A stretch of DNA of 64,000 nt from a virus (taxonomy: Duplodnaviria > Caudoviricetes): the IMG/VR virus record IMGVR_UViG_3300025127_000001, positions 562 through 64,561 of that record; one strand, 5' to 3'. The notes under the pieces were generated by a model. It saw only the letters and a list, made by a program, of their open reading frames with translations. It was not told the origin of the DNA and ran no database searches. Positions 1-64,000 of the stretch are shown in pieces. The position numbers were made by a program, and so were the translations under genes. Positions within the stretch are counted from its first letter, which is position 1, and every line of letters begins with the position of its first letter.

Positions 1-385
1 AGGAGATGTGATGCCAGACAAAGGCTTATTAGGTTTAGTTAAAAACTTAATACATAATGATCCAGACATACCACCTCAGGATAAAGAAACAGCGTTAAAA
101 CTACTAGAGCAAGACATGATTGAAATGCAGGAGGTATCTAAAAGATGGTCTTCAGATATGAGTAGTGATTCATGGCTTAGTAAAAATACTAGGCCCTTAA
201 CGCTTATATTTTTAACTATATCTTTAGTTATATTAATAATACTAGAAAGCGCAAACATGCAGTTCGACGTAGACAACAGTTGGGTAGATTTATTAAAATC
301 ACTCTTAATAACAGTTTATGTTGCATACTTTGGTTCGCGTGGAGCGGAAAAGTTTAAAAGTATAAGTAATAATAGAAGTAAGTAA
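1..385 (+). CDS. Probable 3TM holin, likely 5'-truncated by the window edge
   Basis: Reading frame open to the window start; coiled segment, RW..D..SDSWLSKNTRP motif, two hydrophobic helices, YFGSRG.EK ending typical of 3TM holins. Confidence 0.65.
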   Translation, partial: GDVMPDKGLLGLVKNLIHNDPDIPPQDKETALKLLEQDMIEMQEVSKRWSSDMSSDSWLSKNTRPLTLIFLTISLVILIILESANMQFDVDNSWVDLLKSLLITVYVAYFGSRGAEKFKSISNNRSK

Positions 386-407
386 TAATCAATTTAAATT
401 TAATAAA

Positions 408-650
408 ATGGCAAAAACAAAAAAAATTACAAAACAAGAGTTAGAAAAAGTTGTTGAACAACAAAAAGAAGTTAACACTTTTCTAAATCAACTTGGTGTT
501 TTAGAAAGCAATAAACATATTGTACTACATAGATTAGATAAATTAAACGAAAAAGTTGAAGAGACTAAAGCTATGTTAGAAAGTAAGTATGGTGCTGTAA
601 ACATTAATCTTGAAGACGGAACTTATACAGAAATAGAAGACAAAAAATAA
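408..650 (+). CDS. Hypothetical coiled-coil protein
   Basis: 80-aa ORF, tightly packed in operon. Confidence 0.6.
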   Translation: MAKTKKITKQELEKVVEQQKEVNTFLNQLGVLESNKHIVLHRLDKLNEKVEETKAMLESKYGAVNINLEDGTYTEIEDKK

Positions 651-651
651 A

Positions 652-876
652 ATGGATTCTATTATAAGAAAAATAAGTATAGGTTCTGATTACAAGAACG
701 ATGCAATGCATTATTCTGTTGGTCAAGAGGTTTACGGTGGTCACACTATATCTCATATACTTTTAGAGCCAGATAACTCTTATAATATTTTTATAAAAAA
801 AAATAATGCGGTATTGCCATGGAAAAAATTTAATTCTAACATGGCAATATCCATTGAATATGATTTACAGTATTAA
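652..876 (+). CDS. Hypothetical protein
   Basis: 74-aa ORF whose stop overlaps the next start (TAATG). Confidence 0.6.
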   Translation: MDSIIRKISIGSDYKNDAMHYSVGQEVYGGHTISHILLEPDNSYNIFIKKNNAVLPWKKFNSNMAISIEYDLQY

Positions 877-1481
877 TGAAATCTGTACATGATTTTATAG
901 TGATGCCAGTTGGTGATCGCTATAATAACCATTTAGAAGTTGGTGACAAAAAATTAATATTAAATTCTACTGTTGAAGATCATAAGTTTATAAACAGAAA
1001 AGCTGTTGTAATATCAACACCGACATCAATAAACACACCAATAGAAGAAGGTGACGAAGTTATTATACACCACAATGTATTTAGAAGTTATTATAACCAG
1101 CAAGGTAAAAAAGTTGATAGCAGTAAGCTTTTAAATGAAGATCATTTTTTTTGTCAACCAGATCAAGTTTATTTGTATAAAAGACTTGTTAAATGGTGCA
1201 CTGTTGGGAAAAGATGTTTTGTAAAACCTTTAGAAAACAAATCTGATTTAAGAGACAAAAAAACTCTAAACAACGTAGGTGTTGTAAGATATAACAATAG
1301 CTTGCTAGAAGCTCAGGGAATAACCGAGGGAGACTGTATAGCGTTTAAAAACAATAGGGAATTTGAATTTGTTATTGATAATGAGCTGTTATATTGTTTA
1401 CACACTGACGACATTTTAATTAAATATGAATATAAAGGAGACAAAAAAGAATATAATCCAAGCTGGGCAAAGAGCAGTTGA
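876..1481 (+). CDS. GroES-like (Cpn10-fold) protein, apparently two tandem domains
   Basis: N-terminal 'DFIVMP...AVVISTP...IEEGDEVI' and second 'RCFVKP...GVVRY...ITEGDCIAF...LYCL..DDIL' repeats resemble Cpn10 barrels. Confidence 0.6.
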   Translation: MKSVHDFIVMPVGDRYNNHLEVGDKKLILNSTVEDHKFINRKAVVISTPTSINTPIEEGDEVIIHHNVFRSYYNQQGKKVDSSKLLNEDHFFCQPDQVYLYKRLVKWCTVGKRCFVKPLENKSDLRDKKTLNNVGVVRYNNSLLEAQGITEGDCIAFKNNREFEFVIDNELLYCLHTDDILIKYEYKGDKKEYNPSWAKSS

Positions 1482-1701
1482 TGAGTTAATAAAGGTAGCT
1501 AAAGAACCTATTGTAGATTCGGATGACGATATATCTGCTGATCGTTTAAAAAACGCAGCGGCAACAAAAAAATTAGCAATATTTGATGCTTTTGAAATAC
1601 TAAATCGTATTAAAGAAGAAGAAGATATGTTAAATGAAAAACCAAAAAAAGAAACTGAAAAAAAATCTTTTGGTGGTTTTGCTGAAGGAAGAGCTAAATA
1701 A
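1426..1701 (+). CDS. Putative terminase small subunit
   Basis: 91-aa helical ORF coupled directly to TerL; positional inference. Confidence 0.45.
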   Translation: MNIKETKKNIIQAGQRAVDELIKVAKEPIVDSDDDISADRLKNAAATKKLAIFDAFEILNRIKEEEDMLNEKPKKETEKKSFGGFAEGRAK

Positions 1702-3905
1702 TGTATAAGCAAGATTTATATAAAATACTATCTGAACATATAAAACCTAATATTCTTAAAAAAAGAAATAAGAAAAAAGATTGGGAGTATGGATATAACA
1801 AGGAGCATGATATGATTGTTATATCAAAAACAGGTAAGATAGGAGAAATTTATGAAATACAAAATCTTAAAATAGCTTTACCGTTAGAAGAAAATGTACA
1901 TGAGTTCGAAAACAATAAATGGACCTTTATAGATCTACCTAAAGAATTAAAAAGAATAAAAACTATTTTTGACTGGGAAAAATATCCAGTTGATTTTAAA
2001 GAAAAATGGTATGACTATATTGACACAGAGTTTGAAAGGCGTGAAAAAGGTTTTTGGTTTTACAACAAAGATCGGCCTATATATCTTACTGGTTCTCACT
2101 ATGTCTACCTGCAGTGGTCCAAGATTGATGTTGGGAAACCAGACTTTAGGGAAGCAAACAGATTATTCTTTATCTTTTGGGAAGCTTGCAAGGCAGATAC
2201 AAGATGTTACGGGATGTGCTACCTTAAGAACAGACGTTCTGGGTTTTCCTTTATGGCATCAGGAGAGGTTGTTAATTTGGCAACCATATCAAGTGACTCT
2301 AGATATGGTATATTATCCAAGTCTGGGCCGGATGCTAAAACCATGTTCACAGATAAGGTGGTACCCATATCGGTTAATTACCCCTTCTTTTTCAAACCGA
2401 TTCAGGACGGTATGGACAGACCAAAGACCGAGTTGGCGTACCGAGTACCAGCCAGTAAATTCACGAGGCGTAAGATCCTCGCAAACGAACCACAGGAACA
2501 GTTACAGGGATTGGACACCACCATCGACTGGAAGAACACAGGTGATAACTCCTACGACGGTGAGAAACTCAAACTCCTCGTACATGACGAATCGGGTAAA
2601 TGGGAAAGGCCGAACAACATCCTCAACAACTGGCGTGTTACAAAAACAACATTAAGATTAGGTAGTAGAGTTATAGGTAAATGCATGATGGGATCTACGA
2701 GCAACGCTCTAGACAAAGGTGGTGATAATTTTAAAAAACTATATTATGACTCAGATGTTACAAAAAGAAACGCCAATGGACAGACTCGCTCAGGACTATA
2801 TAGTTTGTTCATACCTATGGAATGGAACTACGAGGGATACATCGATTCTTATGGCGTACCTATATTCGAAACACCAAAAGATGAAAAATACGGGCCACAC
2901 GGTACTAAAATAGATCAAGGTGTTATAGAGTATTGGCAAAACGAAGTTGATGGTTTAAAGCAAGATCAAGATGCTTTAAATGAGTTTTACAGACAGTTTC
3001 CAAGAACAGAACAACACGCTTTTAGAGATGAGGCAAAAGCATCACTTTTTAATCTAACAAAAATATATGAGCAAGTAGATTTTAATGAAGATGTTAAAAA
3101 TAACAAGTCTATAACTATAGGTAATTTCGCTTGGTTAAATGGACAAAAAGATACGCAAGTTGTATTTTACCCAAATAAAGATGGTAGGTTTCATATATCA
3201 TGGATACCTCCTAGATATTTACAAAATAAAGTAATATTAAAAAGGGGTTATAAATATCCTGGTAATGAACATGTTGGTGCATTTGGTTGTGACAGCTACG
3301 ATATATCAGGTACAGTAGACGGTAAAGGATCTAATGGATCTTTACATGGTTTAACTAAATTTAGTATGGAAGACGCACCTACTAATTGTTTCTTTTTAGA
3401 ATATATAGCTAGACCACAGACTGCTGAGATATTTTTTGAAGACGTACTTATGGCTTGTGTTTTTTATGGCATGCCATTACTTGCTGAAAATAATAAACCT
3501 AGACTTTTGTATCATTTTAAAAGAAGAGGTTATAGAGGATTTTCTATGAATAGACCTGATAAATTAAAATTATCTTTAACAGAAAGAGAGATAGGTGGTA
3601 TACCAAATTCTAGTGAAGATATGAAGCAAGCACACGCTGCGGCTATAGAGACATATATAGAAAACAATGTAGGTTTAACACCTAATGGATATGGAAACAT
3701 GTATTTCCAAAGAACATTAAACGACTGGGCTAAATTTAATATTAATAACAGAACAAAGCATGACGCTTCTATTAGTTCTGGTTTAGCTTTGATGGCTTGT
3801 AATAAAAATAGATATAGACCATCACCTGAAAAAACTTTAAAATCTGTTAATTTAGGTATTAAAAAATACAACAATAAAGGAGAGATTTCAAAAATAATAC
3901 AATAG
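1701..3905 (+). CDS. terL: Terminase large subunit
   Basis: Walker-A-like KNRRSGFS, Walker B LVHDESGK, nuclease FGCDSYD and C-terminal HD; upstream of portal. Confidence 0.9.
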   Translation: MYKQDLYKILSEHIKPNILKKRNKKKDWEYGYNKEHDMIVISKTGKIGEIYEIQNLKIALPLEENVHEFENNKWTFIDLPKELKRIKTIFDWEKYPVDFKEKWYDYIDTEFERREKGFWFYNKDRPIYLTGSHYVYLQWSKIDVGKPDFREANRLFFIFWEACKADTRCYGMCYLKNRRSGFSFMASGEVVNLATISSDSRYGILSKSGPDAKTMFTDKVVPISVNYPFFFKPIQDGMDRPKTELAYRVPASKFTRRKILANEPQEQLQGLDTTIDWKNTGDNSYDGEKLKLLVHDESGKWERPNNILNNWRVTKTTLRLGSRVIGKCMMGSTSNALDKGGDNFKKLYYDSDVTKRNANGQTRSGLYSLFIPMEWNYEGYIDSYGVPIFETPKDEKYGPHGTKIDQGVIEYWQNEVDGLKQDQDALNEFYRQFPRTEQHAFRDEAKASLFNLTKIYEQVDFNEDVKNNKSITIGNFAWLNGQKDTQVVFYPNKDGRFHISWIPPRYLQNKVILKRGYKYPGNEHVGAFGCDSYDISGTVDGKGSNGSLHGLTKFSMEDAPTNCFFLEYIARPQTAEIFFEDVLMACVFYGMPLLAENNKPRLLYHFKRRGYRGFSMNRPDKLKLSLTEREIGGIPNSSEDMKQAHAAAIETYIENNVGLTPNGYGNMYFQRTLNDWAKFNINNRTKHDASISSGLALMACNKNRYRPSPEKTLKSVNLGIKKYNNKGEISKIIQ

Positions 3906-6317
3906 ATGAATATATATACAAATCCAAATAGCTCCTTTCCTAGTCAGGTAGTACCAGACGAAGAAAAGAACAGTTGGGAATATGGCCTGAAAGTTGCTCA
4001 AGCTATTGAAGGCGAGTGGTTTCGTGGAGATAGAGGCTTAGGCAATGGTGGTAGATTTGGTAATAACTGGCAATGGTTTCATGATTTAAGATTATATGCT
4101 AGAGGTGAACAATCTGTACAAAAATATAAAGATGAGTTGTCAATAAACGGTGACTTAAGCTATTTAAATTTAGACTGGAAACCTGTTCCTATTATACCTA
4201 AGTTTGTAGATATTATAGTTAATGGTATGGCTCAAAGAGTTTATGATATAAAAGCATATGCTCAAGATCCAGAATCTGTGCAAGAAAGAACTAAGTATGC
4301 AGAAGCTATAATGCGTGATATGTACGGTAAAGACTTGTTGATGGAAACACAGGAGAAAACAGGTATGAACTTTTTTAATGTTGCAGATCCTGACGCTTTA
4401 CCTGGTTCACAAGAAGAATTAGATTTACATATGCAGCTTAATTATAAGCAAGCTGTAGAAATAGCTGAGGAAGAGTTAATATCAAATGTATTTGCTAAAA
4501 ACAAATATGATTTAATAAGACGTAGAGTTTTAAATGATTTAGTTACAATAGGTATAGGTGCTTCTAAAACTGAGTTTAATAAATCTAATGGTATACAAGT
4601 TGAATATGTAGACCCTGCAAACATGGTTTACTCTTACACAGAAGATCCTAATTTTCAAGACATATACTATGTTGGTGAAGTAAAAGCAATTACATTAGAA
4701 GATTGTAAGAAATTGTTTCCTTGGTTAACGCCATCTGATTTAAAAGAAATTGAAAAATACCCAGGTAATGCTAATTACCAAAGAAGGTATTATGGTCAAG
4801 ATGATCAGTATAATACTGTTAATGTTATATTTTTTGAATATAAAACATATCAAAACCAAGTATTTAAAATTAAACAAACTGATCAAGGGTTAGAAAAAGC
4901 TTTAGAAAAAACAGACGAATTTAATCCGCCAGAAAGTGATAACTTTGACAGAGCTCATAGAGCTATAGAAGTTTTATATAGTGGTGCTAAAATACTAGGT
5001 CACGAAAAAATGTTAAGATGGGAGCTAGCTAAAAATATGACTAGACCTAATTCTAATTTAACTAAGGTTAATATGAATTATACTATATGTGCTCCTAAAA
5101 TGTATAAAGGTAGAATAGAATCTACCGTAAGCAGAATTACAGGTTTTGCTGACATGATACAAATAACACATTTAAAACTACAACAAGTGTTAGCTCGTAT
5201 GGTTCCGGATGGTGTATTTGTAGATGTAGATGGCTTAGCAGAAGTTGATCTAGGTAATGGTACAAATTATAATCCTCAAGAAGCTTTGAATATGTACTTC
5301 CAAACTGGTAGTATTGTTGGTAGAAGTTTAACACAAGAAGGTGATCCTAACAGAGGTAAAGTACCTATACAAGAATTACAAACAAGTAGTGGTAATGCTA
5401 AGATAGGTAGTTTAATTCAAACGTATCAATATTATTTACAAATGATACGTGATGTGACCGGATTAAACGAAGCAAGAGACGGTAGTCAACCTGAAAAATA
5501 TTCTCTTGTTGGTTTACAGAAATTAGCCGCGGCAAACAGTAATACAGCTACAAGACATATTTTACAAGCAAGTTTATTTTTAACATTAAGATGTGCAGAA
5601 AATATAGCGCTTAGAGCTGCTGACGCAATACAATTTCCGTTAACTAGACAAGCATTGATAGATTCTTTATCAAGATATAACACTGGTACTCTTGATGAAT
5701 TAATTGACAAACAGCTTCAAGAGTTTGGTATTTTCTTAGCATTAGAACCAGACGAAGAAGAAAAAGCACAATTAGAGCAAAACATACAAGTTGCTTTGCA
5801 AGCTCAATTAATTAGATTATCTGATGCTATTGATATTAGACAGGTAACTAATTTAAAGCTAGCTAATGCTATGCTTAAGTTAAGTCAGAAAAAGAAAGCT
5901 GAAGCTGATCAAGCTGCAGCACAGCAAAACATGCAGGTTCAAGCTCAAGCAAACGCTCAAGCTTCAGAACAAGCATCGTTAGCAGAAATGCAAAAACAAG
6001 AAGCTTTAACTCAATCTAAAGTTCAAATAGAACAAGCTAAGTCTCAGTTTGAAATACAACGTATGCAGACAGAAGCTAATATTAAAAGAGAGTTAATGGC
6101 TCAGGAGTTTGAGTATCAAATGAAACTAGCAGAAGCTAGAATTAAAGCTGAATCTTTTAGAGAAAAAGAAATAGAAGATAGGAAAGATAAAAGAACTAGA
6201 ATATCTGGTACACAACAATCACAATTAATTGATCAGCGTAACAACGATACTTTACCTAAAGATTTTGAAAATCAAGGTATAGAAACAACGGGTGGTAATT
6301 TAAATACACCGGTTTAA
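3906..6317 (+). CDS. Portal protein
   Basis: 803 aa right after TerL; 'IIPKFVDIIVNG', 'IRDVTGLNEARDG', Q/A-rich C-terminal coiled barrel typical of podoviral portals. Confidence 0.85.
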   Translation: MNIYTNPNSSFPSQVVPDEEKNSWEYGLKVAQAIEGEWFRGDRGLGNGGRFGNNWQWFHDLRLYARGEQSVQKYKDELSINGDLSYLNLDWKPVPIIPKFVDIIVNGMAQRVYDIKAYAQDPESVQERTKYAEAIMRDMYGKDLLMETQEKTGMNFFNVADPDALPGSQEELDLHMQLNYKQAVEIAEEELISNVFAKNKYDLIRRRVLNDLVTIGIGASKTEFNKSNGIQVEYVDPANMVYSYTEDPNFQDIYYVGEVKAITLEDCKKLFPWLTPSDLKEIEKYPGNANYQRRYYGQDDQYNTVNVIFFEYKTYQNQVFKIKQTDQGLEKALEKTDEFNPPESDNFDRAHRAIEVLYSGAKILGHEKMLRWELAKNMTRPNSNLTKVNMNYTICAPKMYKGRIESTVSRITGFADMIQITHLKLQQVLARMVPDGVFVDVDGLAEVDLGNGTNYNPQEALNMYFQTGSIVGRSLTQEGDPNRGKVPIQELQTSSGNAKIGSLIQTYQYYLQMIRDVTGLNEARDGSQPEKYSLVGLQKLAAANSNTATRHILQASLFLTLRCAENIALRAADAIQFPLTRQALIDSLSRYNTGTLDELIDKQLQEFGIFLALEPDEEEKAQLEQNIQVALQAQLIRLSDAIDIRQVTNLKLANAMLKLSQKKKAEADQAAAQQNMQVQAQANAQASEQASLAEMQKQEALTQSKVQIEQAKSQFEIQRMQTEANIKRELMAQEFEYQMKLAEARIKAESFREKEIEDRKDKRTRISGTQQSQLIDQRNNDTLPKDFENQGIETTGGNLNTPV

Positions 6318-6336
6318 TTATTTAATTATATTATAT

Positions 6337-7542
6337 ATGGAAAAAGAAGTAAAACAAGAAGGTGAGTTTAGTTTAAAAAATAAAAAAACTAAACCAAAAC
6401 AACTGGGCAAAAAAGATAATGCGCCTGTAAAAGTAGATCTTACTAAAAAAGAAGAACCTACTGATCAAGGAGCTGTTATCCCAGAAGTAACTAAGGTAGA
6501 AATTAAAACAGAAGACAATGCCGTTTCAGAGCAAAAAGCAGGAGAACTGGTTGATGATAAACAAACCGGAGATATACCTAAAGTGGAAGAACAAGTACAA
6601 GAGCCCAACTCGGATGTTGAGCTTCCAATCGAGCAAGTCTCAGACGAAGAGCTAGAAACTGAAGTAAATAAAGTAGAGCAACAAGTAAAAGAGGCTAAAA
6701 GAGATGAGCAAATAACTGGTAAACCTTTACCTGAAAATATAGAAAAACTAGTTTCTTTCATGGAAGAGACTGGTGGTGATATACAAGACTATGTTAGATT
6801 GAATTATGATTATTCTAATGTAGATAACAATACTCTGCTAAAAGAGTATTATAAAAGAACACGTCCTCACTTAGCTGATGACGAAGTCAGTTTTCTTTTA
6901 AATGATAATTTTTCTTACGACGAAGAAGTTGATGAAGAAAATATTGTTAAGAAAAAGAAAATTGCATATAAAGAAGAGGTTGCAAAAGCCAAAAACTTTT
7001 TAGAAGATGCTAAAAGTAAATATTATCAGGAAATTAAGTTAAGACCTGGTGTTACTCAAGATCAACAAAAAGCTATGGATTTTTTCAACCGCTACAATGA
7101 GCGTCAAGATGTAGCCAAACAACAGCATCAGGATTTCGTATCAAAAACAAAAGAAATTTTCAACGATGAATTTAAAGGTTTTAATTTCAAGCTTGGAGAT
7201 AAAACGTTTAGATATAAAGTTAAAAATCCTAATGCCATTGCAGATAGACAATCTGATGTTAACAACACTATAGGGAAGTTCCTTGATGGTGATGGTAACG
7301 TGGTAGATGTCAGTGGCTATCATAAGGCTATATATGCTGCAGAAAACGCAGATACTTTAGCACAACATTTTTATGAGCAAGGCAAAGCCGATGCTATTAA
7401 AGATGTAATGGCTAAGTCTAAGAACATAGATGACACACCTAGAAAAACTTCTAGTGGTGAAGTATTTGTTCAAGGAATAAAAGTAAAAGCGTTGAGCGGT
7501 GTTGACTCTAATAGATTAAAGATCAAAAAGATCAAACTTTAA
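6337..7542 (+). CDS. Capsid scaffolding protein
   Basis: Acidic low-complexity N-terminus, located between portal and capsid. Confidence 0.7.
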   Translation: MEKEVKQEGEFSLKNKKTKPKQLGKKDNAPVKVDLTKKEEPTDQGAVIPEVTKVEIKTEDNAVSEQKAGELVDDKQTGDIPKVEEQVQEPNSDVELPIEQVSDEELETEVNKVEQQVKEAKRDEQITGKPLPENIEKLVSFMEETGGDIQDYVRLNYDYSNVDNNTLLKEYYKRTRPHLADDEVSFLLNDNFSYDEEVDEENIVKKKKIAYKEEVAKAKNFLEDAKSKYYQEIKLRPGVTQDQQKAMDFFNRYNERQDVAKQQHQDFVSKTKEIFNDEFKGFNFKLGDKTFRYKVKNPNAIADRQSDVNNTIGKFLDGDGNVVDVSGYHKAIYAAENADTLAQHFYEQGKADAIKDVMAKSKNIDDTPRKTSSGEVFVQGIKVKALSGVDSNRLKIKKIKL

Positions 7543-7561
7543 CTTTTAAAAATTAATAATA

Positions 7562-9073
7562 ATGGCAAATTTAGTAAGTCCTTTGTTTGGGTCTATTATA
7601 CCCTCACAAAAACAGGAAGTTCTGCAAAGTAACTATTTACAGTTTACTGATAAAGCAGGCGACAATTTCTCTGATTTTGCACAGCAGTATCTACCAGAAA
7701 TCTACGAACAAGAAGTAGAAAGATATGGAAACAGAACTTTATCTGGATTCCTAAGAATGGTCGGTGCTGAGATGCCGATGACGAGTGACCAAGTAATCTG
7801 GTCTGAACAAAATAGATTACACATTGCATATGAAGGTTGTACAACAGGTGGTGCTGGTACTAAGACTATTGATATTCCAGTAACTGCTGCAGGTGTTGTA
7901 CCAGCGGTTGTTAACGTAATTTCAGTTGGACAAACAATCGTAGCAATGGATGACGTAGGAGCAGAAGTAAAAGGTATTGTTAGTGCAAGTAACACTAACG
8001 GTACAATTACAGTTGAGCCTTACGACGCAGTAGATCTTAACGCGCTTAACGCGGCTGGAGGTGCTGTAAAAATCTTTGTATATGGTTCTGAATATGGAAA
8101 AGGATCTTCAACTCCAAATGCAGTTATTGGTGCAGGTGGAGCTATCGACGGTGTATTAAGCATCGAGCCTTCTTTTACACAATTCTCTAACTCACCTATC
8201 ATCATTAGAAGCAAGTACACTGTAAATGGTTCTGATATGGCACAAATCGGTTGGGTAGAAGTTGCTACTGAAGACGGTACTGGAGGTTTCTTATGGTATT
8301 TAAAATCAGAGTCTGAAACAAGATTAAGATTTGAAGATTACTTAGAAATGGTATGTGTTGAAGGCCAAAAAGCTAGCGCTGATGTTGGTGCTGGTGTTCC
8401 TTCTGCTGCATCTGCTGCAGGTTATAAAGGTACTCAAGGTTTATTTGATGCTATCCAAGAAAGAGGTAATGTTGAAGTAGCATTTAATACTAATGCACCT
8501 ATCACTCAGTTAGAAGCTTTTGATTCTATTCTTAGAAACTTAGATACTCAGGGAGCTATTGAAGAGAACATGCTTTTCTTAAATAGAGAAACTGCTCTAA
8601 GTTTTGATGACATGCTTGCTGGTATTTCAGCTGGTGGTGCTGGTGGTACTGCTTATGGATTATTTGAAAACTCTGAGCAAATGGCTTTAAACTTAGGTTT
8701 TAGCGGTTTCCGAAGAGGTTCTTATGATTTCTATAAAACTGACTGGAAATATTTAAATGACGCTTCTACAAGAGGTGCTATTGAAAATTTAGCTGGTACA
8801 GGTTATGGCGTAAGCTCGATCGATGGTGTATTAATTCCTGCTGGAACTTCTACAGTTTATGATCAAATCTTAGGTACAAACATTAGACGACCATTCCTTC
8901 ACGTACGTTATAGAGCTTCTCAAGGAGATGACAGACGTATGAAGTCTTGGTTAACTGGTTCTGCTGGTGGTGCGTTCACATCTGATCTTGATGCAATGGA
9001 AGTAAACTTCCTATCAGAAAGATGTTTATGTGTACAAGCTGCTAACAATTTCGTATTGTTTGACGGAGCTTAA
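7562..9073 (+). CDS. Major capsid protein
   Basis: 503 aa after scaffold, followed by strong hairpin; motifs like Bacteroidota phage MCPs (QYLPE..E..VERYG, WSEQ.RLH, FLSERCL). Confidence 0.85.
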   Translation: MANLVSPLFGSIIPSQKQEVLQSNYLQFTDKAGDNFSDFAQQYLPEIYEQEVERYGNRTLSGFLRMVGAEMPMTSDQVIWSEQNRLHIAYEGCTTGGAGTKTIDIPVTAAGVVPAVVNVISVGQTIVAMDDVGAEVKGIVSASNTNGTITVEPYDAVDLNALNAAGGAVKIFVYGSEYGKGSSTPNAVIGAGGAIDGVLSIEPSFTQFSNSPIIIRSKYTVNGSDMAQIGWVEVATEDGTGGFLWYLKSESETRLRFEDYLEMVCVEGQKASADVGAGVPSAASAAGYKGTQGLFDAIQERGNVEVAFNTNAPITQLEAFDSILRNLDTQGAIEENMLFLNRETALSFDDMLAGISAGGAGGTAYGLFENSEQMALNLGFSGFRRGSYDFYKTDWKYLNDASTRGAIENLAGTGYGVSSIDGVLIPAGTSTVYDQILGTNIRRPFLHVRYRASQGDDRRMKSWLTGSAGGAFTSDLDAMEVNFLSERCLCVQAANNFVLFDGA

Positions 9074-9080
9074 TATTCAT

Positions 9081-9120
9081 TAAAGGTAACGGGCGCTTCG
9101 GCGCCCAGAACCTTTATTAA
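9081..9120 (+). terminator. Hairpin terminator/stabiliser after capsid gene
   Basis: TAAAGGT-AAC-GGGCGC-TTCG-GCGCCC-AGA-ACCTTTA, C(UUCG)G loop. Confidence 0.75.
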
Positions 9121-9140
9121 CTATTTAATTATATTATATT

Positions 9141-9917
9141 ATGGGAAAAGTAAAAGAAAAAATATCTACCAAACTAGAGGATAGTTGGGAGATTAAAGAC
9201 AGATATTATTACACTTTAGGTAATAAACAACCTCTAACAATGAGGATACCATCACAGCATAGTAGAAAATATCCTTTACTATGGTTTGATGAAGACAAAG
9301 GTATACAAAGAGAATTAAGATACGCTACAAATATGAATTCTTGTTTTAAAGATGAGCAAGAGGGTGAAGCAACCATGGGTCATATAGTATTTAAAGATGG
9401 TAGTCTCTTTGTACCGAAAAGATACCAAGCTTTACAAAAACTGTTATCACTGTATCACCCGTTAAAAGGAAAAAGATATGGAGAAACTGATGATGTTGCT
9501 GAAGCAAGTGATCAGTTAGATTTTATGCAGTTGGAAATAGAAGCTTTAAATGCTGCCGCTAATATGGATATTGATATGGCTGAAGCTATATTAAGAACAG
9601 AAAAAGGAACGTCAGTTAGCAAGTTAACATCTAAAGAATTAAAAAGAGATTTACTTCTTTTTGCTAAAAGAAACCCAGGTTTGTTTTTAGATTTAGTTGA
9701 AGATGATAATGTTCCATTAAGAAATTTTGCTATTAAAGCTGTAGAAGCTAGAATAATTAAATTAGCAGATGATCAAAGAACATTTAAATGGGCTAGTAAT
9801 GGTGCTAAACTTATGACTGTGCCATTTGATGAACATCCATTTTCAGCTATGGCTGCATTTTTCAAGACAGACGAAGGACTAGAAGTTTATAAGTCTATCG
9901 AGAAAAAACTAAAATAA
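9141..9917 (+). CDS. Conserved head-region hypothetical protein
   Basis: 258-aa ORF after MCP. Confidence 0.6.
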   Translation: MGKVKEKISTKLEDSWEIKDRYYYTLGNKQPLTMRIPSQHSRKYPLLWFDEDKGIQRELRYATNMNSCFKDEQEGEATMGHIVFKDGSLFVPKRYQALQKLLSLYHPLKGKRYGETDDVAEASDQLDFMQLEIEALNAAANMDIDMAEAILRTEKGTSVSKLTSKELKRDLLLFAKRNPGLFLDLVEDDNVPLRNFAIKAVEARIIKLADDQRTFKWASNGAKLMTVPFDEHPFSAMAAFFKTDEGLEVYKSIEKKLK

Positions 9918-9930
9918 CATGTAATTATTG

Positions 9931-9960
9931 ATATAAGGCTCGTTCACTCGGGCCTTATAT
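9931..9960 (+). terminator. Intergenic hairpin
   Basis: ATATAAGGCTCG-TTCACT-CGGGCCTTATAT, 12-bp stem with one G:U. Confidence 0.6.
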
Positions 9961-9976
9961 TAAAATAAAAATAAAT

Positions 9977-10762
9977 ATGGCAATAAATGTAAACACAGTA
10001 TATCAAACTGTGTTGTCTATATTAAACAAAGAGCAAAGAGGTTTACTTACACCTGAAGAGTTTAACAATATAGGAACACAAGTACAGCTAGAAATATACG
10101 ACTCTTATTTTCCTGATGGTGATCAAGCTAATAGAAAAAACCAAGCTAATCAACAAAATGATACAGAGTGGTTTAATTCATTTGATAACATAGAGTATAA
10201 GATAGAACCTTTTATTGTTAATGAATCATGGGTACCTGTAACACTCCCAGGTTCAACAGCGTGGTCACTACCTACAACTAATTTAGGTGGTAGAGCAGTA
10301 AGACACGTTGGTAACGTTTCAGTTAACTATAACAACATTAACTCACCATACGTGCAAGATTCTAGGTGTGACAAAATAAGTTATAAAGATTATCAATATA
10401 TAACTAAATCTCCACTAACACAACCTGATCAACACAATCCCGTTTATTATTTTTCGTCTACACAGAACAACATAGATAATAACTTAGTTAATCCTGTTGT
10501 AAATATATTTCCATACCCGTCTACTGTACAGGCCGAAGTTTTATTAGGCCCTAAAAATGTATTATGGAATTATACAATTGGAACATTAGGTCAGTATGAA
10601 TATGCTGCTAATGGTAGTATTGATTTTGACTTAAGTACTTCTGAACAAAACGAAGTAATACTTAGAATATTAGCATATGCTGGTATTGTAATAAAAGATC
10701 CTCAAATTATTCAAGCTGCTTCACAACAAATAGCTGCTGAAACAGCAAATGAAAAAGCATAA
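9977..10762 (+). CDS. Putative head-tail adaptor/ring protein
   Basis: 'VYQTVLSILNKEQRG..TPEEFN' N-terminus; position before tail genes. Confidence 0.55.
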   Translation: MAINVNTVYQTVLSILNKEQRGLLTPEEFNNIGTQVQLEIYDSYFPDGDQANRKNQANQQNDTEWFNSFDNIEYKIEPFIVNESWVPVTLPGSTAWSLPTTNLGGRAVRHVGNVSVNYNNINSPYVQDSRCDKISYKDYQYITKSPLTQPDQHNPVYYFSSTQNNIDNNLVNPVVNIFPYPSTVQAEVLLGPKNVLWNYTIGTLGQYEYAANGSIDFDLSTSEQNEVILRILAYAGIVIKDPQIIQAASQQIAAETANEKA

Positions 10763-10764
10763 TT

Positions 10765-11991
10765 ATGGCATTAACAGAAAACAACAGACAATATTACGAG
10801 GGTGCTCAAACCTTTAGAGGTGACGGAGTTAACACATCTTTTACAGCCACTTTTGATACTGGTTTAGTATATTATAGCTTAGATCCTACTAACAATAATT
10901 ATGCGTTAAACAACTTTAAGGTTTATGTAAGTCCTAGTGGTTTAAGTGGTACTTATGTAGAACAAACTAATGTAGAAATTGCTAGCGTAATAAATAATGT
11001 TATTGAATTTGCAGCTGCTCCAGCTGATGGTAATTATGTTGTAATACAACTTAAAACTTTAGATGGTGGTAAATACGGTAACAATGTTAGTGACAAAGCG
11101 TATGGTAATACTGTAGAAAATAATTATGGTGAATATCAATACATAAGTCTACAAGATGCAATACAAAACTTTATGGTTGGTTATGTAGGCGATGGTAAGT
11201 TAATACAAAAAGTAAAAAAATCTGATGTAATATTTTTTGCTAAACGAGCTTTACAAGAGTTTAGCTATGATACATTAAGAAGTATAAAATCAATGGAGCT
11301 AACTGTTCCAAATAGTGCTAGTATAATTTTACCTCAAGATTACGTAAACTATGTCAATGTAGCATGGTATGATAATGCTGGTATAAAACACCCTATATTC
11401 CCTGTAAATAATTTAACTATAAACCCTTACGAGTTACCATTACAAGATAATGCTGGTGTACCAATTCAAGATATTTACAATGTTAATATACAAGGTACAT
11501 CTATAGTGGAAGATAGATGGAGAACTAAAACCTCTGATTTTAACTTTAAAGATTTTATAGATAATACTTGGTTAGGTTACGCATTGTATTATGGAGACTG
11601 GGGATTTGGTTTATATTCTGGCTGGGGTGAATTATATGGCTTAGAGCCACAATATGCCAACATGAATGGTTACTTTAGTTTAAATGATAGAGAAGGTAAG
11701 ATGTCTTTTTCATCTGACTTAGTAAATCAAATAATTGTTTTAGAATATATATCTGATGGTTTAGCAGACAGTATGGATACTAAGATACCTAAGCTAGCAG
11801 AAGATGCTTTATATGCTGCTATATCACACTCTATAATAGCTTCAAGAATAAACCAACCAGAATATATAGTTGCTAGACTTAAAAAAGAAAGATACGCTAA
11901 ACTAAGAAACGCTAAAATAAGACTTTCAAATATAAAACTTGAAGAAATTGTTCAGGTTATGAGAGGTAAATCTAAATGGATTAAACACTAA
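10765..11991 (+). CDS. Putative tail ring/adaptor protein
   Basis: 'LPQDYVNYV' and 'IPKLAEDALYA' motifs like podoviral adaptor proteins. Confidence 0.55.
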   Translation: MALTENNRQYYEGAQTFRGDGVNTSFTATFDTGLVYYSLDPTNNNYALNNFKVYVSPSGLSGTYVEQTNVEIASVINNVIEFAAAPADGNYVVIQLKTLDGGKYGNNVSDKAYGNTVENNYGEYQYISLQDAIQNFMVGYVGDGKLIQKVKKSDVIFFAKRALQEFSYDTLRSIKSMELTVPNSASIILPQDYVNYVNVAWYDNAGIKHPIFPVNNLTINPYELPLQDNAGVPIQDIYNVNIQGTSIVEDRWRTKTSDFNFKDFIDNTWLGYALYYGDWGFGLYSGWGELYGLEPQYANMNGYFSLNDREGKMSFSSDLVNQIIVLEYISDGLADSMDTKIPKLAEDALYAAISHSIIASRINQPEYIVARLKKERYAKLRNAKIRLSNIKLEEIVQVMRGKSKWIKH

Positions 11992-11997
11992 AATTAA

Positions 11998-14900
11998 ATG
12001 GCTGAGGTTAAAAATGCTTTTATAAAGTCTAAAATGAATAAAGACCTAGACGCAAGGTTGTTGCCGTCTGGAGAATATAGAGACGCTCAGAACGTAGCCA
12101 TTAGTAGATCAGAAGGGCCAAATGTAGGAGCACTTGAAACTATTTTAGGAAACGAAGTTGCAACACAATTGCAACGAGATATAGAGATAACCATGTCAAC
12201 CATAATAGATAATGGTGATGGTACTCTTGTTATTGACGCGCCCGTGCAAAGTTCTCCTAATTACGAGTTATATAATATATTTCCTAATATGCTTATTACT
12301 GATGGAAATGTAATTGGTACTATAACAGGTGTTGTTCAAACTGTTTCTTTGGATGTTAGGTTTAACTCAGCGGCTGATGCTGCAATTTTTGAAGCTAGCA
12401 ATAGCGCTACTATAAACTGGGCTAATGGCGATGAAAATGCTCCAATTGTAAAACCTTTAAAAATAATAGGTACAAACCAAGACTTAACAAACGAAATTGT
12501 TTACATATTCGCAACAGATTATGTTGATACTTCTAACAACGGTTTATTGTTTCCTTCTGTAAAAGAAAATGCTTTACAGCCTTTTAGTACAGAAAAAGTT
12601 GGTACAGGTTTTATATATAGATATGATTTAAAAACCCCTACAGTTAGACCAGATATTTTAGTATATGGTTCTTGGTTAAATTTTGCTCAAAACTTTCCAA
12701 TATTAAATTCTAATTTATTAGAAAATTTATTATTTTGGACAGACAATAGAAATCAACCTAGAGTTATAAATGTAGATACTGCTTTTAGTAATAGTAATGC
12801 TACGGCAGGTACTAACAATTGGCAAAATCCTTATTATAGAAATGAAGATCATGTTAGTGTTGCTAAATTTGCACCGTATCAACCAATAGAATTATGGAAA
12901 AGATTTGATCAAGCTGATGCTGGCTATAATTTTTCAGGAGCATCTACGCAAACTACAATGAGAGATGTTGTAAGTTTATATGCTGTTAATGGAGGTACTA
13001 GTGAAGTCACAGCTGATTATGCTGCTGGTGTTGGTACTATAAATATAAACACTGCTAGTGTTAATGGTTTTTATGAAGGTTTATCAAATGATACACTGGT
13101 AGATATGACTGTTTGGTATTTTAAACAAGATCCAAACAACCCAGCGGTTCCACCAGTGTTAACAGACACAGGTTGCACGGTTCAACAATTTCAACCTAAC
13201 ACAGGTGATGTAATATTAAACGGCACATTAGCAGATCAGATGTATGCTGGTAATCAAGTTATCTTTAATATAAATCCTTTTTATATTGATAATTACCCAG
13301 GTGATCCTAATTTTTTAGAAGATAAATTTGTTAGATTTAGTTATAGGTTTAAATATGATGATGGTGAATACTCTATCTTTGCACCATTTACACAGATTGC
13401 TTTTATGTCAAAGCAAAATGGTTTTTTTATAGGAACTGAAGATGAAAACTTCAAAGATGAAGATGATGCGTATAGAAGTTCTGTAGTTGAATTTATGGAA
13501 AACCAAGTAACAAATATCTTGCTTAGGATACCGATGCCTAATACAATTACTAGTATAGCATCTTCACCCACGTACATGAGGTGTAATACACTGCAAACAA
13601 GTCTTAAGGTAAAAGAAATAGATATACTTTTTAGAGAGGCTGGCACGCTACCTGTTAAAGTTTTAGAAACAATTAAAATAGAGGAAATAGCTAGTGAAGG
13701 TGGTAATGATACTTATTATGAATATAACTACCAGTCTAGAAAACCTTTCAAAACATTACCTGAAAGTGAACTCATAAGGGTGTTTGATAAAATACCGGTT
13801 AGAGCAAAGTCTCAAGAGATAATAAGCAACAGAGTTGTTTATGGTAACTACGTAGACAAACTAACTCCACCTGCTGATATTAACTACAACGTTGGTATAT
13901 CAGATAAGTTTCCTTTAACAACAGCTGGTTTAGTTGATGGTCAATACTCTTCTATAGTAGAATATCCTCAACACAGTGTTAAACACAATAGGAGTTATCA
14001 AGTTGGTATTATATTATCTGATAGATACGGTAGACAATCAAGTGTTATATTATCTTCTAACAAAAACGAAGTATTACAAAATAGTATTAATTTTGGTGGA
14101 TCAACATTATACGCTGCATATAGAAGTAAGTTGAGTATTGAAAATGAATCATCTACGTTAGACTGGCCAGGTGATTCTCTTAAAATTGTTTTTAATGAAG
14201 AGATACTTAGTAGCTTTCTTCCTATAGGTGAAAATGGTCCGTCAGATCAATTTAACGGTGAACCAGGAATATTTAGTTATGATGAATCAATTTCAGCTGG
14301 TGTTGCTGGCTCTGCAGGTTTTGTACCGGGTGGTTGGCATTCTTACAAAGTTGTTGTAAAACAAAACGAACAAGAGTATTATAACGTTTATTTACCTGGT
14401 ATTATAAATGGTTATCCAGCTAACTCTGATAGTTTTGGTATAGAAATAGGGGAAACAGCTTTTAGTACTTTACTAGCAGACAATATAAATAAAATACCTA
14501 GAGATTTATCAGAAGTAGGACCTGATCAAAGACAGTTTAGAAGTTCAGTTAGACTATTTGGTAGAGTAGAAAACGGTGGTGAAAACTTAAGCTTTTCATT
14601 ACCACCTTTTAACACTCAATATTATCCTGGTAGAGCATCACATAGTGTAGATGCTATTGGTGTATCAACTGAAATAAACCCACCTCAAGACTCAACGAAT
14701 CCAACATCTTTAAGTATATACCAAGGTAGCACAAGACCTTATATGATGAGATTGTCTACAAACAAAAGCATCGGAGAAGAAGATGTTAATCCTGCTGGTC
14801 CTGGTAATGTAGACTTTCCACATTTAGCTGTATATGAAACTAACCCTGTTATATCAAATATTGATATATACTGGGAAACTAGTACTACAGGTTATTTACC

Positions 14901-17319
14901 TGAGTTAAATTATTTAATACAAACAACTGTTGGTGCGCCGACTGGTATAACAAACCCAAACCCTTCATGGAGAGAAAATCAAAGAGACGGTGGTGGTACG
15001 CAAACAGGTGCAGTTGATTCTAAATTTTTAACTGATAGCTTTAGAGCTATAGACGATGCTAACCAGATAACGGGTTATTTTAGATATGTTTCTGGTACAT
15101 TTAGAGCATTAAGTGGTGGTAGTAATCAAGTAGATTATGGTGATGCTAGCGCTAATCCTTGGTTTGAAATTATTGAAAATGGTGATTCTACTCAAGGTAC
15201 TTATGACATAAGAATAGCTTTAACAACAACAGGGCAAGATAGTGTTTGTTATGATAATGGTTCTAGTGTAACAGATCAATTCACTTTTGAATTTGGTTTA
15301 GAATTATACGATCCAAATACGTCTACTTTTAATGGTTCTGTTACTACTCGTAACATACTTATATCTTTAGAAAATATAGCACCTACAATAACTAACTGTA
15401 GTAACCCTAGTGCTTTTTTACCACCATTAAGTTATCCTGTTACCGTTAAAGATTTAGATGGTATAAATGGTTGTTATGCCACTGCTTTAGATCAAACTGA
15501 TTTAGTGTGGTTGTTTGATGTTCCAAATCAAAACCCGTCTAATACTATAACAATGATTGATGGCTCGATATTTAATATATCAACAGCTGGAACTATAACA
15601 TTAGAAAATAGTGGTATTTCTCCTGCTGGTAGTTACGTATTAAATGTAATACTAGCAGACGCAAATCAAGGCACCGGTTTTGATACTGATACTTGTACAG
15701 TTGTAGCTACATGGGGAAAAGATCCTGCTTGTGTAGGTTTTTATTTTAATAACCCAGTAGTAGGCGGTGGACCATGGTCTCAAAGTTTTGGTGGTTCTGG
15801 TTTTTATGGAGGTAGTACAAATGTTTATATGGTAGAAGATCCTGCTACGGATTCAGATATACCATTAATAATACAACCATGTATGTTTCAGTCAGCACCT
15901 CAAGGTGGAAATTGTTTTGCACCAACGAGCTTTTTTAGCGGTGGTGGTTATGATCCAGCAACTGATGTTGGACCAGCTTTAAGCACTGTTAACACTAGCG
16001 GTAGTGGTAGTGGTACAGGTATAACGGTAACCATACAAGATGCTGCGGGTGGGCAAGTACAAAGGGTTATATATAACCCCGGAACAGGTTCTAATTATAA
16101 TGAAGGTGATGTAATACAAATAAACAGATCAACAGGTAACTTACCAACAACACCATCTACATTTGAATATAGACCAGGTGGTTCTGTACCTTATACTGGT
16201 TGCTCTGGATTAACCCCTGTTGGTGGTGCTCCTACTCAATATTCTGATTGTAGTCTTTCTCAACAAGTTTTTACAGTTGTTAAGAACGAAGGCTATAGTG
16301 ATGCTTCGCCTTGTAAATGTGAAGGTGAAGATTACACTATATTAAATCCTAATGCTGGATTTTATTTCTGGTATGGTATGGCTAGTTTTCAGTCTTATGA
16401 TGCAAATGGTTCTTACAACGGTATACAATATCAATATGTAGGATCTACAGGTACAAAGGGAGGTACAATGTATTATAGAGATCCAAATGGATATAGCGGA
16501 ACTGTTGTAGCCAACTGGCAAATAGCTACAGACATAGATGGTGTATTAGCTCAATATAGAGGTTATTACCAGTCAGATACTGTTGCAACAACACCTAGTA
16601 GCGCGCCGTATGGTGGTGGCTTAATTAACAACCAAGGTGGTAGTTTTGCTGATTTTGAATTTGTTACTAATGCTAATTTTACGTTTCAGAATAGTCAAGT
16701 TTATGGTGGTAGATATTTTGCTTTCAATGTGCCTGGTGAATATAAGTTTATAAGTGAACGTTTAGATTCTACTAGATCTTTTGATTTTACTAGCAATTGT
16801 GCCGGTGGAGCTGGTTGTACAGCATCAGTGCCAGCATGTTGTCAAGGAACTAATGGTTCAGGTTTAGATTTAACTATGCCAGAAGTAATGGAAACAGATT
16901 TTGTAATGGGTGACGCTTATTATGATTCAAATGTTTGTCTTGCTCCAGCAGGTCAAGAATCTTTATATTCACCTATTTTTTCTACTAAATACTATGTGGC
17001 TAACGCATCACAAACTTCTGGTGGAAGTTCACCTACTGGTAATGGTCAATATACTTTATGGGCACAAGGTTATTTAACTAAATATGTGCAGGAATTTTTT
17101 ACTGATAAAGAGTTAACTAACAAATGGACTCCGCCTTCAGGAGCTGCGTACTTTGCTTGGAAATATGGAGGTGAAGTTTTCCAAAACGGAACAGTACAAA
17201 CAAGAAATGACTCTGCTCCAAATGAATATGGTAATCAATGGTATCATGCTCAGTTCAGTGGACAAGGTGACAAACAAGGTGCTGCAATTAGTTTAAACTT
17301 AAGTAATACAACAGCATAA
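11998..17319 (+). CDS. Tail nozzle/stabilisation protein with large C-terminal extension
   Basis: 'KMNKDLD.RLLP.GEYRDA.N', 'LFWTDNRNQPR.IN', 'F.YRFKY.DGEYS'; G/S/T/C-rich C-terminal region. Confidence 0.7.
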   Translation: MAEVKNAFIKSKMNKDLDARLLPSGEYRDAQNVAISRSEGPNVGALETILGNEVATQLQRDIEITMSTIIDNGDGTLVIDAPVQSSPNYELYNIFPNMLITDGNVIGTITGVVQTVSLDVRFNSAADAAIFEASNSATINWANGDENAPIVKPLKIIGTNQDLTNEIVYIFATDYVDTSNNGLLFPSVKENALQPFSTEKVGTGFIYRYDLKTPTVRPDILVYGSWLNFAQNFPILNSNLLENLLFWTDNRNQPRVINVDTAFSNSNATAGTNNWQNPYYRNEDHVSVAKFAPYQPIELWKRFDQADAGYNFSGASTQTTMRDVVSLYAVNGGTSEVTADYAAGVGTININTASVNGFYEGLSNDTLVDMTVWYFKQDPNNPAVPPVLTDTGCTVQQFQPNTGDVILNGTLADQMYAGNQVIFNINPFYIDNYPGDPNFLEDKFVRFSYRFKYDDGEYSIFAPFTQIAFMSKQNGFFIGTEDENFKDEDDAYRSSVVEFMENQVTNILLRIPMPNTITSIASSPTYMRCNTLQTSLKVKEIDILFREAGTLPVKVLETIKIEEIASEGGNDTYYEYNYQSRKPFKTLPESELIRVFDKIPVRAKSQEIISNRVVYGNYVDKLTPPADINYNVGISDKFPLTTAGLVDGQYSSIVEYPQHSVKHNRSYQVGIILSDRYGRQSSVILSSNKNEVLQNSINFGGSTLYAAYRSKLSIENESSTLDWPGDSLKIVFNEEILSSFLPIGENGPSDQFNGEPGIFSYDESISAGVAGSAGFVPGGWHSYKVVVKQNEQEYYNVYLPGIINGYPANSDSFGIEIGETAFSTLLADNINKIPRDLSEVGPDQRQFRSSVRLFGRVENGGENLSFSLPPFNTQYYPGRASHSVDAIGVSTEINPPQDSTNPTSLSIYQGSTRPYMMRLSTNKSIGEEDVNPAGPGNVDFPHLAVYETNPVISNIDIYWETSTTGYLPELNYLIQTTVGAPTGITNPNPSWRENQRDGGGTQTGAVDSKFLTDSFRAIDDANQITGYFRYVSGTFRALSGGSNQVDYGDASANPWFEIIENGDSTQGTYDIRIALTTTGQDSVCYDNGSSVTDQFTFEFGLELYDPNTSTFNGSVTTRNILISLENIAPTITNCSNPSAFLPPLSYPVTVKDLDGINGCYATALDQTDLVWLFDVPNQNPSNTITMIDGSIFNISTAGTITLENSGISPAGSYVLNVILADANQGTGFDTDTCTVVATWGKDPACVGFYFNNPVVGGGPWSQSFGGSGFYGGSTNVYMVEDPATDSDIPLIIQPCMFQSAPQGGNCFAPTSFFSGGGYDPATDVGPALSTVNTSGSGSGTGITVTIQDAAGGQVQRVIYNPGTGSNYNEGDVIQINRSTGNLPTTPSTFEYRPGGSVPYTGCSGLTPVGGAPTQYSDCSLSQQVFTVVKNEGYSDASPCKCEGEDYTILNPNAGFYFWYGMASFQSYDANGSYNGIQYQYVGSTGTKGGTMYYRDPNGYSGTVVANWQIATDIDGVLAQYRGYYQSDTVATTPSSAPYGGGLINNQGGSFADFEFVTNANFTFQNSQVYGGRYFAFNVPGEYKFISERLDSTRSFDFTSNCAGGAGCTASVPACCQGTNGSGLDLTMPEVMETDFVMGDAYYDSNVCLAPAGQESLYSPIFSTKYYVANASQTSGGSSPTGNGQYTLWAQGYLTKYVQEFFTDKELTNKWTPPSGAAYFAWKYGGEVFQNGTVQTRNDSAPNEYGNQWYHAQFSGQGDKQGAAISLNLSNTTA

Positions 17320-17320
17320 T

Positions 17321-18982
17321 ATGGGATATATAGTTGAAGTAAAATATTTTAATACCTTTTTATTAAAAAGAGTTATGAATGAAGCTGGTACTAGAGGTCA
17401 TTGGCCTAACCTAGTTACAGCTACAGGCGCTAATAATTATCCTACAAAGCTACAGTTTAACTTAAATGCTGGTACTGGTGGTGTTAGTGGGCAAGCAGAA
17501 ACTAACCAAACTATAGTACCTGTTGGAGCTACTAGTTTTTTAGTAACAAATCCAACTGGAAACATTGTTGTTGGAGCTAGAATAGATTCTCAAACAGCTG
17601 GTATACCTTCATTTACAACTGTGTCTAGTATAACTACAAACGCGCAAGGTGATATTACAGGTATATCTATAAGCCAACAAATAACACAAAACTTACCTAA
17701 TGGTACTGTTTTAAACTTTACATTTCCTATATCCGAAAACAACTGGGCTATTGAAGAATCAAGAATACGAGGTGGTTATAATAACACATCGACTGATTAT
17801 GGTGTAAAAGCTTATTTGGTAGAAGAAGAACCTAACGCTGCATTAAGAGGCAACTCATTAATATACTCTGGTATATTTAATTCTAGAACAGGTATAAATC
17901 AAACCAACGTATTTAATGTTGGTGAAGAAATAACTAAGTCAGCAGATCCAGCTAATGGTACTATACAAAAATTATACGCTGAAGATACTAACTTAATTAT
18001 ATTCCAGGAAAACAAAGTAAGTAGAGCTCTTATAGATAAAGACGCTATATACAATGCTGAAGGTGGTGGTAACGTTACTTCTGTCAACACAACAATAGGT
18101 ACAATACAACCGTACGCTGGTAACTACGGTATCAGTAATAACCCTGAAAGTTTTGCTGTATATGGTTATAGAAAATACTTTACCGATAAAGATAGAAATG
18201 CTGTACTTAGATTATCAATGGACGGTATTACTGAAATATCTAACTATGGTATGTATGATTATTTTAGAGATGAGCTAAGTAGTTTAGGTAGTGGTAAGGC
18301 AATAGGCGGTTGGGATATACACAACAAAATGTATACAGTATCATTACAATATTCTACAGCTGCAGGTGAAACAACTAGAACTCTTGCTTTTGATGAGCAA
18401 GTTAATGGTTGGCCTAGTTTCTTTAGCTATAAACCAGATAATTTATTTTGGCTAAACAATGGTTTTTATTCTACAACAGGTCAATATGTATATAAGCATT
18501 ATTCTAACAATGTAAACCCTGGTAATTTTTATGGATATGATCATAAATCTTCTATAACTTTTATATTTAATCCTAAGGTTAGTGTATCTAAGTTATTTAA
18601 AACTATAAATTATGAAGGAGATAGTGGTTGGACTGTTAGTAATATAACAACATCTGAAAACGATAGTGGTAATAGTATATACAGTTATGTTGAAGGTGCT
18701 TATGATAGTAGTAATCCACCTGTAACAGGTAACGCGGCTTTCGCTGCTACAGCTAATCAACCAATTAGATTTGCTGGTTTTATGAAACAAGAAGGTAAAT
18801 ATAAAGCGGAAATAAAAAACATAAGTTCTGCTACATACGGTGAGATAAGGTTTGGAGTAAGCATGACAGGGGTAAAAGGTTACTATTCTACTGTAACTAT
18901 AGAAACAGATAGTGTCACTAGCCCGTCAACAGTTAAAGAATTATTTGCTGTATCTAGTGAGTATGTAGAATCATATTACTAA
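17321..18982 (+). CDS. Tail stabilisation protein (beta-propeller-type)
   Basis: 'GNYGISNNPESFA.YG...YFTD..R.AVLRLS.DGITEIS' motif. Confidence 0.65.
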   Translation: MGYIVEVKYFNTFLLKRVMNEAGTRGHWPNLVTATGANNYPTKLQFNLNAGTGGVSGQAETNQTIVPVGATSFLVTNPTGNIVVGARIDSQTAGIPSFTTVSSITTNAQGDITGISISQQITQNLPNGTVLNFTFPISENNWAIEESRIRGGYNNTSTDYGVKAYLVEEEPNAALRGNSLIYSGIFNSRTGINQTNVFNVGEEITKSADPANGTIQKLYAEDTNLIIFQENKVSRALIDKDAIYNAEGGGNVTSVNTTIGTIQPYAGNYGISNNPESFAVYGYRKYFTDKDRNAVLRLSMDGITEISNYGMYDYFRDELSSLGSGKAIGGWDIHNKMYTVSLQYSTAAGETTRTLAFDEQVNGWPSFFSYKPDNLFWLNNGFYSTTGQYVYKHYSNNVNPGNFYGYDHKSSITFIFNPKVSVSKLFKTINYEGDSGWTVSNITTSENDSGNSIYSYVEGAYDSSNPPVTGNAAFAATANQPIRFAGFMKQEGKYKAEIKNISSATYGEIRFGVSMTGVKGYYSTVTIETDSVTSPSTVKELFAVSSEYVESYY

Positions 18983-18991
18983 TTTAATTTA

Positions 18992-19387
18992 ATGGAAATA
19001 AGAAGAATTAAAGAATCTGACTTTAATACTATTGGACAGTGGTGGATAGATCATGGTGGTAAAATACCTGATAAAGAGTTCTTACCACATGAAGGTACCG
19101 GTGGATTTATAGTTAGTTCAAAAGAAAAAGATATTGCTGCAGGGTATTTATATTTTACCAATGCTAGTATAGCATATGTAGATTTTTTAATATCAGACAA
19201 GCATTATAAAGAAAAAGATAAACACGATGCTATAGTTTATCTTATAGATTTTATGGTTAAACTAGGTTTAAAAAGAGGTTGTAAATTTGTTTGGGCAACT
19301 TCTAAAATAAGCGGAGTTGTAAACAAATGTAAAGAACTAGGTTATGACTTAATAAAAGGTCATACATTAATATATAAACACAAATAA
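18992..19387 (+). CDS. GNAT-fold acetyltransferase-like protein
   Basis: 131 aa with GNAT-like pattern (IRR...DF, AAGYLY, KELGY); typical position before ejection genes. Confidence 0.5.
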   Translation: MEIRRIKESDFNTIGQWWIDHGGKIPDKEFLPHEGTGGFIVSSKEKDIAAGYLYFTNASIAYVDFLISDKHYKEKDKHDAIVYLIDFMVKLGLKRGCKFVWATSKISGVVNKCKELGYDLIKGHTLIYKHK

Positions 19388-19388
19388 T

Positions 19389-20096
19389 ATGGGAGGAGTA
19401 GGATCAACTATTGGTGGTATCATCGGTGGTATATCTGCTAAAAATGAAGCCGATAGAGCTTATCGTTCAGCGTCTCAAGAGCAAGCAAGACGTGAAGCAG
19501 AATTAAACTCGCTTGAAGCAAGTAGACAGCCTATTGTTAATCCTTATGCTAACTATTCAGACCTTAGTGATATGGCTGCTAATCTTGGTGACATGGTTAG
19601 TAATCCTTTTGCTAACATGGGTGTTGCTACTCAAGCTGCTAAAATGCAAGCAGAAGAAGCTGATATATCTTTAGCTAATACTTTAGACACATTACGAGCT
19701 ACAGGTGCTGGAGCGGGTGGTGCAACTGCATTAGCTCAAGCCGCATTAAGAAGTAAGAAAGGCGTTGCTGCTAGTATAGAACAACAAGAAGCTCAAAACG
19801 AAAAGCTAGCTGCACAAGGACAACAAAATATGGAACGTATGCAAATGCAAGAAGCTCAACGTGTACAAGCTATACAAATATCAGAAGGTCAAAGATTACA
19901 GGCTGGCGAAGCAGCTGGTGCTGATTATACGTTCAGAGCTCGTGAAGGTAGAGAGGTAGCTAAAATGGATAGAGTTGCTGGATTAGCAGACAGAGCGTAT
20001 TACGAAAAAAGAGAAGCTAAAGCCGCTAGCCAAGCAGCGTTTGGTAACATCATGAGTGGTGTAGGTGGTTTAGCAGATTCATTATTTCCAGGTTAA
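19389..20096 (+). CDS. Internal virion/ejection protein
   Basis: Gly-rich hydrophobic N-terminus, A/Q-rich coiled coil. Confidence 0.6.
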   Translation: MGGVGSTIGGIIGGISAKNEADRAYRSASQEQARREAELNSLEASRQPIVNPYANYSDLSDMAANLGDMVSNPFANMGVATQAAKMQAEEADISLANTLDTLRATGAGAGGATALAQAALRSKKGVAASIEQQEAQNEKLAAQGQQNMERMQMQEAQRVQAIQISEGQRLQAGEAAGADYTFRAREGREVAKMDRVAGLADRAYYEKREAKAASQAAFGNIMSGVGGLADSLFPG

Positions 20097-20106
20097 AAAA
20101 TAAATT

Positions 20107-22083
20107 ATGAGTTATAGAGATCCGGCAAAGCCAACAGGAGTAAACCCTTACATGGTAGGAGTTCAACAATCTCAAGCATTAATAAATAGAGGTCTTAAGC
20201 AAATGGCAGCTACGCAAGAACGTAGACGTCAAGAGATACAAGAGATGCAAGAGAGGGAATATAAAATTGATCAATGGAAAATTGGTCAAATAAATCAATT
20301 AAACAAACTTGAGGATATTCCTAACGTTGACCTATCTGTAAAGAACATGCTAGCTTCTCAAGTTAATTACGCAGCTCAAGCGCAAATGTATTTAGCTACT
20401 CAATTTGGTGATGATGAAAAAAGAGCTGAAGCTAGAGATGTAATAACAAATTACCAAAGCTTACTAACAGAGACTGGTGAATTTGCTGGCAGCTGGGACG
20501 CGAACACTAAGTTATGGAATGATAAGTATTTATCATTAAACCAACCGGGTGGAATACGTTTGGTTGGTGATCCGGGCACAGAAGAAGGTAGAAAAGAACT
20601 TAAAGAAAATCAGTGGCTACTAGACGTATTGTCTGGTAGATTTAACCAAGGAACTTCAGTTGATGTAGTGTATGATCAAGACGCTAAAGACCTTAGAATG
20701 AACATTAAAGGCTCTGATATTAATGGAGAAAAATATGATAAATCTATACTAGGTAAAGAGTGGTTGAAGCTTATGAACTCTGCAGATGGTTATGAGTTTA
20801 TTGTTGATGTACCTAAAGGTCCAACTGTTATGATTGAAAAAATGCAGGCAATGACTAACAATGAAGGTGCTCCTATAATGAATCCAAATAAAGCTTTAGA
20901 TGAAAGTCTTTATTTAAACAAACCTCAAGGTGATAAGCAAATGATAAACGCAAATGCTTTAAGAGGTTTATTAGTTGCTGAAGCAAATCAAATGGTTAGT
21001 GGTATTGTATTTGGTGCTAAAGGAAATCAAATGCCTGAATCCTTTTATAATTATACTTTAAAACAAGCTACTGATAGTAATAGCTGGTCAAATAATTTTG
21101 TACCAGACGCAGAAGCTTTAGCTAACAAATGGAACGCTGATAACGCAGAAGATATAAAAAACGGATTAAAAACAGCTAAGACAAGCGCTGATATTACTGT
21201 AGAACAATTAAGAGATATACTTATAGATCAAACAATAGCATCGATACCTAACTTAGAAGTATTAGGTGAATATGATAATAACGGTGTTTTTCAACCTACA
21301 CTAAAAGACGGTAAGAAACAATACTACTATAAGGTAGCTCCACAAAAACCTAAAGATGTAGACAAGCCAACATCAGCTGAAAGATCTGACAATGAAATTA
21401 TAAATGCTGTTGATGTTGCTTATGATAAAGCTAACAATGCTGATCCTGAAACAGACCCTATGGATATTGTAAACTCTTTACAGAATATTAATGGTTATAC
21501 TTTTGCGCCGTCAGAATCTGGTGATGCCTTAGTGTTTGATGTATTTAAAGATCAAATGGTAACAAAAGACGGTGAAAGATCAGAACAACCAGTTTTAGTA
21601 GATCAGTTTACGTTAGGCGATCCAGATGAATATCAAAGACTTATTAGAACATTAAATAAAGGTAGAATACCTACTACATCTGGTTATGACACTGTACCAA
21701 AATCTAGTCAATATGTAAATGATATGATTAAAGCTTTAGAAGGTAGTAGCTTAGATAAAATTATAGCAGATGTTGAAAAAGGTATTACTACAACAGATAT
21801 AGGTGAAACTGAAATGATGGGTGTATTGAACAATTTAAATGTTAATGTTAAAGGTTCTGATGGTAAAAGAAGTAAAGCTTCATTTAAAGAATTATTAGAA
21901 GACGCTGGTATTACATACCGTGAAGCTGTAGCTGGTAGTGATCAAATAGGTTTTGAAGGACCAGACGGTTTAACAAAAATAAAAATAGACGAAAACTTTT
22001 TAGATAATTTAATTAAGTATTTAAGAGACTCGCTAGGTGCAGCTGACGCTAAATCTTTAATAGAGAAGTATCTACAAAAATAA
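20107..22083 (+). CDS. Internal virion/ejection protein
   Basis: 658 aa between small and giant ejection-like genes. Confidence 0.55.
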   Translation: MSYRDPAKPTGVNPYMVGVQQSQALINRGLKQMAATQERRRQEIQEMQEREYKIDQWKIGQINQLNKLEDIPNVDLSVKNMLASQVNYAAQAQMYLATQFGDDEKRAEARDVITNYQSLLTETGEFAGSWDANTKLWNDKYLSLNQPGGIRLVGDPGTEEGRKELKENQWLLDVLSGRFNQGTSVDVVYDQDAKDLRMNIKGSDINGEKYDKSILGKEWLKLMNSADGYEFIVDVPKGPTVMIEKMQAMTNNEGAPIMNPNKALDESLYLNKPQGDKQMINANALRGLLVAEANQMVSGIVFGAKGNQMPESFYNYTLKQATDSNSWSNNFVPDAEALANKWNADNAEDIKNGLKTAKTSADITVEQLRDILIDQTIASIPNLEVLGEYDNNGVFQPTLKDGKKQYYYKVAPQKPKDVDKPTSAERSDNEIINAVDVAYDKANNADPETDPMDIVNSLQNINGYTFAPSESGDALVFDVFKDQMVTKDGERSEQPVLVDQFTLGDPDEYQRLIRTLNKGRIPTTSGYDTVPKSSQYVNDMIKALEGSSLDKIIADVEKGITTTDIGETEMMGVLNNLNVNVKGSDGKRSKASFKELLEDAGITYREAVAGSDQIGFEGPDGLTKIKIDENFLDNLIKYLRDSLGAADAKSLIEKYLQK

Positions 22084-22092
22084 CAATAAAAT

Positions 22093-25000
22093 ATGGAAGA
22101 GCTAGAAGTTATTGTACAACGTATGATTGACGCTGGAGAACCTGAAGAAAATATTAAACTAGTAATAGAAGAATATAGTAGAAGACAGGGAAAGCTAGCA
22201 GGTGTTGCGGAGACGGATGCAACTGTAGCACCGGAGCCAATAGCATCCGAGAGTACGGGATCAAACTTGGAAGATGGTTCTTTGGATTTAGATATAAAAG
22301 ATAGATCTATACCTAAAACTCCTCAAGGTGAATTAGTTTATGGTGATCAAAGAAGTTTTGATCAACAGATTATTGATTTCCAAAAGAACTATAATGACGC
22401 TATATTAGGTCAAGGTAAATATTCTTTTTTAGCTGATAAACCTAAAGCAGATAGATTACTTTTTGCTGATAAAATGGTTTCTAAACCTAGATACTTTAGC
22501 TCTGTTTATAACAAGTCTAAAGACAAGTATGAGGTTAAGCCAAGTAAAGGTATGTATGATAGAATATCTAGTTACTTACCTGATGACTTTAATTTATACG
22601 ATACACCTGAGCAATTTAATCAAGCGTTAGAAGATGGTAGAGCTCAAGCTCTACAACAAGATCCTATTGTAACTCAAATGTTAGAATCAAGATCTGCTTT
22701 GATGTCTGACGATTATAAAGAGTGGGAAGCTAACAAACGTAATGAATGGGATTTAACTACAGAAGAAGGTGTTATAGCTGCTAATAAAGAAGCTAATGAA
22801 TGGTTTTTAAAAAATATAGTTGAACCTGTAGAAAACTCTCAAACATTTAAAAGAGTGTTTAACGAGTACACAGACGTTACTGAAGCTATAATGGGTGAAA
22901 GACATGTGGGTTATGGTAGAAGTAAAGATCCGTTTTTAAGCAAAGACCCTAGTTCTTTACGTGAAGGCTGGAGGAAAGGTTGGAAACAATTTGGTTTAGG
23001 TTTTGAGAAAGCTGGTTTAAGTGCTGAGCATGGCGCGCTAGAAGATTATCTTGTAGAATTAAACGGCTTGCTAGATAAAGATCCAAATGAAGAAGTAAGA
23101 GTTAAACAAAAAGCTTCTATGCCTGCAAGTGCTTATGGTGCTGTATCAATAAAACCAGATAGAAGACTTACTGCTGAGGAAAGATCTAAAGAGTTGATAG
23201 ATCTTATTCTACAAACACAAGATAATATTAAGGGTAAAGTAAAAAACATAGCAGGTAAAGAAGCTGAATTAGGTTTATATAGAGCACCTGATTATGATGA
23301 TGGTATTAGTTTAGAAGACATACTTTTAACAACAGGTGAAGCAGGTTCTAGTTTAGTTGTTGTTGGTGGATCAGCTGCGCTAAGTCCATTTACTGGAGGA
23401 GCTAGTGGTGTGCTTGGTTTAACAGCTATGTTTGGTAGTATATATGGTCAGAACTATTATGATACTATATTACAAGGTTTAAAGGAAGACGGTATAGATG
23501 CTTCAAACCCTGAATTTGATAAACTAGTTGCTGAAGCTATTAGTGAAGGTAAATATGCGAATAGAGCTGAAGTCGCTGGGTTTGCAGCTGTAGAAACTGG
23601 ACTAGAAAGACTTGGTGCAGCTCCGCTTGTAAAAAACTTTATTAAGTCTATAGGACTTGGAACGTTAAACAAGAAAACATCTGCATCGTTATTTAGAAAC
23701 CAATGGAAACAGTTTGCTAAAAACGCTCCACAAAACGTTAGAGCTGTTGGTACATCTGGTTTAAGAGAAGCTGGAACTGAAGCTGGTCAAGCTGGTGTAT
23801 CTCAATTAAGTAAAGGTATACAGTTAGCAGATGATTTTGAAAACATAACTGCTACAAGTTATTTTGATCCAGCTGAAATAAGAGATAATGCTATAGCTGG
23901 TGGTATAGTTGGTGTTGTTACTCTTGGCGGTGGTAAGGTTGCTGGTCAAGCAACTATTGAATCTAGACAGTTATATAGAACTGCAGCAACAAGATTTAAT
24001 TCAAGAGACGCAGAAAGTATTAAAATAGTAGAAGCTTATTTTAAAAATCAAGAAAACAATTTAAAAGGAGATCTTGCTGCTAATAAAATAAATCAAGATC
24101 AATACGATAATCAAATGCAAGAGCTATCTAACGCTCGTAATGCTGGTTACAATATACCTTCTAACTTTAGTATTGAAAACAAAGAAAGATCTTTTGATCT
24201 TATAATGGAACGAAACGGTTTAAACAAACAGCTTAAACAACAAGACGATGCGCTTGCTCAACCTATAAAAGATCGTATAAAAGAAATAAATACAGAGCTT
24301 GCTGAGATAGGTAAGTCAGAGTTTAGTACACAAGTTATTGGTGGTGCTACTAAAATATCTAAAGCTCTTGATGTTCCTATAGAATATTTTAAAGATGACG
24401 CAGCTGTAACAAATAAGTTAAATGAACTTGAACAACAAGGTTATAATGTTGGTGATAAAAAAAATACTAACTTTGGTACTATTGTAGAAAATAGTGATGG
24501 TGATAAATTTATATTAATAAATCAAGCTAGAAACGAAGGTAAAGCTACAACAGAAGCTCATGAAGTTCTGCATGCTATATTATCACAAACAATAGGAACA
24601 GATGCAGAGCTTGCTAAAAAAATTGGTACATCGTTATTAAATGAGCTGACTACAAATAGTAAGATATTAGATTTAACAGATAACTTTGCTACACGTTTAG
24701 CTGGTTATGATTTAGAAAATAACCCACAAAACTTTGAAGAAGTATTAACACTGCTTAGCGAGGAGATGCTTGAAGGCAGAATTGTTTACAATGAAAGTGT
24801 TATGGAACGTATAGGTAGAATATTATCCGAAGCTTTTGCTAAGCTAACAGGTAAACCTATTACGTTTGAAAACGGTAAAGATGTATTTAACTTTGTAAGA
24901 GATTATAACAAAAGTGTTATAAAGGGTGAATTAACTGGCAGACAAAAAGCAGCCGCGGTAGAAGGTATACAAGTTGGAGATATTGATAGTGATGGTACAA

Positions 25001-28000
25001 GAGGACCATTAGCTTCTGGTACTGTAGTAGAAACAATTAACAATATAATACCTGAAACTATAACTACAAAAGATCAGTTTCAGTCTGACCCAAGAGTTTT
25101 TGGAGATGCGTTTAAAGCTACAGAAAAAGGTGGTGTAATATACAACTATGTTAATTCAAGGTCTAGTAGTAAAGAGCAAGCTGATGGTACATTAAGAAGT
25201 ATACAGGAAAGGTTATTAAACTACGACCCAGCAACAGGTAAATCATTTGCTGAATTTATTTTTTCTAACACTAACTTCGCTAGATTAGACGCTAACAAAG
25301 CTTTATTTAAAGAAAGCCAAAGACAAAGAACAGAAGGTACTAGCATAGACAGTGAACAAGCTAGACAAGTTGTAGATCCATCGACAGTATCAGGACCAGC
25401 GGTTGATGTGACTGTAGACGAAAAGGTTACAACTAAAATTGATCCATTAAGCTTTGAAAAAGTTACACCAGAAAAGCAAACTAAGATTAAAAATATAGTT
25501 GATATTAAGTCAGAGGACGTATCTAAGATCACACCTAAGGAACTTAATAATAGATACGCTGGTAAAGTTGCAGAAGTAATATTTGAAGTTCCTGAAACTA
25601 AAATTACCGACGCAAAGAAAAACTTAACTTACGCTAAAAAAATAGTAAAAGGAGTACAAGAAAAGTCTGAAGCTGGTAATATACAAGAGTTTTTTAGAGT
25701 TGGTCAAAACATGAAAAACTTTATTAAGATATTACCTGAGTTTAATGTAGCGCAAAATGAGGGTGATATATCTGATGTGGGTATTGAAGGTGAGAGTATA
25801 GCTGTAGACCCAACTGTTAAAGGTGTTTCTGTAGGTATTAACAATAGGTTGTTAAATTATTTCTACGAAGACTTTGTAGATCCAACAGGTGCTATTACTA
25901 CACCAGGTGGAAGGAGTAAAGGTTTAACTAGTCAAACAAAAGTTAAAAGATTAAAGCCTGAGTTTAGAAATCCTACACAAGAAGTTATAGATCAGGTTAA
26001 AGTAGATATAGGTATTACACCTCGTGGAGAGCTTAATCAATATGACAGAAGTATAGGTCAGATGTTAAAGGGAATGGCGAAACTTCAGGCGCAAAATACT
26101 GTAAGCAGGGCGGCCCGCCAAAAAGTAAAAGCACTTCCTGGTATTGAGCAAACGAAAAAACGCCAAACCGTGGCTAACATTACTAGTACAAAATCTAGAA
26201 TTATGGCCTCACAAGTGTTTGAAGAAACACTTAATGACCTACAAAAAAGTGATGTAGCTACAGAATATGATGCTGCTAGAAATAATAAGATATGGAAGCG
26301 TATAGCTAAAGATGTGGGTGTAGATTTTATTGAAGCAACTAACGAAGCTGATAGAGTTAAGTTCAAAGCTTTTGTATTAGAGAAATTACCTAAATATCTA
26401 CCACAAGCTTTCTTTACACCAGGCACTTTTGCTGGCGCCGGTAAGTCTGGTTATAAAAGAAACTTTTTCTTTTTAAGTAAAGATGAATTAACAGACTTAA
26501 TACGAGGAGTAGAGTTTGCAAAAGAAAACAAAGCTATTACGGCCGCTGTTACTAAAACCAATATTACCACTGGCACGGGTAAAAATAGAAAAGTATCTAA
26601 CGTCGCTATGCGTAGGTTTGAAGATGGTACTATAGCTAAAGAAAATAAATTAAAACAAAAAGGTTTAGAAGATATATTTTTAGCTCTTGAAAAGATGATG
26701 AAAGATGATAAGTCTACTATACCATTTGTTATATCATTACTTAGTAGCACTAGTCAATATCAAGGGCATTTCATGAGAGCAGCATCACCATGGACCTTTA
26801 TATCTAAAGATATAGAAAACGATGCTATTGTAGAAGAACACGTGTTACCTGCTAGTCTAGTTTCTAAGTATTTGTTTGCATCGGCATTAGAAGGTAAGAT
26901 TAAAAAGAATTATCCTGATGTAAAGAAAAATTATTTTCAAGGTATACTGTCTGATACAAACGATAAGAAGTTAAAACTAAGAGGCGAATTTAATTATCAA
27001 AGTATGCCGCCTGCTGGTTGGCAGATGTCAGATAATATATGGGCTAGATATTTTAATACCAATGTTGGTAATAATAATTTCGGTATAAGTCCTAGTGATA
27101 TTGTTTTAATAAATAAAAAGACAATAGCTCAAGAACTAAACATAGATCAATACGGTAACACAGTACCTAGAACATTTGCATCTCAACAAGAAAAAGCTTC
27201 TGAAAAAGATAACAAGATATTAGCTAAATCTATAAGACCAGTAAAAGCTAGTAAGTCTTTACCTACAAACTTATCGTTAAGTAAATTAGTAGACGAAGCT
27301 TTAAACAAAGCTAGAGATCCTAGAGCTTCTGAAAAAGGTATTAGTGTATTTGATTTTGATGATACTGTAGCTACAAGTAAAAGTATGGTTATAGTTAATA
27401 TGCCTAACGGTAATACTAAAAAAATTACTCCAGCTGAGTTTGCAAAACAACACAGCACACTAGAAGGGCAAGGGGCTAAGTTTGATTTTAGTGAGTTTAA
27501 TAAAGTTGTTGATGGGAAGCCTGGGCCATTAGCTGCTAAAATGGAAAAAGCAATTAATAAGTTTGGAAACAAAGACGTATTTATACTTACAGCTAGACCA
27601 CAAGAATCAGCTCAAGCTATATATGATTTTTTAAAAGGTATAGGTTTAGAAATACCACTAGGTAATATAACAGGTTTGGCAGACGGAACACCACAAGCAA
27701 AGGCTAGATGGATAGTAGGTAAAGCAGCTGAAGGTTACAATGACTTTTATTTTGCTGACGATGTATATAAAAATGTTAAAGCTGTACAAGACGCATTAAG
27801 TGTATTAGATGTTAAATCTAAAATAAGACAAGCTAGAATATTGGCAAGTAAAGATCTTGATAAAGACTTTAACGACATTATAGAAAACAAAACAGGTATT
27901 GCTTCTGAAAAAACTTATGGTCAAGTTAAAGGTGAAGTTGCTGGTAAAGATAAAGGTAGGTTTAATATATTTGTTCCACCGTCAGCTGAAGATTTCGTAG

Positions 28001-29847
28001 GTTTATTATACGCTACGTTAGGTAAAGGTAAAGTTGGTGATTCACAGATGGCTTGGTACAAAGCTAATTTATTAGACCCATATGCTAGAGCTATGACTAA
28101 TATATCTCGTGCTAGACGAGCAATGTTTGAAGATTACAAAGCATTAAAGAAACAAATAAAGATTAAACCAAAAGATCTTAAAAAGAAAGTACCAGGTGAA
28201 CCATTTACACGCGAGCAAGCTGTAAGAGTTTATATATGGAACCAACAAGGTATGGAAGTTCCTGGTATAAGTAAGGCAGATAATAAAGATTTAGTTGACT
28301 TTGTTAATAAAAACGAAACACTAAAAACATTTGCTGACCAATTAATAGGTATGCAAAAAGGTACAGAGTATGCTGCGCCTAAAGTAGGTTGGCCAGCTGG
28401 TACTATAACAACTGATTTATTAAACACTATAGGTACTGTTAAAAGATCTTTGTATCTACAACAATGGCAGGAAAATGCTGATATAATATTTTCTGAAAAG
28501 AATATGAATAAGCTTGAAGCTGCGTTTGGTAAACCATATAGAAAAGCTTTAGAAGGTATGCTAGCTCGTATGAAGAGTGGTCGTAATAGAAGCTTTGATG
28601 GTGATACAATGACTGGTAAATTTACAGACTGGTTAACAGGTCAAATCGGTACAATCATGTTCTTTAATACTAGATCAGCTTTACTACAGTTAATATCATC
28701 TGCTAACTTTGTAAACTTTACAGACAATAATATATACAACGCTGCTAAAGTGTATGCTAATCAACCTCAGTATTGGAAAGATGTAATGATGTTAATGAAC
28801 TCAGACTTCTTAGTTGAAAGACGTAGTGGTTTAAGGTTTAACGTTAATGAGTCTGATATTGCTGACATGGCTAAGCAAGCTGGATACAGAGGTGTTGTAT
28901 CTAAGTTGTTACAATTTGGTTTCTTACCAACACAAATAGCTGATAGTTTAGCTATCGCAACAGGTGGCGCTACTCTTTATAGAAATAGAATTAATACATA
29001 CAAGAAACAAGGTATGGATCAGAAAGCTGCAGAAGAAAAAGCTTTTCAAGATTTTAGAGAAATAGCTGAAGAAGCTCAGCAGTCTAGTAGACCTGATAGA
29101 ATATCCGCACAACAAGCTGGACCATTAGGTAGAATAATATTAGCATTTGGTAACACACCTATGCAGTATATGAGGTTAATTAAAAAAGCCGCGTCTGATA
29201 TTAAAAATGGTAGAGGTGATTTTAAAACAAATGCTTCTAAAATAGTTTACTACATGCTAGTTCAAAACTTAATATTCAACGCCCTGCAACAAGCTATATT
29301 TGCTGTAGCATTTGGTGACATCGAAGAGGAAGATGAAAATAGTAAGTATGTAAACATAGCTAATGGTATGGCGGACTCATTATTAAGAGGTATGGGTATT
29401 GGTGGAGCTATTGTTTCTATAGGAAAAAATGTAGGTAAAAGAATATACGACGAAAGCCAAAAGAAAAATCCTAAGTTTGAAAAGATAGGTTATGAAGTTG
29501 CTAAGTTATCACCTCCATTATCAGCTAAGCTTTCAAGAATAAATCAAGCAGCAAGATCGTACCAATGGGATAAAGATAAAATGATGAGTGAAGGATTGTC
29601 GCTTGAAAACCCTGCGTACTTAGCAGGAGCAAATATTATTGCAGCTACTACAAACATACCATTAGATAGAGCAATAAAGAAAACAAACAATGTTGTACAA
29701 GCTACAACTCAAGACTTAGAAACCTGGGAAAGGTTTGCATTGCTAGGTGGTTGGCAAGACTGGGAACTAGGTATTGAAGACGAAGAAAAAAAGAAAACAA
29801 AAAAGAAAAAATCATCAAATAAAAAACGTAGATTCGTAATAGATTAA
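22093..29847 (+). CDS. Giant multidomain internal virion protein (zincin HExxH, sigma-like, HNH-like and HAD domains)
   Basis: 2584 aa; HEVLH at ~aa 823; sigma region-2-like segment ~aa 1010-1090; EEHVLP; HAD motifs VFDFDDT/ILTAR/FADD. Confidence 0.7.
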   Translation: MEELEVIVQRMIDAGEPEENIKLVIEEYSRRQGKLAGVAETDATVAPEPIASESTGSNLEDGSLDLDIKDRSIPKTPQGELVYGDQRSFDQQIIDFQKNYNDAILGQGKYSFLADKPKADRLLFADKMVSKPRYFSSVYNKSKDKYEVKPSKGMYDRISSYLPDDFNLYDTPEQFNQALEDGRAQALQQDPIVTQMLESRSALMSDDYKEWEANKRNEWDLTTEEGVIAANKEANEWFLKNIVEPVENSQTFKRVFNEYTDVTEAIMGERHVGYGRSKDPFLSKDPSSLREGWRKGWKQFGLGFEKAGLSAEHGALEDYLVELNGLLDKDPNEEVRVKQKASMPASAYGAVSIKPDRRLTAEERSKELIDLILQTQDNIKGKVKNIAGKEAELGLYRAPDYDDGISLEDILLTTGEAGSSLVVVGGSAALSPFTGGASGVLGLTAMFGSIYGQNYYDTILQGLKEDGIDASNPEFDKLVAEAISEGKYANRAEVAGFAAVETGLERLGAAPLVKNFIKSIGLGTLNKKTSASLFRNQWKQFAKNAPQNVRAVGTSGLREAGTEAGQAGVSQLSKGIQLADDFENITATSYFDPAEIRDNAIAGGIVGVVTLGGGKVAGQATIESRQLYRTAATRFNSRDAESIKIVEAYFKNQENNLKGDLAANKINQDQYDNQMQELSNARNAGYNIPSNFSIENKERSFDLIMERNGLNKQLKQQDDALAQPIKDRIKEINTELAEIGKSEFSTQVIGGATKISKALDVPIEYFKDDAAVTNKLNELEQQGYNVGDKKNTNFGTIVENSDGDKFILINQARNEGKATTEAHEVLHAILSQTIGTDAELAKKIGTSLLNELTTNSKILDLTDNFATRLAGYDLENNPQNFEEVLTLLSEEMLEGRIVYNESVMERIGRILSEAFAKLTGKPITFENGKDVFNFVRDYNKSVIKGELTGRQKAAAVEGIQVGDIDSDGTRGPLASGTVVETINNIIPETITTKDQFQSDPRVFGDAFKATEKGGVIYNYVNSRSSSKEQADGTLRSIQERLLNYDPATGKSFAEFIFSNTNFARLDANKALFKESQRQRTEGTSIDSEQARQVVDPSTVSGPAVDVTVDEKVTTKIDPLSFEKVTPEKQTKIKNIVDIKSEDVSKITPKELNNRYAGKVAEVIFEVPETKITDAKKNLTYAKKIVKGVQEKSEAGNIQEFFRVGQNMKNFIKILPEFNVAQNEGDISDVGIEGESIAVDPTVKGVSVGINNRLLNYFYEDFVDPTGAITTPGGRSKGLTSQTKVKRLKPEFRNPTQEVIDQVKVDIGITPRGELNQYDRSIGQMLKGMAKLQAQNTVSRAARQKVKALPGIEQTKKRQTVANITSTKSRIMASQVFEETLNDLQKSDVATEYDAARNNKIWKRIAKDVGVDFIEATNEADRVKFKAFVLEKLPKYLPQAFFTPGTFAGAGKSGYKRNFFFLSKDELTDLIRGVEFAKENKAITAAVTKTNITTGTGKNRKVSNVAMRRFEDGTIAKENKLKQKGLEDIFLALEKMMKDDKSTIPFVISLLSSTSQYQGHFMRAASPWTFISKDIENDAIVEEHVLPASLVSKYLFASALEGKIKKNYPDVKKNYFQGILSDTNDKKLKLRGEFNYQSMPPAGWQMSDNIWARYFNTNVGNNNFGISPSDIVLINKKTIAQELNIDQYGNTVPRTFASQQEKASEKDNKILAKSIRPVKASKSLPTNLSLSKLVDEALNKARDPRASEKGISVFDFDDTVATSKSMVIVNMPNGNTKKITPAEFAKQHSTLEGQGAKFDFSEFNKVVDGKPGPLAAKMEKAINKFGNKDVFILTARPQESAQAIYDFLKGIGLEIPLGNITGLADGTPQAKARWIVGKAAEGYNDFYFADDVYKNVKAVQDALSVLDVKSKIRQARILASKDLDKDFNDIIENKTGIASEKTYGQVKGEVAGKDKGRFNIFVPPSAEDFVGLLYATLGKGKVGDSQMAWYKANLLDPYARAMTNISRARRAMFEDYKALKKQIKIKPKDLKKKVPGEPFTREQAVRVYIWNQQGMEVPGISKADNKDLVDFVNKNETLKTFADQLIGMQKGTEYAAPKVGWPAGTITTDLLNTIGTVKRSLYLQQWQENADIIFSEKNMNKLEAAFGKPYRKALEGMLARMKSGRNRSFDGDTMTGKFTDWLTGQIGTIMFFNTRSALLQLISSANFVNFTDNNIYNAAKVYANQPQYWKDVMMLMNSDFLVERRSGLRFNVNESDIADMAKQAGYRGVVSKLLQFGFLPTQIADSLAIATGGATLYRNRINTYKKQGMDQKAAEEKAFQDFREIAEEAQQSSRPDRISAQQAGPLGRIILAFGNTPMQYMRLIKKAASDIKNGRGDFKTNASKIVYYMLVQNLIFNALQQAIFAVAFGDIEEEDENSKYVNIANGMADSLLRGMGIGGAIVSIGKNVGKRIYDESQKKNPKFEKIGYEVAKLSPPLSAKLSRINQAARSYQWDKDKMMSEGLSLENPAYLAGANIIAATTNIPLDRAIKKTNNVVQATTQDLETWERFALLGGWQDWELGIEDEEKKKTKKKKSSNKKRRFVID

Positions 29848-29862
29848 ACTAAATAAATAAAT

Positions 29863-30147
29863 ATGGCCACACAACTTGGAGAAAACACTAAGGTAACTCT
29901 AGATTTGAAGACAATAGGTATTGTAATAGTTGGTGCTATATCTCTAGCTGCAATGTATTTTACGCTGCAAAAAGAAATAGACATCGCTAAAAAATTACCT
30001 GAACCAACAATTAGTCGAACTGAATATGATTTGAAAGATCAACTAATACGTGAAACAATAATGAACACGCAAGATAAAGTTGAAGAGAATAGTAAGAAGT
30101 TAGATAAAATTGATGAGAAGTTATATGAAATAATTGAAGACAAATAA
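29863..30147 (+). CDS. Membrane-anchored coiled-coil protein
   Basis: One TM helix followed by a coiled coil. Confidence 0.5.
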   Translation: MATQLGENTKVTLDLKTIGIVIVGAISLAAMYFTLQKEIDIAKKLPEPTISRTEYDLKDQLIRETIMNTQDKVEENSKKLDKIDEKLYEIIEDK

Positions 30148-30149
30148 TC

Positions 30150-30503
30150 ATGAAAAAAATTATCACTTTAATATTAATTTTATTTTGTACTACTGCATTT
30201 ACACAGGATTATAAAATACTCCATATTAATGCTCACTGGAATGAAAGAAATACTTTAAAATTACCTAGCAAAATAGAAGGTGTAACTGTAGATTTTGCTT
30301 GGATTGAAGATCAAACAAAGAGTTTGCGAGAAAAAATTCAAGCAGTACCAGTAGTTATAGTATATGTTGAAGAAGAAAAAGAAAAGAGAGTTGTAAGAAA
30401 ATGGTCTGCTGATATAAGCTTTAAATTAAATATTAACGCAAAAGAAATATCTGAAGCTATAAAACAAGATAAACAAAAATCACATAGGCGTAAAACAAAT
30501 TAA
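30150..30503 (+). CDS. Signal-peptide protein with degenerate thioredoxin-like fold
   Basis: N-terminal signal; 'HINAHWN' and 'IQAVPVVIVY' (cis-Pro-like) but no CxxC. Confidence 0.4.
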   Translation: MKKIITLILILFCTTAFTQDYKILHINAHWNERNTLKLPSKIEGVTVDFAWIEDQTKSLREKIQAVPVVIVYVEEEKEKRVVRKWSADISFKLNINAKEISEAIKQDKQKSHRRKTN

Positions 30504-30504
30504 C

Positions 30505-30666
30505 ATGGCAAATAAAATAAAAAGAACAAAGATTAGTCCAGCTTGTAAAGCAGCGGCAAAAAAGAAATTTGATGTCTGGCCAAGCGCTTACGCTTCAGGT
30601 TGGGGCGTAAGATGTACTAAAGCTGGAGGCCCAGGTAAAATGGGTAAAAGTAAAAAGAAAAAGTAA
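30505..30666 (+). CDS. Small basic protein (not in ORF track)
   Basis: 53 aa MANKIKRTKISPACKAAAKKKFDVWPSAYASGWGVRCTKAGG...; stop overlaps next ATG. Confidence 0.65.
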   Translation: MANKIKRTKISPACKAAAKKKFDVWPSAYASGWGVRCTKAGGPGKMGKSKKKK

Positions 30667-30914
30667 TGGCTAATAAAATTAAAGGAGGCGGAACTAAAAA
30701 AGTTTGTCTGCCTAGAAAGAAATGGCTGTCAATGAGTAAAGAAGAAAGACAGAAGGTTGTTAACGCTAAGAAGTCTGCTGCGGCCAAAGGAAAGTATAAG
30801 AGATCTAGTAAGTCTAATGTAAAAGGTGCTCGTAAAAAAGGAGCTACACTTAGAGACTGGTTTGAAAAAGAAGATTGGGTTAATGTAGCTACAGGTAAAC
30901 CCTGTGGTGAATAA
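30666..30914 (+). CDS. Small basic protein
   Basis: 82 aa, K-rich, ends LRDWFEKEDWV...GKPCG. Confidence 0.65.
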   Translation: MANKIKGGGTKKVCLPRKKWLSMSKEERQKVVNAKKSAAAKGKYKRSSKSNVKGARKKGATLRDWFEKEDWVNVATGKPCGE

Positions 30915-30925
30915 ATAAAAATATT

Positions 30926-31066
30926 ATGGGAAAGTTATTAGTAAAATTAGGATTGTGGATACAACATATATGGTGTAAGTTATTATGTAAATGGAATTGG
31001 TTAATATCTAAGTTAATTGTAGATGTTAAAGAATGTCCAGTGGCACAATGCATGTGTAAAAAATAG
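30926..31066 (+). CDS. Small Cys/Trp-rich protein (not in ORF track)
   Basis: 46 aa MGKLLVKLGLWIQHIWCKLLCKWNW...CPVAQCMCKK. Confidence 0.5.
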   Translation: MGKLLVKLGLWIQHIWCKLLCKWNWLISKLIVDVKECPVAQCMCKK

Positions 31067-31113
31067 GGATCAAAGACATAACGGGCGTACCATACCCGAA
31101 AGATCCTGTAACC

Positions 31114-31146
31114 GAAGGGGAGCTCAATAGAGTTCCCCTTCTTTAT
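31114..31146. terminator. Terminator at convergence of the two arms
   Basis: GAAGGGGAGCTC-AATA-GAGTTCCCCTTC followed by TTT. Confidence 0.8.
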
Positions 31147-32864
31147 TATCCGTCACAAGCTAAGCAGTCTTCAGACATAGCAGCATCAGCTATATCGCCA
31201 CGTAATACAGACTCTGTTCTAACATAATATAAAGTTTTAATACCTTTTTTCCAAGCTTCCATATGTACCTTGTTAATCCACTTAGGCGTGGCTTGACTAG
31301 GAAAAGCTAGGTTAAGGCTAACAGATTGATCTATATATTGTTGTCTTATTCCTGCTTGATTAACTAATTCAAGTTGGTTTATTTCTTTGAAAGTTTTAAA
31401 AACTTCTTTAACTGGTATACCATGAGCAATTGTAATATCTTCAAGCTCAGATATATTCTGAACACTGCCCCCATCAGCCAGTATTTTATTCCATATCTCT
31501 TCATTATTTAATTTATGTTTTCTTAAAACCTTAATTAGTGTAGGGTTTTTTCTTATGAACGTTCCTTTTGCTGTTTGTTCGGTAAAAACATTAGCAGCCC
31601 ATGGTTCAATACCCGGACTAACGTTTCCACTAAGTTTGCTGTTGCTAACAGTAGGAGCAATAGCACGTAGGTGAGTATTACGAAGACCAGTTCCGCGACA
31701 CCACAAAGGTTCGCCATAAGTCTCAGCAAGACCTCTACTAGCTCTTTCGCTTTCGATTTTAATTTGTGAAAAAATCCTTCTGGTTTCGAATTGGGCGGAT
31801 AAACCTTCAAATGGTAATCCTTTCTCTTGGAGGTAGGTGTGCCAGCCCAATACGCCAAGGCCGAGCGCTCTGCCTTTTTCCGCAGATCGTACTGCGTTTT
31901 CAAATCCGTATCTGTATTTTGCTCTTTGAATAAACTCTTCCAGTACTCCATCAAGGAACCATATACTATCGTGAATAAGATTCGTGTTTCTCCATTCATC
32001 ATATTTTGCTAAATTTAAACTTGATAAACAACAAACAAAACTATGTGACTCATCAGTATGTAATACTATTTCGCTACATATATTTGTCATATGTACTTTT
32101 AATGCATTGTCTTTGTAAGCTTGGGGGTTCTGCTTATTCGTATTTCCTTTAAATAAAACATAAGGTTCACCAGTAGCTTTTCGTTTCTGTATGAGCTTGC
32201 TCCACTTACGTCTGGCAACTTTATCTCCTGCTTCAATTGCTCGCATAAACTTATCACCGACGACAGCACATTGGTGTAGGTTAAGAGATTGTCTATTGAC
32301 ATCTCCTTTTGGTTCTCTAATCTCGAGCCATTCTTCAAAATCGTCATGTTCAATGTTGATATTAACTGATGCCGCTCCTCTTCGGACAGATCCTTGATTA
32401 GTGGCAAGTATAGTCGAATCATATATTTTACAAAACGGTACAACTCCATCACTTGTTCCATTGTTTGTTATGTTTGCTCCGGCGGGTCTAATCATATTAA
32501 CTCCGATGCCAACTCCTCCGCCGTGTTTAGCTAGCAACATCATCTCTAAATTTTTTTTACCTATGTCTTGTATGCTGTCTGCGACATCAATACCAAAACA
32601 ACTTATAGGTAAACCTCTATCTGTGCCTGTATTAGACAATACTGGAGAGGCTAAACATAGCCAGCCTTTCCATATATAATCAAAAAAAGTATCAGCCATC
32701 TCTGGACGATACAAACGTTTAGCTATAGTTGTAGCCACACGTGTATAGGCATCTCTTGGTGTTTCACCTGGTAATAAATAACTACCACCAATAGTGGTTT
32801 TATATACTTCGTTATTTCCCCAAGCAGGGTAATCAATCCCTTTTTTCCACTCGTTGTTCCACAT
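31146..32864 (-). CDS. nrdA: Ribonucleotide reductase class I alpha subunit (no ATP cone seen)
   Basis: ISCF, TNICSEI, VCCLSS, IAPT, KTLYY, C-terminal CLAC. Confidence 0.95.
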   Translation of the reverse strand: MWNNEWKKGIDYPAWGNNEVYKTTIGGSYLLPGETPRDAYTRVATTIAKRLYRPEMADTFFDYIWKGWLCLASPVLSNTGTDRGLPISCFGIDVADSIQDIGKKNLEMMLLAKHGGGVGIGVNMIRPAGANITNNGTSDGVVPFCKIYDSTILATNQGSVRRGAASVNINIEHDDFEEWLEIREPKGDVNRQSLNLHQCAVVGDKFMRAIEAGDKVARRKWSKLIQKRKATGEPYVLFKGNTNKQNPQAYKDNALKVHMTNICSEIVLHTDESHSFVCCLSSLNLAKYDEWRNTNLIHDSIWFLDGVLEEFIQRAKYRYGFENAVRSAEKGRALGLGVLGWHTYLQEKGLPFEGLSAQFETRRIFSQIKIESERASRGLAETYGEPLWCRGTGLRNTHLRAIAPTVSNSKLSGNVSPGIEPWAANVFTEQTAKGTFIRKNPTLIKVLRKHKLNNEEIWNKILADGGSVQNISELEDITIAHGIPVKEVFKTFKEINQLELVNQAGIRQQYIDQSVSLNLAFPSQATPKWINKVHMEAWKKGIKTLYYVRTESVLRGDIADAAMSEDCLACDG

Positions 32865-33063
32865 CTCTTTGTTCTTTATTTTTTAATTCATCAACAATTT
32901 TTTCCCACTCATCTTTACCTACATGTATTTGAAAAGCAGTCAAAGTACCTTCAGACATAGTTGTGTTTGCTTGTACTTCTCTAATTAATTGTTGTACTAT
33001 ATTAGTTAGTGCTTTAACTTTATTTTCAAGCACTTTAACTTTGCTTTGTTTCTGTCCTTTCAT
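32833..33063 (-). CDS. Hypothetical protein
   Basis: 76-aa ORF in nrd operon. Confidence 0.55.
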   Translation of the reverse strand: MKGQKQSKVKVLENKVKALTNIVQQLIREVQANTTMSEGTLTAFQIHVGKDEWEKIVDELKNKEQRDVEQRVEKRD

Positions 33064-33259
33064 TTTTATAATCTATTATAAAACCTGTTAATACTATTAT
33101 ATTCATACCTATGCTAGACAATATTTCATACAGATCATGAAACGTATGTATAGATAAATGTATATGACCTACAACCCAAAATGGTATTGCTAGGTTTTGA
33201 CTGATCCATACAATAGTATATTTTAAAAATTGTTTCATCTCATTAAATGAGTAAACCAA
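33035..33259 (-). CDS. Small membrane protein
   Basis: Two hydrophobic segments; true start may be internal (MKQF). Confidence 0.5.
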   Translation of the reverse strand: MVYSFNEMKQFLKYTIVWISQNLAIPFWVVGHIHLSIHTFHDLYEILSSIGMNIIVLTGFIIDYKNERTETKQS

Positions 33260-33504
33260 GCTATTAAACCATTAAGGTTTAATGCTACTAAGTTCCATTG
33301 TTTACGTGACATTACTTGTATAATAACACATGTAAAACCCATCACATATAGTATAGGTTCTATTGTCCATTGTGCAGCTATCAAAAAGCCAGCGCCCATA
33401 TATCCAATACGAGACGCTACCTTTTGATATGCTGTTAGCTTATTGGTATACCTCATAAACTTTATAAGTCTATACCTCCATAATCTTTTAGCCTCCATTA
33501 CCAT
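33235..33504 (-). CDS. Small 3-TM membrane protein
   Basis: Three hydrophobic helices, 'KQWNLVALN'. Confidence 0.5.
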   Translation of the reverse strand: MVMEAKRLWRYRLIKFMRYTNKLTAYQKVASRIGYMGAGFLIAAQWTIEPILYVMGFTCVIIQVMSRKQWNLVALNLNGLIAWFTHLMR

Positions 33505-34457
33505 ATGTCTTCGAAGTCTTCGCCTTCATTTGCCTTCGAGTAATCAGTTGGCCTAATAGCGAAAAAGTCAGTATGGGTATGACCACCAGTGAGATGATAG
33601 AACCAATCGAGGTTTGCTGCAGCCTTCTTATCGTAATCAAATATCGAAATATAACCGAGCTCTTGTAGTTTTTCATTTGCTCTTTTTCTTATAAATTGTT
33701 TTAAGTCGTCTGCTTTTAGGTTTTCAATATCACCCATTTCAAACATCTTATCAATGTATTTTTCTTCTAATTCAACCATTGTTTTAGCAGCTTGTACTAC
33801 ATCATCTCTACAAAGATCTAATAACTTAGGATCTTCTTGACACATGTGTCTAAACAATTGACAACCCATTTTACTATGCAGTGATTCATCACGCACAGAC
33901 CATTTCATTTGTTGTCCAATTCCTTTGAGTAAATTGCGTAGTTGAAAACTATATAGTACAGCAAAAGCACTATACAAACTAACGCCCTCGGCAAAGGCTG
34001 AAAATATTGCCAAGCTTCTTCCAATGCCGACTGAACTAGTACCGTCATAAGCAACCAAGTTATCAAAACGGTCGGCTGTCGCAGGTTCGTGTAAAAACGC
34101 TTCATAATTTTCTAATCCTAGTGTTTCATTTAAATAACTATAAGCTACAGCGTGTATTGTCTCTTGCGAGCCAAACATCATAGCCATCTGCTGGATCTCA
34201 TGTTTAGGAAACCATGAGACAACCTTCTGAGTCCAGTAATCTGATACTGCACATTCTGTCTGGGCGAAACCGAGTAATATGTTTCCGACCAAGTTCTTCT
34301 CTTTATCATTTAATTTTTCTTTCCAATCTTTTAAATCACCTTGCATAGGTATTTCTGTATGCAACCAAAACGCCTGAGCTTGTTTTAACCAACCTTCTGT
34401 ATAGTACTCAGGATACTCAAAAGGTTTATATGGTATACGTTCATCAAATAATCCCAT
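33498..34457 (-). CDS. nrdB: Ribonucleotide reductase class I beta subunit
   Basis: AFW..TEI, ETIHAVAY (radical Tyr), EGVSLYSAF, RDESLH, DFF..RPTDY. Confidence 0.95.
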   Translation of the reverse strand: MGLFDERIPYKPFEYPEYYTEGWLKQAQAFWLHTEIPMQGDLKDWKEKLNDKEKNLVGNILLGFAQTECAVSDYWTQKVVSWFPKHEIQQMAMMFGSQETIHAVAYSYLNETLGLENYEAFLHEPATADRFDNLVAYDGTSSVGIGRSLAIFSAFAEGVSLYSAFAVLYSFQLRNLLKGIGQQMKWSVRDESLHSKMGCQLFRHMCQEDPKLLDLCRDDVVQAAKTMVELEEKYIDKMFEMGDIENLKADDLKQFIRKRANEKLQELGYISIFDYDKKAAANLDWFYHLTGGHTHTDFFAIRPTDYSKANEGEDFEDIW

Positions 34458-34621
34458 TACTTATAAAAAATTTCTAATGCAAAGTCTATAAATGGTAAAT
34501 AAAATACGTGTGCTGTTTGTTTTGGTTCATTGTAACTTCTGGCCCCAAACAATATACCTGGGTAAAATCCTATGGAAAAAGACCAATCATCTTTTACCTT
34601 GTCCTCTATATTTTTTGACAT
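34457..34621 (-). CDS. Small hypothetical protein (not in ORF track)
   Basis: 54 aa MSKNIEDKVKDDWSFSIGFYPGILFGARSY...; stop overlaps nrdB start. Confidence 0.55.
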   Translation of the reverse strand: MSKNIEDKVKDDWSFSIGFYPGILFGARSYNEPKQTAHVFYLPFIDFALEIFYK

Positions 34622-34724
34622 AATTTTTACTTTGTTTATTATTACTATGTTTACTTTTGGCGTGTACGCCGGGTCTTTTCTTTTTTGGTTTTTCTATATA
34701 AGCTGATATTGTTAATCTAGCCAT
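34587..34724 (-). CDS. Small basic protein ending KKYRGQGKR (not in ORF track)
   Basis: 45 aa MARLTISAYIEKPKKKRPGVHAKSK...YVKKYRGQGKR. Confidence 0.6.
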   Translation of the reverse strand: MARLTISAYIEKPKKKRPGVHAKSKHSNNKQSKNYVKKYRGQGKR

Positions 34725-34890
34725 AACATTTTATATTATATTCATTTTGTTTTTTAACTATATCTTTATACTTAACGTAGCCTTTCACGTCCCAAGACCA
34801 CTTAACAAATTTATCGATTTGACGCTCAGCGTATTTACGCCTAGCTAATTGTTTTTGTTTTGTAATATTAACCTTACTGTCTCGTCGCAT
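34717..34890 (-). CDS. Small hypothetical protein (not in ORF track)
   Basis: 57 aa MRRDSKVNITKQKQLARRKYAERQIDKFVKWSW... Confidence 0.45.
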   Translation of the reverse strand: MRRDSKVNITKQKQLARRKYAERQIDKFVKWSWDVKGYVKYKDIVKKQNEYNIKCYG

Positions 34891-35315
34891 TCTTTTTGAT
34901 TTTGTGGTTTATATAAAGTGAAAGGACCTATACGTCTTTCTGACATTAGCTTTTTAAATATTTTCCAACGTAATGGAAAAGACTCGTTGGCTCTACCTTT
35001 ACATTCTATTATAAAGCCTTTACCAACAAAGTCTGGTGTGTATTTCATATTAAGTATTTTTTTATTACCTCTATTTTTATAAACACCTTTACCATTACCG
35101 CATCGTTCATAACACTCAAATGGAAAGTCAAACGATTCAATCAACTCAAATGTTTGACCTTCATACAGGGCTGTTATACCAGCTTTCTTGAGTGCAAGAT
35201 ACATATATTTTTCTAATCCAGAAGCAAACTTTATCCCGTCGGCAGTAACTTTTTTACTTTGAACAGGACCTTTTTTCCTTTTATAAGATCTCTTCATCAT
35301 TAACTTCGATGTCAT
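34845..35315 (-). CDS. PD-(D/E)xK endonuclease, T7 endonuclease I-like resolvase
   Basis: F.SGLE, YTPDF, IECKG motifs. Confidence 0.8.
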   Translation of the reverse strand: MTSKLMMKRSYKRKKGPVQSKKVTADGIKFASGLEKYMYLALKKAGITALYEGQTFELIESFDFPFECYERCGNGKGVYKNRGNKKILNMKYTPDFVGKGFIIECKGRANESFPLRWKIFKKLMSERRIGPFTLYKPQNQKECDETVRLILQNKNN

Positions 35316-35592
35316 AGTGTTCTCCAGTATTACCGTTTTGTCCTATAACATTCATTCTATTAAGCATTGCCTCTTCTATTTCATCACGCAAGCAATGTCT
35401 TGCTGCTTGAATATATAACAATGCGTCCATTATTTCTTCTTGTACATCAACTAAGAAACGATCTAAGTCTTTAACCTCACCTTCTATTTCGTCCATCATT
35501 GTGGCACCATACTTCGCTTGGCCAATTAAACTACGTTCGTCTATTTTGTTAATTACTTCTCTTACTATTTTATCTTTTGTTTTAATCTGCAT
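35281..35592 (-). CDS. All-alpha NTP-pyrophosphatase-like protein
   Basis: 'G..KYG' and 'QEEIMDALLY' acidic helix. Confidence 0.5.
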   Translation of the reverse strand: MQIKTKDKIVREVINKIDERSLIGQAKYGATMMDEIEGEVKDLDRFLVDVQEEIMDALLYIQAARHCLRDEIEEAMLNRMNVIGQNGNTGEHYDIEVNDEEIL

Positions 35593-36346
35593 CTTTTACA
35601 AATGTTCCGTTAATCATTTTACCTGTTCTTGCTGCAATCACATTGTAAGCTGAATCAATACAGTCTTCAATTTCAAGCCCTTGTAAATGAGCAAGGTTTG
35701 TTAATACAACAACCATATCACCGATAGCGTCTATGATTTCTTCTTTGTCTTTGTCTAACAAAGCTTTGGCTAACTCGCCAGCTTCTTCCATAAGCTTAAC
35801 ATACTGCGTATGTGAATTGCCTTTGTCATACAGCCCGCGTGTAGCAGCCCAGTCTCTAATTAGATCAAAACGATCTTCATGTGTTTGTATATCGGGATTA
35901 TGTGTTGGATTAAAATAAGCTTCATAAAAAGCTTTGTTATAAATATAGCTTCTGTTTTCATTAAACATAGACGTTTTAACATTAGCCATTATCCATGGAA
36001 TAGTTTGTTTGGTAATTTCAAACTGGCCAAATTCCGTTTGCCAAGTTAAACCTACGTGGTCCATCAATTGTCCTTTTAATTTATTAACTGGACAGTTAAA
36101 TGTTGAGGTTTGTTCTGTTGCATTTATTTTCATTTTATTAAATAAATTTTTATAAGGTTTTAAATCTACTTTATAGCCGTAAGATTGTTGAAGTTCTATC
36201 TCTTTATCCGATATGTAATCTATATCTTCTGACTGATCAAGAACTTCGTATTCACCCTCCTTATAGCCTTGCATAAGGGTAACCCTGTTATTAAGATTAC
36301 GTGTAACACCAATCTTTTTACCTGGTATGTGGTATAAATAATACAT
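35582..36346 (-). CDS. MazG-like NTP pyrophosphohydrolase with N-terminal extension
   Basis: C-terminal KLMEEAGELA...IDAIGD..VVL; N-terminal YLYHI..KKIGVT resembles GIY-YIG. Confidence 0.75.
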   Translation of the reverse strand: MYYLYHIPGKKIGVTRNLNNRVTLMQGYKEGEYEVLDQSEDIDYISDKEIELQQSYGYKVDLKPYKNLFNKMKINATEQTSTFNCPVNKLKGQLMDHVGLTWQTEFGQFEITKQTIPWIMANVKTSMFNENRSYIYNKAFYEAYFNPTHNPDIQTHEDRFDLIRDWAATRGLYDKGNSHTQYVKLMEEAGELAKALLDKDKEEIIDAIGDMVVVLTNLAHLQGLEIEDCIDSAYNVIAARTGKMINGTFVKDAD

Positions 36347-36349
36347 AAG

Positions 36350-37018
36350 TTATAATTTGTCTTTATATAAGTGCATATTATGAGCATGATGATAATACCA
36401 GCCCATGTCTAAATCTAATCTCTGTGCAATCATTTTTTGTAATGATGAGAACTGATACTGATCGTTACAGAAACCATACCAGATGTCGTTAGAACGCATA
36501 AAAACAGACATGTTTAATCTGTCTTTAAGTCCTAGTGTACTAGTCACTGGTGTTATATGAAACTGTACTGCATAAGTACATGGTGTATCTTTTCTGTATT
36601 GTTCATATTCTTTTGCATCATATATACTTATTGCAGCGTGTCTAGTTGTTTTGTTTTCTCTTAGTTTACCAACAACATAATCTATTTGATTATTACGCTG
36701 CCATTGCCAACCGTAGTTAGACATAACGTTACCGTCGGTGTCTGCCATACGTTCCCATATAGGTGGCACTTTGCCATATAACTCACCTAGCTTTTTAATA
36801 TTTCTATCACCTGATAAATACCATTGCCATTCAGCTTCAGCATACTCAAGCTTCCAATTACGTTGCTTATTTGTTATATGGTTATTAAGCGGATCTTGTA
36901 TATAAAATCCTACGTTCCACAAAGCTTTTGTGTTATCATAGTCTACACCTTCTGTAATTAAAAGGTCTAACGTATGTTCGTAAGCTTTATTGGCGTTTCT
37001 AAATACTGTTCTTGCCAT
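36350..37018 (-). CDS. Thymidylate-synthase-fold enzyme, dCMP hydroxymethylase-like
   Basis: DTPCT catalytic Cys, MRSNDIWYGFCND, H.Y; Asp at the ThyA Asn177 position. Confidence 0.8.
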   Translation of the reverse strand: MARTVFRNANKAYEHTLDLLITEGVDYDNTKALWNVGFYIQDPLNNHITNKQRNWKLEYAEAEWQWYLSGDRNIKKLGELYGKVPPIWERMADTDGNVMSNYGWQWQRNNQIDYVVGKLRENKTTRHAAISIYDAKEYEQYRKDTPCTYAVQFHITPVTSTLGLKDRLNMSVFMRSNDIWYGFCNDQYQFSSLQKMIAQRLDLDMGWYYHHAHNMHLYKDKL

Positions 37019-37277
37019 ATTTGTTATAATAATATTTATAATACTCGTACATCTTTTCCCAAACCTCTATTGCATGATATTGATCTGGTGATTTATATAC
37101 TTTATTTTTAATTTTAATTTCAATAGCCCAAGGAGATGTTAACTTACACTCAGGAAATATAATTATACCATTGTTTATACACCATCTGTATGCCTCAAAC
37201 TCTTCTTCAGTCTTTTCATACTTGCCATAGTGTATAACGTTTTGATTTTTATTCCCACGGTAAGGCATCGTCTTCAT
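36999..37277 (-). CDS. Hypothetical protein
   Basis: 92-aa ORF in replication operon. Confidence 0.5.
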   Translation of the reverse strand: MKTMPYRGNKNQNVIHYGKYEKTEEEFEAYRWCINNGIIIFPECKLTSPWAIEIKIKNKVYKSPDQYHAIEVWEKMYEYYKYYYNKYGKNSI

Positions 37278-38967
37278 TTACTACATCTAGTTGCGGTATA
37301 AAGCTACCAGATCTTGGTTCCCATTTGAAATGTGCTTCAGCACCGTTCTCACCTAAATTTTGAAACTTAACTTTAAGTACTTTAGCTTTAACTGTTTTAG
37401 CTTCGTAATCTCTATGTACTAATAACCCGTGATAGCTAGCGTCATACCATTCACCACCGCCTTTAATGTTGTACATATTAGGTTCTTGTATTTGACCTTT
37501 ATCGTTTTTCATCATCTTAGTAGGGTGAGCTACTATAAAAACTAAAGCATCATACTTTTTAGCAAAAGCTTCTATCTTCATTAAGTAATCCATTGTGTAA
37601 CGATTAACATCGTCTGACACAGCGTTTATATCTCTGACTTTATTATAAGGATCAATGACTAAGCATTTAATACCTTTACGTTTAACCAGCTCAGCACCCT
37701 TACGTAACACTGATTCAAGGTCGTACTTGTCCATGTCAATAAAATAAAAGTTATCATTAACATGACTAGCAACCTCTTTCCATTTAGCACTACCTATATC
37801 ATGAGTGCTTGGCATGTCACCCCATACCTTACGCATTAACTTATGAGCGTGTAGATATGTTGGTGCGTTTTCAGGGCTAGCAAAAGCTGTTTTCCAGCCG
37901 TAGTTTTTATTATAACCTACAACCATTTGGTCAACAAAATCAGACTTACCGCTACTAGGTATCCCAGTAACAGTAATAAACTGACCTGTGTATGTACTGA
38001 AGATTTTGTCGAAGTTAGAGAGACCAACTTGGTAACCCGGTTTAAAACCATGTTTAACAAAGTCGGTGACTTCTGTTTCGATGTCTTTGAACGTTGTAAC
38101 GTTTTCGAGTGGATACGGTCTTGCTTTGTTAACACACTCTGCCAGTTTTTCTTTTCCATACTTTACTAAATATTCATTAGCGTCTTTACAGTCGTCAAGG
38201 TCTACTAAAAAACAAACTTCAGCACCAAGCCTACGTACAAACTCTTGTTGTAACATTAAGCCTGCATCGTCTTTGTCTATAGCTAAAAGTATTTTTTCTT
38301 TGTCTTCAAAGTAATCAATACAGTTATCTAAATAATCTAAGTTGTTATTAGTAAGCGTTGCGCCGTTAGGAACTGATATAACATTTTTAATACCTGCTTC
38401 GTGAAAAGATAATGTATCTATTTCACCTTCTGTTATAACGCAATTGTCATAACCTATAATACTATTGATATTATAAAATACTTTTTCAGCACCTTTATAT
38501 AATTTAAAATTCTTACGACCATCTCTATATTTAACATTAATAAGTTGATCGCCCATGTAGTAATTAAACTTTATGGTATTCTCGGTTTTGCCGGTTTGTG
38601 GCATATACTCAGGACCCTCACTGATTTGTAAATCAATAAGAGTCTGAGTTGATATACCTCTTGTGTCAAACCATTCAGCTACTTTAGTTCGTGGTATATT
38701 CCATTCATCAGCCGGTGGTTCGACTGGTCTAACATATACACGTTCGCTAGCACCCTTACGTTGGTACGTGTGCAGCTGAAATGATGTGCTACAGTTGTGA
38801 CATGTACCGAGACCACGTTCCCAATCATAAGAAGCACATTTTGCTTTTTGATTCTTGGGTTTTCTAGTGTGCGAGCAAAGAGGACATATGCCCTGCTTTT
38901 TCCCTTCTTCTAGCTTATATTGATTGAACTGGTCAATCAAAAATCCATTGATCTCTGTTGTCTGCAT
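37249..38967 (-). CDS. T7 gp4/Twinkle-like primase-helicase
   Basis: Zn finger CPLC..CHNC, TOPRIM EGEID..D.D.AG..KDANE, Walker A GIPSSGKS, VIDP, VAHP. Confidence 0.93.
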   Translation of the reverse strand: MQTTEINGFLIDQFNQYKLEEGKKQGICPLCSHTRKPKNQKAKCASYDWERGLGTCHNCSTSFQLHTYQRKGASERVYVRPVEPPADEWNIPRTKVAEWFDTRGISTQTLIDLQISEGPEYMPQTGKTENTIKFNYYMGDQLINVKYRDGRKNFKLYKGAEKVFYNINSIIGYDNCVITEGEIDTLSFHEAGIKNVISVPNGATLTNNNLDYLDNCIDYFEDKEKILLAIDKDDAGLMLQQEFVRRLGAEVCFLVDLDDCKDANEYLVKYGKEKLAECVNKARPYPLENVTTFKDIETEVTDFVKHGFKPGYQVGLSNFDKIFSTYTGQFITVTGIPSSGKSDFVDQMVVGYNKNYGWKTAFASPENAPTYLHAHKLMRKVWGDMPSTHDIGSAKWKEVASHVNDNFYFIDMDKYDLESVLRKGAELVKRKGIKCLVIDPYNKVRDINAVSDDVNRYTMDYLMKIEAFAKKYDALVFIVAHPTKMMKNDKGQIQEPNMYNIKGGGEWYDASYHGLLVHRDYEAKTVKAKVLKVKFQNLGENGAEAHFKWEPRSGSFIPQLDVVNEDDALPWE

Positions 38968-39365
38968 TATTTATACTGTTTTAAAATAGTATACATCTTT
39001 ATATCCGTGTCACTGTCCCATATATAATTAAGCTCTTTATCAAACATAATTAAATAAGGCGTTTCAATGTCACAAGGGTCATAGTTTATATTTAATTTTC
39101 TTTTTATATTGTAAACCCAAATAGAATCTGCTTTGTAGCATTTAACAACCACAGTGTTAAAACTTTTATTTATTATTCTATAATACTTTTCAGTATTTAG
39201 TTTGTCTACAATGTCATAAGACTTTTGTTTTCTATCTAAATATAAATACAAGTAATTTTTACTTGGATCACGATCACCAAGCGATTGACCAAGCTCGTAT
39301 GTTAGAACTTGGCCATAAGTCGCTAGGCTTAAAAATAAAAAAACTAAACTAAAACGGTAGGTCAT
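38967..39365 (-). CDS. Hypothetical protein with signal peptide
   Basis: Hydrophobic N-terminus, 132 aa. Confidence 0.45.
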   Translation of the reverse strand: MTYRFSLVFLFLSLATYGQVLTYELGQSLGDRDPSKNYLYLYLDRKQKSYDIVDKLNTEKYYRIINKSFNTVVVKCYKADSIWVYNIKRKLNINYDPCDIETPYLIMFDKELNYIWDSDTDIKMYTILKQYK

Positions 39366-39666
39366 CTTCTACCTCGTTGACAGCCGCTGGTTGTGGTGTG
39401 CCCACAGCTGATTCCTGTTTAGGAGCAGGTGCAACGTTCTCTCCATTCGTCCATACAACTTTTACATTACCTAAATAAACTTTATCAACTTTAGCATCTC
39501 TTTCCTCTTTAGTCTGTTGAACTATAACAGGTCCGTTATTGCCAAAGTTATCTAGCTCATCGTTGATAGTAATAGTTATAGGTAAGTATTTACCTTTTTT
39601 ACCATTGATAATTTTATCTTTTGGTATTTTAGTAAGGTCAATACTAGTTGCTATAATACTTGCCAT
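39349..39666 (-). CDS. Putative single-stranded DNA-binding protein
   Basis: Acidic tail EDDLPF; beta-rich core; next to recombination genes. Confidence 0.7.
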   Translation of the reverse strand: MASIIATSIDLTKIPKDKIINGKKGKYLPITITINDELDNFGNNGPVIVQQTKEERDAKVDKVYLGNVKVVWTNGENVAPAPKQESAVGTPQPAAVNEVEDDLPF

Positions 39667-39667
39667 A

Positions 39668-39847
39668 CTATACGTATTGATTTATTTGATTAAACATTCT
39701 AGCTAACTGATCTTTAGTCGCGTTAGTAGTTCTTCTTAAGTTATCTACAGCTTTAACATGATTTTGGTTTGCGTAGAAATTAGTTGTACTAGTTTCTAAT
39801 CCTGTTACACTGCATACTTTTAATTGAGGTTTTCTGGTTCTTGCCAT
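39668..39847 (-). CDS. Small hypothetical protein (not in ORF track)
   Basis: 59 aa MARTRKPQLKVCSVTGLETSTTNFY... Confidence 0.55.
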   Translation of the reverse strand: MARTRKPQLKVCSVTGLETSTTNFYANQNHVKAVDNLRRTTNATKDQLARMFNQINQYV

Positions 39848-39856
39848 ATTAATTAA

Positions 39857-40582
39857 TTAAAGGGTTTTGTTAATAAAATATTGTGAAGCATCAAAGTCTT
39901 TTGTTTTGTAAAATAACTCATAAGCTTCTGTCGCCTTACGTACTTTGTCAAGCCCACGCTCTAAAAAGTCTGACGAACAATCAAACAAGCCTATTTGATG
40001 AGTGTTTTTATCTATAACAATAAATAACATTTCGTAACCAAATAGTTTGTTATAAATGTATGCTTGACTGTCGTAATTATATTTCCAGGCTGATCTTGAA
40101 AAAGCCATTATGTCATTAGTAGTTTTTAAATCAATTACTAATTTTTCATCATGGTTAATAATATCAGCTTTGCCTTTCCACATATTACCCTCAAGCTTTG
40201 TTACGCCAGGTTGTTCATATTCTACGTTGTTACCACGAATAAGATCTTTACATATTTTATTATTTAATATCTTATCTGACATAACATCTATCATGTCAAC
40301 TTCGTGTTGTAACAAGCATAGCTCGCCGCCTGACATCTCTTTATAAGCCTTCGTGTTCCTAGTCGATGAAGGTATTACTAGGTATTTCTTCAACTTATCT
40401 GGTTCAAGAATAGCTGTGTGAAAATATCCACCAACTAAGAACGCTGCTGAAGGCTTACTTGGTTTCCCAAGCAATAAAGGATTTTTTAGTAACGTACTGA
40501 TGTCAGAATTACTAAGATACTTCTTACCGAACTCACCGTAGTAATGTTTGTCATCACGTAGTTTTTCTATTATTTTATCCAT
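39857..40582 (-). CDS. PD-(D/E)xK exonuclease (RecE/ExoVIII-like)
   Basis: LS.S.I, G..FH..ILEP, KGKAD, IDLKTT, Y..QA..Y. Confidence 0.85.
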   Translation of the reverse strand: MDKIIEKLRDDKHYYGEFGKKYLSNSDISTLLKNPLLLGKPSKPSAAFLVGGYFHTAILEPDKLKKYLVIPSSTRNTKAYKEMSGGELCLLQHEVDMIDVMSDKILNNKICKDLIRGNNVEYEQPGVTKLEGNMWKGKADIINHDEKLVIDLKTTNDIMAFSRSAWKYNYDSQAYIYNKLFGYEMLFIVIDKNTHQIGLFDCSSDFLERGLDKVRKATEAYELFYKTKDFDASQYFINKTL

Positions 40583-41090
40583 TTAGAGTTTTTAATTCTT
40601 GTTCTTGCTTTGATGTAAGTTTATACTTTTTCTTAATAGCATCAACTGTACCACCAGCTTTAACATAAGCTTTTGCTTTGTTAAATGTAGTATTGTCTAC
40701 ACCGTGAGTATTTGTTGCATCACTATCTTGAGTGTCATCAATTAAGAACAAATTACCTAACGCATATTTCTTACCATAACTCGATGCAGCTCCAAACCTT
40801 TGAGGCATTTGCATACCTTTCTGATCAAGGTCAACACCAACTAATGCTGTAGCATTTATTGTTTGTTTACCATCAGATATAGTAGCTGTAGTCTCTATGA
40901 TAGGGAATGGATTTGTTTCAAGTAGTTGTTCACCAATTGTAACATATACATCCAACTCCTTTTCAAAGGGTTTAATAGCTTCGAGAATGTCTTCGGCACT
41001 GCGAAAGTAATATTTGCCGAAAGAGTTAAACCTACTTTTTTTCGATTTAAACTTTGTCTGAATTGTAGTTAATTTTTCGTTTAAAGTCAT
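40575..41090 (-). CDS. ERF-family single-strand annealing protein
   Basis: K...NSFGKY.FRS.EDIL, Q..GAASSYGKKYAL.NLF.ID...D.D. Confidence 0.85.
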   Translation of the reverse strand: MTLNEKLTTIQTKFKSKKSRFNSFGKYYFRSAEDILEAIKPFEKELDVYVTIGEQLLETNPFPIIETTATISDGKQTINATALVGVDLDQKGMQMPQRFGAASSYGKKYALGNLFLIDDTQDSDATNTHGVDNTTFNKAKAYVKAGGTVDAIKKKYKLTSKQEQELKTLNG

Positions 41091-41115
41091 TTGGTATATT
41101 GGTTTTTCTTATTAA

Positions 41116-41146
41116 TATAATTACACATAATTTTTATGTTTTACAA
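41116..41146 (-). promoter_or_regulatory. Putative class II promoter TTGTAAA-N14-TGTAATTATA
   Basis: Matches the element at 50454-50484 in sequence and spacing; upstream of the ERF operon. Confidence 0.55.
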
Positions 41147-41153
41147 ACCTAAC

Positions 41154-41909
41154 TTACAGATAGTCAAGCACTTGCGAGTGATCAACTTCTTCAATAAGTT
41201 TGTCAACAGCTTGTTTTTTTATCTCTGAAACACGCACATAATCACTAACGCCGTTGATGTTTAGTTTTGCAGCAATTTGTTTTGCTGTGTGCTTATCACA
41301 GTCTAAACCATATGATAATCTTAATACCTCATATTGTTGCTCTGTTAAATGCTTTCTAAGTAAACCTTGTAGGTAAACATTTAGTAATTGAACATTATAA
41401 GGTTCTGATTTATCAGGTAACTGTTGTACCATAGATTCACCTTCATCATTTAAAGGTTGAGCATCTATAGATAAAAATATAGAATTAAAAAACATTTCAA
41501 CCATTTTTTTATCTTTAGGGTTTTTACGTATTTCATTCATCTTGTGCTCTGGTATACGCATCGTACCTCTATGTCTATCAATACGTCTTCGTATAGCTCC
41601 TTTAATACGTTTACTAAAAAATGATTTAAGAGTTTTTTCAATATCATCAGAGTCGATTAACATATCCCACTCTAATTTATCTACTGCTCTTGTTAAAGCT
41701 TCATTGCCTATTTGTATAAGATCGTTTATACTTAATATACCTGAAGCTTGGTCTCCGGTTGAAAATTTTCTAGCTAAGTTTTCTACCAATGGCATAAACT
41801 TAACTATCATTTCATCACGGGTATAATAATCATAGAATTTATCTTTAGGCATAGATCTTTTTAAATCTTCTTTGTACCTAATATAATTCTGTACGTTATA
41901 TTTCCTCAT
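41154..41909 (-). CDS. Phage sigma-70-family factor
   Basis: Region 2 (LVENLARKF..DLIQIGN.AL.RAVDK), R..RIP, SID, region 4 (L...VL.L.YGL...T.KQIA..L...RVSEIKKQA). Confidence 0.9.
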   Translation of the reverse strand: MRKYNVQNYIRYKEDLKRSMPKDKFYDYYTRDEMIVKFMPLVENLARKFSTGDQASGILSINDLIQIGNEALTRAVDKLEWDMLIDSDDIEKTLKSFFSKRIKGAIRRRIDRHRGTMRIPEHKMNEIRKNPKDKKMVEMFFNSIFLSIDAQPLNDEGESMVQQLPDKSEPYNVQLLNVYLQGLLRKHLTEQQYEVLRLSYGLDCDKHTAKQIAAKLNINGVSDYVRVSEIKKQAVDKLIEEVDHSQVLDYL

Positions 41910-42525
41910 TCATTTCTTGTTTTGCGCGTTTTAAATCATCACACATGTGACGATATACTGTTCTTTGTGATACACCTAAAACTTCTGCTAACCATCGTAC
42001 TGTTATCTTACGATGCTCTGATATGTCAATCATAGCTTGGTATATCGTTTCTTTACAAATACTAGATCTACCAATTAACTTACCAACAATACTAAGCTTT
42101 TCACTCAGTGTTAGCATGTTGTAAGGTTTAAATATTACCTTACGCTTTTTGTTTTTAGGTGGATCACCACCTGTCATTAATACATCACCAATCATATCTT
42201 CTAAAGCTTTATTGCTTATAAAGAAAGTTACAAAACCGTTATCTTTATTTGCTATAAATTTAAATATATATCTCATGTCATCTTCAAACGACACTTCATC
42301 ACCATCAATACCTTCTTGATTTAAATAATATAACACTAGCATGTGCCACTTTAATGATTTGTATGTAGTTATTTTAGCTTTTGTATTAAACAGATGATAA
42401 CATGCGTAAGTACCGTTTTCATAATACTTGTATTGCTTGGTTTCAATAGTAGGTATATCATCACCATCGTGACGATATATAACTCGCCTATTGTTTAACC
42501 ATTTCATATTTCTGTTTTGTGACAT
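41896..42525 (-). CDS. DNA-binding protein with C-terminal HTH (possible replication initiator/regulator)
   Basis: ITVRWLAEVLGVSQRTVYRHM helix-turn-helix. Confidence 0.65.
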   Translation of the reverse strand: MSQNRNMKWLNNRRVIYRHDGDDIPTIETKQYKYYENGTYACYHLFNTKAKITTYKSLKWHMLVLYYLNQEGIDGDEVSFEDDMRYIFKFIANKDNGFVTFFISNKALEDMIGDVLMTGGDPPKNKKRKVIFKPYNMLTLSEKLSIVGKLIGRSSICKETIYQAMIDISEHRKITVRWLAEVLGVSQRTVYRHMCDDLKRAKQEMNEEI

Positions 42526-42562
42526 TAGCCTATTACTAATTATATTATTAAGGCATTTGTCA
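42520..42562. promoter_or_regulatory. 43-bp dyad TGACA-N33-TGTCA, copy 1 (overlaps HTH gene start)
   Basis: TGACATTAGCCT...AGGCATTTGTCA; same length as copy at 50405. Confidence 0.6.
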
Positions 42563-42743
42563 TGCCCTCGATTATCATTAATCTTCTGTTATACTTTTTT
42601 ATTAACACTGCTTTGTTTGACGCATCAATACCATTTATGGTATCTGATACTATCTCATTATGCAGTTCGTTTATGTGAAGCCTTAGAAACTCTACGTGTT
42701 GTGCCTTTCTTTTTCGCTTCTTTAATTTTATTAGCAATTCCAT
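42540..42743 (-). CDS. Hypothetical protein
   Basis: 67-aa ORF. Confidence 0.5.
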   Translation of the reverse strand: MELLIKLKKRKRKAQHVEFLRLHINELHNEIVSDTINGIDASNKAVLIKKYNRRLMIIEGMTNALII

Positions 42744-42754
42744 AAAAGTTTGTT

Positions 42755-43258
42755 TTAATTAAGTGCTGTGCTTGTTTTCTGCTCATATAATATATCTCTT
42801 GTTATTAATTTTTCTTTTTGATTTGCAACGGAATACTTTTCACCTTCATAGTAATTCCAATATGCAGTTATACTGCAACCCGGTACTTTGTACTGATCTG
42901 GCATACACTGTGGTGGTTCTGTAAAAATTACAGACTCAATACCATCAGGGCAAAAACTTAATGGCCATCTACACTTGTCTATGGTCATATGTATTTTACC
43001 GTACCTTTTGGTGTACTCTTTGCCAAGCGCAATCATGTGTTCGTATAACCAATAGTAATTTGGTCTACTTGATCTGGTCCATATGGTTGACGGGTGATTA
43101 AGGTGTGCCTGTTTATAAGGTACATCGTCTGGATTACCATATACATGATGCGCAGTACAAAGCATTTGGGCTGATTCTAAGATCATCTTTACAACATGCT
43201 TATCATATTGTATCTGTGCAGCTTTAACTGGGTCTCTATGTAAATAAAATATATTCAC
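42755..43258 (-). CDS. Pyrimidine-dimer DNA glycosylase (DenV-like) family protein
   Basis: MNIF.L..DP...A....DKHVVKMILESAQML, H.NHP...W, PPQCMP. Confidence 0.75.
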   Translation of the reverse strand: MNIFYLHRDPVKAAQIQYDKHVVKMILESAQMLCTAHHVYGNPDDVPYKQAHLNHPSTIWTRSSRPNYYWLYEHMIALGKEYTKRYGKIHMTIDKCRWPLSFCPDGIESVIFTEPPQCMPDQYKVPGCSITAYWNYYEGEKYSVANQKEKLITRDILYEQKTSTALN

Positions 43259-43476
43259 AGTCCTGATTTTTTTAGAAAGTATTTATATACTTCCGGTATA
43301 TGTTTTTTGTAATAAGGTTGTTCTTGTGCAACCCAACGTTTAAGACTTTGCTTATCCATAAACGGTGCACACATATCAAATACAGGTTCTATATCATCAA
43401 TGAAGTCACCGACTGTCCAACCTTCCCATATGTGTTTATCTTTATCTACCATATCTTTTGTGATTAAGTCGTTCAT
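43255..43476 (-). CDS. Hypothetical protein
   Basis: 73-aa ORF. Confidence 0.55.
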   Translation of the reverse strand: MNDLITKDMVDKDKHIWEGWTVGDFIDDIEPVFDMCAPFMDKQSLKRWVAQEQPYYKKHIPEVYKYFLKKSGL

Positions 43477-43555
43477 AAAGTTTGTCTAATAATATCATAG
43501 CCACCTCGTGACTTATCATATTGTCGTTATATAGTTTCCATATTAATTTACTCAT
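43442..43555 (-). CDS. Small hypothetical protein (start at MSKLIW)
   Basis: Internal ATG overlapping the ligase 3' end. Confidence 0.4.
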   Translation of the reverse strand: MSKLIWKLYNDNMISHEVAMILLDKLYERLNHKRYGR

Positions 43556-44381
43556 AATTGCGTAAACATTTAAACAGCGGGTGCCTATAGCTACCAGCTT
43601 GAGTTCGTTGAAAATAGGTAAAGGTTGCACGCTTGCCAATATAAGATTGAACATCTTTGAGCATTTTAGCCAAATCCTTGTAGGAATAGCCTTTACCCGG
43701 CGGACAACCGAACTCTACACCTTCGTCATCTAGCATAATGAACTTGCCAAGTGTGCCTGTCCTTTTGCCTTTACCTAATTCATAACCTATGATTGTTGCT
43801 TCGGTATCGCTAAAGTCTTTGAATTTCATTAGATCGTAAGACCTACCGTGTTTGTATATACCACTTCCTGTGCGTATAATAGAACCTTCGTAGCCCTCAC
43901 TAAGATATGTCGCGTGAAGATCCCTAGCATAATTGTAACTATCAACTAGCTTAGCAGGTACGTATTTAACTTGTACGTCATAAATATCTGACACAACAAG
44001 ATTTTGCATACGAGTTTTGTAGTCATCATAATTACCATCAATGTAGTCATACACATGAAACTGTACTAGATGCTGGGCGTCAAGCCTGTCATCTTCGGTA
44101 GGTTTTTGCTTACGAACTAATGATATAATCTTTTCAAAGTCACGCTTTAGCTTGTGATTATAAAGCTCGCCATCGAGCACCATGTGTGGACTAGTATTAA
44201 ATAATGGTTGTAAAGCCATTTCAATATGCCTTACATTCATAAATTGTTTGCCGCTACGTGAGAACGCACCGTCTTTAGTAAACACACATCTGACACCGTC
44301 TAGCTTTGGTTGTATGTACACAGGTTCACTGAAGTCAACACGTGACTCATCGAACTTGTGCGCTAGCATAGGTTTTATCAT
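43548..44381 (-). CDS. ATP-dependent DNA ligase
   Basis: PMLA, KLDGVR, LDGELY, YEG, R...LMKFK, RHP. Confidence 0.93.
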   Translation of the reverse strand: MIKPMLAHKFDESRVDFSEPVYIQPKLDGVRCVFTKDGAFSRSGKQFMNVRHIEMALQPLFNTSPHMVLDGELYNHKLKRDFEKIISLVRKQKPTEDDRLDAQHLVQFHVYDYIDGNYDDYKTRMQNLVVSDIYDVQVKYVPAKLVDSYNYARDLHATYLSEGYEGSIIRTGSGIYKHGRSYDLMKFKDFSDTEATIIGYELGKGKRTGTLGKFIMLDDEGVEFGCPPGKGYSYKDLAKMLKDVQSYIGKRATFTYFQRTQAGSYRHPLFKCLRNYE

Positions 44382-44644
44382 AAGTTTTTTAATTTATTTT
44401 CTATATTTCTAATTCTGTTTTTAATGATAGCACATTTTTCATATTCTTGTCTATCCTCTAGCATATTTAACTGTGTTTGTAGACGCGCTAGTTCGCCTAC
44501 TAGTATTTCTTCTTGATCTGTTGTAAAGTTTAATGGGTATATGTCACCGTATTTTTTGATTATACGAGTAAAAACCAGCTCAGAAAGCTGGTCTATATAG
44601 TCATCAAATTTACTTAGGTCATACATATTATTGTTATCCAACAT
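44378..44644 (-). CDS. Hypothetical protein with UVR-like C-terminal motif
   Basis: 'EYEKCAIIKNRI'. Confidence 0.5.
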   Translation of the reverse strand: MLDNNNMYDLSKFDDYIDQLSELVFTRIIKKYGDIYPLNFTTDQEEILVGELARLQTQLNMLEDRQEYEKCAIIKNRIRNIENKLKNL

Positions 44645-44662
44645 AAGTCGTATTTAGTTTGT
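44633..44662 (-). promoter_or_regulatory. Class I early promoter-like repeat (variant)
   Basis: ACAAA-CTAA-ATACG-ACTTATGT-TGGATAAC. Confidence 0.6.
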
Positions 44663-45196
44663 AAGTATATCAATAATCTTTTGAGCATTAACTCGTAGAC
44701 CGTTATAGTCTTTTAAGCTAAGATCAACTTTACTTGACTCAATATTTTCATAATATCTAGTTTCACTGTTAGCAAAATCAGTATAATCCATAGGATCTTT
44801 ATCGTTCATGTATCTTGATATTACTTTTTCTGGTTTTAGCACAAAAACATTGCTGCTACTATAGTTATCCCAACAGCTAATCCATCTATCTTTTTTACCC
44901 GACCATATAATATAAGTATACTGATGGTCAATATGCATTGGATCAGCGTATAGATAGCAACTGTCATAGTACATATCATGCACTAATTTAGCAGCTAATC
45001 TGCTGCCATCTTGACTAGGGTTAGCATGTAACCAATTAGCTATTTGCACAGCTTGCCATTCAGGATAACCATCGTGATGTAAGTACATATTTACATAGCT
45101 TTTGTCACTAAATACACTAGGATAATCTGCAAAACCAAGCTCTGAGTTCTCAGCATGCTTTCGATCTACAACCATTGTTAAGTTTCTAGTCGCCAT
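44654..45196 (-). CDS. Hypothetical protein (HHDGYP motif)
   Basis: MATR...YLHHDGYP, a common phage early-gene motif. Confidence 0.6.
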   Translation of the reverse strand: MATRNLTMVVDRKHAENSELGFADYPSVFSDKSYVNMYLHHDGYPEWQAVQIANWLHANPSQDGSRLAAKLVHDMYYDSCYLYADPMHIDHQYTYIIWSGKKDRWISCWDNYSSSNVFVLKPEKVISRYMNDKDPMDYTDFANSETRYYENIESSKVDLSLKDYNGLRVNAQKIIDILTN

Positions 45197-45401
45197 TTTC
45201 TTTATCGTATTCTGTTAATATATCGTTTATTTGATCTTCAAAGTTTACTATTTCTTTAGCCAAACTTACAAAGTCTCTTAGTGCGTTAGCCTCGTACTGA
45301 CTAAGCTCATCAGCCGATACTTCACCATATTCTATTGCATTTAAGCAATCTTCAATATCTCTTGTAGTGTTTTCAAACCTACAATAGCTCATATTTGCCA
45401 T
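45186..45401 (-). CDS. Hypothetical protein
   Basis: M.NMSYCRFENT..D motif. Confidence 0.6.
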   Translation of the reverse strand: MANMSYCRFENTTRDIEDCLNAIEYGEVSADELSQYEANALRDFVSLAKEIVNFEDQINDILTEYDKENGD

Positions 45402-45421
45402 AATTATTAATTTAAAGTTAG

Positions 45422-45495
45422 TTGCGGGAGTAGGATTCGAACCTACGACCTCAAGGTTATGAGCCTTGCGAGCTGACCAACTGCTCTATCCCGCT
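45422..45495 (-). tRNA. tRNA-Met(CAT), initiator-like, no encoded CCA
   Basis: AGCGGGA TA GAGC AGTTGGTCA GCTC G CAAGG CTCATAA CCTTG AGGTC GTAGG TTCGAAT CCTAC TCCCGCA A; 1:72 mismatch, A11:U24. Confidence 0.92.
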
Positions 45496-45499
45496 ATTT

Positions 45500-45760
45500 T
45501 TAGTCTAGCAAAGTCATATATGCTTTTGGGTTTGCTGATCTAAACCAGTCAAGACCTTTACGAGTAATATCGTAGTGTCCAGTCATTTGACTACCCATTA
45601 TTAAGTCATACATTGCAACTTCGTTAGGTGACAATAGGGCTTTATCGCCAGTAAAAGGGTTTTCTACTGTTTCCCATTGTGTATATACCGCACCGTCATA
45701 CCATTTTGGTAATGGTTTTTGTCCTGTATCATTAGTCTTCGTACTCATAGCCTTCGTCAA
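45500..45760 (-). CDS. Hypothetical protein
   Basis: Early ORF ending KAYMTLLD. Confidence 0.6.
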   Translation of the reverse strand: MTKAMSTKTNDTGQKPLPKWYDGAVYTQWETVENPFTGDKALLSPNEVAMYDLIMGSQMTGHYDITRKGLDWFRSANPKAYMTLLD

Positions 45761-46175
45761 TTAATTCGTTTTCAACTTCTTTTTTAATATCACCAAAGTA
45801 TTCTTCGTAAACTTCATCAACCACTTCTTGAAAAGCATAGTCTTCTGATTCAAGATCTGTGTAGTATATGCTACAACCATCATACATACAGTTAGGCATT
45901 TTTTCAAGCCAATCGCTGTCATAGTAGTATATATCTTCATTTAATGATGGATTTCTGTCGTTATCTGTAGCAACCCATATTTCATAACCATCAGCTGTTG
46001 TTTCTGTATAGAACATAAAGTCTGGGTTTTTCCAGTCTTCTGATATAGAAAATTCATAATGGTCTTTAATACTTTGAAGTTTGTAGTCAAAATCTACATC
46101 TTCAGGTGCTAAACACCCGTAATCTTCTGACATTTTTGCCAAGATTAGATCGTCTGTTAATAGTTTTTTGCTCAT
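45732..46175 (-). CDS. Highly acidic hypothetical protein
   Basis: D/E/Y-rich, 147 aa. Confidence 0.6.
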   Translation of the reverse strand: MSKKLLTDDLILAKMSEDYGCLAPEDVDFDYKLQSIKDHYEFSISEDWKNPDFMFYTETTADGYEIWVATDNDRNPSLNEDIYYYDSDWLEKMPNCMYDGCSIYYTDLESEDYAFQEVVDEVYEEYFGDIKKEVENELIDEGYEYED

Positions 46176-46405
46176 TTTGAAATTATATTATAGCCAAACA
46201 GATAACTGTGAGGGCTTAGTTCTGAATTATTTAAGTTAGAGTATGTGATTATGTCTGATAAATCTTGTACAGTCAAGTCTGACCACATAGTTTTAGACAT
46301 AAGATTATACTTTAATCTTTTAGCTGTGCTGTATTTTTTAGCACTGTCTTGCAATGAAGTTTTTACATTTGGTAAAAGCTCATCATAAATAGTTTTAATT
46401 GCCAT
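46172..46405 (-). CDS. Hypothetical protein
   Basis: Directly downstream of promoter repeat. Confidence 0.6.
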   Translation of the reverse strand: MAIKTIYDELLPNVKTSLQDSAKKYSTAKRLKYNLMSKTMWSDLTVQDLSDIITYSNLNNSELSPHSYLFGYNIISK

Positions 46406-46417
46406 AGTTTTTATTTT

Positions 46418-46447
46418 ATTATCGATTTTTATTTGTATTAGATTTGT
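46418..46447 (-). promoter_or_regulatory. Class I early promoter-like repeat
   Basis: ACAAA-TCTA-ATACA-AATAAAAA-TCGATAAT. Confidence 0.75.
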
Positions 46448-46814
46448 AATTTCTTAAGTAATATTCAACAATAAATACTAGTCTAGTCATTTCTTCGTAT
46501 ATAAGAGTTCTAGCCCAAGCAGTACCTTTTCTTACATAAGTTTCACCTGTGTCTCTATCTAACCACATCCATCTGTCTTCTCTTTGATACTTAGGATTTA
46601 GTTGATAAATTCTGTCACTGCTATTACATCTACGAACGTAACCGCTTGAATATGAGCCAAGTAGCTCACCACCGGGACAAAGAAATATTCTTGTACCGTT
46701 TTTAGCTTGTCTTTGAGTCGTGACCTCTTTGAGACCATACTCAACAAGCATTCTTCTAGCATATGTATCACATAACATCTGCCGTTCTTGTTGCCAAGTG
46801 TAAGTGTTTTGCAT
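46419..46814 (-). CDS. Hypothetical protein
   Basis: 131-aa ORF. Confidence 0.6.
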   Translation of the reverse strand: MQNTYTWQQERQMLCDTYARRMLVEYGLKEVTTQRQAKNGTRIFLCPGGELLGSYSSGYVRRCNSSDRIYQLNPKYQREDRWMWLDRDTGETYVRKGTAWARTLIYEEMTRLVFIVEYYLRNYKSNTNKNR

Positions 46815-46836
46815 TGTTTATTTATTTTAAGATTAG

Positions 46837-46916
46837 TGGACGTGGCAGGATTCGAACCTGCGTTTGCTACTGGATGTCTCATAGAGATCACAGCTTGCAC
46901 TAACCATTTCACGCCC
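46837..46916 (-). ncRNA. tRNA-like RNA A: Ala-type acceptor, no D stem, no anticodon loop (resembles tmRNA tRNA-like domain)
   Basis: GGGCGTG/CACGTCC-A acceptor with G3:U70; T arm GCAGG-TTCGAAT-CCTGC; central 35-nt irregular hairpin. Confidence 0.7.
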
Positions 46917-46920
46917 TTAT

Positions 46921-47085
46921 GAGAGGCACCAGTCTCGGACCGGTACTAACTAGTATTATGCTTTATCCGAGCTTTTGACCAGTATGCCGCCGCCTCTCTG
47001 CCACAACGCCGGTCTGCCGACATCTTCCGCTAAGAAGCATTTCTTATTGTGGCTATTATGTAGTCTGCCGCTAACAGCAGCACCT
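46921..47085 (-). ncRNA. Unassigned structured RNA
   Basis: GC-rich non-coding tract with helices CTGCTG/CGGCAG, GCCACAAT/GTTGTGGC, GAGAGGC/GCCTCTC, CTCGGA/TCCGAG. Confidence 0.5.
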
Positions 47086-47090
47086 TCCAA

Positions 47091-47279
47091 CTACTTACGC
47101 CGCCAAGCACGGTGAACAGATGCGCTCACCTCTTGACTGACGATTTGTATTGTATTGCCTGTTTTGTGCTCTATGATTGGAACGTATGAGTAAGTTTGCG
47201 TGGTTGAACAGTCAACACACGTCTTGTAACCTAAATCTAAACGCACTGGGTGCACAGTTTTTCCGCATCTACAATACAT
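47091..47279 (-). CDS. Small zinc-finger protein
   Basis: C.CG......RL.LGY.TCV.C, resembling DksA/TraR C4 fingers. Confidence 0.6.
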   Translation of the reverse strand: MYCRCGKTVHPVRLDLGYKTCVDCSTTQTYSYVPIIEHKTGNTIQIVSQEVSASVHRAWRRK

Positions 47280-47294
47280 AGTTTGTTTTATTTT

Positions 47295-47324
47295 ATTATC
47301 GATTAGTGTTCGTATTATTTTTGT
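47295..47324 (-). promoter_or_regulatory. Class I early promoter-like repeat
   Basis: ACAAA-AATA-ATACG-AACACTAA-TCGATAAT. Confidence 0.75.
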
Positions 47325-47500
47325 ATCAACTTGTTTATTGCTACATTAATAATATAAGCACAAGCTTCAGTGTATTCATCACCTTCTAACTCGCTTACAA
47401 TAGTTCCATCAACCACCCAGTCAATAGAATCTTCAATTAATTCATGTAAGTGATCCGCCATAGCGTCTGCTATCGAATCAAGTTCTTTCATTTTACTCAT
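47315..47500 (-). CDS. Acidic hypothetical protein
   Basis: 61-aa ORF. Confidence 0.55.
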   Translation of the reverse strand: MSKMKELDSIADAMADHLHELIEDSIDWVVDGTIVSELEGDEYTEACAYIINVAINKLIQK

Positions 47501-47726
47501 TTTCTTTATTTTTTATTACTCTTGCTATAATTTCCATTGTCCAAGTACCATCTTCTTGTATACCTACAACTTCAAGATTGCCTTGTTTTAATACTTTATT
47601 TATTAATTCTGGACCTAAGTTTGACCTCATAGGTATTGATACTATCTCACACTCGTCAGTTATTGGTCCTCCTTTTAAGTCTTCTGGCCATCTCCAAAAG
47701 CTAAAATTTCTTGTTGGTGTTCCCAT
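47493..47726 (-). CDS. Hypothetical protein
   Basis: 77-aa ORF. Confidence 0.55.
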   Translation of the reverse strand: MGTPTRNFSFWRWPEDLKGGPITDECEIVSIPMRSNLGPELINKVLKQGNLEVVGIQEDGTWTMEIIARVIKNKENE

Positions 47727-47890
47727 TATTTAAATTTATTTGCTACTTCACGTATTTCTTCTTTGTCGTCGCTGTCAAGCCCAGGTGTTTGCTGAGCGTA
47801 CATGCGCAGTACATAGTGTACAAAAGTACAATCGCCTTCAGTTAGTTTTATTGTTTTAAACTTAGTTTTTTTAAACCCGTTAGTTTCCAT
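47726..47890 (-). CDS. Small hypothetical protein (not in ORF track)
   Basis: 54 aa METNGFKKTKFKTIKLTEGDCTFVHYVLRMY...; fills the gap with coupled start/stop. Confidence 0.55.
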   Translation of the reverse strand: METNGFKKTKFKTIKLTEGDCTFVHYVLRMYAQQTPGLDSDDKEEIREVANKFK

Positions 47891-48170
47891 ATTCTATATT
47901 TGCTTCTGAAGTTACCATCCATTCACAGTCATTCACTTTATGACCTGCGCCATATAAAAACGCTTCACAAGATTCTGAGTCTGGATTCCATTTATTATTC
48001 TCATTACATAAAGAGCTAATGTCATATTTATACACTTTACCATCTGTAAAATCTAGTAAAAATATATATTTAGCTCTACTAATTTGTATTTCTTTCATAT
48101 ATTGCTCGGCATTTTCAGCAAGCTTACGCTCTTCTTCCATTTCATGCCATTTAGTAATTGTATCGCTCAT
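47880..48170 (-). CDS. Hypothetical protein
   Basis: 96-aa ORF. Confidence 0.55.
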   Translation of the reverse strand: MSDTITKWHEMEEERKLAENAEQYMKEIQISRAKYIFLLDFTDGKVYKYDISSLCNENNKWNPDSESCEAFLYGAGHKVNDCEWMVTSEANIEYGN

Positions 48171-48418
48171 GATTTAGCTATTAATTTTAGTTGTTCTACT
48201 GAATATTTTTTACTTGTCTGTTGCCACATGCGGTTGTGCGTGAACTTACGAGCTTTGCTATATGTCTTCTTACCGTCGACTTTGTATCGCATATACTCTT
48301 TATCAGTAAGTCCACTACACCTACCGTCGTGGGCGTGCTTACGTCTATGCTCCGCGGCACGCAGTTTCTTTTGCTGCTCAGCATAGTTTAGCAGCTCTCG
48401 CATATTAGTAACTACCAT
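48167..48418 (-). CDS. Basic hypothetical protein
   Basis: 83-aa ORF. Confidence 0.5.
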   Translation of the reverse strand: MVVTNMRELLNYAEQQKKLRAAEHRRKHAHDGRCSGLTDKEYMRYKVDGKKTYSKARKFTHNRMWQQTSKKYSVEQLKLIAKS

Positions 48419-48606
48419 GGTAGGTCAGATTTTTCAATAAAGGTTAGACCTTTGTAGTTAAACCATTGATATTTACCTTGTTTGTCGCCATTGTCTTTGA
48501 AGCCAAATGATGGCGGTAGATCGGCTATCTTGTAGCCTTTGTACTCAACGCCTGCAAGATTTGCAAGTTGAGTGTCGTACTTTTTGTAGAATTTTATTGA
48601 TTGCAT
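48412..48606 (-). CDS. Hypothetical protein
   Basis: Downstream of promoter repeat. Confidence 0.55.
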   Translation of the reverse strand: MQSIKFYKKYDTQLANLAGVEYKGYKIADLPPSFGFKDNGDKQGKYQWFNYKGLTFIEKSDLPW

Positions 48607-48623
48607 AGTATTGATTTTATAGT

Positions 48624-48653
48624 ATTATCGATAGTGATTTGTATTTTGTTTGT
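48624..48653 (-). promoter_or_regulatory. Class I early promoter-like repeat
   Basis: ACAAA-CAAA-ATACA-AATCACTA-TCGATAAT. Confidence 0.75.
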
Positions 48654-48943
48654 TAATCACCTGTAAAATTATCCCACCTAGTCTTGCTGTCATAGTATGC
48701 TTGACAACCTGCGTCGTGGAGTCTTTGCATTTCTTTATGATGCTCTACATTGTCAAGATAGTCATCAATACGCTCATGCATCTCATCTTCAGTTATAGTG
48801 CCGAAGCTTACTACATTTACATGTTGTAGTAAAGTTTTACAGTTACAATTGAAGCCTTTTGCTTCTTTACCATTGTATGTAGTCCACTCTTGATACTCAT
48901 AAGGTGTATCTCTGTAAGTTATTATGTCACCTGGTTTATACAT
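48653..48943 (-). CDS. Hypothetical protein
   Basis: 96-aa ORF. Confidence 0.55.
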   Translation of the reverse strand: MYKPGDIITYRDTPYEYQEWTTYNGKEAKGFNCNCKTLLQHVNVVSFGTITEDEMHERIDDYLDNVEHHKEMQRLHDAGCQAYYDSKTRWDNFTGD

Positions 48944-49076
48944 TTTGATTAGATTTTTGATAGTTAGTAATTATTTTTTCAACATCTTCACGAGTTATCT
49001 CGCCTTTCCATTGTTTTAGTACGTAGCTAGACATATCTATTTGTTTACCGTTTTGACAAGTTAGTATAAATTGCAT
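48936..49076 (-). CDS. Small hypothetical protein (not in ORF track)
   Basis: 46 aa MQFILTCQNGKQIDMS... Confidence 0.5.
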   Translation of the reverse strand: MQFILTCQNGKQIDMSSYVLKQWKGEITREDVEKIITNYQKSNQNV

Positions 49077-49087
49077 AGTATTATATT

Positions 49088-49207
49088 TTAGTGAAAGTCA
49101 TAATATACTTCTATAACTTTATCTTTTTGTTCTTGAGTTAATTTAGTATAATGCTTGTCGAATAGTCGCCAAGATATTTTTAGTAGAGTATAAGATTTAG
49201 TACACAT
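49088..49207 (-). CDS. Small hypothetical protein (not in ORF track)
   Basis: 39 aa MCTKSYTLLKISWRLFDKHY... Confidence 0.45.
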   Translation of the reverse strand: MCTKSYTLLKISWRLFDKHYTKLTQEQKDKVIEVYYDFH

Positions 49208-49225
49208 AGTATATTATTTTATTAG

Positions 49226-49411
49226 TTAAACATTTATTTTATTATCGTCGCCTTGTTGTGTTTTGTTTGTAATAGGTTGGTCAAACGGTGCTTCGAGTGT
49301 ACCGAATAGCAGTTCGTCGAAGTATTCACCGCTTGAAATAAACCTATTTTGTAATTTAGAGTAGTATCTTCTAGCCATAGATTCCGAATTGTATGCCATC
49401 AGGAACACCAT
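49226..49411 (-). CDS. Hypothetical protein
   Basis: True start probably internal (MARRYY). Confidence 0.45.
   Translation of the reverse strand: MVFLMAYNSESMARRYYSKLQNRFISSGEYFDELLFGTLEAPFDQPITNKTQQGDDNKINV
49241..49270 (-). promoter_or_regulatory. Class I early promoter-like repeat (variant)
   Basis: ACAAA-CAAA-ACACA-ACAAGGCG-ACGATAAT. Confidence 0.65.
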
Positions 49412-49565
49412 TGATTAATAAGTTTACTACTAGTGTTATCCAACCCACTACTGCTAATGGTAGTAAGAAACCGAAAGCAAATACTTCCATTGCTACTTCA
49501 TGTATTGGTTTTGACTTGACATATTTAGTCACTGCGGCTTGAAAGCCTCTGAATTTAAATTTCAT
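49371..49565 (-). CDS. Small membrane protein
   Basis: One long hydrophobic helix. Confidence 0.55.
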   Translation of the reverse strand: MKFKFRGFQAAVTKYVKSKPIHEVAMEVFAFGFLLPLAVVGWITLVVNLLINGVPDGIQFGIYG

Positions 49566-49587
49566 ATTGTTAGATTTAATAAGTTAG

Positions 49588-49691
49588 TGGATAAGGTGGG
49601 AGTCGAACCCACATGCCATACACAACTTACGCCATTGACCGAAGCCAAATTGTAGCCATTGCATGATACACTACTGTCCATGTAGTTACCC
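49588..49691 (-). ncRNA. tRNA-like RNA B: Ala-type acceptor, long UUCG-capped arm in place of anticodon arm
   Basis: GGGTAA/TTATCC-A with G3:U70; T arm GTGGG-TTCGACT-CCCAC; TTGGC-TTCG-GTCAA apex. Confidence 0.6.
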
Positions 49692-49764
49692 ATGTATGAG
49701 TGATTCAACTTTGTTTATACTCGAGAAAATAACTCATAACGCCGAGTGGTTTGTAGAGTGCTAA

Positions 49765-49995
49765 TTAAAGCACTTCTACATCACCTTGTAAAACTCTTGG
49801 AATTGAAGTCGAAGAAGTGTAAGACTTGTATTTTTCCCAGCAGTTTAACTTAGTTAAGTTATCTTTCATAAGTGAGAACACTTTGTCATGATTGTATTTG
49901 AATGTTTTACCATTTTTGAATTCAACATTGATAACTTGATTTTTACCGATTAGTGATTGTCTAACGACGAATCTTTTAGAATTTAGAATTGACAT
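49765..49995 (-). CDS. Hypothetical protein, first clear early gene
   Basis: 76-aa ORF downstream of two promoter repeats. Confidence 0.6.
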   Translation of the reverse strand: MSILNSKRFVVRQSLIGKNQVINVEFKNGKTFKYNHDKVFSLMKDNLTKLNCWEKYKSYTSSTSIPRVLQGDVEVL

Positions 49996-50044
49996 AATTG
50001 TTTAGATTTAGAATTATTATTATTATTTATATTGTCTTTATAGT

Positions 50045-50074
50045 ATTATCGAATGAGCTTTGTAATTTGTTTGT
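50045..50074 (-). promoter_or_regulatory. Class I early promoter-like repeat
   Basis: ACAAA-CAAA-TTACA-AAGCTCAT-TCGATAAT. Confidence 0.75.
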
Positions 50075-50159
50075 GACAAGTGTAATTTTGTTTACTTGTT
50101 AAAATTAGTTTAGTAGTTATACCGCATTGTCTCATAGTGCATTAGATATTTACAATAGT

Positions 50160-50189
50160 ATTATCGAAATATAACTGTAAATAGTTTGT
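50160..50189 (-). promoter_or_regulatory. Class I early promoter-like repeat
   Basis: ACAAA-CTAT-TTACA-GTTATATT-TCGATAAT. Confidence 0.75.
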
Positions 50190-50197
50190 ATAAAACG

Positions 50198-50228
50198 ATA
50201 TGTCAATGTGTCATGACAATATGTCAAT
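50198..50228. repeat. TGTCA cluster
   Basis: ATATGTCAAT direct repeats flanking palindrome TGTCATGACA. Confidence 0.65.
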
Positions 50229-50404
50229 TAGTTCTACGGAAAATGATGAATAGTCTAGCCTATCGGGGTGAAACGCGTATATATGACGGCGCATCGTGGT
50301 AAAACAGGGGCAACCCGGTGAAACGAAACGATTTTAAATACAGACCGGCTACGGAAAAAAGAGTGGGCAACACAAATACTCTCTATTAGTAACGACTTTA
50401 TATA

Positions 50405-50447
50405 TGACACTAGCCTTATAAAGTATATAAGTAACTAGCTATTGTCA
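50405..50447. promoter_or_regulatory. 43-bp dyad TGACA-N33-TGTCA, copy 2
   Basis: TGACACTAGCCT...TAGCTATTGTCA. Confidence 0.6.
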
Positions 50448-50453
50448 CTGTTC

Positions 50454-50484
50454 TTGTAAATAAAAGCGAAAACCTGTAAGTATA
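50454..50484 (+). promoter_or_regulatory. Putative class II promoter TTGTAAA-N14-TGTAAGTATA
   Basis: Matches 41116-41146; heads the + arm. Confidence 0.55.
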
Positions 50485-50518
50485 TAGAATATAGTATAAA
50501 CTAATAAAAAAATTAAAC

Positions 50519-52102
50519 ATGGCAATAATTTATTCATACCCAGAGATTGGCAGTGTGCATAACGATGATCTGTTTATTATATCTAGAACTTCTAGTGATA
50601 ACAAGACTTTTTCTCTTAAAGCAACAGAACTATCTAATTACATATTAGGTGGTTTTTCTATTGGCATTGCTGGCAATTCTGGTACTGGTACTATTGCCAA
50701 CGGAGAGACACTTTCCATAATAGGAGCCAACAACGAAATACTAACAACAGCATCGGGACAAGATATTACAGTATCAATAGATCCAAAATCAGTAGTAACA
50801 TACAGTTTATCAGGACAAGTCTCACTTGTAGATGATTATAAGATAGTATTAAATGATTCAAGTACTTTAACTCCAACAGAAGTTGTTCTTGAAGCAGGAA
50901 CTGGTATCACACTATTAGATCAAGGAAATAACACGGTACAAATACAATCAATATCAGATGTTACAGTTGCAGCAAACGCCGCTGTTAACACTTTACCAAT
51001 TTTTTACCCAGCAACTAATACACTAGGTAACTCACCTATAAGTATTTCTAGAGATGCAGGTGACAATCCTTCTACTGTAACTCTTTCTACAACAAGTGGT
51101 CAAGCTGCAAAATGGTTTTTCAACGGAGCTGGCACTAAGTTTACTATGTATAATACTGCTGGTAATGATATATTTTTACTTTCAGGTGATAACACTGGAT
51201 ATTATACATATAATTTCCAAATGCGTGGAAGTTTAGCCGTAGGAAGATCACAGCAATCTACAGCTGTTACTTTAGATGTAGGTGCTCCATCAGATACTAG
51301 ACCAGCTGCATGGTTTAGAAATGGTGTTGTAATATCAAATAACCCACCAGGTGTACAAGTTGATAACACATCGATGGTAATTGGTGCTGGTAATAACGAT
51401 AACATATCAGGTTCTGATCATTGTTTAATTGTAGGTAGTGGTAACCAAATTACTGTAAGTTCTTCACAATCAGTTGCTTTTGGACAAGGAAATGCTATAA
51501 CAAATTCTAACGATGCTTTTGCTGTAGGTAATTCAAATACATTATCTTCTTCACGTAGAACTCAAGCTCTTGGTTATAATAACCAAATACAAGCTAGTTC
51601 AAGTTTCATAGCTGGTGGCGATAATAATATATCCACTTCAAACTCTAACATAATGGTGTTAGGTTATGATAATAGCTTACCTTCTGGTAATAACGCTAGT
51701 GCTGTATATATAATAGGTGGCAATAACCAGCCTTTTGGTTCAGCGGTATTAAGAGAGAGTTTTGGTATTGGTAACAACTTAACGCTAAGCCAAAATGTAA
51801 TGACATTAGGTTATAGAAACAATGCTAGTGGTTATCCAACTCCTGATAAAAATTTAGGTTTAGGAGATACTAAATTTGTTGTAGGAGTAGGTAGTTCTAC
51901 AATTACTAATGCAAATGCTTTAATAATAACAGAGGGTGGTGTTAACGGCGGAAGCCAAGGAAGTACACCTCAAATACCTAGAGTTATTTTACCTTCAGTA
52001 GTAGGATTTAATTTTGCAGATGATACAGCTGCAGCTGCTGGTGGTATACCAGTTGGTGGTTTGTATCACAACGCCGGAGTATTAAGAATAAGACTAACAT
52101 AG
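50519..52102 (+). CDS. Tail fibre/spike protein with beta-helix-like repeats
   Basis: Repeated (A/V)xGxxNxI units; C-terminal 'DDTAAAAGGIPVGGLY'. Confidence 0.7.
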   Translation: MAIIYSYPEIGSVHNDDLFIISRTSSDNKTFSLKATELSNYILGGFSIGIAGNSGTGTIANGETLSIIGANNEILTTASGQDITVSIDPKSVVTYSLSGQVSLVDDYKIVLNDSSTLTPTEVVLEAGTGITLLDQGNNTVQIQSISDVTVAANAAVNTLPIFYPATNTLGNSPISISRDAGDNPSTVTLSTTSGQAAKWFFNGAGTKFTMYNTAGNDIFLLSGDNTGYYTYNFQMRGSLAVGRSQQSTAVTLDVGAPSDTRPAAWFRNGVVISNNPPGVQVDNTSMVIGAGNNDNISGSDHCLIVGSGNQITVSSSQSVAFGQGNAITNSNDAFAVGNSNTLSSSRRTQALGYNNQIQASSSFIAGGDNNISTSNSNIMVLGYDNSLPSGNNASAVYIIGGNNQPFGSAVLRESFGIGNNLTLSQNVMTLGYRNNASGYPTPDKNLGLGDTKFVVGVGSSTITNANALIITEGGVNGGSQGSTPQIPRVILPSVVGFNFADDTAAAAGGIPVGGLYHNAGVLRIRLT

Positions 52103-52103
52103 T

Positions 52104-52829
52104 ATGGCAAAAATATCATCGTACCCTACGGCTCAGCCAGATGGTTCAGACATATTAATCGGTACTGACATACAAACAGGCCAGACTAGAAATTTCAGTG
52201 TTGACGCATTGACAACCTATAATGCTAATGCTTATTTAAAACAGATAAGTTGGGAGTTTATAGTTAATGAACCTGATTCTGGGGTTACAGATGGTAAATT
52301 GTTTTTTAATGGATATGGTGGTAATGGAACTAACTTTATTGATATAACTACAATAGATATAAATGTTAAAATGCCTAACGCAACAAATGCGTTACCTTAT
52401 TTAGAATATTTATTAACAGACAACCCAGTAGACGATAAACACAAGCCTGCAGATAATTATATAAAATTTTCTGATAGGCATAATTTAGGTTCTTTTGGTA
52501 TATATAAATTTAATAGTATAACACTCGTAGCAGGTGATATATATAGATTAGATTTAACACCAAGTAATGAAAGTGTAGGTAAAATATATAATAAAAACCT
52601 ATACGCTATAGAACTTGATCCTATTAAAACAATGGGTCAAACTTTTATATTTATTCAAACATTATCTTCTGCTACATGGAACATAACACACAACTTAGAT
52701 ACATTTCCTTCTGTAACTGTAGTAGATTCATTTAACACAACAGTACAAGGTAGTGTAGAATATGTAGATAAAAACAACATAACGATAACTTTTTCTGCAC
52801 CATTTTCAGGAAAAGCATATTTAAACTAA
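52104..52829 (+). CDS. Structural/tail fibre-associated protein
   Basis: C-terminal 'WNITHNL..FPSVTVVD...I.FSAPFSGKAYLN'. Confidence 0.6.
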   Translation: MAKISSYPTAQPDGSDILIGTDIQTGQTRNFSVDALTTYNANAYLKQISWEFIVNEPDSGVTDGKLFFNGYGGNGTNFIDITTIDINVKMPNATNALPYLEYLLTDNPVDDKHKPADNYIKFSDRHNLGSFGIYKFNSITLVAGDIYRLDLTPSNESVGKIYNKNLYAIELDPIKTMGQTFIFIQTLSSATWNITHNLDTFPSVTVVDSFNTTVQGSVEYVDKNNITITFSAPFSGKAYLN

Positions 52830-52838
52830 ACTAAAACG

Positions 52839-54608
52839 ATGGCAATACAATTTTTAAACACAGTAAACTTCAACGGTAATCAAGCCGAAGGGCTTACCAT
52901 ACAAAACGCTGCCACTGATCCAGCTTCTGGACAAATAGGTCAGTTGTACTATAATACAAGCGACGATGAATTAAGAGCGTATGATGGTAGTGATTGGAAT
53001 GAAGTAGGTGGTGGAGTAGAGTCTGTTGGCTTACAGATGCCATCGGCTTTCACCGTAACAAACTCTCCAGTAACAAGCAGTGGTACTTTAACAGTAGCTG
53101 GTGCAGGTAACACAACACAATATGTAAGAGGTGATGGTAGTTTAGCTACTTTTCCTAGTATACCAACAGTACCTTCTAATATTGTAGAAACATTAACAGT
53201 AGCAAGTGGTACTTATGTAAGCTTAACCGATGCATCTAGTGCTGATGGTGATGTTGATCTAGGTACTGTAGATCTTTCAGCATCTAACGGTACTAGTACT
53301 ACAGCATCAAGATTTTTAACAAAAGATAATACTTGGGCTGTACCTTCGTACACAAGTAATACAAATGAAACATATACACTACCAGTAGCAGCTGGTGCAT
53401 CAAACACTGCTTTACTAGAGTTAACAGCGGGTGGTTCTGGATCAGGTGTTAAATCTACTGTAACGATAGAGGGTACGGATAAACAAATAGTTGTAACCGA
53501 AACTACAGGTAATAATGGTACTATAAACTTTAAGTTTCCTACTGGTGGTTTTACAGCGCCTGATGGATCAAGTGCTACAACTCAAACAAACAGTGATAAT
53601 TCAACAAAGCTAGCGACAACTGCTTATGTTGATAGTATGATAGCTACAGTGCCAGCTGGTTTAGTATTTAAAGGTAGTTGGAATGCAAACACAAACTCAC
53701 CTACGCTAACTAGTGGACAAGGAACTGTAGGTAACTATTATATAGTATCAGTTGCTGGTAACACAAATCTAGATGGTATTACCGACTGGCAAGTTGGTGA
53801 CTGGGCTGTATTTACAGATGATGGTGCAGGTGGTGCTGATCAATGGGATAAAATTGATAACTCATCAATACTTGACGGAGCTGGTGTAGCTGGTCAGGTT
53901 TCTTATTGGAGCGGTACTAAAGAGCTTGCTGGTGATACTGGTATGACATATGATGCTTCTACTAATGTATTAACAGTTAATAGCGCAACCTCTACACAAT
54001 GGACAGAGGCATATGATAACTATGTAGCTAGTGCAGCTGTAACAGGTAGTTCAACTAAGACGATGACGTTTACTCAAAATGATGGGGGTACGTTCACAGC
54101 TCAATGGACAGATGAAGATTCAGGTGGTACAGTAACAGATGTACTTTCAGTTTCACCAATAACTATAGATGGTACTGCTGGAGGTAGTAATAATCTTAAA
54201 CCAGAAGTAGGTATATTAACAGCTACCAAAACTCAAATAGGTGCTGCTGCTGTAACAGATGGTACTGGTATAGATGTATCAGTGTCAAATGGTGTATTTA
54301 CTATATCTACAGACGGCACAAACCCATTAGGTACAAGAATTTCTTTAAATACTAGTGTAAGTGGTGTATCTCAACAGAGTGGCGCACCAAGCGGAACAAC
54401 CGGTTGGGTGATTGATGTAACTGATAATAATGTATTTGGTAACAATGTTAGTGATGCTATTGATGTTAAAGTAGAAGTTGTGACTAGCGCAGGAGCTACT
54501 GTGTATCCAGATATTACTAGAAGTAACGAGTTTATGACAATTAACTTTACTAATTTACCATCAGCTCCTAGTCAAGGAGACTATGAAGCTTTATTAACTG
54601 CAATATAA
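52839..54608 (+). CDS. Tail fibre protein
   Basis: G/S/T-rich; 'STKLATTAYVD', 'FKGSWNA.TN.P.L', 'W.VGDW'. Confidence 0.7.
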   Translation: MAIQFLNTVNFNGNQAEGLTIQNAATDPASGQIGQLYYNTSDDELRAYDGSDWNEVGGGVESVGLQMPSAFTVTNSPVTSSGTLTVAGAGNTTQYVRGDGSLATFPSIPTVPSNIVETLTVASGTYVSLTDASSADGDVDLGTVDLSASNGTSTTASRFLTKDNTWAVPSYTSNTNETYTLPVAAGASNTALLELTAGGSGSGVKSTVTIEGTDKQIVVTETTGNNGTINFKFPTGGFTAPDGSSATTQTNSDNSTKLATTAYVDSMIATVPAGLVFKGSWNANTNSPTLTSGQGTVGNYYIVSVAGNTNLDGITDWQVGDWAVFTDDGAGGADQWDKIDNSSILDGAGVAGQVSYWSGTKELAGDTGMTYDASTNVLTVNSATSTQWTEAYDNYVASAAVTGSSTKTMTFTQNDGGTFTAQWTDEDSGGTVTDVLSVSPITIDGTAGGSNNLKPEVGILTATKTQIGAAAVTDGTGIDVSVSNGVFTISTDGTNPLGTRISLNTSVSGVSQQSGAPSGTTGWVIDVTDNNVFGNNVSDAIDVKVEVVTSAGATVYPDITRSNEFMTINFTNLPSAPSQGDYEALLTAI

Positions 54609-54625
54609 TAAAATAATATAATCGC

Positions 54626-56365
54626 ATGGCGGTTCAATTTGTAAATAATCAATTTATCTGGGGCAGCATGCAAGCTGTTACCAAGGCTATTATCGGTCAG
54701 TCAAACTCTTATACAGGTGATTATACTGCTTATATAACTGGTAGTGATGGTTTACATGTATATGGAAATAACACTACATCATCTAACACTTTATTTTTAG
54801 TAGACTATGGAGACAGTAATAAAGTTGTTGAAGCTACACCATCACCAAGGTTTAGAGCTGGTGACATTAGCGGTGTAGGTAGTCATACTTTTCTAGAAGT
54901 TGATGCTGGTGGATTTGATGTTTACAATGGATCAGATGCTAGATTTACTGTAAATGGCACCACAGGTAACGTCGGTATAGGTGTAGGCAGTCCAGGCGCT
55001 CAGTTAGAAATAGCTGATTCAAGCAATGCTTCATCTGGATTAAGATTCACAGCTGTAAATACTGGTAATCAAGATACCGTTAATATGCATTTTCAAGGTA
55101 CCGCAGGAACCGCTCCGTTTTATATATCAAGACAAGCGACAGGTGGCGCTGAACTACAATTGCAATTCGATGGTGATTTAATATTAAACGGTAATAATGG
55201 GGATAATGTAGGAATAGGAACAACCACCCCTCAACAAAAGCTACACGTAAGTAACAATATACTTTGCGGAGGTAACTTGTACTTTAATACTGGTACATCT
55301 AATTATATATCTGGAGTAGGAGGTGGTTTAGAGTGGTATACTGATAGTAATAAGATTGTAGATATTACTTACGGTGGTGAGGTTGATATAACAAATGATT
55401 TAAATTTAAATAATGATAAAGCTGTATCTTGGGGTTCAACTGGCGGTACCGCTAAAAGTGTTTATATAGAAGCAACTGACGGTGTAGGTAATAGTGGTAG
55501 GTCTCAAATGAAGTTTCTTAACAATAGTTCTTGGGATTGGTCTAGTGCGACAGATGGTCAATTTGTATTTAAAAACGATAACACAAGTGCTATTTATGGA
55601 ACTGTTTTTGATATAGTTCATGGCTCAACTAGCACAAGTGATAGTGCAAGTATAAACATAAGATTAGGTAGAGATAAAGATTCTACCTATTCATACACAG
55701 GTGGGCTTACATATACATCAACTAATAACTCTAGCAATAAAGAAACATTTTTATTTAAATGTGCTAATAGAGGTTTTATGCAAGTCAAAGGTACTTTAGG
55801 AGGAGAAATTGACAATATTAAACTTGGTACTAATCTTTCTAATTATGATGGTAAATTTGATTTTCAAAGTGATAGTGGCGGAGGAGCACCTTTGTTTGTT
55901 ATTAATGATCAAGATTATCAACCTGCATTATCTACATCAAATCCAGTTGTAAAACTACAAACTAACTTTCATTCTACAAACGGTAGATACATGATGGTTT
56001 TTCAAAGATATAGCACAACTTCTAGTATTAGGGGTTCTATATTAACAACAAATTCTGGAACCACATATAATACAAGTTCTGATTATAGGCTTAAAACAGA
56101 CGCAAAAGATTTTAATGCTTTAGATTTAGTAAAGCAAATACCTGTTTATGATTTTAAATGGAAATATATAGACAACAGAGATTACGGGTGCTTTGCGCAT
56201 GAATTAGCAGAAATTATACCAAATGCTGTAACTGGAGAAAAAGACGCTGTAACTGAAGACGGCGAAGCTGATCACCAACAAGCTGACTATAGTAAAATTG
56301 TACCTGTTTTAGTAAAAGCAATACAGGAGCTTGAAGCAAAAGTAAAAATACTTGAAAACAAGTGA
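54626..56365 (+). CDS. Tail fibre with C-terminal intramolecular chaperone (peptidase S74)
   Basis: GNVGIG repeats; 'SDYRLK...G.FAHEL...DYSKIVPVLVKAIQEL'. Confidence 0.85.
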   Translation: MAVQFVNNQFIWGSMQAVTKAIIGQSNSYTGDYTAYITGSDGLHVYGNNTTSSNTLFLVDYGDSNKVVEATPSPRFRAGDISGVGSHTFLEVDAGGFDVYNGSDARFTVNGTTGNVGIGVGSPGAQLEIADSSNASSGLRFTAVNTGNQDTVNMHFQGTAGTAPFYISRQATGGAELQLQFDGDLILNGNNGDNVGIGTTTPQQKLHVSNNILCGGNLYFNTGTSNYISGVGGGLEWYTDSNKIVDITYGGEVDITNDLNLNNDKAVSWGSTGGTAKSVYIEATDGVGNSGRSQMKFLNNSSWDWSSATDGQFVFKNDNTSAIYGTVFDIVHGSTSTSDSASINIRLGRDKDSTYSYTGGLTYTSTNNSSNKETFLFKCANRGFMQVKGTLGGEIDNIKLGTNLSNYDGKFDFQSDSGGGAPLFVINDQDYQPALSTSNPVVKLQTNFHSTNGRYMMVFQRYSTTSSIRGSILTTNSGTTYNTSSDYRLKTDAKDFNALDLVKQIPVYDFKWKYIDNRDYGCFAHELAEIIPNAVTGEKDAVTEDGEADHQQADYSKIVPVLVKAIQELEAKVKILENK

Positions 56366-56428
56366 TGATAAACATATACCTGCTCGGTTAAGAGCGTATA
56401 ACCAAAGTTTAATTTAAAACCAAAACCA

Positions 56429-56719
56429 ATGACTTATTTTTATTATAAGACCAATACTTGGGGTAACTCCAACCCTCAAGTAACCGAGGAAACCAAAGAC
56501 TTTTGGAAACACCTTGTAGAAAAAAAGAACTGGAGAATTGTTCAACTACCTAACGGTTTTTATCAAACAGAATATAAAGACCAAGATGGTTTATGGATAG
56601 ATGTAACTAGACGTGAAACTATGGACGGTGCTGAAGCTGCTATTGATGGCAGCATAGAGCACTACACTAAAAAGTTAGACTTTCTAAAAGGACCTAAGGT
56701 AGTTAAAACCTTTGAATAA
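56429..56719 (+). CDS. Hypothetical protein
   Basis: 96-aa ORF before groL. Confidence 0.6.
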   Translation: MTYFYYKTNTWGNSNPQVTEETKDFWKHLVEKKNWRIVQLPNGFYQTEYKDQDGLWIDVTRRETMDGAEAAIDGSIEHYTKKLDFLKGPKVVKTFE

Positions 56720-56743
56720 ATATAAATCAAATTTAATCTAATT

Positions 56744-58300
56744 ATGTCAGACAAAATTGTCAAAAACCTTAACTTTGGTAACGATGCCAAAGAAAAGGTA
56801 TTTAAAGGAATAGATAAACTCACTAAAGCTGTTAGCTCCACATTAGGGGCTAGCGGCAAGTGTGTTATACTAGAAGATAATAATGGAAAACCCATTATAA
56901 CAAAAGATGGTGTAACAGTCGCTGAATCTATAATATTATTAGATCCAGTTGAAAACATGGGTGCTACATTATTGAAACAAGCGGCTAGACAAACAGTACA
57001 AGACGCTGGAGATGGTACAACAACAGCAACGTTATTGGCTCACTCTATACTTGAAGAAGCTCAACAAAACAATGGGGATCAAGTTAGAGATATTAAAATA
57101 GGTATTAATAATGGTGTGCAAAAAGTTGTTAAGTATTTAGAGAAAAACTCTATACCTGTAGAAGGTAAAATGATTGATCAAGTTGCTACAATATCTACAA
57201 ACAACGATAAGAACTTAGGTGAACTTATTGGAAAAGCTTTTAAAGCTGTAGATGAAACAGGTGTAGTAATGATGGAACCAACCGACAATGGTGAAACATG
57301 TGTTGATATTGTTGACGGTGTACAGTATGATAAGGGATTATTAAGCAATCACTTTATAACTAGTAAAGAAAAAAAGACTGCTGAACTAGAAAACCCTTAT
57401 GTATTACTTATTGAATCAGAAGTAAATTCTATTAGAAGTATACAGTCTGTTTTAGAGTTTGTAATTAAAAATAACAAACCTTTATTAATAATTGCAGACA
57501 TGGAACAACCAGTTGTATCTGCGTTAGCAATGAATAAGATTAAAGGTAATATAAAAGTAAACGTTATAAACGCTCCTACATATGGTGTAAATAAAAAAGA
57601 TACACTAGATGACTTAGCAATGCTGACTGGAGCTACTATTATAAACGAAGATCTTGGAGATACACTTGACTTAATTCAACCTGATTATTTAGGCACATGT
57701 ATAAGATCTGTTACTAGTAACAATGAAACTATAATTCAAGTAGACACGCCTAGTGATGAAGTTAAAAGTATTGTTAAAGAAATTAAAAAGCAATTAAAAA
57801 AGACTAAAGCTCCAGGTGAAATAATAAGACTTGAAAAAAGACTAGCTAGATTATCAGCTAAAGTTGCAGTTGTTAAAGTTGGTGCTAGTTCAGAAGTAGA
57901 ATTAAAAGAAAAACAAGATAGAGTCGAAGACGCTATCTGTGCTACTAAAGCCGCAATAAAAGAGGGAATTGTTTCAGGTGGAGGCATTGCGCTTCTAAAC
58001 GCTTCGCAACAAATCAAACCAAAATCAACAGGTGAAAGTATATTACTACAAGCTATTAAAAAACCGTTTGATTGTATACTAAAAAATGCTGGTATTGAAA
58101 ACGACGTACCAATAGCTAAAGAAGGTTTTGGTATAAACGTGGTTACAGGAGATATGGTAAATATGATCGAATCTGGAATTATCGATCCGCTTTTAGTTAC
58201 AAAAAGCGCCCTTAAAAACGCGGCTTCAGTAGCAACTACTATATTATCTACAGATTGTGTAATCAATAATTTAAGATTAGATGAAAGCTGTAGGGTATAA
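56744..58300 (+). CDS. groL: Phage chaperonin GroEL
   Basis: ITKDGVTVA, AGDGTTTAT, DRVEDA..AT.AA..EGIV.GGG, GIIDP; no GGM tail. Confidence 0.95.
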   Translation: MSDKIVKNLNFGNDAKEKVFKGIDKLTKAVSSTLGASGKCVILEDNNGKPIITKDGVTVAESIILLDPVENMGATLLKQAARQTVQDAGDGTTTATLLAHSILEEAQQNNGDQVRDIKIGINNGVQKVVKYLEKNSIPVEGKMIDQVATISTNNDKNLGELIGKAFKAVDETGVVMMEPTDNGETCVDIVDGVQYDKGLLSNHFITSKEKKTAELENPYVLLIESEVNSIRSIQSVLEFVIKNNKPLLIIADMEQPVVSALAMNKIKGNIKVNVINAPTYGVNKKDTLDDLAMLTGATIINEDLGDTLDLIQPDYLGTCIRSVTSNNETIIQVDTPSDEVKSIVKEIKKQLKKTKAPGEIIRLEKRLARLSAKVAVVKVGASSEVELKEKQDRVEDAICATKAAIKEGIVSGGGIALLNASQQIKPKSTGESILLQAIKKPFDCILKNAGIENDVPIAKEGFGINVVTGDMVNMIESGIIDPLLVTKSALKNAASVATTILSTDCVINNLRLDESCRV

Positions 58301-58541
58301 TATTGTAATTAAAACGGAAACTCCTGGGACAAAGAAAACAAAAGGAGGTTTGCTTTTAACAGAAAGTCAAAGAATAGATGTTAGGTACCAAGAGGCAGAG
58401 GTTCTTACAGTAGGACCAGATGTACTAGGTATAAATGAAGGTGATAAAGTATTTTTTGATAAAAGAGCAGCAACAAGATTAGAAATAAATAAAGATATTT
58501 TTCATGTAATAAAATATTCTGACGTTGTAGTTGTATTATGA
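58281..58541 (+). CDS. groS: Co-chaperonin GroES
   Basis: KTKGGLLL mobile loop, V..VG, I.EGD.V.F, DV. Confidence 0.85.
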   Translation: MKAVGYNIVIKTETPGTKKTKGGLLLTESQRIDVRYQEAEVLTVGPDVLGINEGDKVFFDKRAATRLEINKDIFHVIKYSDVVVVL

Positions 58542-58981
58542 GACTAGATGCAAGTGATTTAAAAGAATTAAACTTGCTCAAACATTATAGAATAATTAGA
58601 AAATGGGCTTGTAAAAACAACAATTTAACTGACGCAGAATTAGAGTTACTTATATATCTTGATTGTATGGATATGTTTTCCAAGCATGATTTTGAAATTG
58701 GTACTTACTCTTATAGTTGGAACAATAGACGCTGGAACAAATTGTTACAAGAAGGTTGGATTGTTGTGTGGAGACATAACAATAGAACAACCCAGAAATA
58801 TAACATATATAAAGTTTCATTTAAGTGTAAACAACTTATACAGAGAATGTACCGTATTATGCTTGGCGAAGAAGATATACCGACCAGCGAACGTCGCAAC
58901 AAGATAATGAAAGGTAAAACGTATATGGATAAAGTATTACAAACATCTATATACAATGTAAATAAAGATAAAAATAGATAA
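58538..58981 (+). CDS. Winged-helix-like protein
   Basis: LTDAELELLIYL...KLLQEGWI pattern resembles MarR-type wHTH. Confidence 0.5.
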   Translation: MRLDASDLKELNLLKHYRIIRKWACKNNNLTDAELELLIYLDCMDMFSKHDFEIGTYSYSWNNRRWNKLLQEGWIVVWRHNNRTTQKYNIYKVSFKCKQLIQRMYRIMLGEEDIPTSERRNKIMKGKTYMDKVLQTSIYNVNKDKNR

Positions 58982-58984
58982 ACT

Positions 58985-59533
58985 ATGGGAGTAGCAAGCG
59001 GTGGTCTTGGAATTGCGGGTAACATGATAATGAAAAAATACTCAGATGAGCAATTAAGAAGTCTAGCTGACGGACCAATGGGTGGTCCAGCTGTTATGAA
59101 AGAAATACAGCGTAGACAAACTCTGGGTAACTTTGGTCAAGGTGGTGATCAAGGTGGAGTAGGAGCAGCGGTATCAAGAGCAGCAGCAGCAGCATCTGCA
59201 CCAACTGGAAGTCCTGGTAGTGATTCTAGATTTAAATCTATAGAAGAAAGATTAAGTAAACTAGAAGGCGGAGGTGAAGATACAGCTGTTGGTAATGTAT
59301 CAAATACAGTTACAGAATTTGGCAAAGGTTATGATTTTGGAACTGGTGGTAGTGCTGTAGCAGGAAATTCCACAGGTATGGTTAATCCACCACCTATGAT
59401 GCCATCAGAAGAAGTTTCCTTTCAAGCAGACAAAAGCTCAAGAGCTTTTAATCCGTTACAAACAAAATCAATAGTAGCTCAATATGGTTCTATGAAAGAA
59501 AGAAACGAAGCTGCTGGTTATTACGAAAAATAA
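58985..59533 (+). CDS. Low-complexity hypothetical protein
   Basis: G/A/S-rich, 182 aa. Confidence 0.55.
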   Translation: MGVASGGLGIAGNMIMKKYSDEQLRSLADGPMGGPAVMKEIQRRQTLGNFGQGGDQGGVGAAVSRAAAAASAPTGSPGSDSRFKSIEERLSKLEGGGEDTAVGNVSNTVTEFGKGYDFGTGGSAVAGNSTGMVNPPPMMPSEEVSFQADKSSRAFNPLQTKSIVAQYGSMKERNEAAGYYEK

Positions 59534-59539
59534 AAAACT

Positions 59540-60271
59540 ATGAAAGATAATTACGAATTAGATTCTGGCAACGTAAACATGAGTGCCGAAGGAAAAGCAG
59601 TAGGCTACAACATGTTTGGTGATGGAGCTTTAACAGGCAAAGATCAACAACGTATAGACGGTGTCATGATGGGCAGTGGTAATGTACCTCAGTTTGGTGG
59701 TGATTTTGCTACACAAAAACATAGTGTTGGTATGCCACAACAACAATCTACACCTCCACCTATGCCTGATGGCGGTAAGGGAGCTGTAGTTACTGGAAGT
59801 GAAAACTTTGCAACAACTACACATCAGCCAGGAATGCCTAGCGCTGCAGAGCATGGTAATGCTAGCGGTTATACTCAAAGTCCAGAGGATATGTTTCCAA
59901 CAGGTCAACCAAAACCAACAAACATATTTAAGAAAAAAGAAGGTGGTACTGACGTGGGCAACGCATTACGAAGTGTTAAAAAATTCTTTCAAGGTAGAGA
60001 CAATGCTAGCATGAAACAAAACATAGTTGGTGCTGGTGGTAAGTTTGATGACCAAGGCAATTTAACTTTTGACCCAAACGCTGAAGGTGCTAACTTAAAT
60101 AAAATGATGCGTAAAGCAAATAGATTTAATTCTTTTCAAACTAACCAAGGAAACGATGCTAATAAAATTGACTTATCTAGCTTTGGTTCGGATAAAAAAG
60201 GTAAAGGTTTATTTAAATCAGCAAAACCAGGTGGATCTGGCTTTGGTAATTTATTAAGAAACATATTTTAA
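59540..60271 (+). CDS. Low-complexity hypothetical protein
   Basis: G-rich; internal repeat FAT..H..GMP. Confidence 0.55.
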   Translation: MKDNYELDSGNVNMSAEGKAVGYNMFGDGALTGKDQQRIDGVMMGSGNVPQFGGDFATQKHSVGMPQQQSTPPPMPDGGKGAVVTGSENFATTTHQPGMPSAAEHGNASGYTQSPEDMFPTGQPKPTNIFKKKEGGTDVGNALRSVKKFFQGRDNASMKQNIVGAGGKFDDQGNLTFDPNAEGANLNKMMRKANRFNSFQTNQGNDANKIDLSSFGSDKKGKGLFKSAKPGGSGFGNLLRNIF

Positions 60272-60281
60272 AACAAACAAC

Positions 60282-60494
60282 ATGAATCATTATAAAAACG
60301 ATCCCCACGCAGAAATGTATGGTAAAGGTAAAGTAGGTATTGTAGGTGAATCTCATATATGGGACGGACCCTTAAATCAGCATGGTAGACTACATGCTCC
60401 AGGTTCTAGCTCTGGTATTACAGGTATGCAAGTACTTAAATATCCTAGCGCTTATAAAGCTGGACCTATTACTTTAATCGCACAAATGGGGTAA
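60282..60494 (+). CDS. Hypothetical protein
   Basis: 70-aa ORF coupled to endolysin. Confidence 0.55.
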   Translation: MNHYKNDPHAEMYGKGKVGIVGESHIWDGPLNQHGRLHAPGSSSGITGMQVLKYPSAYKAGPITLIAQMG

Positions 60495-60847
60495 TGAAAT
60501 ACTTTCAATATGAAGAGTTTGACTCGCCTGACATACAAGGTAGTGGTCAATTAATGAGCAAAGAACTGTTGAGCAAGCTTGAGATGATACGTGAAGAGTA
60601 TGGTAAACCAATACATATAAACTCTGGTTATCGTACCGAAGCGCATAATGAAAAGGTTGGCGGAGTTTCGTCATCTTCTCATTTAAAAGGTTTAGCTGTA
60701 GATATAGCTTGTAAATCTAGTAGAGATAGATTTGAGCTAATTGATTTGTTTATTAAACATGGTATAGATCGCATAGGTATAGCTAGTAGTTTTATACACA
60801 TAGATATTGACAAGAGTAAATCTAATAATGTAATTTGGACTTATTAA
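60494..60847 (+). CDS. Peptidase M15A endolysin
   Basis: SGYR...HN..VGG...SSH..G.AVD...FIHID. Confidence 0.88.
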   Translation: MKYFQYEEFDSPDIQGSGQLMSKELLSKLEMIREEYGKPIHINSGYRTEAHNEKVGGVSSSSHLKGLAVDIACKSSRDRFELIDLFIKHGIDRIGIASSFIHIDIDKSKSNNVIWTY

Positions 60848-60848
60848 A

Positions 60849-61115
60849 ATGGCAAACAAATTTAAAAAATCAGAACTAGCGTGTAATAAACCCAGAAAAA
60901 CACCTGGCCACAAAACCAAGTCTCATATTGTAAAGGCTTGTAAAGATGGTAAAGAGAAGATTATTAGATTTGGCCAGCAAGGTGTAAGCACTGCTGGTAA
61001 AAAGAAAGACGCTAAATCAAAAGCAAGACGTAAAAGCTTTAAAGCTAGACACGCTAAAAATATTGCTAAAGGAGTGTTTAGCGCAGCATACTGGGCTAAC
61101 AAAGTAAAATGGTAA
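60849..61115 (+). CDS. Small basic protein
   Basis: 'IRFGQQG...RRKSFKARH...SAAYWA..KW'. Confidence 0.65.
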   Translation: MANKFKKSELACNKPRKTPGHKTKSHIVKACKDGKEKIIRFGQQGVSTAGKKKDAKSKARRKSFKARHAKNIAKGVFSAAYWANKVKW

Positions 61116-61118
61116 ATT

Positions 61119-61316
61119 ATGGCAAATAAATTTCCTGAAATAAAAGAAAAAAACGAAGGTAAGTTTACTAAGTGGGTAAAGAAAAATATGCCTGGTAAAG
61201 ATACTTGTGCCGCTGCATCTGCAGTTATGGCAAAGAAAGATGATTATAGTGAAGCTGTTGTTAAGATGGCTAACTATGCGAATAACTTTGGCTGTAAAAA
61301 GAAAAAGAAAAAATAA
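61119..61316 (+). CDS. Small basic protein
   Basis: 'K.KNEGKFT...ANYA.N'. Confidence 0.6.
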   Translation: MANKFPEIKEKNEGKFTKWVKKNMPGKDTCAAASAVMAKKDDYSEAVVKMANYANNFGCKKKKKK

Positions 61317-61819
61317 TGGCTTTTAAGATGAAAGGTTTTCCTCAACTTGGAGATTTACAAAATGATCAACTTAAATCTCAAGTAGGAAATGGTACTAATC
61401 GACAGCCAATGTTATCAGAGTATAAAGAGGATAGTATATTTACTAAACTAAAAACTATAATTAGTAATCCTTTTGATGCAATAAAAGTAGCATATCAAGG
61501 CGGAAGATCTGATCAAGGAGACTATACTCATTCAAGCTTGACAAACTTAAGAAGAGCTAAAGATGCGGCTGATGCTGGTAATCCAGATGCTCAACAAAGT
61601 TTTAATAGAACTAGCGCTTTTAATACAGCTGCTAGTTTAACACCTTATGCTATGGCTGCGTCAACGATAGCTGACTTGGCTTCAGGTGATCCTACTGGAG
61701 CTATACTAAAAAAGGTTAATAAAATACCTGGGTTTAAAAATGTAATTAAAGATCCTAAAAAAGCTGCAAAAGTAGCTAAGGGAATATATAAAACTTATAA
61801 AACAGATAAACAATTATAA
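61316..61819 (+). CDS. Hypothetical protein (MAFKMKG N-terminus)
   Basis: 167-aa ORF. Confidence 0.55.
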   Translation: MAFKMKGFPQLGDLQNDQLKSQVGNGTNRQPMLSEYKEDSIFTKLKTIISNPFDAIKVAYQGGRSDQGDYTHSSLTNLRRAKDAADAGNPDAQQSFNRTSAFNTAASLTPYAMAASTIADLASGDPTGAILKKVNKIPGFKNVIKDPKKAAKVAKGIYKTYKTDKQL

Positions 61820-61821
61820 CT

Positions 61822-62097
61822 ATGGGAAAAGCATGTTGCGATTACGAAAAAGGACATACTGGTAAATATACTGGTAATCACCCTCATTACGCTAAGTATG
61901 ACAATCATACACATACGCCTGTAAATAACTGTAATGCAGCGGCTGCAGAAAGAGATGATGCTGCTCATATGGACTATTTAAAAAGAGACGTATTGTATGA
62001 TGCTCATCATGGGCATAGTGACGAGAAAATGACTGCAGATGAAAAACATATTTCAAAACTAGCAGGAGATTTAAAATACGATAAAGAACATCATTAA
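61822..62097 (+). CDS. His-rich hypothetical protein
   Basis: 91 aa rich in H/D. Confidence 0.55.
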   Translation: MGKACCDYEKGHTGKYTGNHPHYAKYDNHTHTPVNNCNAAAAERDDAAHMDYLKRDVLYDAHHGHSDEKMTADEKHISKLAGDLKYDKEHH

Positions 62098-62109
62098 AAA
62101 AATAAAATT

Positions 62110-62508
62110 ATGGGACACTGTACAGACGGAAATCCAAAGTTCTTAGGTGCAGCACTTGGCGCATTAGCTGGTGCTGGAGCTCAAAAGCTAGTTGGAGGAC
62201 TCGGTAAAAAATTAGGAATTGGTATGAAAGGCGATCATGGTAAAATCATGCATTGCGGGCCAGGTCATCAAGTAGGCGGTGGTACTTTTTTAAGTAAACA
62301 CTGTGCTAATAGTAATTATAAAGATAAACCAGCTGGTGGTTATCAACCATTAAATTATATGTCAGCTTCATATAACGATATGGGTGATAGTAATAAACCT
62401 AAAGGTAAAATAGCTCAGAAGAGTGGTGGAGCTAAACCTGATTATCTTGATTTAGATGGCGACGGTAATAAGCAAGAGCCAATGAAAAAAGCAGCTAAAG
62501 AAAAATAA
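62110..62508 (+). CDS. Hypothetical protein with DxDGDG loop
   Basis: DYLDLDGDGN. Confidence 0.55.
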   Translation: MGHCTDGNPKFLGAALGALAGAGAQKLVGGLGKKLGIGMKGDHGKIMHCGPGHQVGGGTFLSKHCANSNYKDKPAGGYQPLNYMSASYNDMGDSNKPKGKIAQKSGGAKPDYLDLDGDGNKQEPMKKAAKEK

Positions 62509-62509
62509 A

Positions 62510-62692
62510 ATGAGTTGGGCTAGCTACAGGCAAGAACGTGGGTTAGGTGATTTTATTGAAAATAGAATAACTCGACCTACAGGTATAAAAGCAGTTGTTG
62601 ATGCTGTATCTAAAGGTTTAAACGTTCCGTGTGGTTGTGAAGGTAGGAAAGAGGCTTTAAACAGAATGCTGCCATTTAATAAAAATAAATGA
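62510..62692 (+). CDS. Hypothetical protein
   Basis: GLGD...TGIK.VVD...CGC..RKE.LN. Confidence 0.6.
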   Translation: MSWASYRQERGLGDFIENRITRPTGIKAVVDAVSKGLNVPCGCEGRKEALNRMLPFNKNK

Positions 62693-63057
62693 TAAAACTA
62701 AACAGCAAAGGTTTTGCTATGGGCCCAAGTCCATATCAAACCACTAACACACCTATTTATCAAAGAGATTTAGGACCTGGTGTACTAGGTGAATCTCTTA
62801 GAAACGGAGTTATAATACTTAATGAAAAGCTAGACCCTAAGTTTCATAATGAAGTTAAAGGTCATGAAGAAGTACATGTAGCTCAAATGAAGTCTGGTGA
62901 ACTAGATTACGATGATAACTATGTATACTGGAGAGGTGAAACAATACCTAAGCATAGCGCCAGAGCTTTGTCGGGTGATCCTAAAAAATTAGGGTATGAA
63001 GCACAAGCTTACCAATTATCTGGCACAAAATATAAAGACACTAAATATAACGTATAA
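62689..63057 (+). CDS. Small zincin-like metallopeptidase
   Basis: HEEVH plus downstream YE.QAY. Confidence 0.6.
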   Translation: MIKLNSKGFAMGPSPYQTTNTPIYQRDLGPGVLGESLRNGVIILNEKLDPKFHNEVKGHEEVHVAQMKSGELDYDDNYVYWRGETIPKHSARALSGDPKKLGYEAQAYQLSGTKYKDTKYNV

Positions 63058-63067
63058 AATTAAAACT

Positions 63068-64000
63068 ATGGCATTTAAAATGAGAGGTCTTGAACCTATA
63101 AACCAAAGAGCTTCTGCGGGAAAGGTAAAAAGACAAGTAAGAAGAGCAATGCGTAAAGGTTACGATTACGATGTTGATATGAACACCGGAGAAGTAACAC
63201 GCGGAGCTAGAGTAAACCCAAAAGAGGTTAAGCTAGATCCACTTGGACTAGGCTCAACTGGTAAAGCTCGTAGACAAAGAGCTAAAGATGTAGCTGCTGC
63301 ATACGAGGCTAATCAACCTATTTTTAGAGATGAAGACGCGAGTCATTCTGTAAGAAGAAAGAAAACAGAAGGTTTGTTTAACACTGTAGATAAGAAAATT
63401 GTAAAAGGATCTTATGATGAAGGTGTTGAAACAGTAATTAAACAACCAGGTGATGGGCCTAGAATGAGAAATGCATCAGCCATAAACCAAACTAGCATTG
63501 AGACAACTGGTGGTTATCAAGTAAGTGATGAGGATAGAGCAATAATTGAGGCAACTGAAAAAAGACTACAAGCTCAAGCAACAGCTCAAGCAGAGGCAAA
63601 AGCTGATAAAGATGTTAAAAATAATCCTCTTAAAAACAGAGAAACAAGAAATTACGAATCTACAGTTACTAACATTAGACAAGCTAAAACTCCAGAAGAA
63701 CTAGCTGCATTGGAAGCTTCAAAAGGTCAACCAGGAAGAGGTAGATTTAATGTAACCAAAACAGGTAAAGCTACTCGTAGCAAACTAGAACCTCTTAGTG
63801 CTTTAAACATAGATCCAGTAGGTCCTGTTGAATTTAAAACACCAGGCCCATCAGCTGATGTTAATATACCAAAACCAACAACACCTGGTAAAAAACCAGA
63901 CATGACTATTTCTGGTGGATCTATCTATAAGACTAAAGATAAGTCAAAAACAAAAACTCCTAAAGACACTATGTTTAGAGATGTTGATGGTGATGGTAAT
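63068..64000 (+). CDS. Hypothetical protein (MAFKMRG N-terminus), 3'-truncated
   Basis: Open from ATG 63068 to window end; ends DVDGDGN. Confidence 0.6.
   Translation, partial: MAFKMRGLEPINQRASAGKVKRQVRRAMRKGYDYDVDMNTGEVTRGARVNPKEVKLDPLGLGSTGKARRQRAKDVAAAYEANQPIFRDEDASHSVRRKKTEGLFNTVDKKIVKGSYDEGVETVIKQPGDGPRMRNASAINQTSIETTGGYQVSDEDRAIIEATEKRLQAQATAQAEAKADKDVKNNPLKNRETRNYESTVTNIRQAKTPEELAALEASKGQPGRGRFNVTKTGKATRSKLEPLSALNIDPVGPVEFKTPGPSADVNIPKPTTPGKKPDMTISGGSIYKTKDKSKTKTPKDTMFRDVDGDGN

Follow-up and report, generated by a model that had tools for sequence, protein, structure and literature searches.

The repeated element that precedes the early genes of this phage, here called class I, appears to be a real, undescribed promoter class that is specific to one phage lineage. 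No prior description of it was found in the part of the literature available to our search. The best explanation, which we put forward tentatively, is that class I is confined to one large lineage of marine podophages, which are uncultured and probably infect Flavobacteriia, and that within this lineage its likeliest reader is the sigma factor encoded by the phage itself (41154-41909). The phage sigma is proposed as the reader because both the -10 block of class I and region 2.4 of the sigma point to it. A second type of sequence, the class II box, follows the sigma gene.

Distribution and conservation of the class I element

The window is a stretch of 64,000 nucleotides from IMG/VR record IMGVR_UViG_3300025127_000001 (positions 562 to 64,561). 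The pattern ACAAA-N4-WTACR-N8-TCGATAAT has five exact matches in it, and there are two variant copies. All seven are on the minus strand, and together they span 44633-50189. The copies and the region adjoining them are as follows.

50160..50189, minus strand: P1, exact; first of the tandem pair heading the minus-strand module; 23.8 bits
50045..50074, minus strand: P2, exact; 49 nt to the ATG of 49765-49995, the early gene that is most widely conserved
49241..49270, minus strand: P3, variant with two mismatches; 33 nt to the ATG; 14.1 bits
48624..48653, minus strand: P4, exact; overlaps the upstream ORF at its stop codon; 17 nt to the ATG
47295..47324, minus strand: P5, exact; 15 nt to the ATG
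46418..46447, minus strand: P6, exact; 12 nt to the ATG
44633..44662, minus strand: P7, variant with two mismatches; heads the operon of ligase, DNA-binding protein, HTH protein and sigma
50190..50518: divergent non-coding region between the early (minus) and late (plus) modules; relatively GC-rich, with short repeats

The exact pattern has no match in 100 dinucleotide-preserving shuffles, and with up to three mismatches allowed there are nine matches in the window compared to a shuffle mean of 0.56. Plus-strand sites with three mismatches at 18324 and 33455 look like chance and were not accepted as class I copies. When scored with a PWM derived from the copies of other viral contigs, the seven window copies reach 14.1 to 40.3 bits, while nothing in the rest of the window exceeds 12 bits and nothing in five shuffles exceeds 5. 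The 64.5-kb phage genome contains no additional copy. The distance from the end of ACAAA to GATAAT is 19 nt in all seven copies and, on the ungapped PWM, in all copies of the family. GATAAT itself is fixed in the family and present in six of the seven window copies, P7 having GATAAC. Every copy precedes an ORF of its own strand, with distances from the end of the core to the ATG of 164, 49, 33, 17, 15, 12, and 6 nt, and five of them overlap the ORF before them at its 3' end. P1 and P2 form the very head of the minus-strand module, with no gene upstream. The original prediction had described seven copies, two of them variants, with invariant spacing and all pointing into the early genes. The counts, the spacing, and the orientation of the copies toward the ORFan early genes agree with that description.

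The motif is the core of an element of about 45 bp, tTACAAAcTAAATACGAa-N6-WTCGATAATATAAaTG, which is present in at least 118 viral-contig stretches and whose conservation runs beyond the -10 block into the leader. In 80 related loci, all 285 class I copies are on the strand of the sigma gene and 274 of them are upstream of it. An ORF start lies within 200 nt of 245 of the 250 unique copies (median 23 nt), and in two genomes (G002 and G007) a copy directly precedes the ATG of the sigma gene. Eight of nine complete motif-bearing genomes searched encode the sigma, and in the ninth the contig ends fall exactly at the position of the sigma gene. Class I copies are absent from MW202828 and elemoF, two relatives that lack the sigma. 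This co-occurrence is confounded by shared ancestry, with the whole early module inherited together. The sigma is encoded by 417 viral contigs. Contigs from public RNA runs cover the early and late regions alike.

It is highly improbable that class I is instead a cis element other than a promoter, for example a site for a repressor or activator, or a signal at the RNA level. Conservation that passes the -10 block into the leader would suit such a role, as would the even RNA coverage, but the strand bias is complete (285/285) and the distance to start codons is short and fixed. The -35/-10 geometry with A-11 and T-7 also speaks for a promoter, as do the two copies that head the module where no gene lies upstream. 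These genes have no other promoter candidate that could be found.

Comparison with host and sigma-28 promoters

Class I differs from the housekeeping promoters of Bacteroidota (-33 TTTG / -7 TAnnTTTG), although the two are alike in span, in a spacer of about 20 nt, and in A-11 and T-7. The -7 element was tested as T-12 A-11 n n T-8 T-7 T-6 G-5. Six of the copies match two of the six invariant positions of the Flavobacterium -7 box and P7 matches one; class I thus differs at four of the six positions, and it is without TTTG. This agrees with the earlier statement that the motif is unlike the Bacteroidota consensus. TAnnTTTG is present in the middle promoters of phage phi14:2 and the late promoters of MW202828. 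Because class I mismatches the -7 box while these promoters carry TAnnTTTG, the part of the original prediction that called for a dedicated, non-housekeeping factor is plausible.

Searches for host-type promoters in the phage and for class I in bacteria gave similar indications. The early region yielded no host-type promoter at any point. The pattern TTG-N18-21-TAnnTTTG is not conserved upstream of the sigma gene (45 matches in 1.33 Mb compared to 26-32 in shuffles), and its matches show no positional peak. The class I -35/-10 pair has 17 matches in 61 Flavobacteriaceae genomes compared to 31 for the reversed control, so it is not enriched, in a test that has little power for very small regulons. 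Bacterial genomes (596 Gb) contain 65 singleton matches, with a median flank score of -19 bits versus +16 for viral copies.

The geometry of class I appears to fit a sigma-70-family holoenzyme. It includes a -10 element with A-11 and T-7, numbered on the assumption of the sigma-28 register, and, within the range of about 17-20 bp before it that is expected of such promoters, another conserved block at invariant spacing. Sigma-28 promoters have the published elements (-36)TCTAAAG(-30) and (-15)GCCGATAA(-8). The -10 block CGATAA, held by six of the seven window copies, is identical to the sigma-28 consensus at six of six positions, and the upstream block of class I sits at the -35 position. There TACAAAC at -37 to -31 shares the C and the AA run of TCTAAAG, offset by one base. 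Class I always has G-12, which class II lacks. In contrast to sigma-28 promoters, which have the extended -10 GC at -15/-14, class I has the consensus W-T there, and it has an extra conserved spacer block, AATACGA. T-7 is not used by sigma-28 but is invariant in class I. The setting is also different, since class I occurs in a phage of a non-flagellated host group: none of the 61 Flavobacteriaceae genomes reaches the FliA/WhiG cut-off. The host therefore has no sigma of this type to offer, which favors the phage sigma as the reader.

The phage sigma factor and the class II box

The sigma gene, its neighbor, and the two class II sites are located as follows.

41154..41909, minus strand: phage sigma-70-family factor, 251 aa, with regions 2 and 4 present
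41896..42525, minus strand: protein of 209 aa with an HTH at its C-terminus; conserved beside sigma, not sigma-related
41115..41148, minus strand: class II box, tGTAAAa-N13-TGTAATTATATTAATA; lies after the sigma stop codon and before the Erf-like gene
50454..50485, plus strand: class II-like box, TTGTAAA-N14-TGTAAGTATAT; the first late gene (50519) follows after 33 nt

The phage sigma combines a FliA-like region 2.4 with an RpoD-like region 3.0 (RIPEH). Region 2.4 reads KRIKGAI in the phage sigma family, QRIRGAM in FliA, and WWIRQAI in RpoD. The two melting tryptophans of primary sigmas are missing, and the group-3 arginine is kept; group 3 sigmas conserve an arginine at the W434 position, and this residue contacts -12G. 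The protein passes only the general sigma-70 superfamily model. Membership in the FliA/WhiG family was rejected, as the score on TIGR02479 is 28.8 bits compared to a cut-off of 189.6. The 209-aa HTH protein is a possible co-factor.

From these features we infer a pairing of this sigma with class I. In the proposed mechanism, class I would be read by bacterial core RNA polymerase together with a non-housekeeping sigma-70-family factor. Placing CGATAA at -13 to -8 would put TTACAAA at -38 to -32 as the -35 element and AATACGA at -28 to -22 as a conserved spacer block in the sigma-28 register, and TCGATAAT would be the -10 element (G-12, A-11, T-7). The start site would fall about 7 nt past GATAAT, and the leaders would be very short. 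Class I would drive the ORFan early genes and the sigma operon, forming a self-reinforcing circuit, and class II would have a different reader, for instance host sigma-A assisted by a phage co-factor. The first sigma molecules might come from weak recognition of A-11 and T-7 by the host, or sigma might be carried in with the DNA.

Several features argue against the phage sigma as the reader. Among them are its score far below the FliA cut-off and its RpoD-like region 3.0, and also the missing GC and the invariant T-7 of class I. There is also a start-up problem: as the sigma gene comes after class I, the first sigma has to be produced or supplied somehow. Finally, class II is left without a reader, and sigma is placed last before class II.

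A classical cascade is a serious rival because a different box always follows the sigma gene. According to this explanation, which is possible but somewhat unlikely, a host holoenzyme, with sigma-A acting non-canonically or with a second RpoD-like sigma, reads class I at time zero, and the phage sigma, encoded by the last early gene, then directs the class II/GTAAT-type replication and late promoters. Sigma is the last gene before the class II box in 8/8 genomes and 69/79 loci, and in the related loci all 33 strict class II hits are at the position after sigma. The same loci have no class I copy within 2 kb after sigma, compared to 274 of 285 upstream. A regulator that precedes the genes it controls would be arranged in this way. 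The genes behind class I are ORFans typical of early genes, while the class II box at 41115..41148 heads the recombination/replication module, with an Erf-like gene first, and the late operon is preceded by the class II-like box. A cascade has no start-up problem, SPO1 is reported to operate likewise, and many Flavobacteriaceae genomes have two RpoD-like sigmas of about 290 aa. On the other hand, class I matches only 2/6 sigma-A -7 positions when sigma-A-using phages of the same host group show a clear TAnnTTTG, its -35/-10 pair is not enriched in the host family (17 versus 31, with low power for small regulons), and class II lacks the G-12 for the group-3 arginine of the sigma.

Start of infection and comparison with other phages

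The original prediction also had the factor arriving with the virion, on the ground that the sigma gene lies downstream of the promoters. This does not follow, since injection is only one possible solution to the start-up problem, and it found no support in the virion proteins, including the giant one listed here.

22093..29847, plus strand: giant virion protein of 2584 aa; contains an HExxH region and a HAD-like DFDDT domain

Neither this protein nor the 1773-aa virion protein gave a detectable sigma or polymerase domain in PHROGs, Pfam, PDB sequence, profile, hhalign, Atlas, or two fold searches. The fold models of the giant proteins are of low confidence (pLDDT 55 for the second), and such polymerases can escape sequence searches. 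A borderline sigma hit in a virion protein (E = 0.009) disappeared with a fuller alignment, and the hhalign probability was 0.56%. A promoter for a single-subunit (T7-like) RNA polymerase was also rejected, as no RNA polymerase match was found among 43 ORFs (PHROGs) or 13 window ORFs (Pfam), sets that include part of the small ORFs.

It is quite unlikely that virions contain the phage sigma, that it enters along with the DNA, and that it reprograms host core polymerase to the class I promoters before any phage expression. If it were, the lineage would bypass the host housekeeping sigma altogether, and an injected sigma would be a third way of starting up beside injected polymerases and host-read early promoters. 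Entry of a different factor, such as a cryptic polymerase or specificity subunit within the giant protein as in N4 and crAss-like phages, is doubtful. It would be consistent with the lack of a host-type promoter in the early region and with a conserved C-terminus of the giant protein in 5/5 motif-bearing genomes tested; the giant-protein domain has more than 6,500 homologues. In the sigma-less MW202828 the giant protein is unrelated and the early element is entirely different, being a perfect 16-bp palindrome of which there are 14 exact copies. The virion polymerase of phi14:2 is likewise described as missed by ordinary sequence searches except for one short motif. However, the sequence, profile, and fold searches gave no polymerase or sigma signal, and the recognizable domains are of the HExxH and HAD types. 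Class I has a two-block, sigma-type geometry with a hairpin in 0/7 copies (no inverted repeat of at least 5 bp with a loop of 3-8), and the early transcripts of phi14:2 are described as lacking a common upstream motif.

The early and middle programme of the lineage seems to involve no canonical host promoter and to rely on two private promoter classes and a sigma of its own. The lineage is abundant in marine data, as seen in the numbers of domain homologues and sigma-encoding contigs, and near-identical sequence is found in marine RNA libraries. If the phage sigma reads promoters ahead of its own gene, the start of infection needs an explanation for which we know of no precedent; if the host reads class I, Flavobacteriia possess an undescribed promoter specificity. 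Either way, the element of about 45 bp is a ready-made lineage marker, and class I with the sigma is a candidate orthogonal promoter/sigma pair for Bacteroidota genetics.

Three known systems invite comparison. The virion RNA polymerase promoters of N4-type phages are hairpins, repeated at the head of the early genes in podophages with a giant virion protein. Class I is likewise repeated before early genes in such a podophage, but it has no inverted repeat, and the hairpin-like palindrome belongs to the sigma-less MW202828. The phage sigma cascades of SPO1 and phiEco32 involve gp28 and gp33/34 in the former and gp36 in the latter. Both are described as lytic phages that likewise redirect host core RNA polymerase to private, highly conserved promoters with their own sigma-70-family factors. 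In those phages the early promoters use host sigma-A and the phage sigma serves later genes, whereas here the private class precedes the earliest genes, upstream of sigma, and a host-type promoter is not seen. The crAss-like Cellulophaga phage phi14:2 has hosts of the same class, and its structural module likewise ends with a giant virion protein; the class I PWM found nothing in the 50 kb of it that was scanned. Its virion polymerase is reported to read early genes that share no motif. A phi14:2 promoter is also described as 'tripartite', but the name refers there to middle promoters read by host sigma-A, with TTG...TAnnTTTG.

Predicted class I promoters and their gene context

The class I element, a predicted early promoter of about 45 bp, occurs seven times in the window (P1 at 50160 to P7 at 44633), as the original prediction had listed. 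Five copies are exact matches, where none are expected, and two are variants. The claim on strand and spacing also held, with all seven on the - strand from 44633 to 50189 and identically spaced. A position weight matrix (PWM) built from copies on other contigs recovers all seven and no other site in the window. The gap from copy to ORF start is 6-164 nt for all seven, and P1 and P2 form a tandem pair that heads the early module and adjoins a 329-nt non-coding divergent region.

Main features of the window
1701, +: terminase (late gene)
3906, +: portal (late gene)
+ strand: virion proteins, including those of 1773 aa and 2584 aa (late genes)
+ strand: tail fibres (late genes)
after 50519, +: GroEL/GroES-like genes (late genes)
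50189 down to 31146, -: early and replication module, small ORFan genes first

After the ORFans the - strand encodes tRNA-Met, ligase, a DNA-binding protein, a helix-turn-helix (HTH) protein and a sigma factor, followed by Erf, exonuclease, primase-helicase, thymidylate synthase, MazG and ribonucleotide reductase (RNR). The PHROGs scan, which covered 43 ORFs, identified no DNA polymerase gene, although genes for primase-helicase, Erf, exonuclease, ligase, RNR, thymidylate synthase and MazG were found. The window spans positions 562-64561 of a virus record of 64,561 bp, which has a 127-bp terminal repeat inside a late coding region. This repeat was rejected as a physical end; it is an assembly overlap within coding sequence and says nothing about the polarity of injection.

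By terminase and portal, the closest cultured relatives are Flavobacterium 'elemo' phages, Cellulophaga phi38:1 and Calle, and Tenacibaculum Gundel, all of them phages of Flavobacteriia. The closest record is an uncultured podovirus, MW202828.1, with 62% terminase identity. A PDB sequence search with the portal gave no match. Of 81 genes only 3 carry a Shine-Dalgarno-like 4-mer, and the leaders are rich in A, which fits a host among the Bacteroidota, described as being without Shine-Dalgarno sequences (PMC6847099). We infer that the host belongs to the Flavobacteriia or, more broadly, the Bacteroidota.

Class I is widespread among relatives of the window phage. An exact-pattern scan of viral contigs found it in at least 118 stretches, with at least 164 copies (at least 141 unique), and the extended motif from these copies, about 45 bp, reads tTACAAAcTAAATACGAa-N6-WTCGATAATATAAaTG. 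The loci are related to the window; for example, the first early gene is matched in 73 of the 118 loci listed. The same scan of bacterial genomes (596 Gb) yielded 65 singletons in unrelated phyla. At pattern-free positions the flanks of these singletons have a median score of -19 bits, compared with +16 for the viral copies, a contrast somewhat inflated by training of the PWM on viral copies. Among the matches listed, 151 of the 164 viral copies score above the 95th percentile of the bacterial ones. Family-like flanks are seen in two of the 65 matches from the bacterial collection (L176 and L204), one being nearly identical to P2. They lie in bacterial genome bins and are probably phage fragments binned with bacterial genomes, since their contigs are only 4-8 kb long.

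Several features of the early non-coding DNA were also recorded. Four of the seven window copies end just 6-17 nt upstream of the gene's ATG, which points to very short or absent leaders. In many relatives (family consensus, loci L001-L118) the bases right after the -10 block are ATAAATGTAA or ATAAATGAAT, which would place an ATG, often with an immediate stop codon, at about the predicted transcript start; this also concerns P3 and P7. The divergent region at 50190-50518 is relatively GC-rich and contains the short direct repeats CTACGGAAAA and GGTGAAACG, each twice, as well as ATTGACATAT, also present twice, immediately before P1 on the - strand. At the corresponding position, relatives carry GC-rich repeat regions of a similar kind. 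The region in the window could be an origin or packaging site. An 83-nt element at 46834-46916 (-), inside a 276-nt gap (46815-47090), matches both ends of the tmRNA model, the acceptor stem and T-arm, with only 36 nt instead of the 326 nt of the middle part. Its score is 34 bits, below the gathering score of 47 (E = 2.8e-12 for a search of 341 nt), and ARAGORN does not call it; it is a predicted tRNA-like mini-RNA. A perfect T-arm-like hairpin (GUGGGUUCGACUCCCAC) at 49596-49612 (-) may belong to a second tRNA-like RNA, in a region (49566-49764) with only a doubtful 43-aa ORF. Four public RNA runs contain parts of the window, as contigs only; their cover is low and fragmentary, in early and late regions alike.

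The phage sigma factor and the class II box

The phage sigma is a 251-aa protein encoded at 41154-41909 (-). Its Pfam matches to Sigma70 regions 2 and 4 fall slightly short of the cut-offs, and it also matches phrog_351 and, above its cut-off, the general sigma-70 superfamily model. In the PDB it matches regions 2 and 4 of SigA, and FliA end to end. A 62-aa query of region 2 was too short and gave no matches. In an alignment with E. coli FliA and RpoD, its KRIKGAI corresponds to QRIRGAM of FliA and WWIRQAI of RpoD. Its region 3.0 (RIPEH) is like that of RpoD, and about 28 residues of region 3 are absent. Group 3 sigmas conserve the Arg in place of W434, and this residue contacts -12G (PMC12784957). 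G at -12 is invariant in class I, but not in class II, and the FliA/WhiG cut-off is not reached in any of 61 Flavobacteriaceae genomes. Because of region 2.4 with its Arg, the invariant G-12 and the absence of sigmas at the FliA/WhiG cut-off from these 61 genomes, the phage sigma is the best candidate for the reader of class I. The neighboring HTH protein was rejected as a second sigma (0.26%).

The distribution of class I agrees with a link to the sigma, a co-occurrence confounded by descent. In 80 loci fetched through the sigma gene, all 285 class I copies scoring above 20 bits share the strand of the sigma gene: 274 of them precede it, 11 lie 2-3 kb downstream and the 2 kb directly after it contain none. 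The sigma is encoded by eight of the nine complete motif-bearing records searched. The ninth (G008), in which a profile search also did not find it, was rejected as a sigma-less counterexample and is uninformative, because its contig ends fall between the primase and HTH genes, exactly at the sigma position. The phage sigma is in no record of the cultured-phage collection, and class I has no copy in MW202828 or in the 34 kb of elemoF examined. No earlier account of class I, or of flavobacterial podophages with a sigma factor, turned up in the literature listings searched.

In all eight genomes compared, the interval from the sigma stop codon to the Erf-like gene contains a second conserved box, class II (tGTAAAa-N13-TGTAATTATAtTAaTA), and a looser form is at the same site in 69 of 79 loci. 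All 33 strict matches are at the sigma/Erf site, with none elsewhere within 10 kb on either side. In host genomes class II is not enriched (12 vs 10). The sigma gene thus closes the class I block and directly precedes a different promoter type, the classic position for a regulator of downstream genes. A classical cascade, in which the phage sigma regulates what follows it, is accordingly worth weighing, and we consider it rather unlikely. Just 2 of 8 genomes (2 of 80 loci) carry a class I copy directly upstream of sigma. In the four complete genomes compared, the first late gene is preceded by a box related to class II, (T/C)GTAAKnAT, which has an AGTAACAGGC...GTCAC element upstream. Because the strict class II PWM finds only one site per genome, a role for class II as the general late promoter would depend on looser similarity.

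The giant virion protein and MW202828

The original prediction that the factor for class I arrives with the virion was not borne out. Such a factor, for example a cryptic enzyme in the 2584-aa giant virion protein (22093-29847, +), is improbable as the reader of class I; sequence, profile, hhalign and Atlas searches gave no polymerase match and no robust sigma match for this protein. A borderline PDB sigma match (E = 0.009) was lost with a fuller alignment and with hhalign (0.56%), and a virion sigma-like domain was rejected. What keeps the idea alive is MW202828, where an unrelated giant protein accompanies a 16-bp perfect palindrome, GTGTCGTTAACGACAC, with 14 exact copies (15 sites with one variant) across the early region (L119/L120, 43745-55154); early elements thus differ between lineages. 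The palindrome is usually about 20 nt upstream of an early-gene ATG. MW202828.1 is also without a sigma gene; it combines the shared structural module with another system of early-gene control.

Metagenomic homologues of the C-terminal 865 residues of the giant protein number more than 6,500, all of them unnamed and lacking a Pfam domain. This part contains a DFDDT motif, and the fold of residues 1720-2584 (pLDDT 62) has only weak Foldseek matches, to HAD-type acid phosphatases. The central part contains HExxH, and the fold of residues 600-1700 (pLDDT 55) matches zinc-protease folds weakly; neither fold has a Foldseek match at E <= 0.001. HExxH lies around residues 800-950 and the HAD-like DFDDT around 1750-1900, and the C-terminus is long, conserved and helical. 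An Atlas search with the N-terminal 1740 aa found only unnamed clusters, and PDB sequence searches with the 1773-aa protein and the MW202828 giant protein found no match.

Comparison with host and sigma-28 promoters

As originally predicted, class I is unlike the Bacteroidota consensus. The -7 element of F. johnsoniae has six nearly invariant positions, T-12, A-11, T-8, T-7, T-6 and G-5 (PMC6847099), and class I fits just two of them. The full host pattern is at background across the 80 loci (45 vs 26-32 in shuffles) and shows no peak in position upstream of sigma. The window has 96 copies of TAnnTTTG over both strands, close to the roughly 80 estimated by hand from base composition, and none of the 96 is at a module start. 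With its own spacing, the class I -35/-10 pair is found 17 times in the 61 Flavobacteriaceae genomes, compared with 31 for a reversed control. On these comparisons class I does not look like a host promoter. Many of the 61 genomes (G010-G072) have two RpoD-like sigma genes of about 287-300 aa, which score about 110-140 bits each with the FliA/WhiG model; the second of these is a possible host reader of class I. A resemblance of class I to the T7 promoter (AATACGAC...) was dropped, as no single-subunit polymerase gene was found.

The host box is present in phages of this host group that rely on the host sigma. The four middle promoters of phi14:2 read TTG...TAnnTTTG, and MW202828 has host-type TAnnTTTG boxes upstream of several late and middle genes, at a distance of about 20-26 nt from the ATG.

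Sigma-28 promoters consist of (-15)GCCGATAA(-8) and (-36)TCTAAAG(-30) (PMC12784957). With the class I CGATAA placed at -13..-8, AATACGA forms a conserved spacer block at -28..-22 and a conserved TG falls at about -1/+1. No hairpin was found in class I copies. The layout reads as a promoter for a sigma-70-family holoenzyme, its -10 being of the alternative-sigma kind. CGATAA is common to the -10 elements of class I and sigma-28 promoters, and under this placement the upstream element of class I, TTACAAA, falls at -38..-32.

Follow-up and report, generated by a model that had tools for sequence, protein, structure and literature searches.

A putative tag-less tmRNA of 80 nucleotides in a marine phage genome and its conserved viral family

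Introduction

What kind of RNA is encoded by a stretch of 80 nt in a phage genome that has an alanine-type acceptor, no anticodon, and no tag reading frame, and what could the phage use it for? The question is raised by a locus on the minus strand of a 64,000-nt stretch of DNA (hereafter the window, by which the whole analysed stretch is meant), which is nearly the whole of the complete 64,561-bp viral record IMGVR_UViG_3300025127_000001. The record has direct terminal repeats and a G+C content of ~34%, and the window genome codes for a terminase, a portal, a ribonucleotide reductase, a primase-helicase, a DNA ligase, and a GroEL-like chaperonin. Its large terminase shows 62% identity to that of an uncultured podovirus and 31-45% identity to those of Flavobacterium, Cellulophaga, and Tenacibaculum podophages. 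The locus is present in marine and seawater metagenomes from 15 studies.

Architecture of the Element

The element is laid out as 7 + 10 + 35 + 3 + 5 + 7 + 5 + 7 + 1 = 80 nt (Table 1), and the layout that a first-pass annotation, made from the sequence alone, had given for 46837-46916 on the minus strand proved exact to the base. The acceptor stem consists of 7 bp, namely G1-C72, G2-C71, G3:U70, and four more pairs, and is followed by A73; these features, together with the GG-containing D-loop analogue, the 3-nt linker, and the perfect T arm, had all been described in the first pass and are borne out by both sequence and fold. The minimum-free-energy structure is composed of the acceptor, the T arm, and one irregular central hairpin, with a stability of -28.0 kcal/mol (z -3.09) that was reached by none of 200 shuffled sequences. 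Pseudoknots PK1-PK4 and the long helix 2/5 are missing; one 35-nt hairpin, which occurs a single time within the window, separates the D-loop analogue from the T arm and substitutes for the entire mRNA-like and pseudoknot part of tmRNA. A two-piece (permuted) tmRNA could be ruled out, as both acceptor strands are found in normal order within the 80 nt.

Table 1. Positions of the 80-nt element, its parts, and nearby features in the window
Feature	Position	Strand	Basis or remark
Whole tag-less tmRNA-like RNA, G1 to discriminator A, 80 nt	46837..46916	-	Sequence, fold, RF00023, R1
Acceptor 5' strand GGGCGUG	46910..46916	-	Sequence; G3 of G3:U70 at 46914
D-loop analogue without D stem, AAAUGGUUAG	46900..46909	-	Contains conserved GG and G17
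Central capped helix, irregular, 3-nt loop, 35 nt	46865..46899	-	Fold; occupies the place of tmRNA helix 2
Linker AAC before T stem	46862..46864	-	A54, C55 conserved
T arm, perfect 5-bp stem and 7-nt UUCGAAU loop	46845..46861	-	Sequence
Acceptor 3' strand CACGUCC and discriminator A	46837..46844	-	U70 at 46840, A at 46837
3' trailer CUA, CCA not encoded	46834..46836	-	Sequence
tRNA-Met (CAT)	45421..45495	-	ARAGORN; RF00005 66.4 bits; 1.3 kb downstream of the element
ORF	46419..46814		Start codon 19 nt past the CUA trailer, 22 nt past the end of the 80-nt element
Structured GC-richer module	46921..46998	-	Just 5' of the element; candidate leader, promoter, or separate RNA
Second, weaker tRNA-like-domain element	49585..49691	-	G3:U70, 7:66 mismatch, A73, CUA trailer

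The element has G3:U70, A73, and the T arm in common with tRNA-Ala, but the D stem, the 7-nt anticodon loop, and the anticodon are absent, and ARAGORN makes neither a tRNA nor a tmRNA call at 46837-46916. This silence, together with the central loop of 3 nt, agrees with the original claim that there is no anticodon. The claim that no tag frame is encoded is likewise sustained, as no frame that opens with GCN in the centre of the element reaches a stop codon ahead of the T stem. A tRNA-Ala with an intron or an unusual anticodon was rejected because the loop has only 3 nt and the centre is not conserved.

Detection by Standard Models

At Rfam gathering thresholds 46837-46916 is unreported, its score being below the RF00023 cut-off of 47 bits. 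In E-value mode, the bacterial tmRNA model RF00023 matches 46834-46916 over model positions 1-374 with 34.0 bits and an E-value of 3.3e-11, as computed for the 4-kb stretch searched, and 326 model positions are replaced by 36 nt of the window element in the alignment. RF00023 outscores the other Rfam tRNA-clan families at the element; the Rfam listing gives the best-scoring clan family only. No other family is listed at the element in either search. This end-to-end match supports the first-pass description of a minimal tmRNA-like RNA. The tool checks proposed at that stage had a divided outcome: with Infernal against Rfam the tmRNA model came out best in E-value mode, below its gathering cut-off, and the lack of an ARAGORN call speaks for something other than an ordinary tRNA and at the same time withholds a tmRNA call. 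In the scans described below, ARAGORN makes no tmRNA call among 175 unique sequences, and most family members score below the Rfam tmRNA cut-off. Standard annotation overlooks the tag-less class.

Conservation and Covariation in the Family

Similarity searches at the DNA level found nothing for the locus among GenBank phages, and the 83-nt element alone gave just T-arm matches to assorted tRNAs in GenBank. The exact two-block pattern of the window element had no match in viral contigs other than the window's own record. Related loci could be reached via the protein coded just downstream; four of five carry a like element of 76-126 nt, and one of these loci shows a compensatory change of C4:G69 to A4:U69 with G3:U70 retained. 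A pattern scan of IMG/VR that fixed only the conserved ends, and in which the window's own record stood outside, detected such elements of 60-90 nt (minis, for brevity) in at least 120 viral contigs. Scans for longer centres gave 69 and 29 further stretches, for which 5 of 85 unique sequences contain ordinary tRNAs, some of them two side by side. ARAGORN called 6 tRNAs and no tmRNA among the 90 unique short sequences; the alignment A1 was made of 81 of them, leaving out the 6 tRNAs, L096, L041, and the second register of L063.

The pattern left three stem positions free, at which all 81 sequences of A1 can pair, with 4-5 pair types each. One of these is position 4, which covaries with position 69 in 81 of 81 members, and the other two are T-stem pairs, which likewise covary in all 81, again with 4-5 pair types. 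Covariation reaches a score of 0.381, compared to 0.088 in column shuffles (none of 500 reached 0.381) and at most 0.124 with slid partners. The check for covariation across related phages that the first-pass annotation suggested has therefore come out in its favour. The central helix pairs in 62% of the cells of A1, which is a gap-prone alignment, and in individual folds the acceptor, the T arm, and a closed central helix appear together in 71 of the 81. A covariance model, R1, built from A1 with DS6A not included, scores the window element at 69.8 bits (E 7.4e-14) and gives 93 matches at E <= 1e-4 in 90 further sources. The 3' trailers of the 81 members are CUA (35), CCA (20), CAA (15), and other sequences (11), of which the pattern imposed the first C. 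Collectively, the conservation and covariation in related phages indicate that the element is not a chance resemblance.

Several unpaired bases that the pattern did not impose are also retained: G12 is invariant in A1, and at least 90% of its members retain G17, A54, and C55. In the RF00023 alignment, G17 corresponds to the consensus G of UUCGAC, and A54-C55 match the AC in GGACG, ahead of the T stem. In E. coli tmRNA, mutation of G19 to C has been reported to abolish SmpB binding, and A334 to line a pocket for Trp122 of SmpB (PMC8363625). By position in the alignment, G17 is the counterpart of E. coli G19, and A54-C55 are those of A334-C335. The window element deviates from canonical tmRNA here, having AG...AAC instead of GAC...GGAC, and its D-loop analogue is 1 base shorter than that of E. 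coli.

The pattern scan was repeated with positions 3 and 70 left free, which gave 119 stretches. Of these, 56 are the known G3:U70 loci, and the 63 new loci represent 60 unique sequences, 51 of which are called as ordinary tRNAs by ARAGORN, mostly for Tyr, Lys, Leu, and Met; at most 4 of the 9 uncalled sequences show the stem-less layout of the tRNA-like domain (TLD). As the scan with free positions yields mostly tRNAs, G3:U70 belongs with this architecture and is no by-product of the search. Members with A3:U70 do exist in small number (first copies in L189, L342, and L382), suggesting that alanylation is perhaps not essential. Relatives also bear acceptor/T-arm minihelices of ~50 nt without alanine identity, some in tandem arrays, a hint that tRNA mimics may be used more broadly. 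Taken together, the sequence features which tmRNA uses for AlaRS, SmpB, EF-Tu, and RNase P are all present and under selection, and all that tagging would require is missing.

The Central Hairpin

The terminal loops of the centres have 3-6 nt across the family and 7 nt in 1 of 82. GCN-to-stop frames are found in 20 of 81 members, compared to 22.1 +/- 3.5 in shuffled sequences, so that there is no enrichment and nothing tag-like is encoded. In the 25 members with the window's acceptor type, the unimposed parts of the TLD are 77% identical in the median, and the centres of the same members are 51% identical, a value equal to that of shuffled sequences. The window's hairpin recurs unchanged within an extra stem of the relative L184, and other hairpin modules recur in differing members and also as free-standing intergenic hairpins. 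From these patterns, the centres of the minis are modular.

Relation to Known tmRNAs

A similar molecule is already known from one phage. Hudson, Lau & Williams (2014) list the tmRNA of mycobacteriophage DS6A, which also has an entry in the tmRNA Website, as "TLD only" and, citing Mao et al. (2009), report strong inhibition of tmRNA in E. coli by a similar molecule, whether it can be charged or not, perhaps through titration of SmpB; the 2025 tmRNA database paper restates both the TLD-only tmRNA of DS6A and the inhibition (PMC11915505). As these citing papers describe it, the experiment was performed with the DS6A element in E. coli and not with the window's clade. The DS6A element lies at JN698994 28478-28560 and measures 80 nt up to its discriminator. 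RF00023 gives it 43.2 bits (below the cut-off) and R1 44.9 bits (E 1.5e-9), and since R1 was built without DS6A and nevertheless finds its element, the window element belongs to that known kind. Both elements are phage-borne and 80 nt long; in each, a 7-bp acceptor bearing G3:U70 and A73, a GG loop without a stem, a single capped helix in the centre, and a T arm are accompanied by a CUA trailer, and the Rfam score is below the cut-off. However, the acceptor and central sequences of DS6A are unrelated to those of the window, and DS6A retains the canonical CGAC where the window has UAG.../...AAC. Moreover, DS6A is a temperate actinophage with an integrase, whereas the window phage is integrase-less and related to flavobacterial podophages, and the host phylum differs. 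On the strength of this comparison, the window gene is best read as a CDS-less tmRNA of the DS6A kind, i.e., a tmRNA TLD closed by one capped helix.

The bacterial tmRNA described by RF00023 shares with the window element the acceptor with G3:U70 and A73, the D-loop analogue, the AC before the T stem, and the T arm, but it is ~320-400 nt long, compared to 80 nt without an mRNA-like domain, resume codon, tag frame, stop codon, or pseudoknots. The tmRNAs of two Bacteroidetes MAGs have the same TLD layout as the window element. CDS-less tmRNAs have also been reported in organelles, namely in jakobid mitochondria (RF02544) and, as forms of ~65 bp, in Mallomonadaceae plastids (PMC11915505); according to the sources, these resemble the window element in having little beyond the TLD and no tag frame, and differ from it in being organelle-borne and accompanied by a nucleus-encoded SmpB. 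Full-length phage tmRNAs (those of Cellulophaga phages phi38:1 and Calle, and the two-piece tmRNA of Melnitz) are, like the window element, ssrA homologues of marine phages, but they keep the coding part. Some phages with full-length tmRNAs are distant relatives of the window phage. A study of flavobacterial phages from the North Sea gives a tmRNA count of 0 for Gundel and 1 for Calle. A literature search returned no account of RNAs of this kind as a family or from marine or flavobacterial phages, and DS6A was the only phage tag-less tmRNA named in the literature found; the tables of the tmRNA database may list more. The novelty lies in the present member and in its family, which is large, conserved, and modular in its centre.

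Distribution and Origin

A terminase sharing 67-80% identity with that of the window was detected in 18 of 26 long records with minis, and 8 of the 26 gave no match; a related terminase is present in at least 600 contigs, which makes this a large clade. Ten records picked by the terminase alone were also surveyed. Three of them carry a G3:U70 mini, one an A3:U70 variant, and one just a 50-nt minihelix; the other five, all 45-75% complete, gave no match. An alanine-type mini occurs in two of the three complete records among the ten. Some phages have multiple mini copies per genome. A full-length tmRNA is missing from all of the 29 mini-bearing records searched for one and also from the window, and SmpB is absent from all 26 mini-bearing records examined for it, including the 11 that are at least 90% complete.

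Among cultured phages, Microbacterium phage Gack carries a member of 92 nt that had escaped annotation, flanked by tRNA-Asn and tRNA-Gln (R1 50.7 bits); in the cultured relative MW202828 the form is degenerate and its acceptor has 4 bp. Two other cultured relatives, the Flavobacterium elemo phage and Cellulophaga phage phi13:2, gave no match. A look-alike in Tenacibaculum phage Gundel_1 was set aside for its G3-C70 pair, as were tRNA-like genes in Corynebacterium phage phi16 and two Vibrio phages, which are not minis.

Four relatives' minis exceed the Rfam tmRNA cut-off with 52.5-67.6 bits; one of these, with a 5' part similar to the Bacteroidetes tmRNA motif GGUUUUGACAGC, comes from a phage that shares 80% terminase identity with the window. 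The distant cultured relative phi38:1 has a full-length tmRNA of 360 nt, which makes it plausible that the minis descended from a Bacteroidota-type tmRNA through loss of the middle. The 3' 25-mer of the window element has 12 matches in one genome each of 185,579 species: 5 in ordinary tRNAs, 7 in minis on MAG contigs, and none in full-length tmRNAs. The MAGs with mini contigs have their own normal tmRNAs. The window genome has no tyrosine integrase (PF00589), which, together with the lack of the 25-mer in any full-length tmRNA, argues against an attachment-site remnant. An attachment site in ssrA is also disfavoured by the 5' half of the element, which is present as well.

Genomic Context and the Second Element

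The tRNA-Met at 45421-45495, on the same strand as the mini, is the sole ordinary tRNA in the window according to ARAGORN and to Rfam at gathering thresholds. The only protein near the locus that is named by Pfam or PHROGs is a DNA ligase (43548-44381); ten neighbouring small ORFs have no Pfam or PHROG function, and a 2584-aa protein of the window has no PHROG match. The 174 nt upstream of the mini fold with a z of -2.71, and the structured module located there includes a hairpin at 46928-46944 with 7 bp and a 3-nt loop. In 10 unique relatives, a conserved core of ~55 nt ends 2-11 nt ahead of G1 of the mini. A scan for terminators and for promoters of the sigma-70 type, a type that does not extend to Bacteroidota and phage promoters, gave no hit directly upstream.

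Parts of the locus's 901-nt stretch are contained in six public RNA runs. Four metatranscriptomes, in the form of assembled contigs, contain short and much-differing pieces of relatives, which are uninformative on transcription, RNA ends, and level. A metatranscriptome contig of 1452 nt covers a relative's mini and, as an assembly, says nothing of transcription; another of 126 nt corresponds to a relative's module just upstream of the mini.

The second element of the window (Table 1) scores 27.0 bits with R1 (E 3.5e-4) and 19.1 bits with RF00023 (E 3.6e-5 for 2.1 kb), and its fold is no better than those of shuffled sequences (z -0.31). By these measures it looks degenerate.

Possible Functions

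The effect that we consider somewhat probable, and the likeliest, is competition of the mini with host tmRNA for SmpB, and also for EF-Tu and AlaRS, by which tagging and the tmRNA-dependent decay of mRNA and protein would be blocked or diverted. An early-region transcript would be cut by RNase P and trimmed at the 3' end to release the mini RNA, which would then receive CCA. Host AlaRS could recognise it via G3:U70 and A73, host SmpB via the D-loop analogue, G17, and A54, and EF-Tu via the acceptor/T-arm stack. As it has no resume codon or tag, such an RNA would be unable to complete trans-translation, and by out-competing host tmRNA for the three proteins during infection it would lower or divert tagging and decay. 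A profile search found no SmpB domain in the window genome, which, together with its absence from 26 of 26 mini-bearing records, suggests dependence on the host. The inhibition reported for the DS6A-type molecule serves as a precedent. Of the roles that the first-pass annotation had put forward, sequestration of SmpB is thus the one with an experimental precedent in the citing papers, tag-free rescue is conceivable, and nothing turned up in favour of a decoy against anticodon nucleases. Counted against this favoured reading are the below-cut-off Rfam score of the window's copy, its D-loop analogue with 1 base less than in E. coli, its noncanonical motif, the A3:U70 variants, the minihelices without alanine identity, and the CCA that is not encoded.

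In another reading, which we regard as rather unlikely, an alanylated mini with host SmpB and EF-Tu would accept the nascent chain and free ribosomes without a proteolysis mark, the ribosome being released after drop-off, hydrolysis, or a further round, so that the phage would gain rescue capacity, not inhibition. G3:U70 and A73 are indeed kept far more strictly than a sponge for SmpB would require, and the EF-Tu-facing acceptor/T-arm stack is intact. Precedents exist in the jakobid CDS-less tmRNAs, which persist alongside SmpB and are considered to assist when mRNAs are incomplete (PMC11915505), and in a crystal structure that shows a ribosome bound by a truncated tmRNA together with SmpB and EF-Tu (PMC8363625). 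However, a ribosome without resume and stop codons cannot terminate, the window genome lacks RF-1/ArfB-like and peptidyl-tRNA hydrolase domains that could finish the process, A3:U70 variants occur, and the experiment, as cited, gave inhibition with chargeable and non-chargeable RNA alike. Improbable, too, is that the fold serves as punctuation in RNA processing, i.e., as a signal for RNase P or 3'-end formation that cuts an early polycistronic transcript and sets the 5' end of the downstream mRNA. The end of the element is 22 nt from the start codon of the ORF at 46419-46814; the relatives L006 and L007 have a tRNA-Met there, before the homologous ORF, and the mini elsewhere; and the ~50-nt minihelices and their tandem arrays would also fit such a role. 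But G3:U70, A73, and a D-loop analogue of the tmRNA type with G17 and A54 are all conserved, although a cleavage signal would require none of them, and the element resembles tmRNA, not tRNA.

The freely exchanged central hairpins and the multiple copies resemble the fast turnover expected in a defence conflict, and a phage anti-CRISPR protein has been reported to work with fragments of tRNA and tmRNA (PMC11662646). These observations would suit a decoy role, in which the RNA lures away a host defence or nuclease directed at tRNA or tmRNA, or the sequestration of a different tRNA-binding host factor. Such a role seems quite improbable, since there is no anticodon loop to draw anticodon nucleases, the literature search yielded no defence system aimed at the tmRNA TLD, and a linked protein partner is lacking, the neighbours having no Pfam or PHROG function. 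The reading to which we give the least credence is a mere relic, be it of a decaying tRNA-Ala, of a decayed full-length phage tmRNA, or of an attachment site in ssrA. The full-length tmRNA of phi38:1 makes loss of the middle plausible, and the second element of the window has a degenerate appearance; yet compensatory changes and invariant unpaired bases are maintained across phages whose terminases are only 67-80% identical, so that the decaying tRNA or attachment-site remnant, which the first-pass annotation had named as the outcome that would overturn its proposal, is largely excluded by the conservation of the homologues. The D stem and the 7-nt anticodon loop are both missing, both acceptor halves are present, the genome has no tyrosine integrase, and the 3' 25-mer is in no full-length tmRNA among the genomes of the 185,579 species, all of which point in the same direction.

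Beyond competition with host tmRNA in this one phage, a wider and more tentative reading is that tag-less tmRNA mimics are a widespread phage tool that acts against ribosome rescue or hijacks it, combining a conserved core for SmpB and AlaRS with an exchangeable hairpin cassette, and that its carriers are a globally distributed marine clade near the flavobacterial podophages, other phage groups, and actinophages; we would hold this joint picture to be possible but doubtful. The hairpin cassette, which is also found as intergenic hairpins, may confer an additional specificity. On a ribosome free of mRNA, repeated rounds could even lead to the addition of untemplated alanines.

Concluding Remarks

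Hundreds of viral contigs carry a conserved tag-less family of tmRNA-like RNAs. As a cultured non-pathogen system with an unannotated copy is at hand in phage Gack, the role of a message-less tmRNA is directly testable. If the minis block SmpB, they would be natural inhibitors of trans-translation, a process that is pursued as an antibiotic target (PMC10653918), and lytic phages would be found to manipulate ribosome rescue. An answer on the phage minis would also be relevant to the CDS-less tmRNAs found in mitochondria and plastids.

Elements Flanking the Mini in the Window

Structured modules make up a mosaic across the 174-nt intergenic stretch of the window (fold z −2.71), and one of them lies directly 5′ of the mini, the 80-nt tag-less tmRNA-like RNA. 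In 10 unique relatives, the ~55-nt core of this upstream module ends 2–11 nt 5′ of the first base of the mini, G1, and a 126-nt metatranscriptome contig covers positions 46912–47016 of the window. The module may serve as promoter or leader, or it may represent a further small RNA.

Coordinates of the RNA elements and module (R1, covariance model built from 81 aligned family members; RF00023, Rfam tmRNA model)
Element	Location	Strand	Support
Conserved structured module directly 5′ of the mini	Window 46921–46998 (hairpin 46928–46944)	−	Fold and relatives
Second, weaker tRNA-like-domain element, 107 nt	Window 49585–49691	−	R1 27 bits; RF00023 19.1 bits
Unannotated tag-less tmRNA-like gene, alanine-type, 92 nt	L411 139–230; Microbacterium phage Gack, PP978884, about 39854–39945
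tRNA-like element, 72 nt	L251 1501–1572; Tenacibaculum phage Gundel_1, 73061–73132		R1 32.4 bits

The second tRNA-like element of the window has G3:U70 in its acceptor stem, a C–C mismatch at 7:66, A73, and the trailer CUA, with a fold z of −0.31. The motif CTCGAGTATAAA..AGTTGAA is found upstream of it and, in the relative L004, also ahead of a minihelix of ~47 nt consisting of an acceptor and T arm (near 1490–1570).

The tRNA-Met of the window (45421–45495, − strand) is mismatched at pair 1:72. In two relatives, L006 and L007, a tRNA-Met stands immediately 5′ of the homologue of ORF 46419–46814, which is the place of the mini in the window; therefore, the positions of the two RNA genes around one gene block are exchanged. 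Elsewhere, the 2584-aa ORF at 22093–29847 (+ strand) has no PHROG match, and the ORFs beside it, 1773 and 553 aa long, show matches to a virion structural family.

Related Elements in Other Phages

The Gack element, from a cultured phage whose host is harmless, is flanked by annotated tRNA-Asn and tRNA-Gln. That of Gundel_1 precedes a tRNA cluster, carries G3–C70 rather than G3:U70, and is not called by ARAGORN.

Minihelices of ~50 nt form a separate family, seen in the relatives L167, L211, L213/L343, L342, L344, and L345. They have a covarying 7-bp acceptor stem, a T arm, and a conserved connector starting with CUACGGUACU, and lack both the central hairpin and G3:U70. Either U or A occupies the discriminator position, and most have CUA as trailer. 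The window lacks minihelices of this type.

Some phages bear two minis with differing centres (L189, 79–260; L153, 341–917; L178, 123–541). Those of L189 adjoin, with CUA alone between them, and the first, having A3:U70, is probably not chargeable with alanine.

One identical 21-nt hairpin module recurs among L003/L223, L011, L058, L064, L076, and L185. It lies within the central domain in three minis and is free-standing near minis at four loci on three contigs, which suggests that hairpin cassettes are exchanged between the centre of the mini and intergenic sites.
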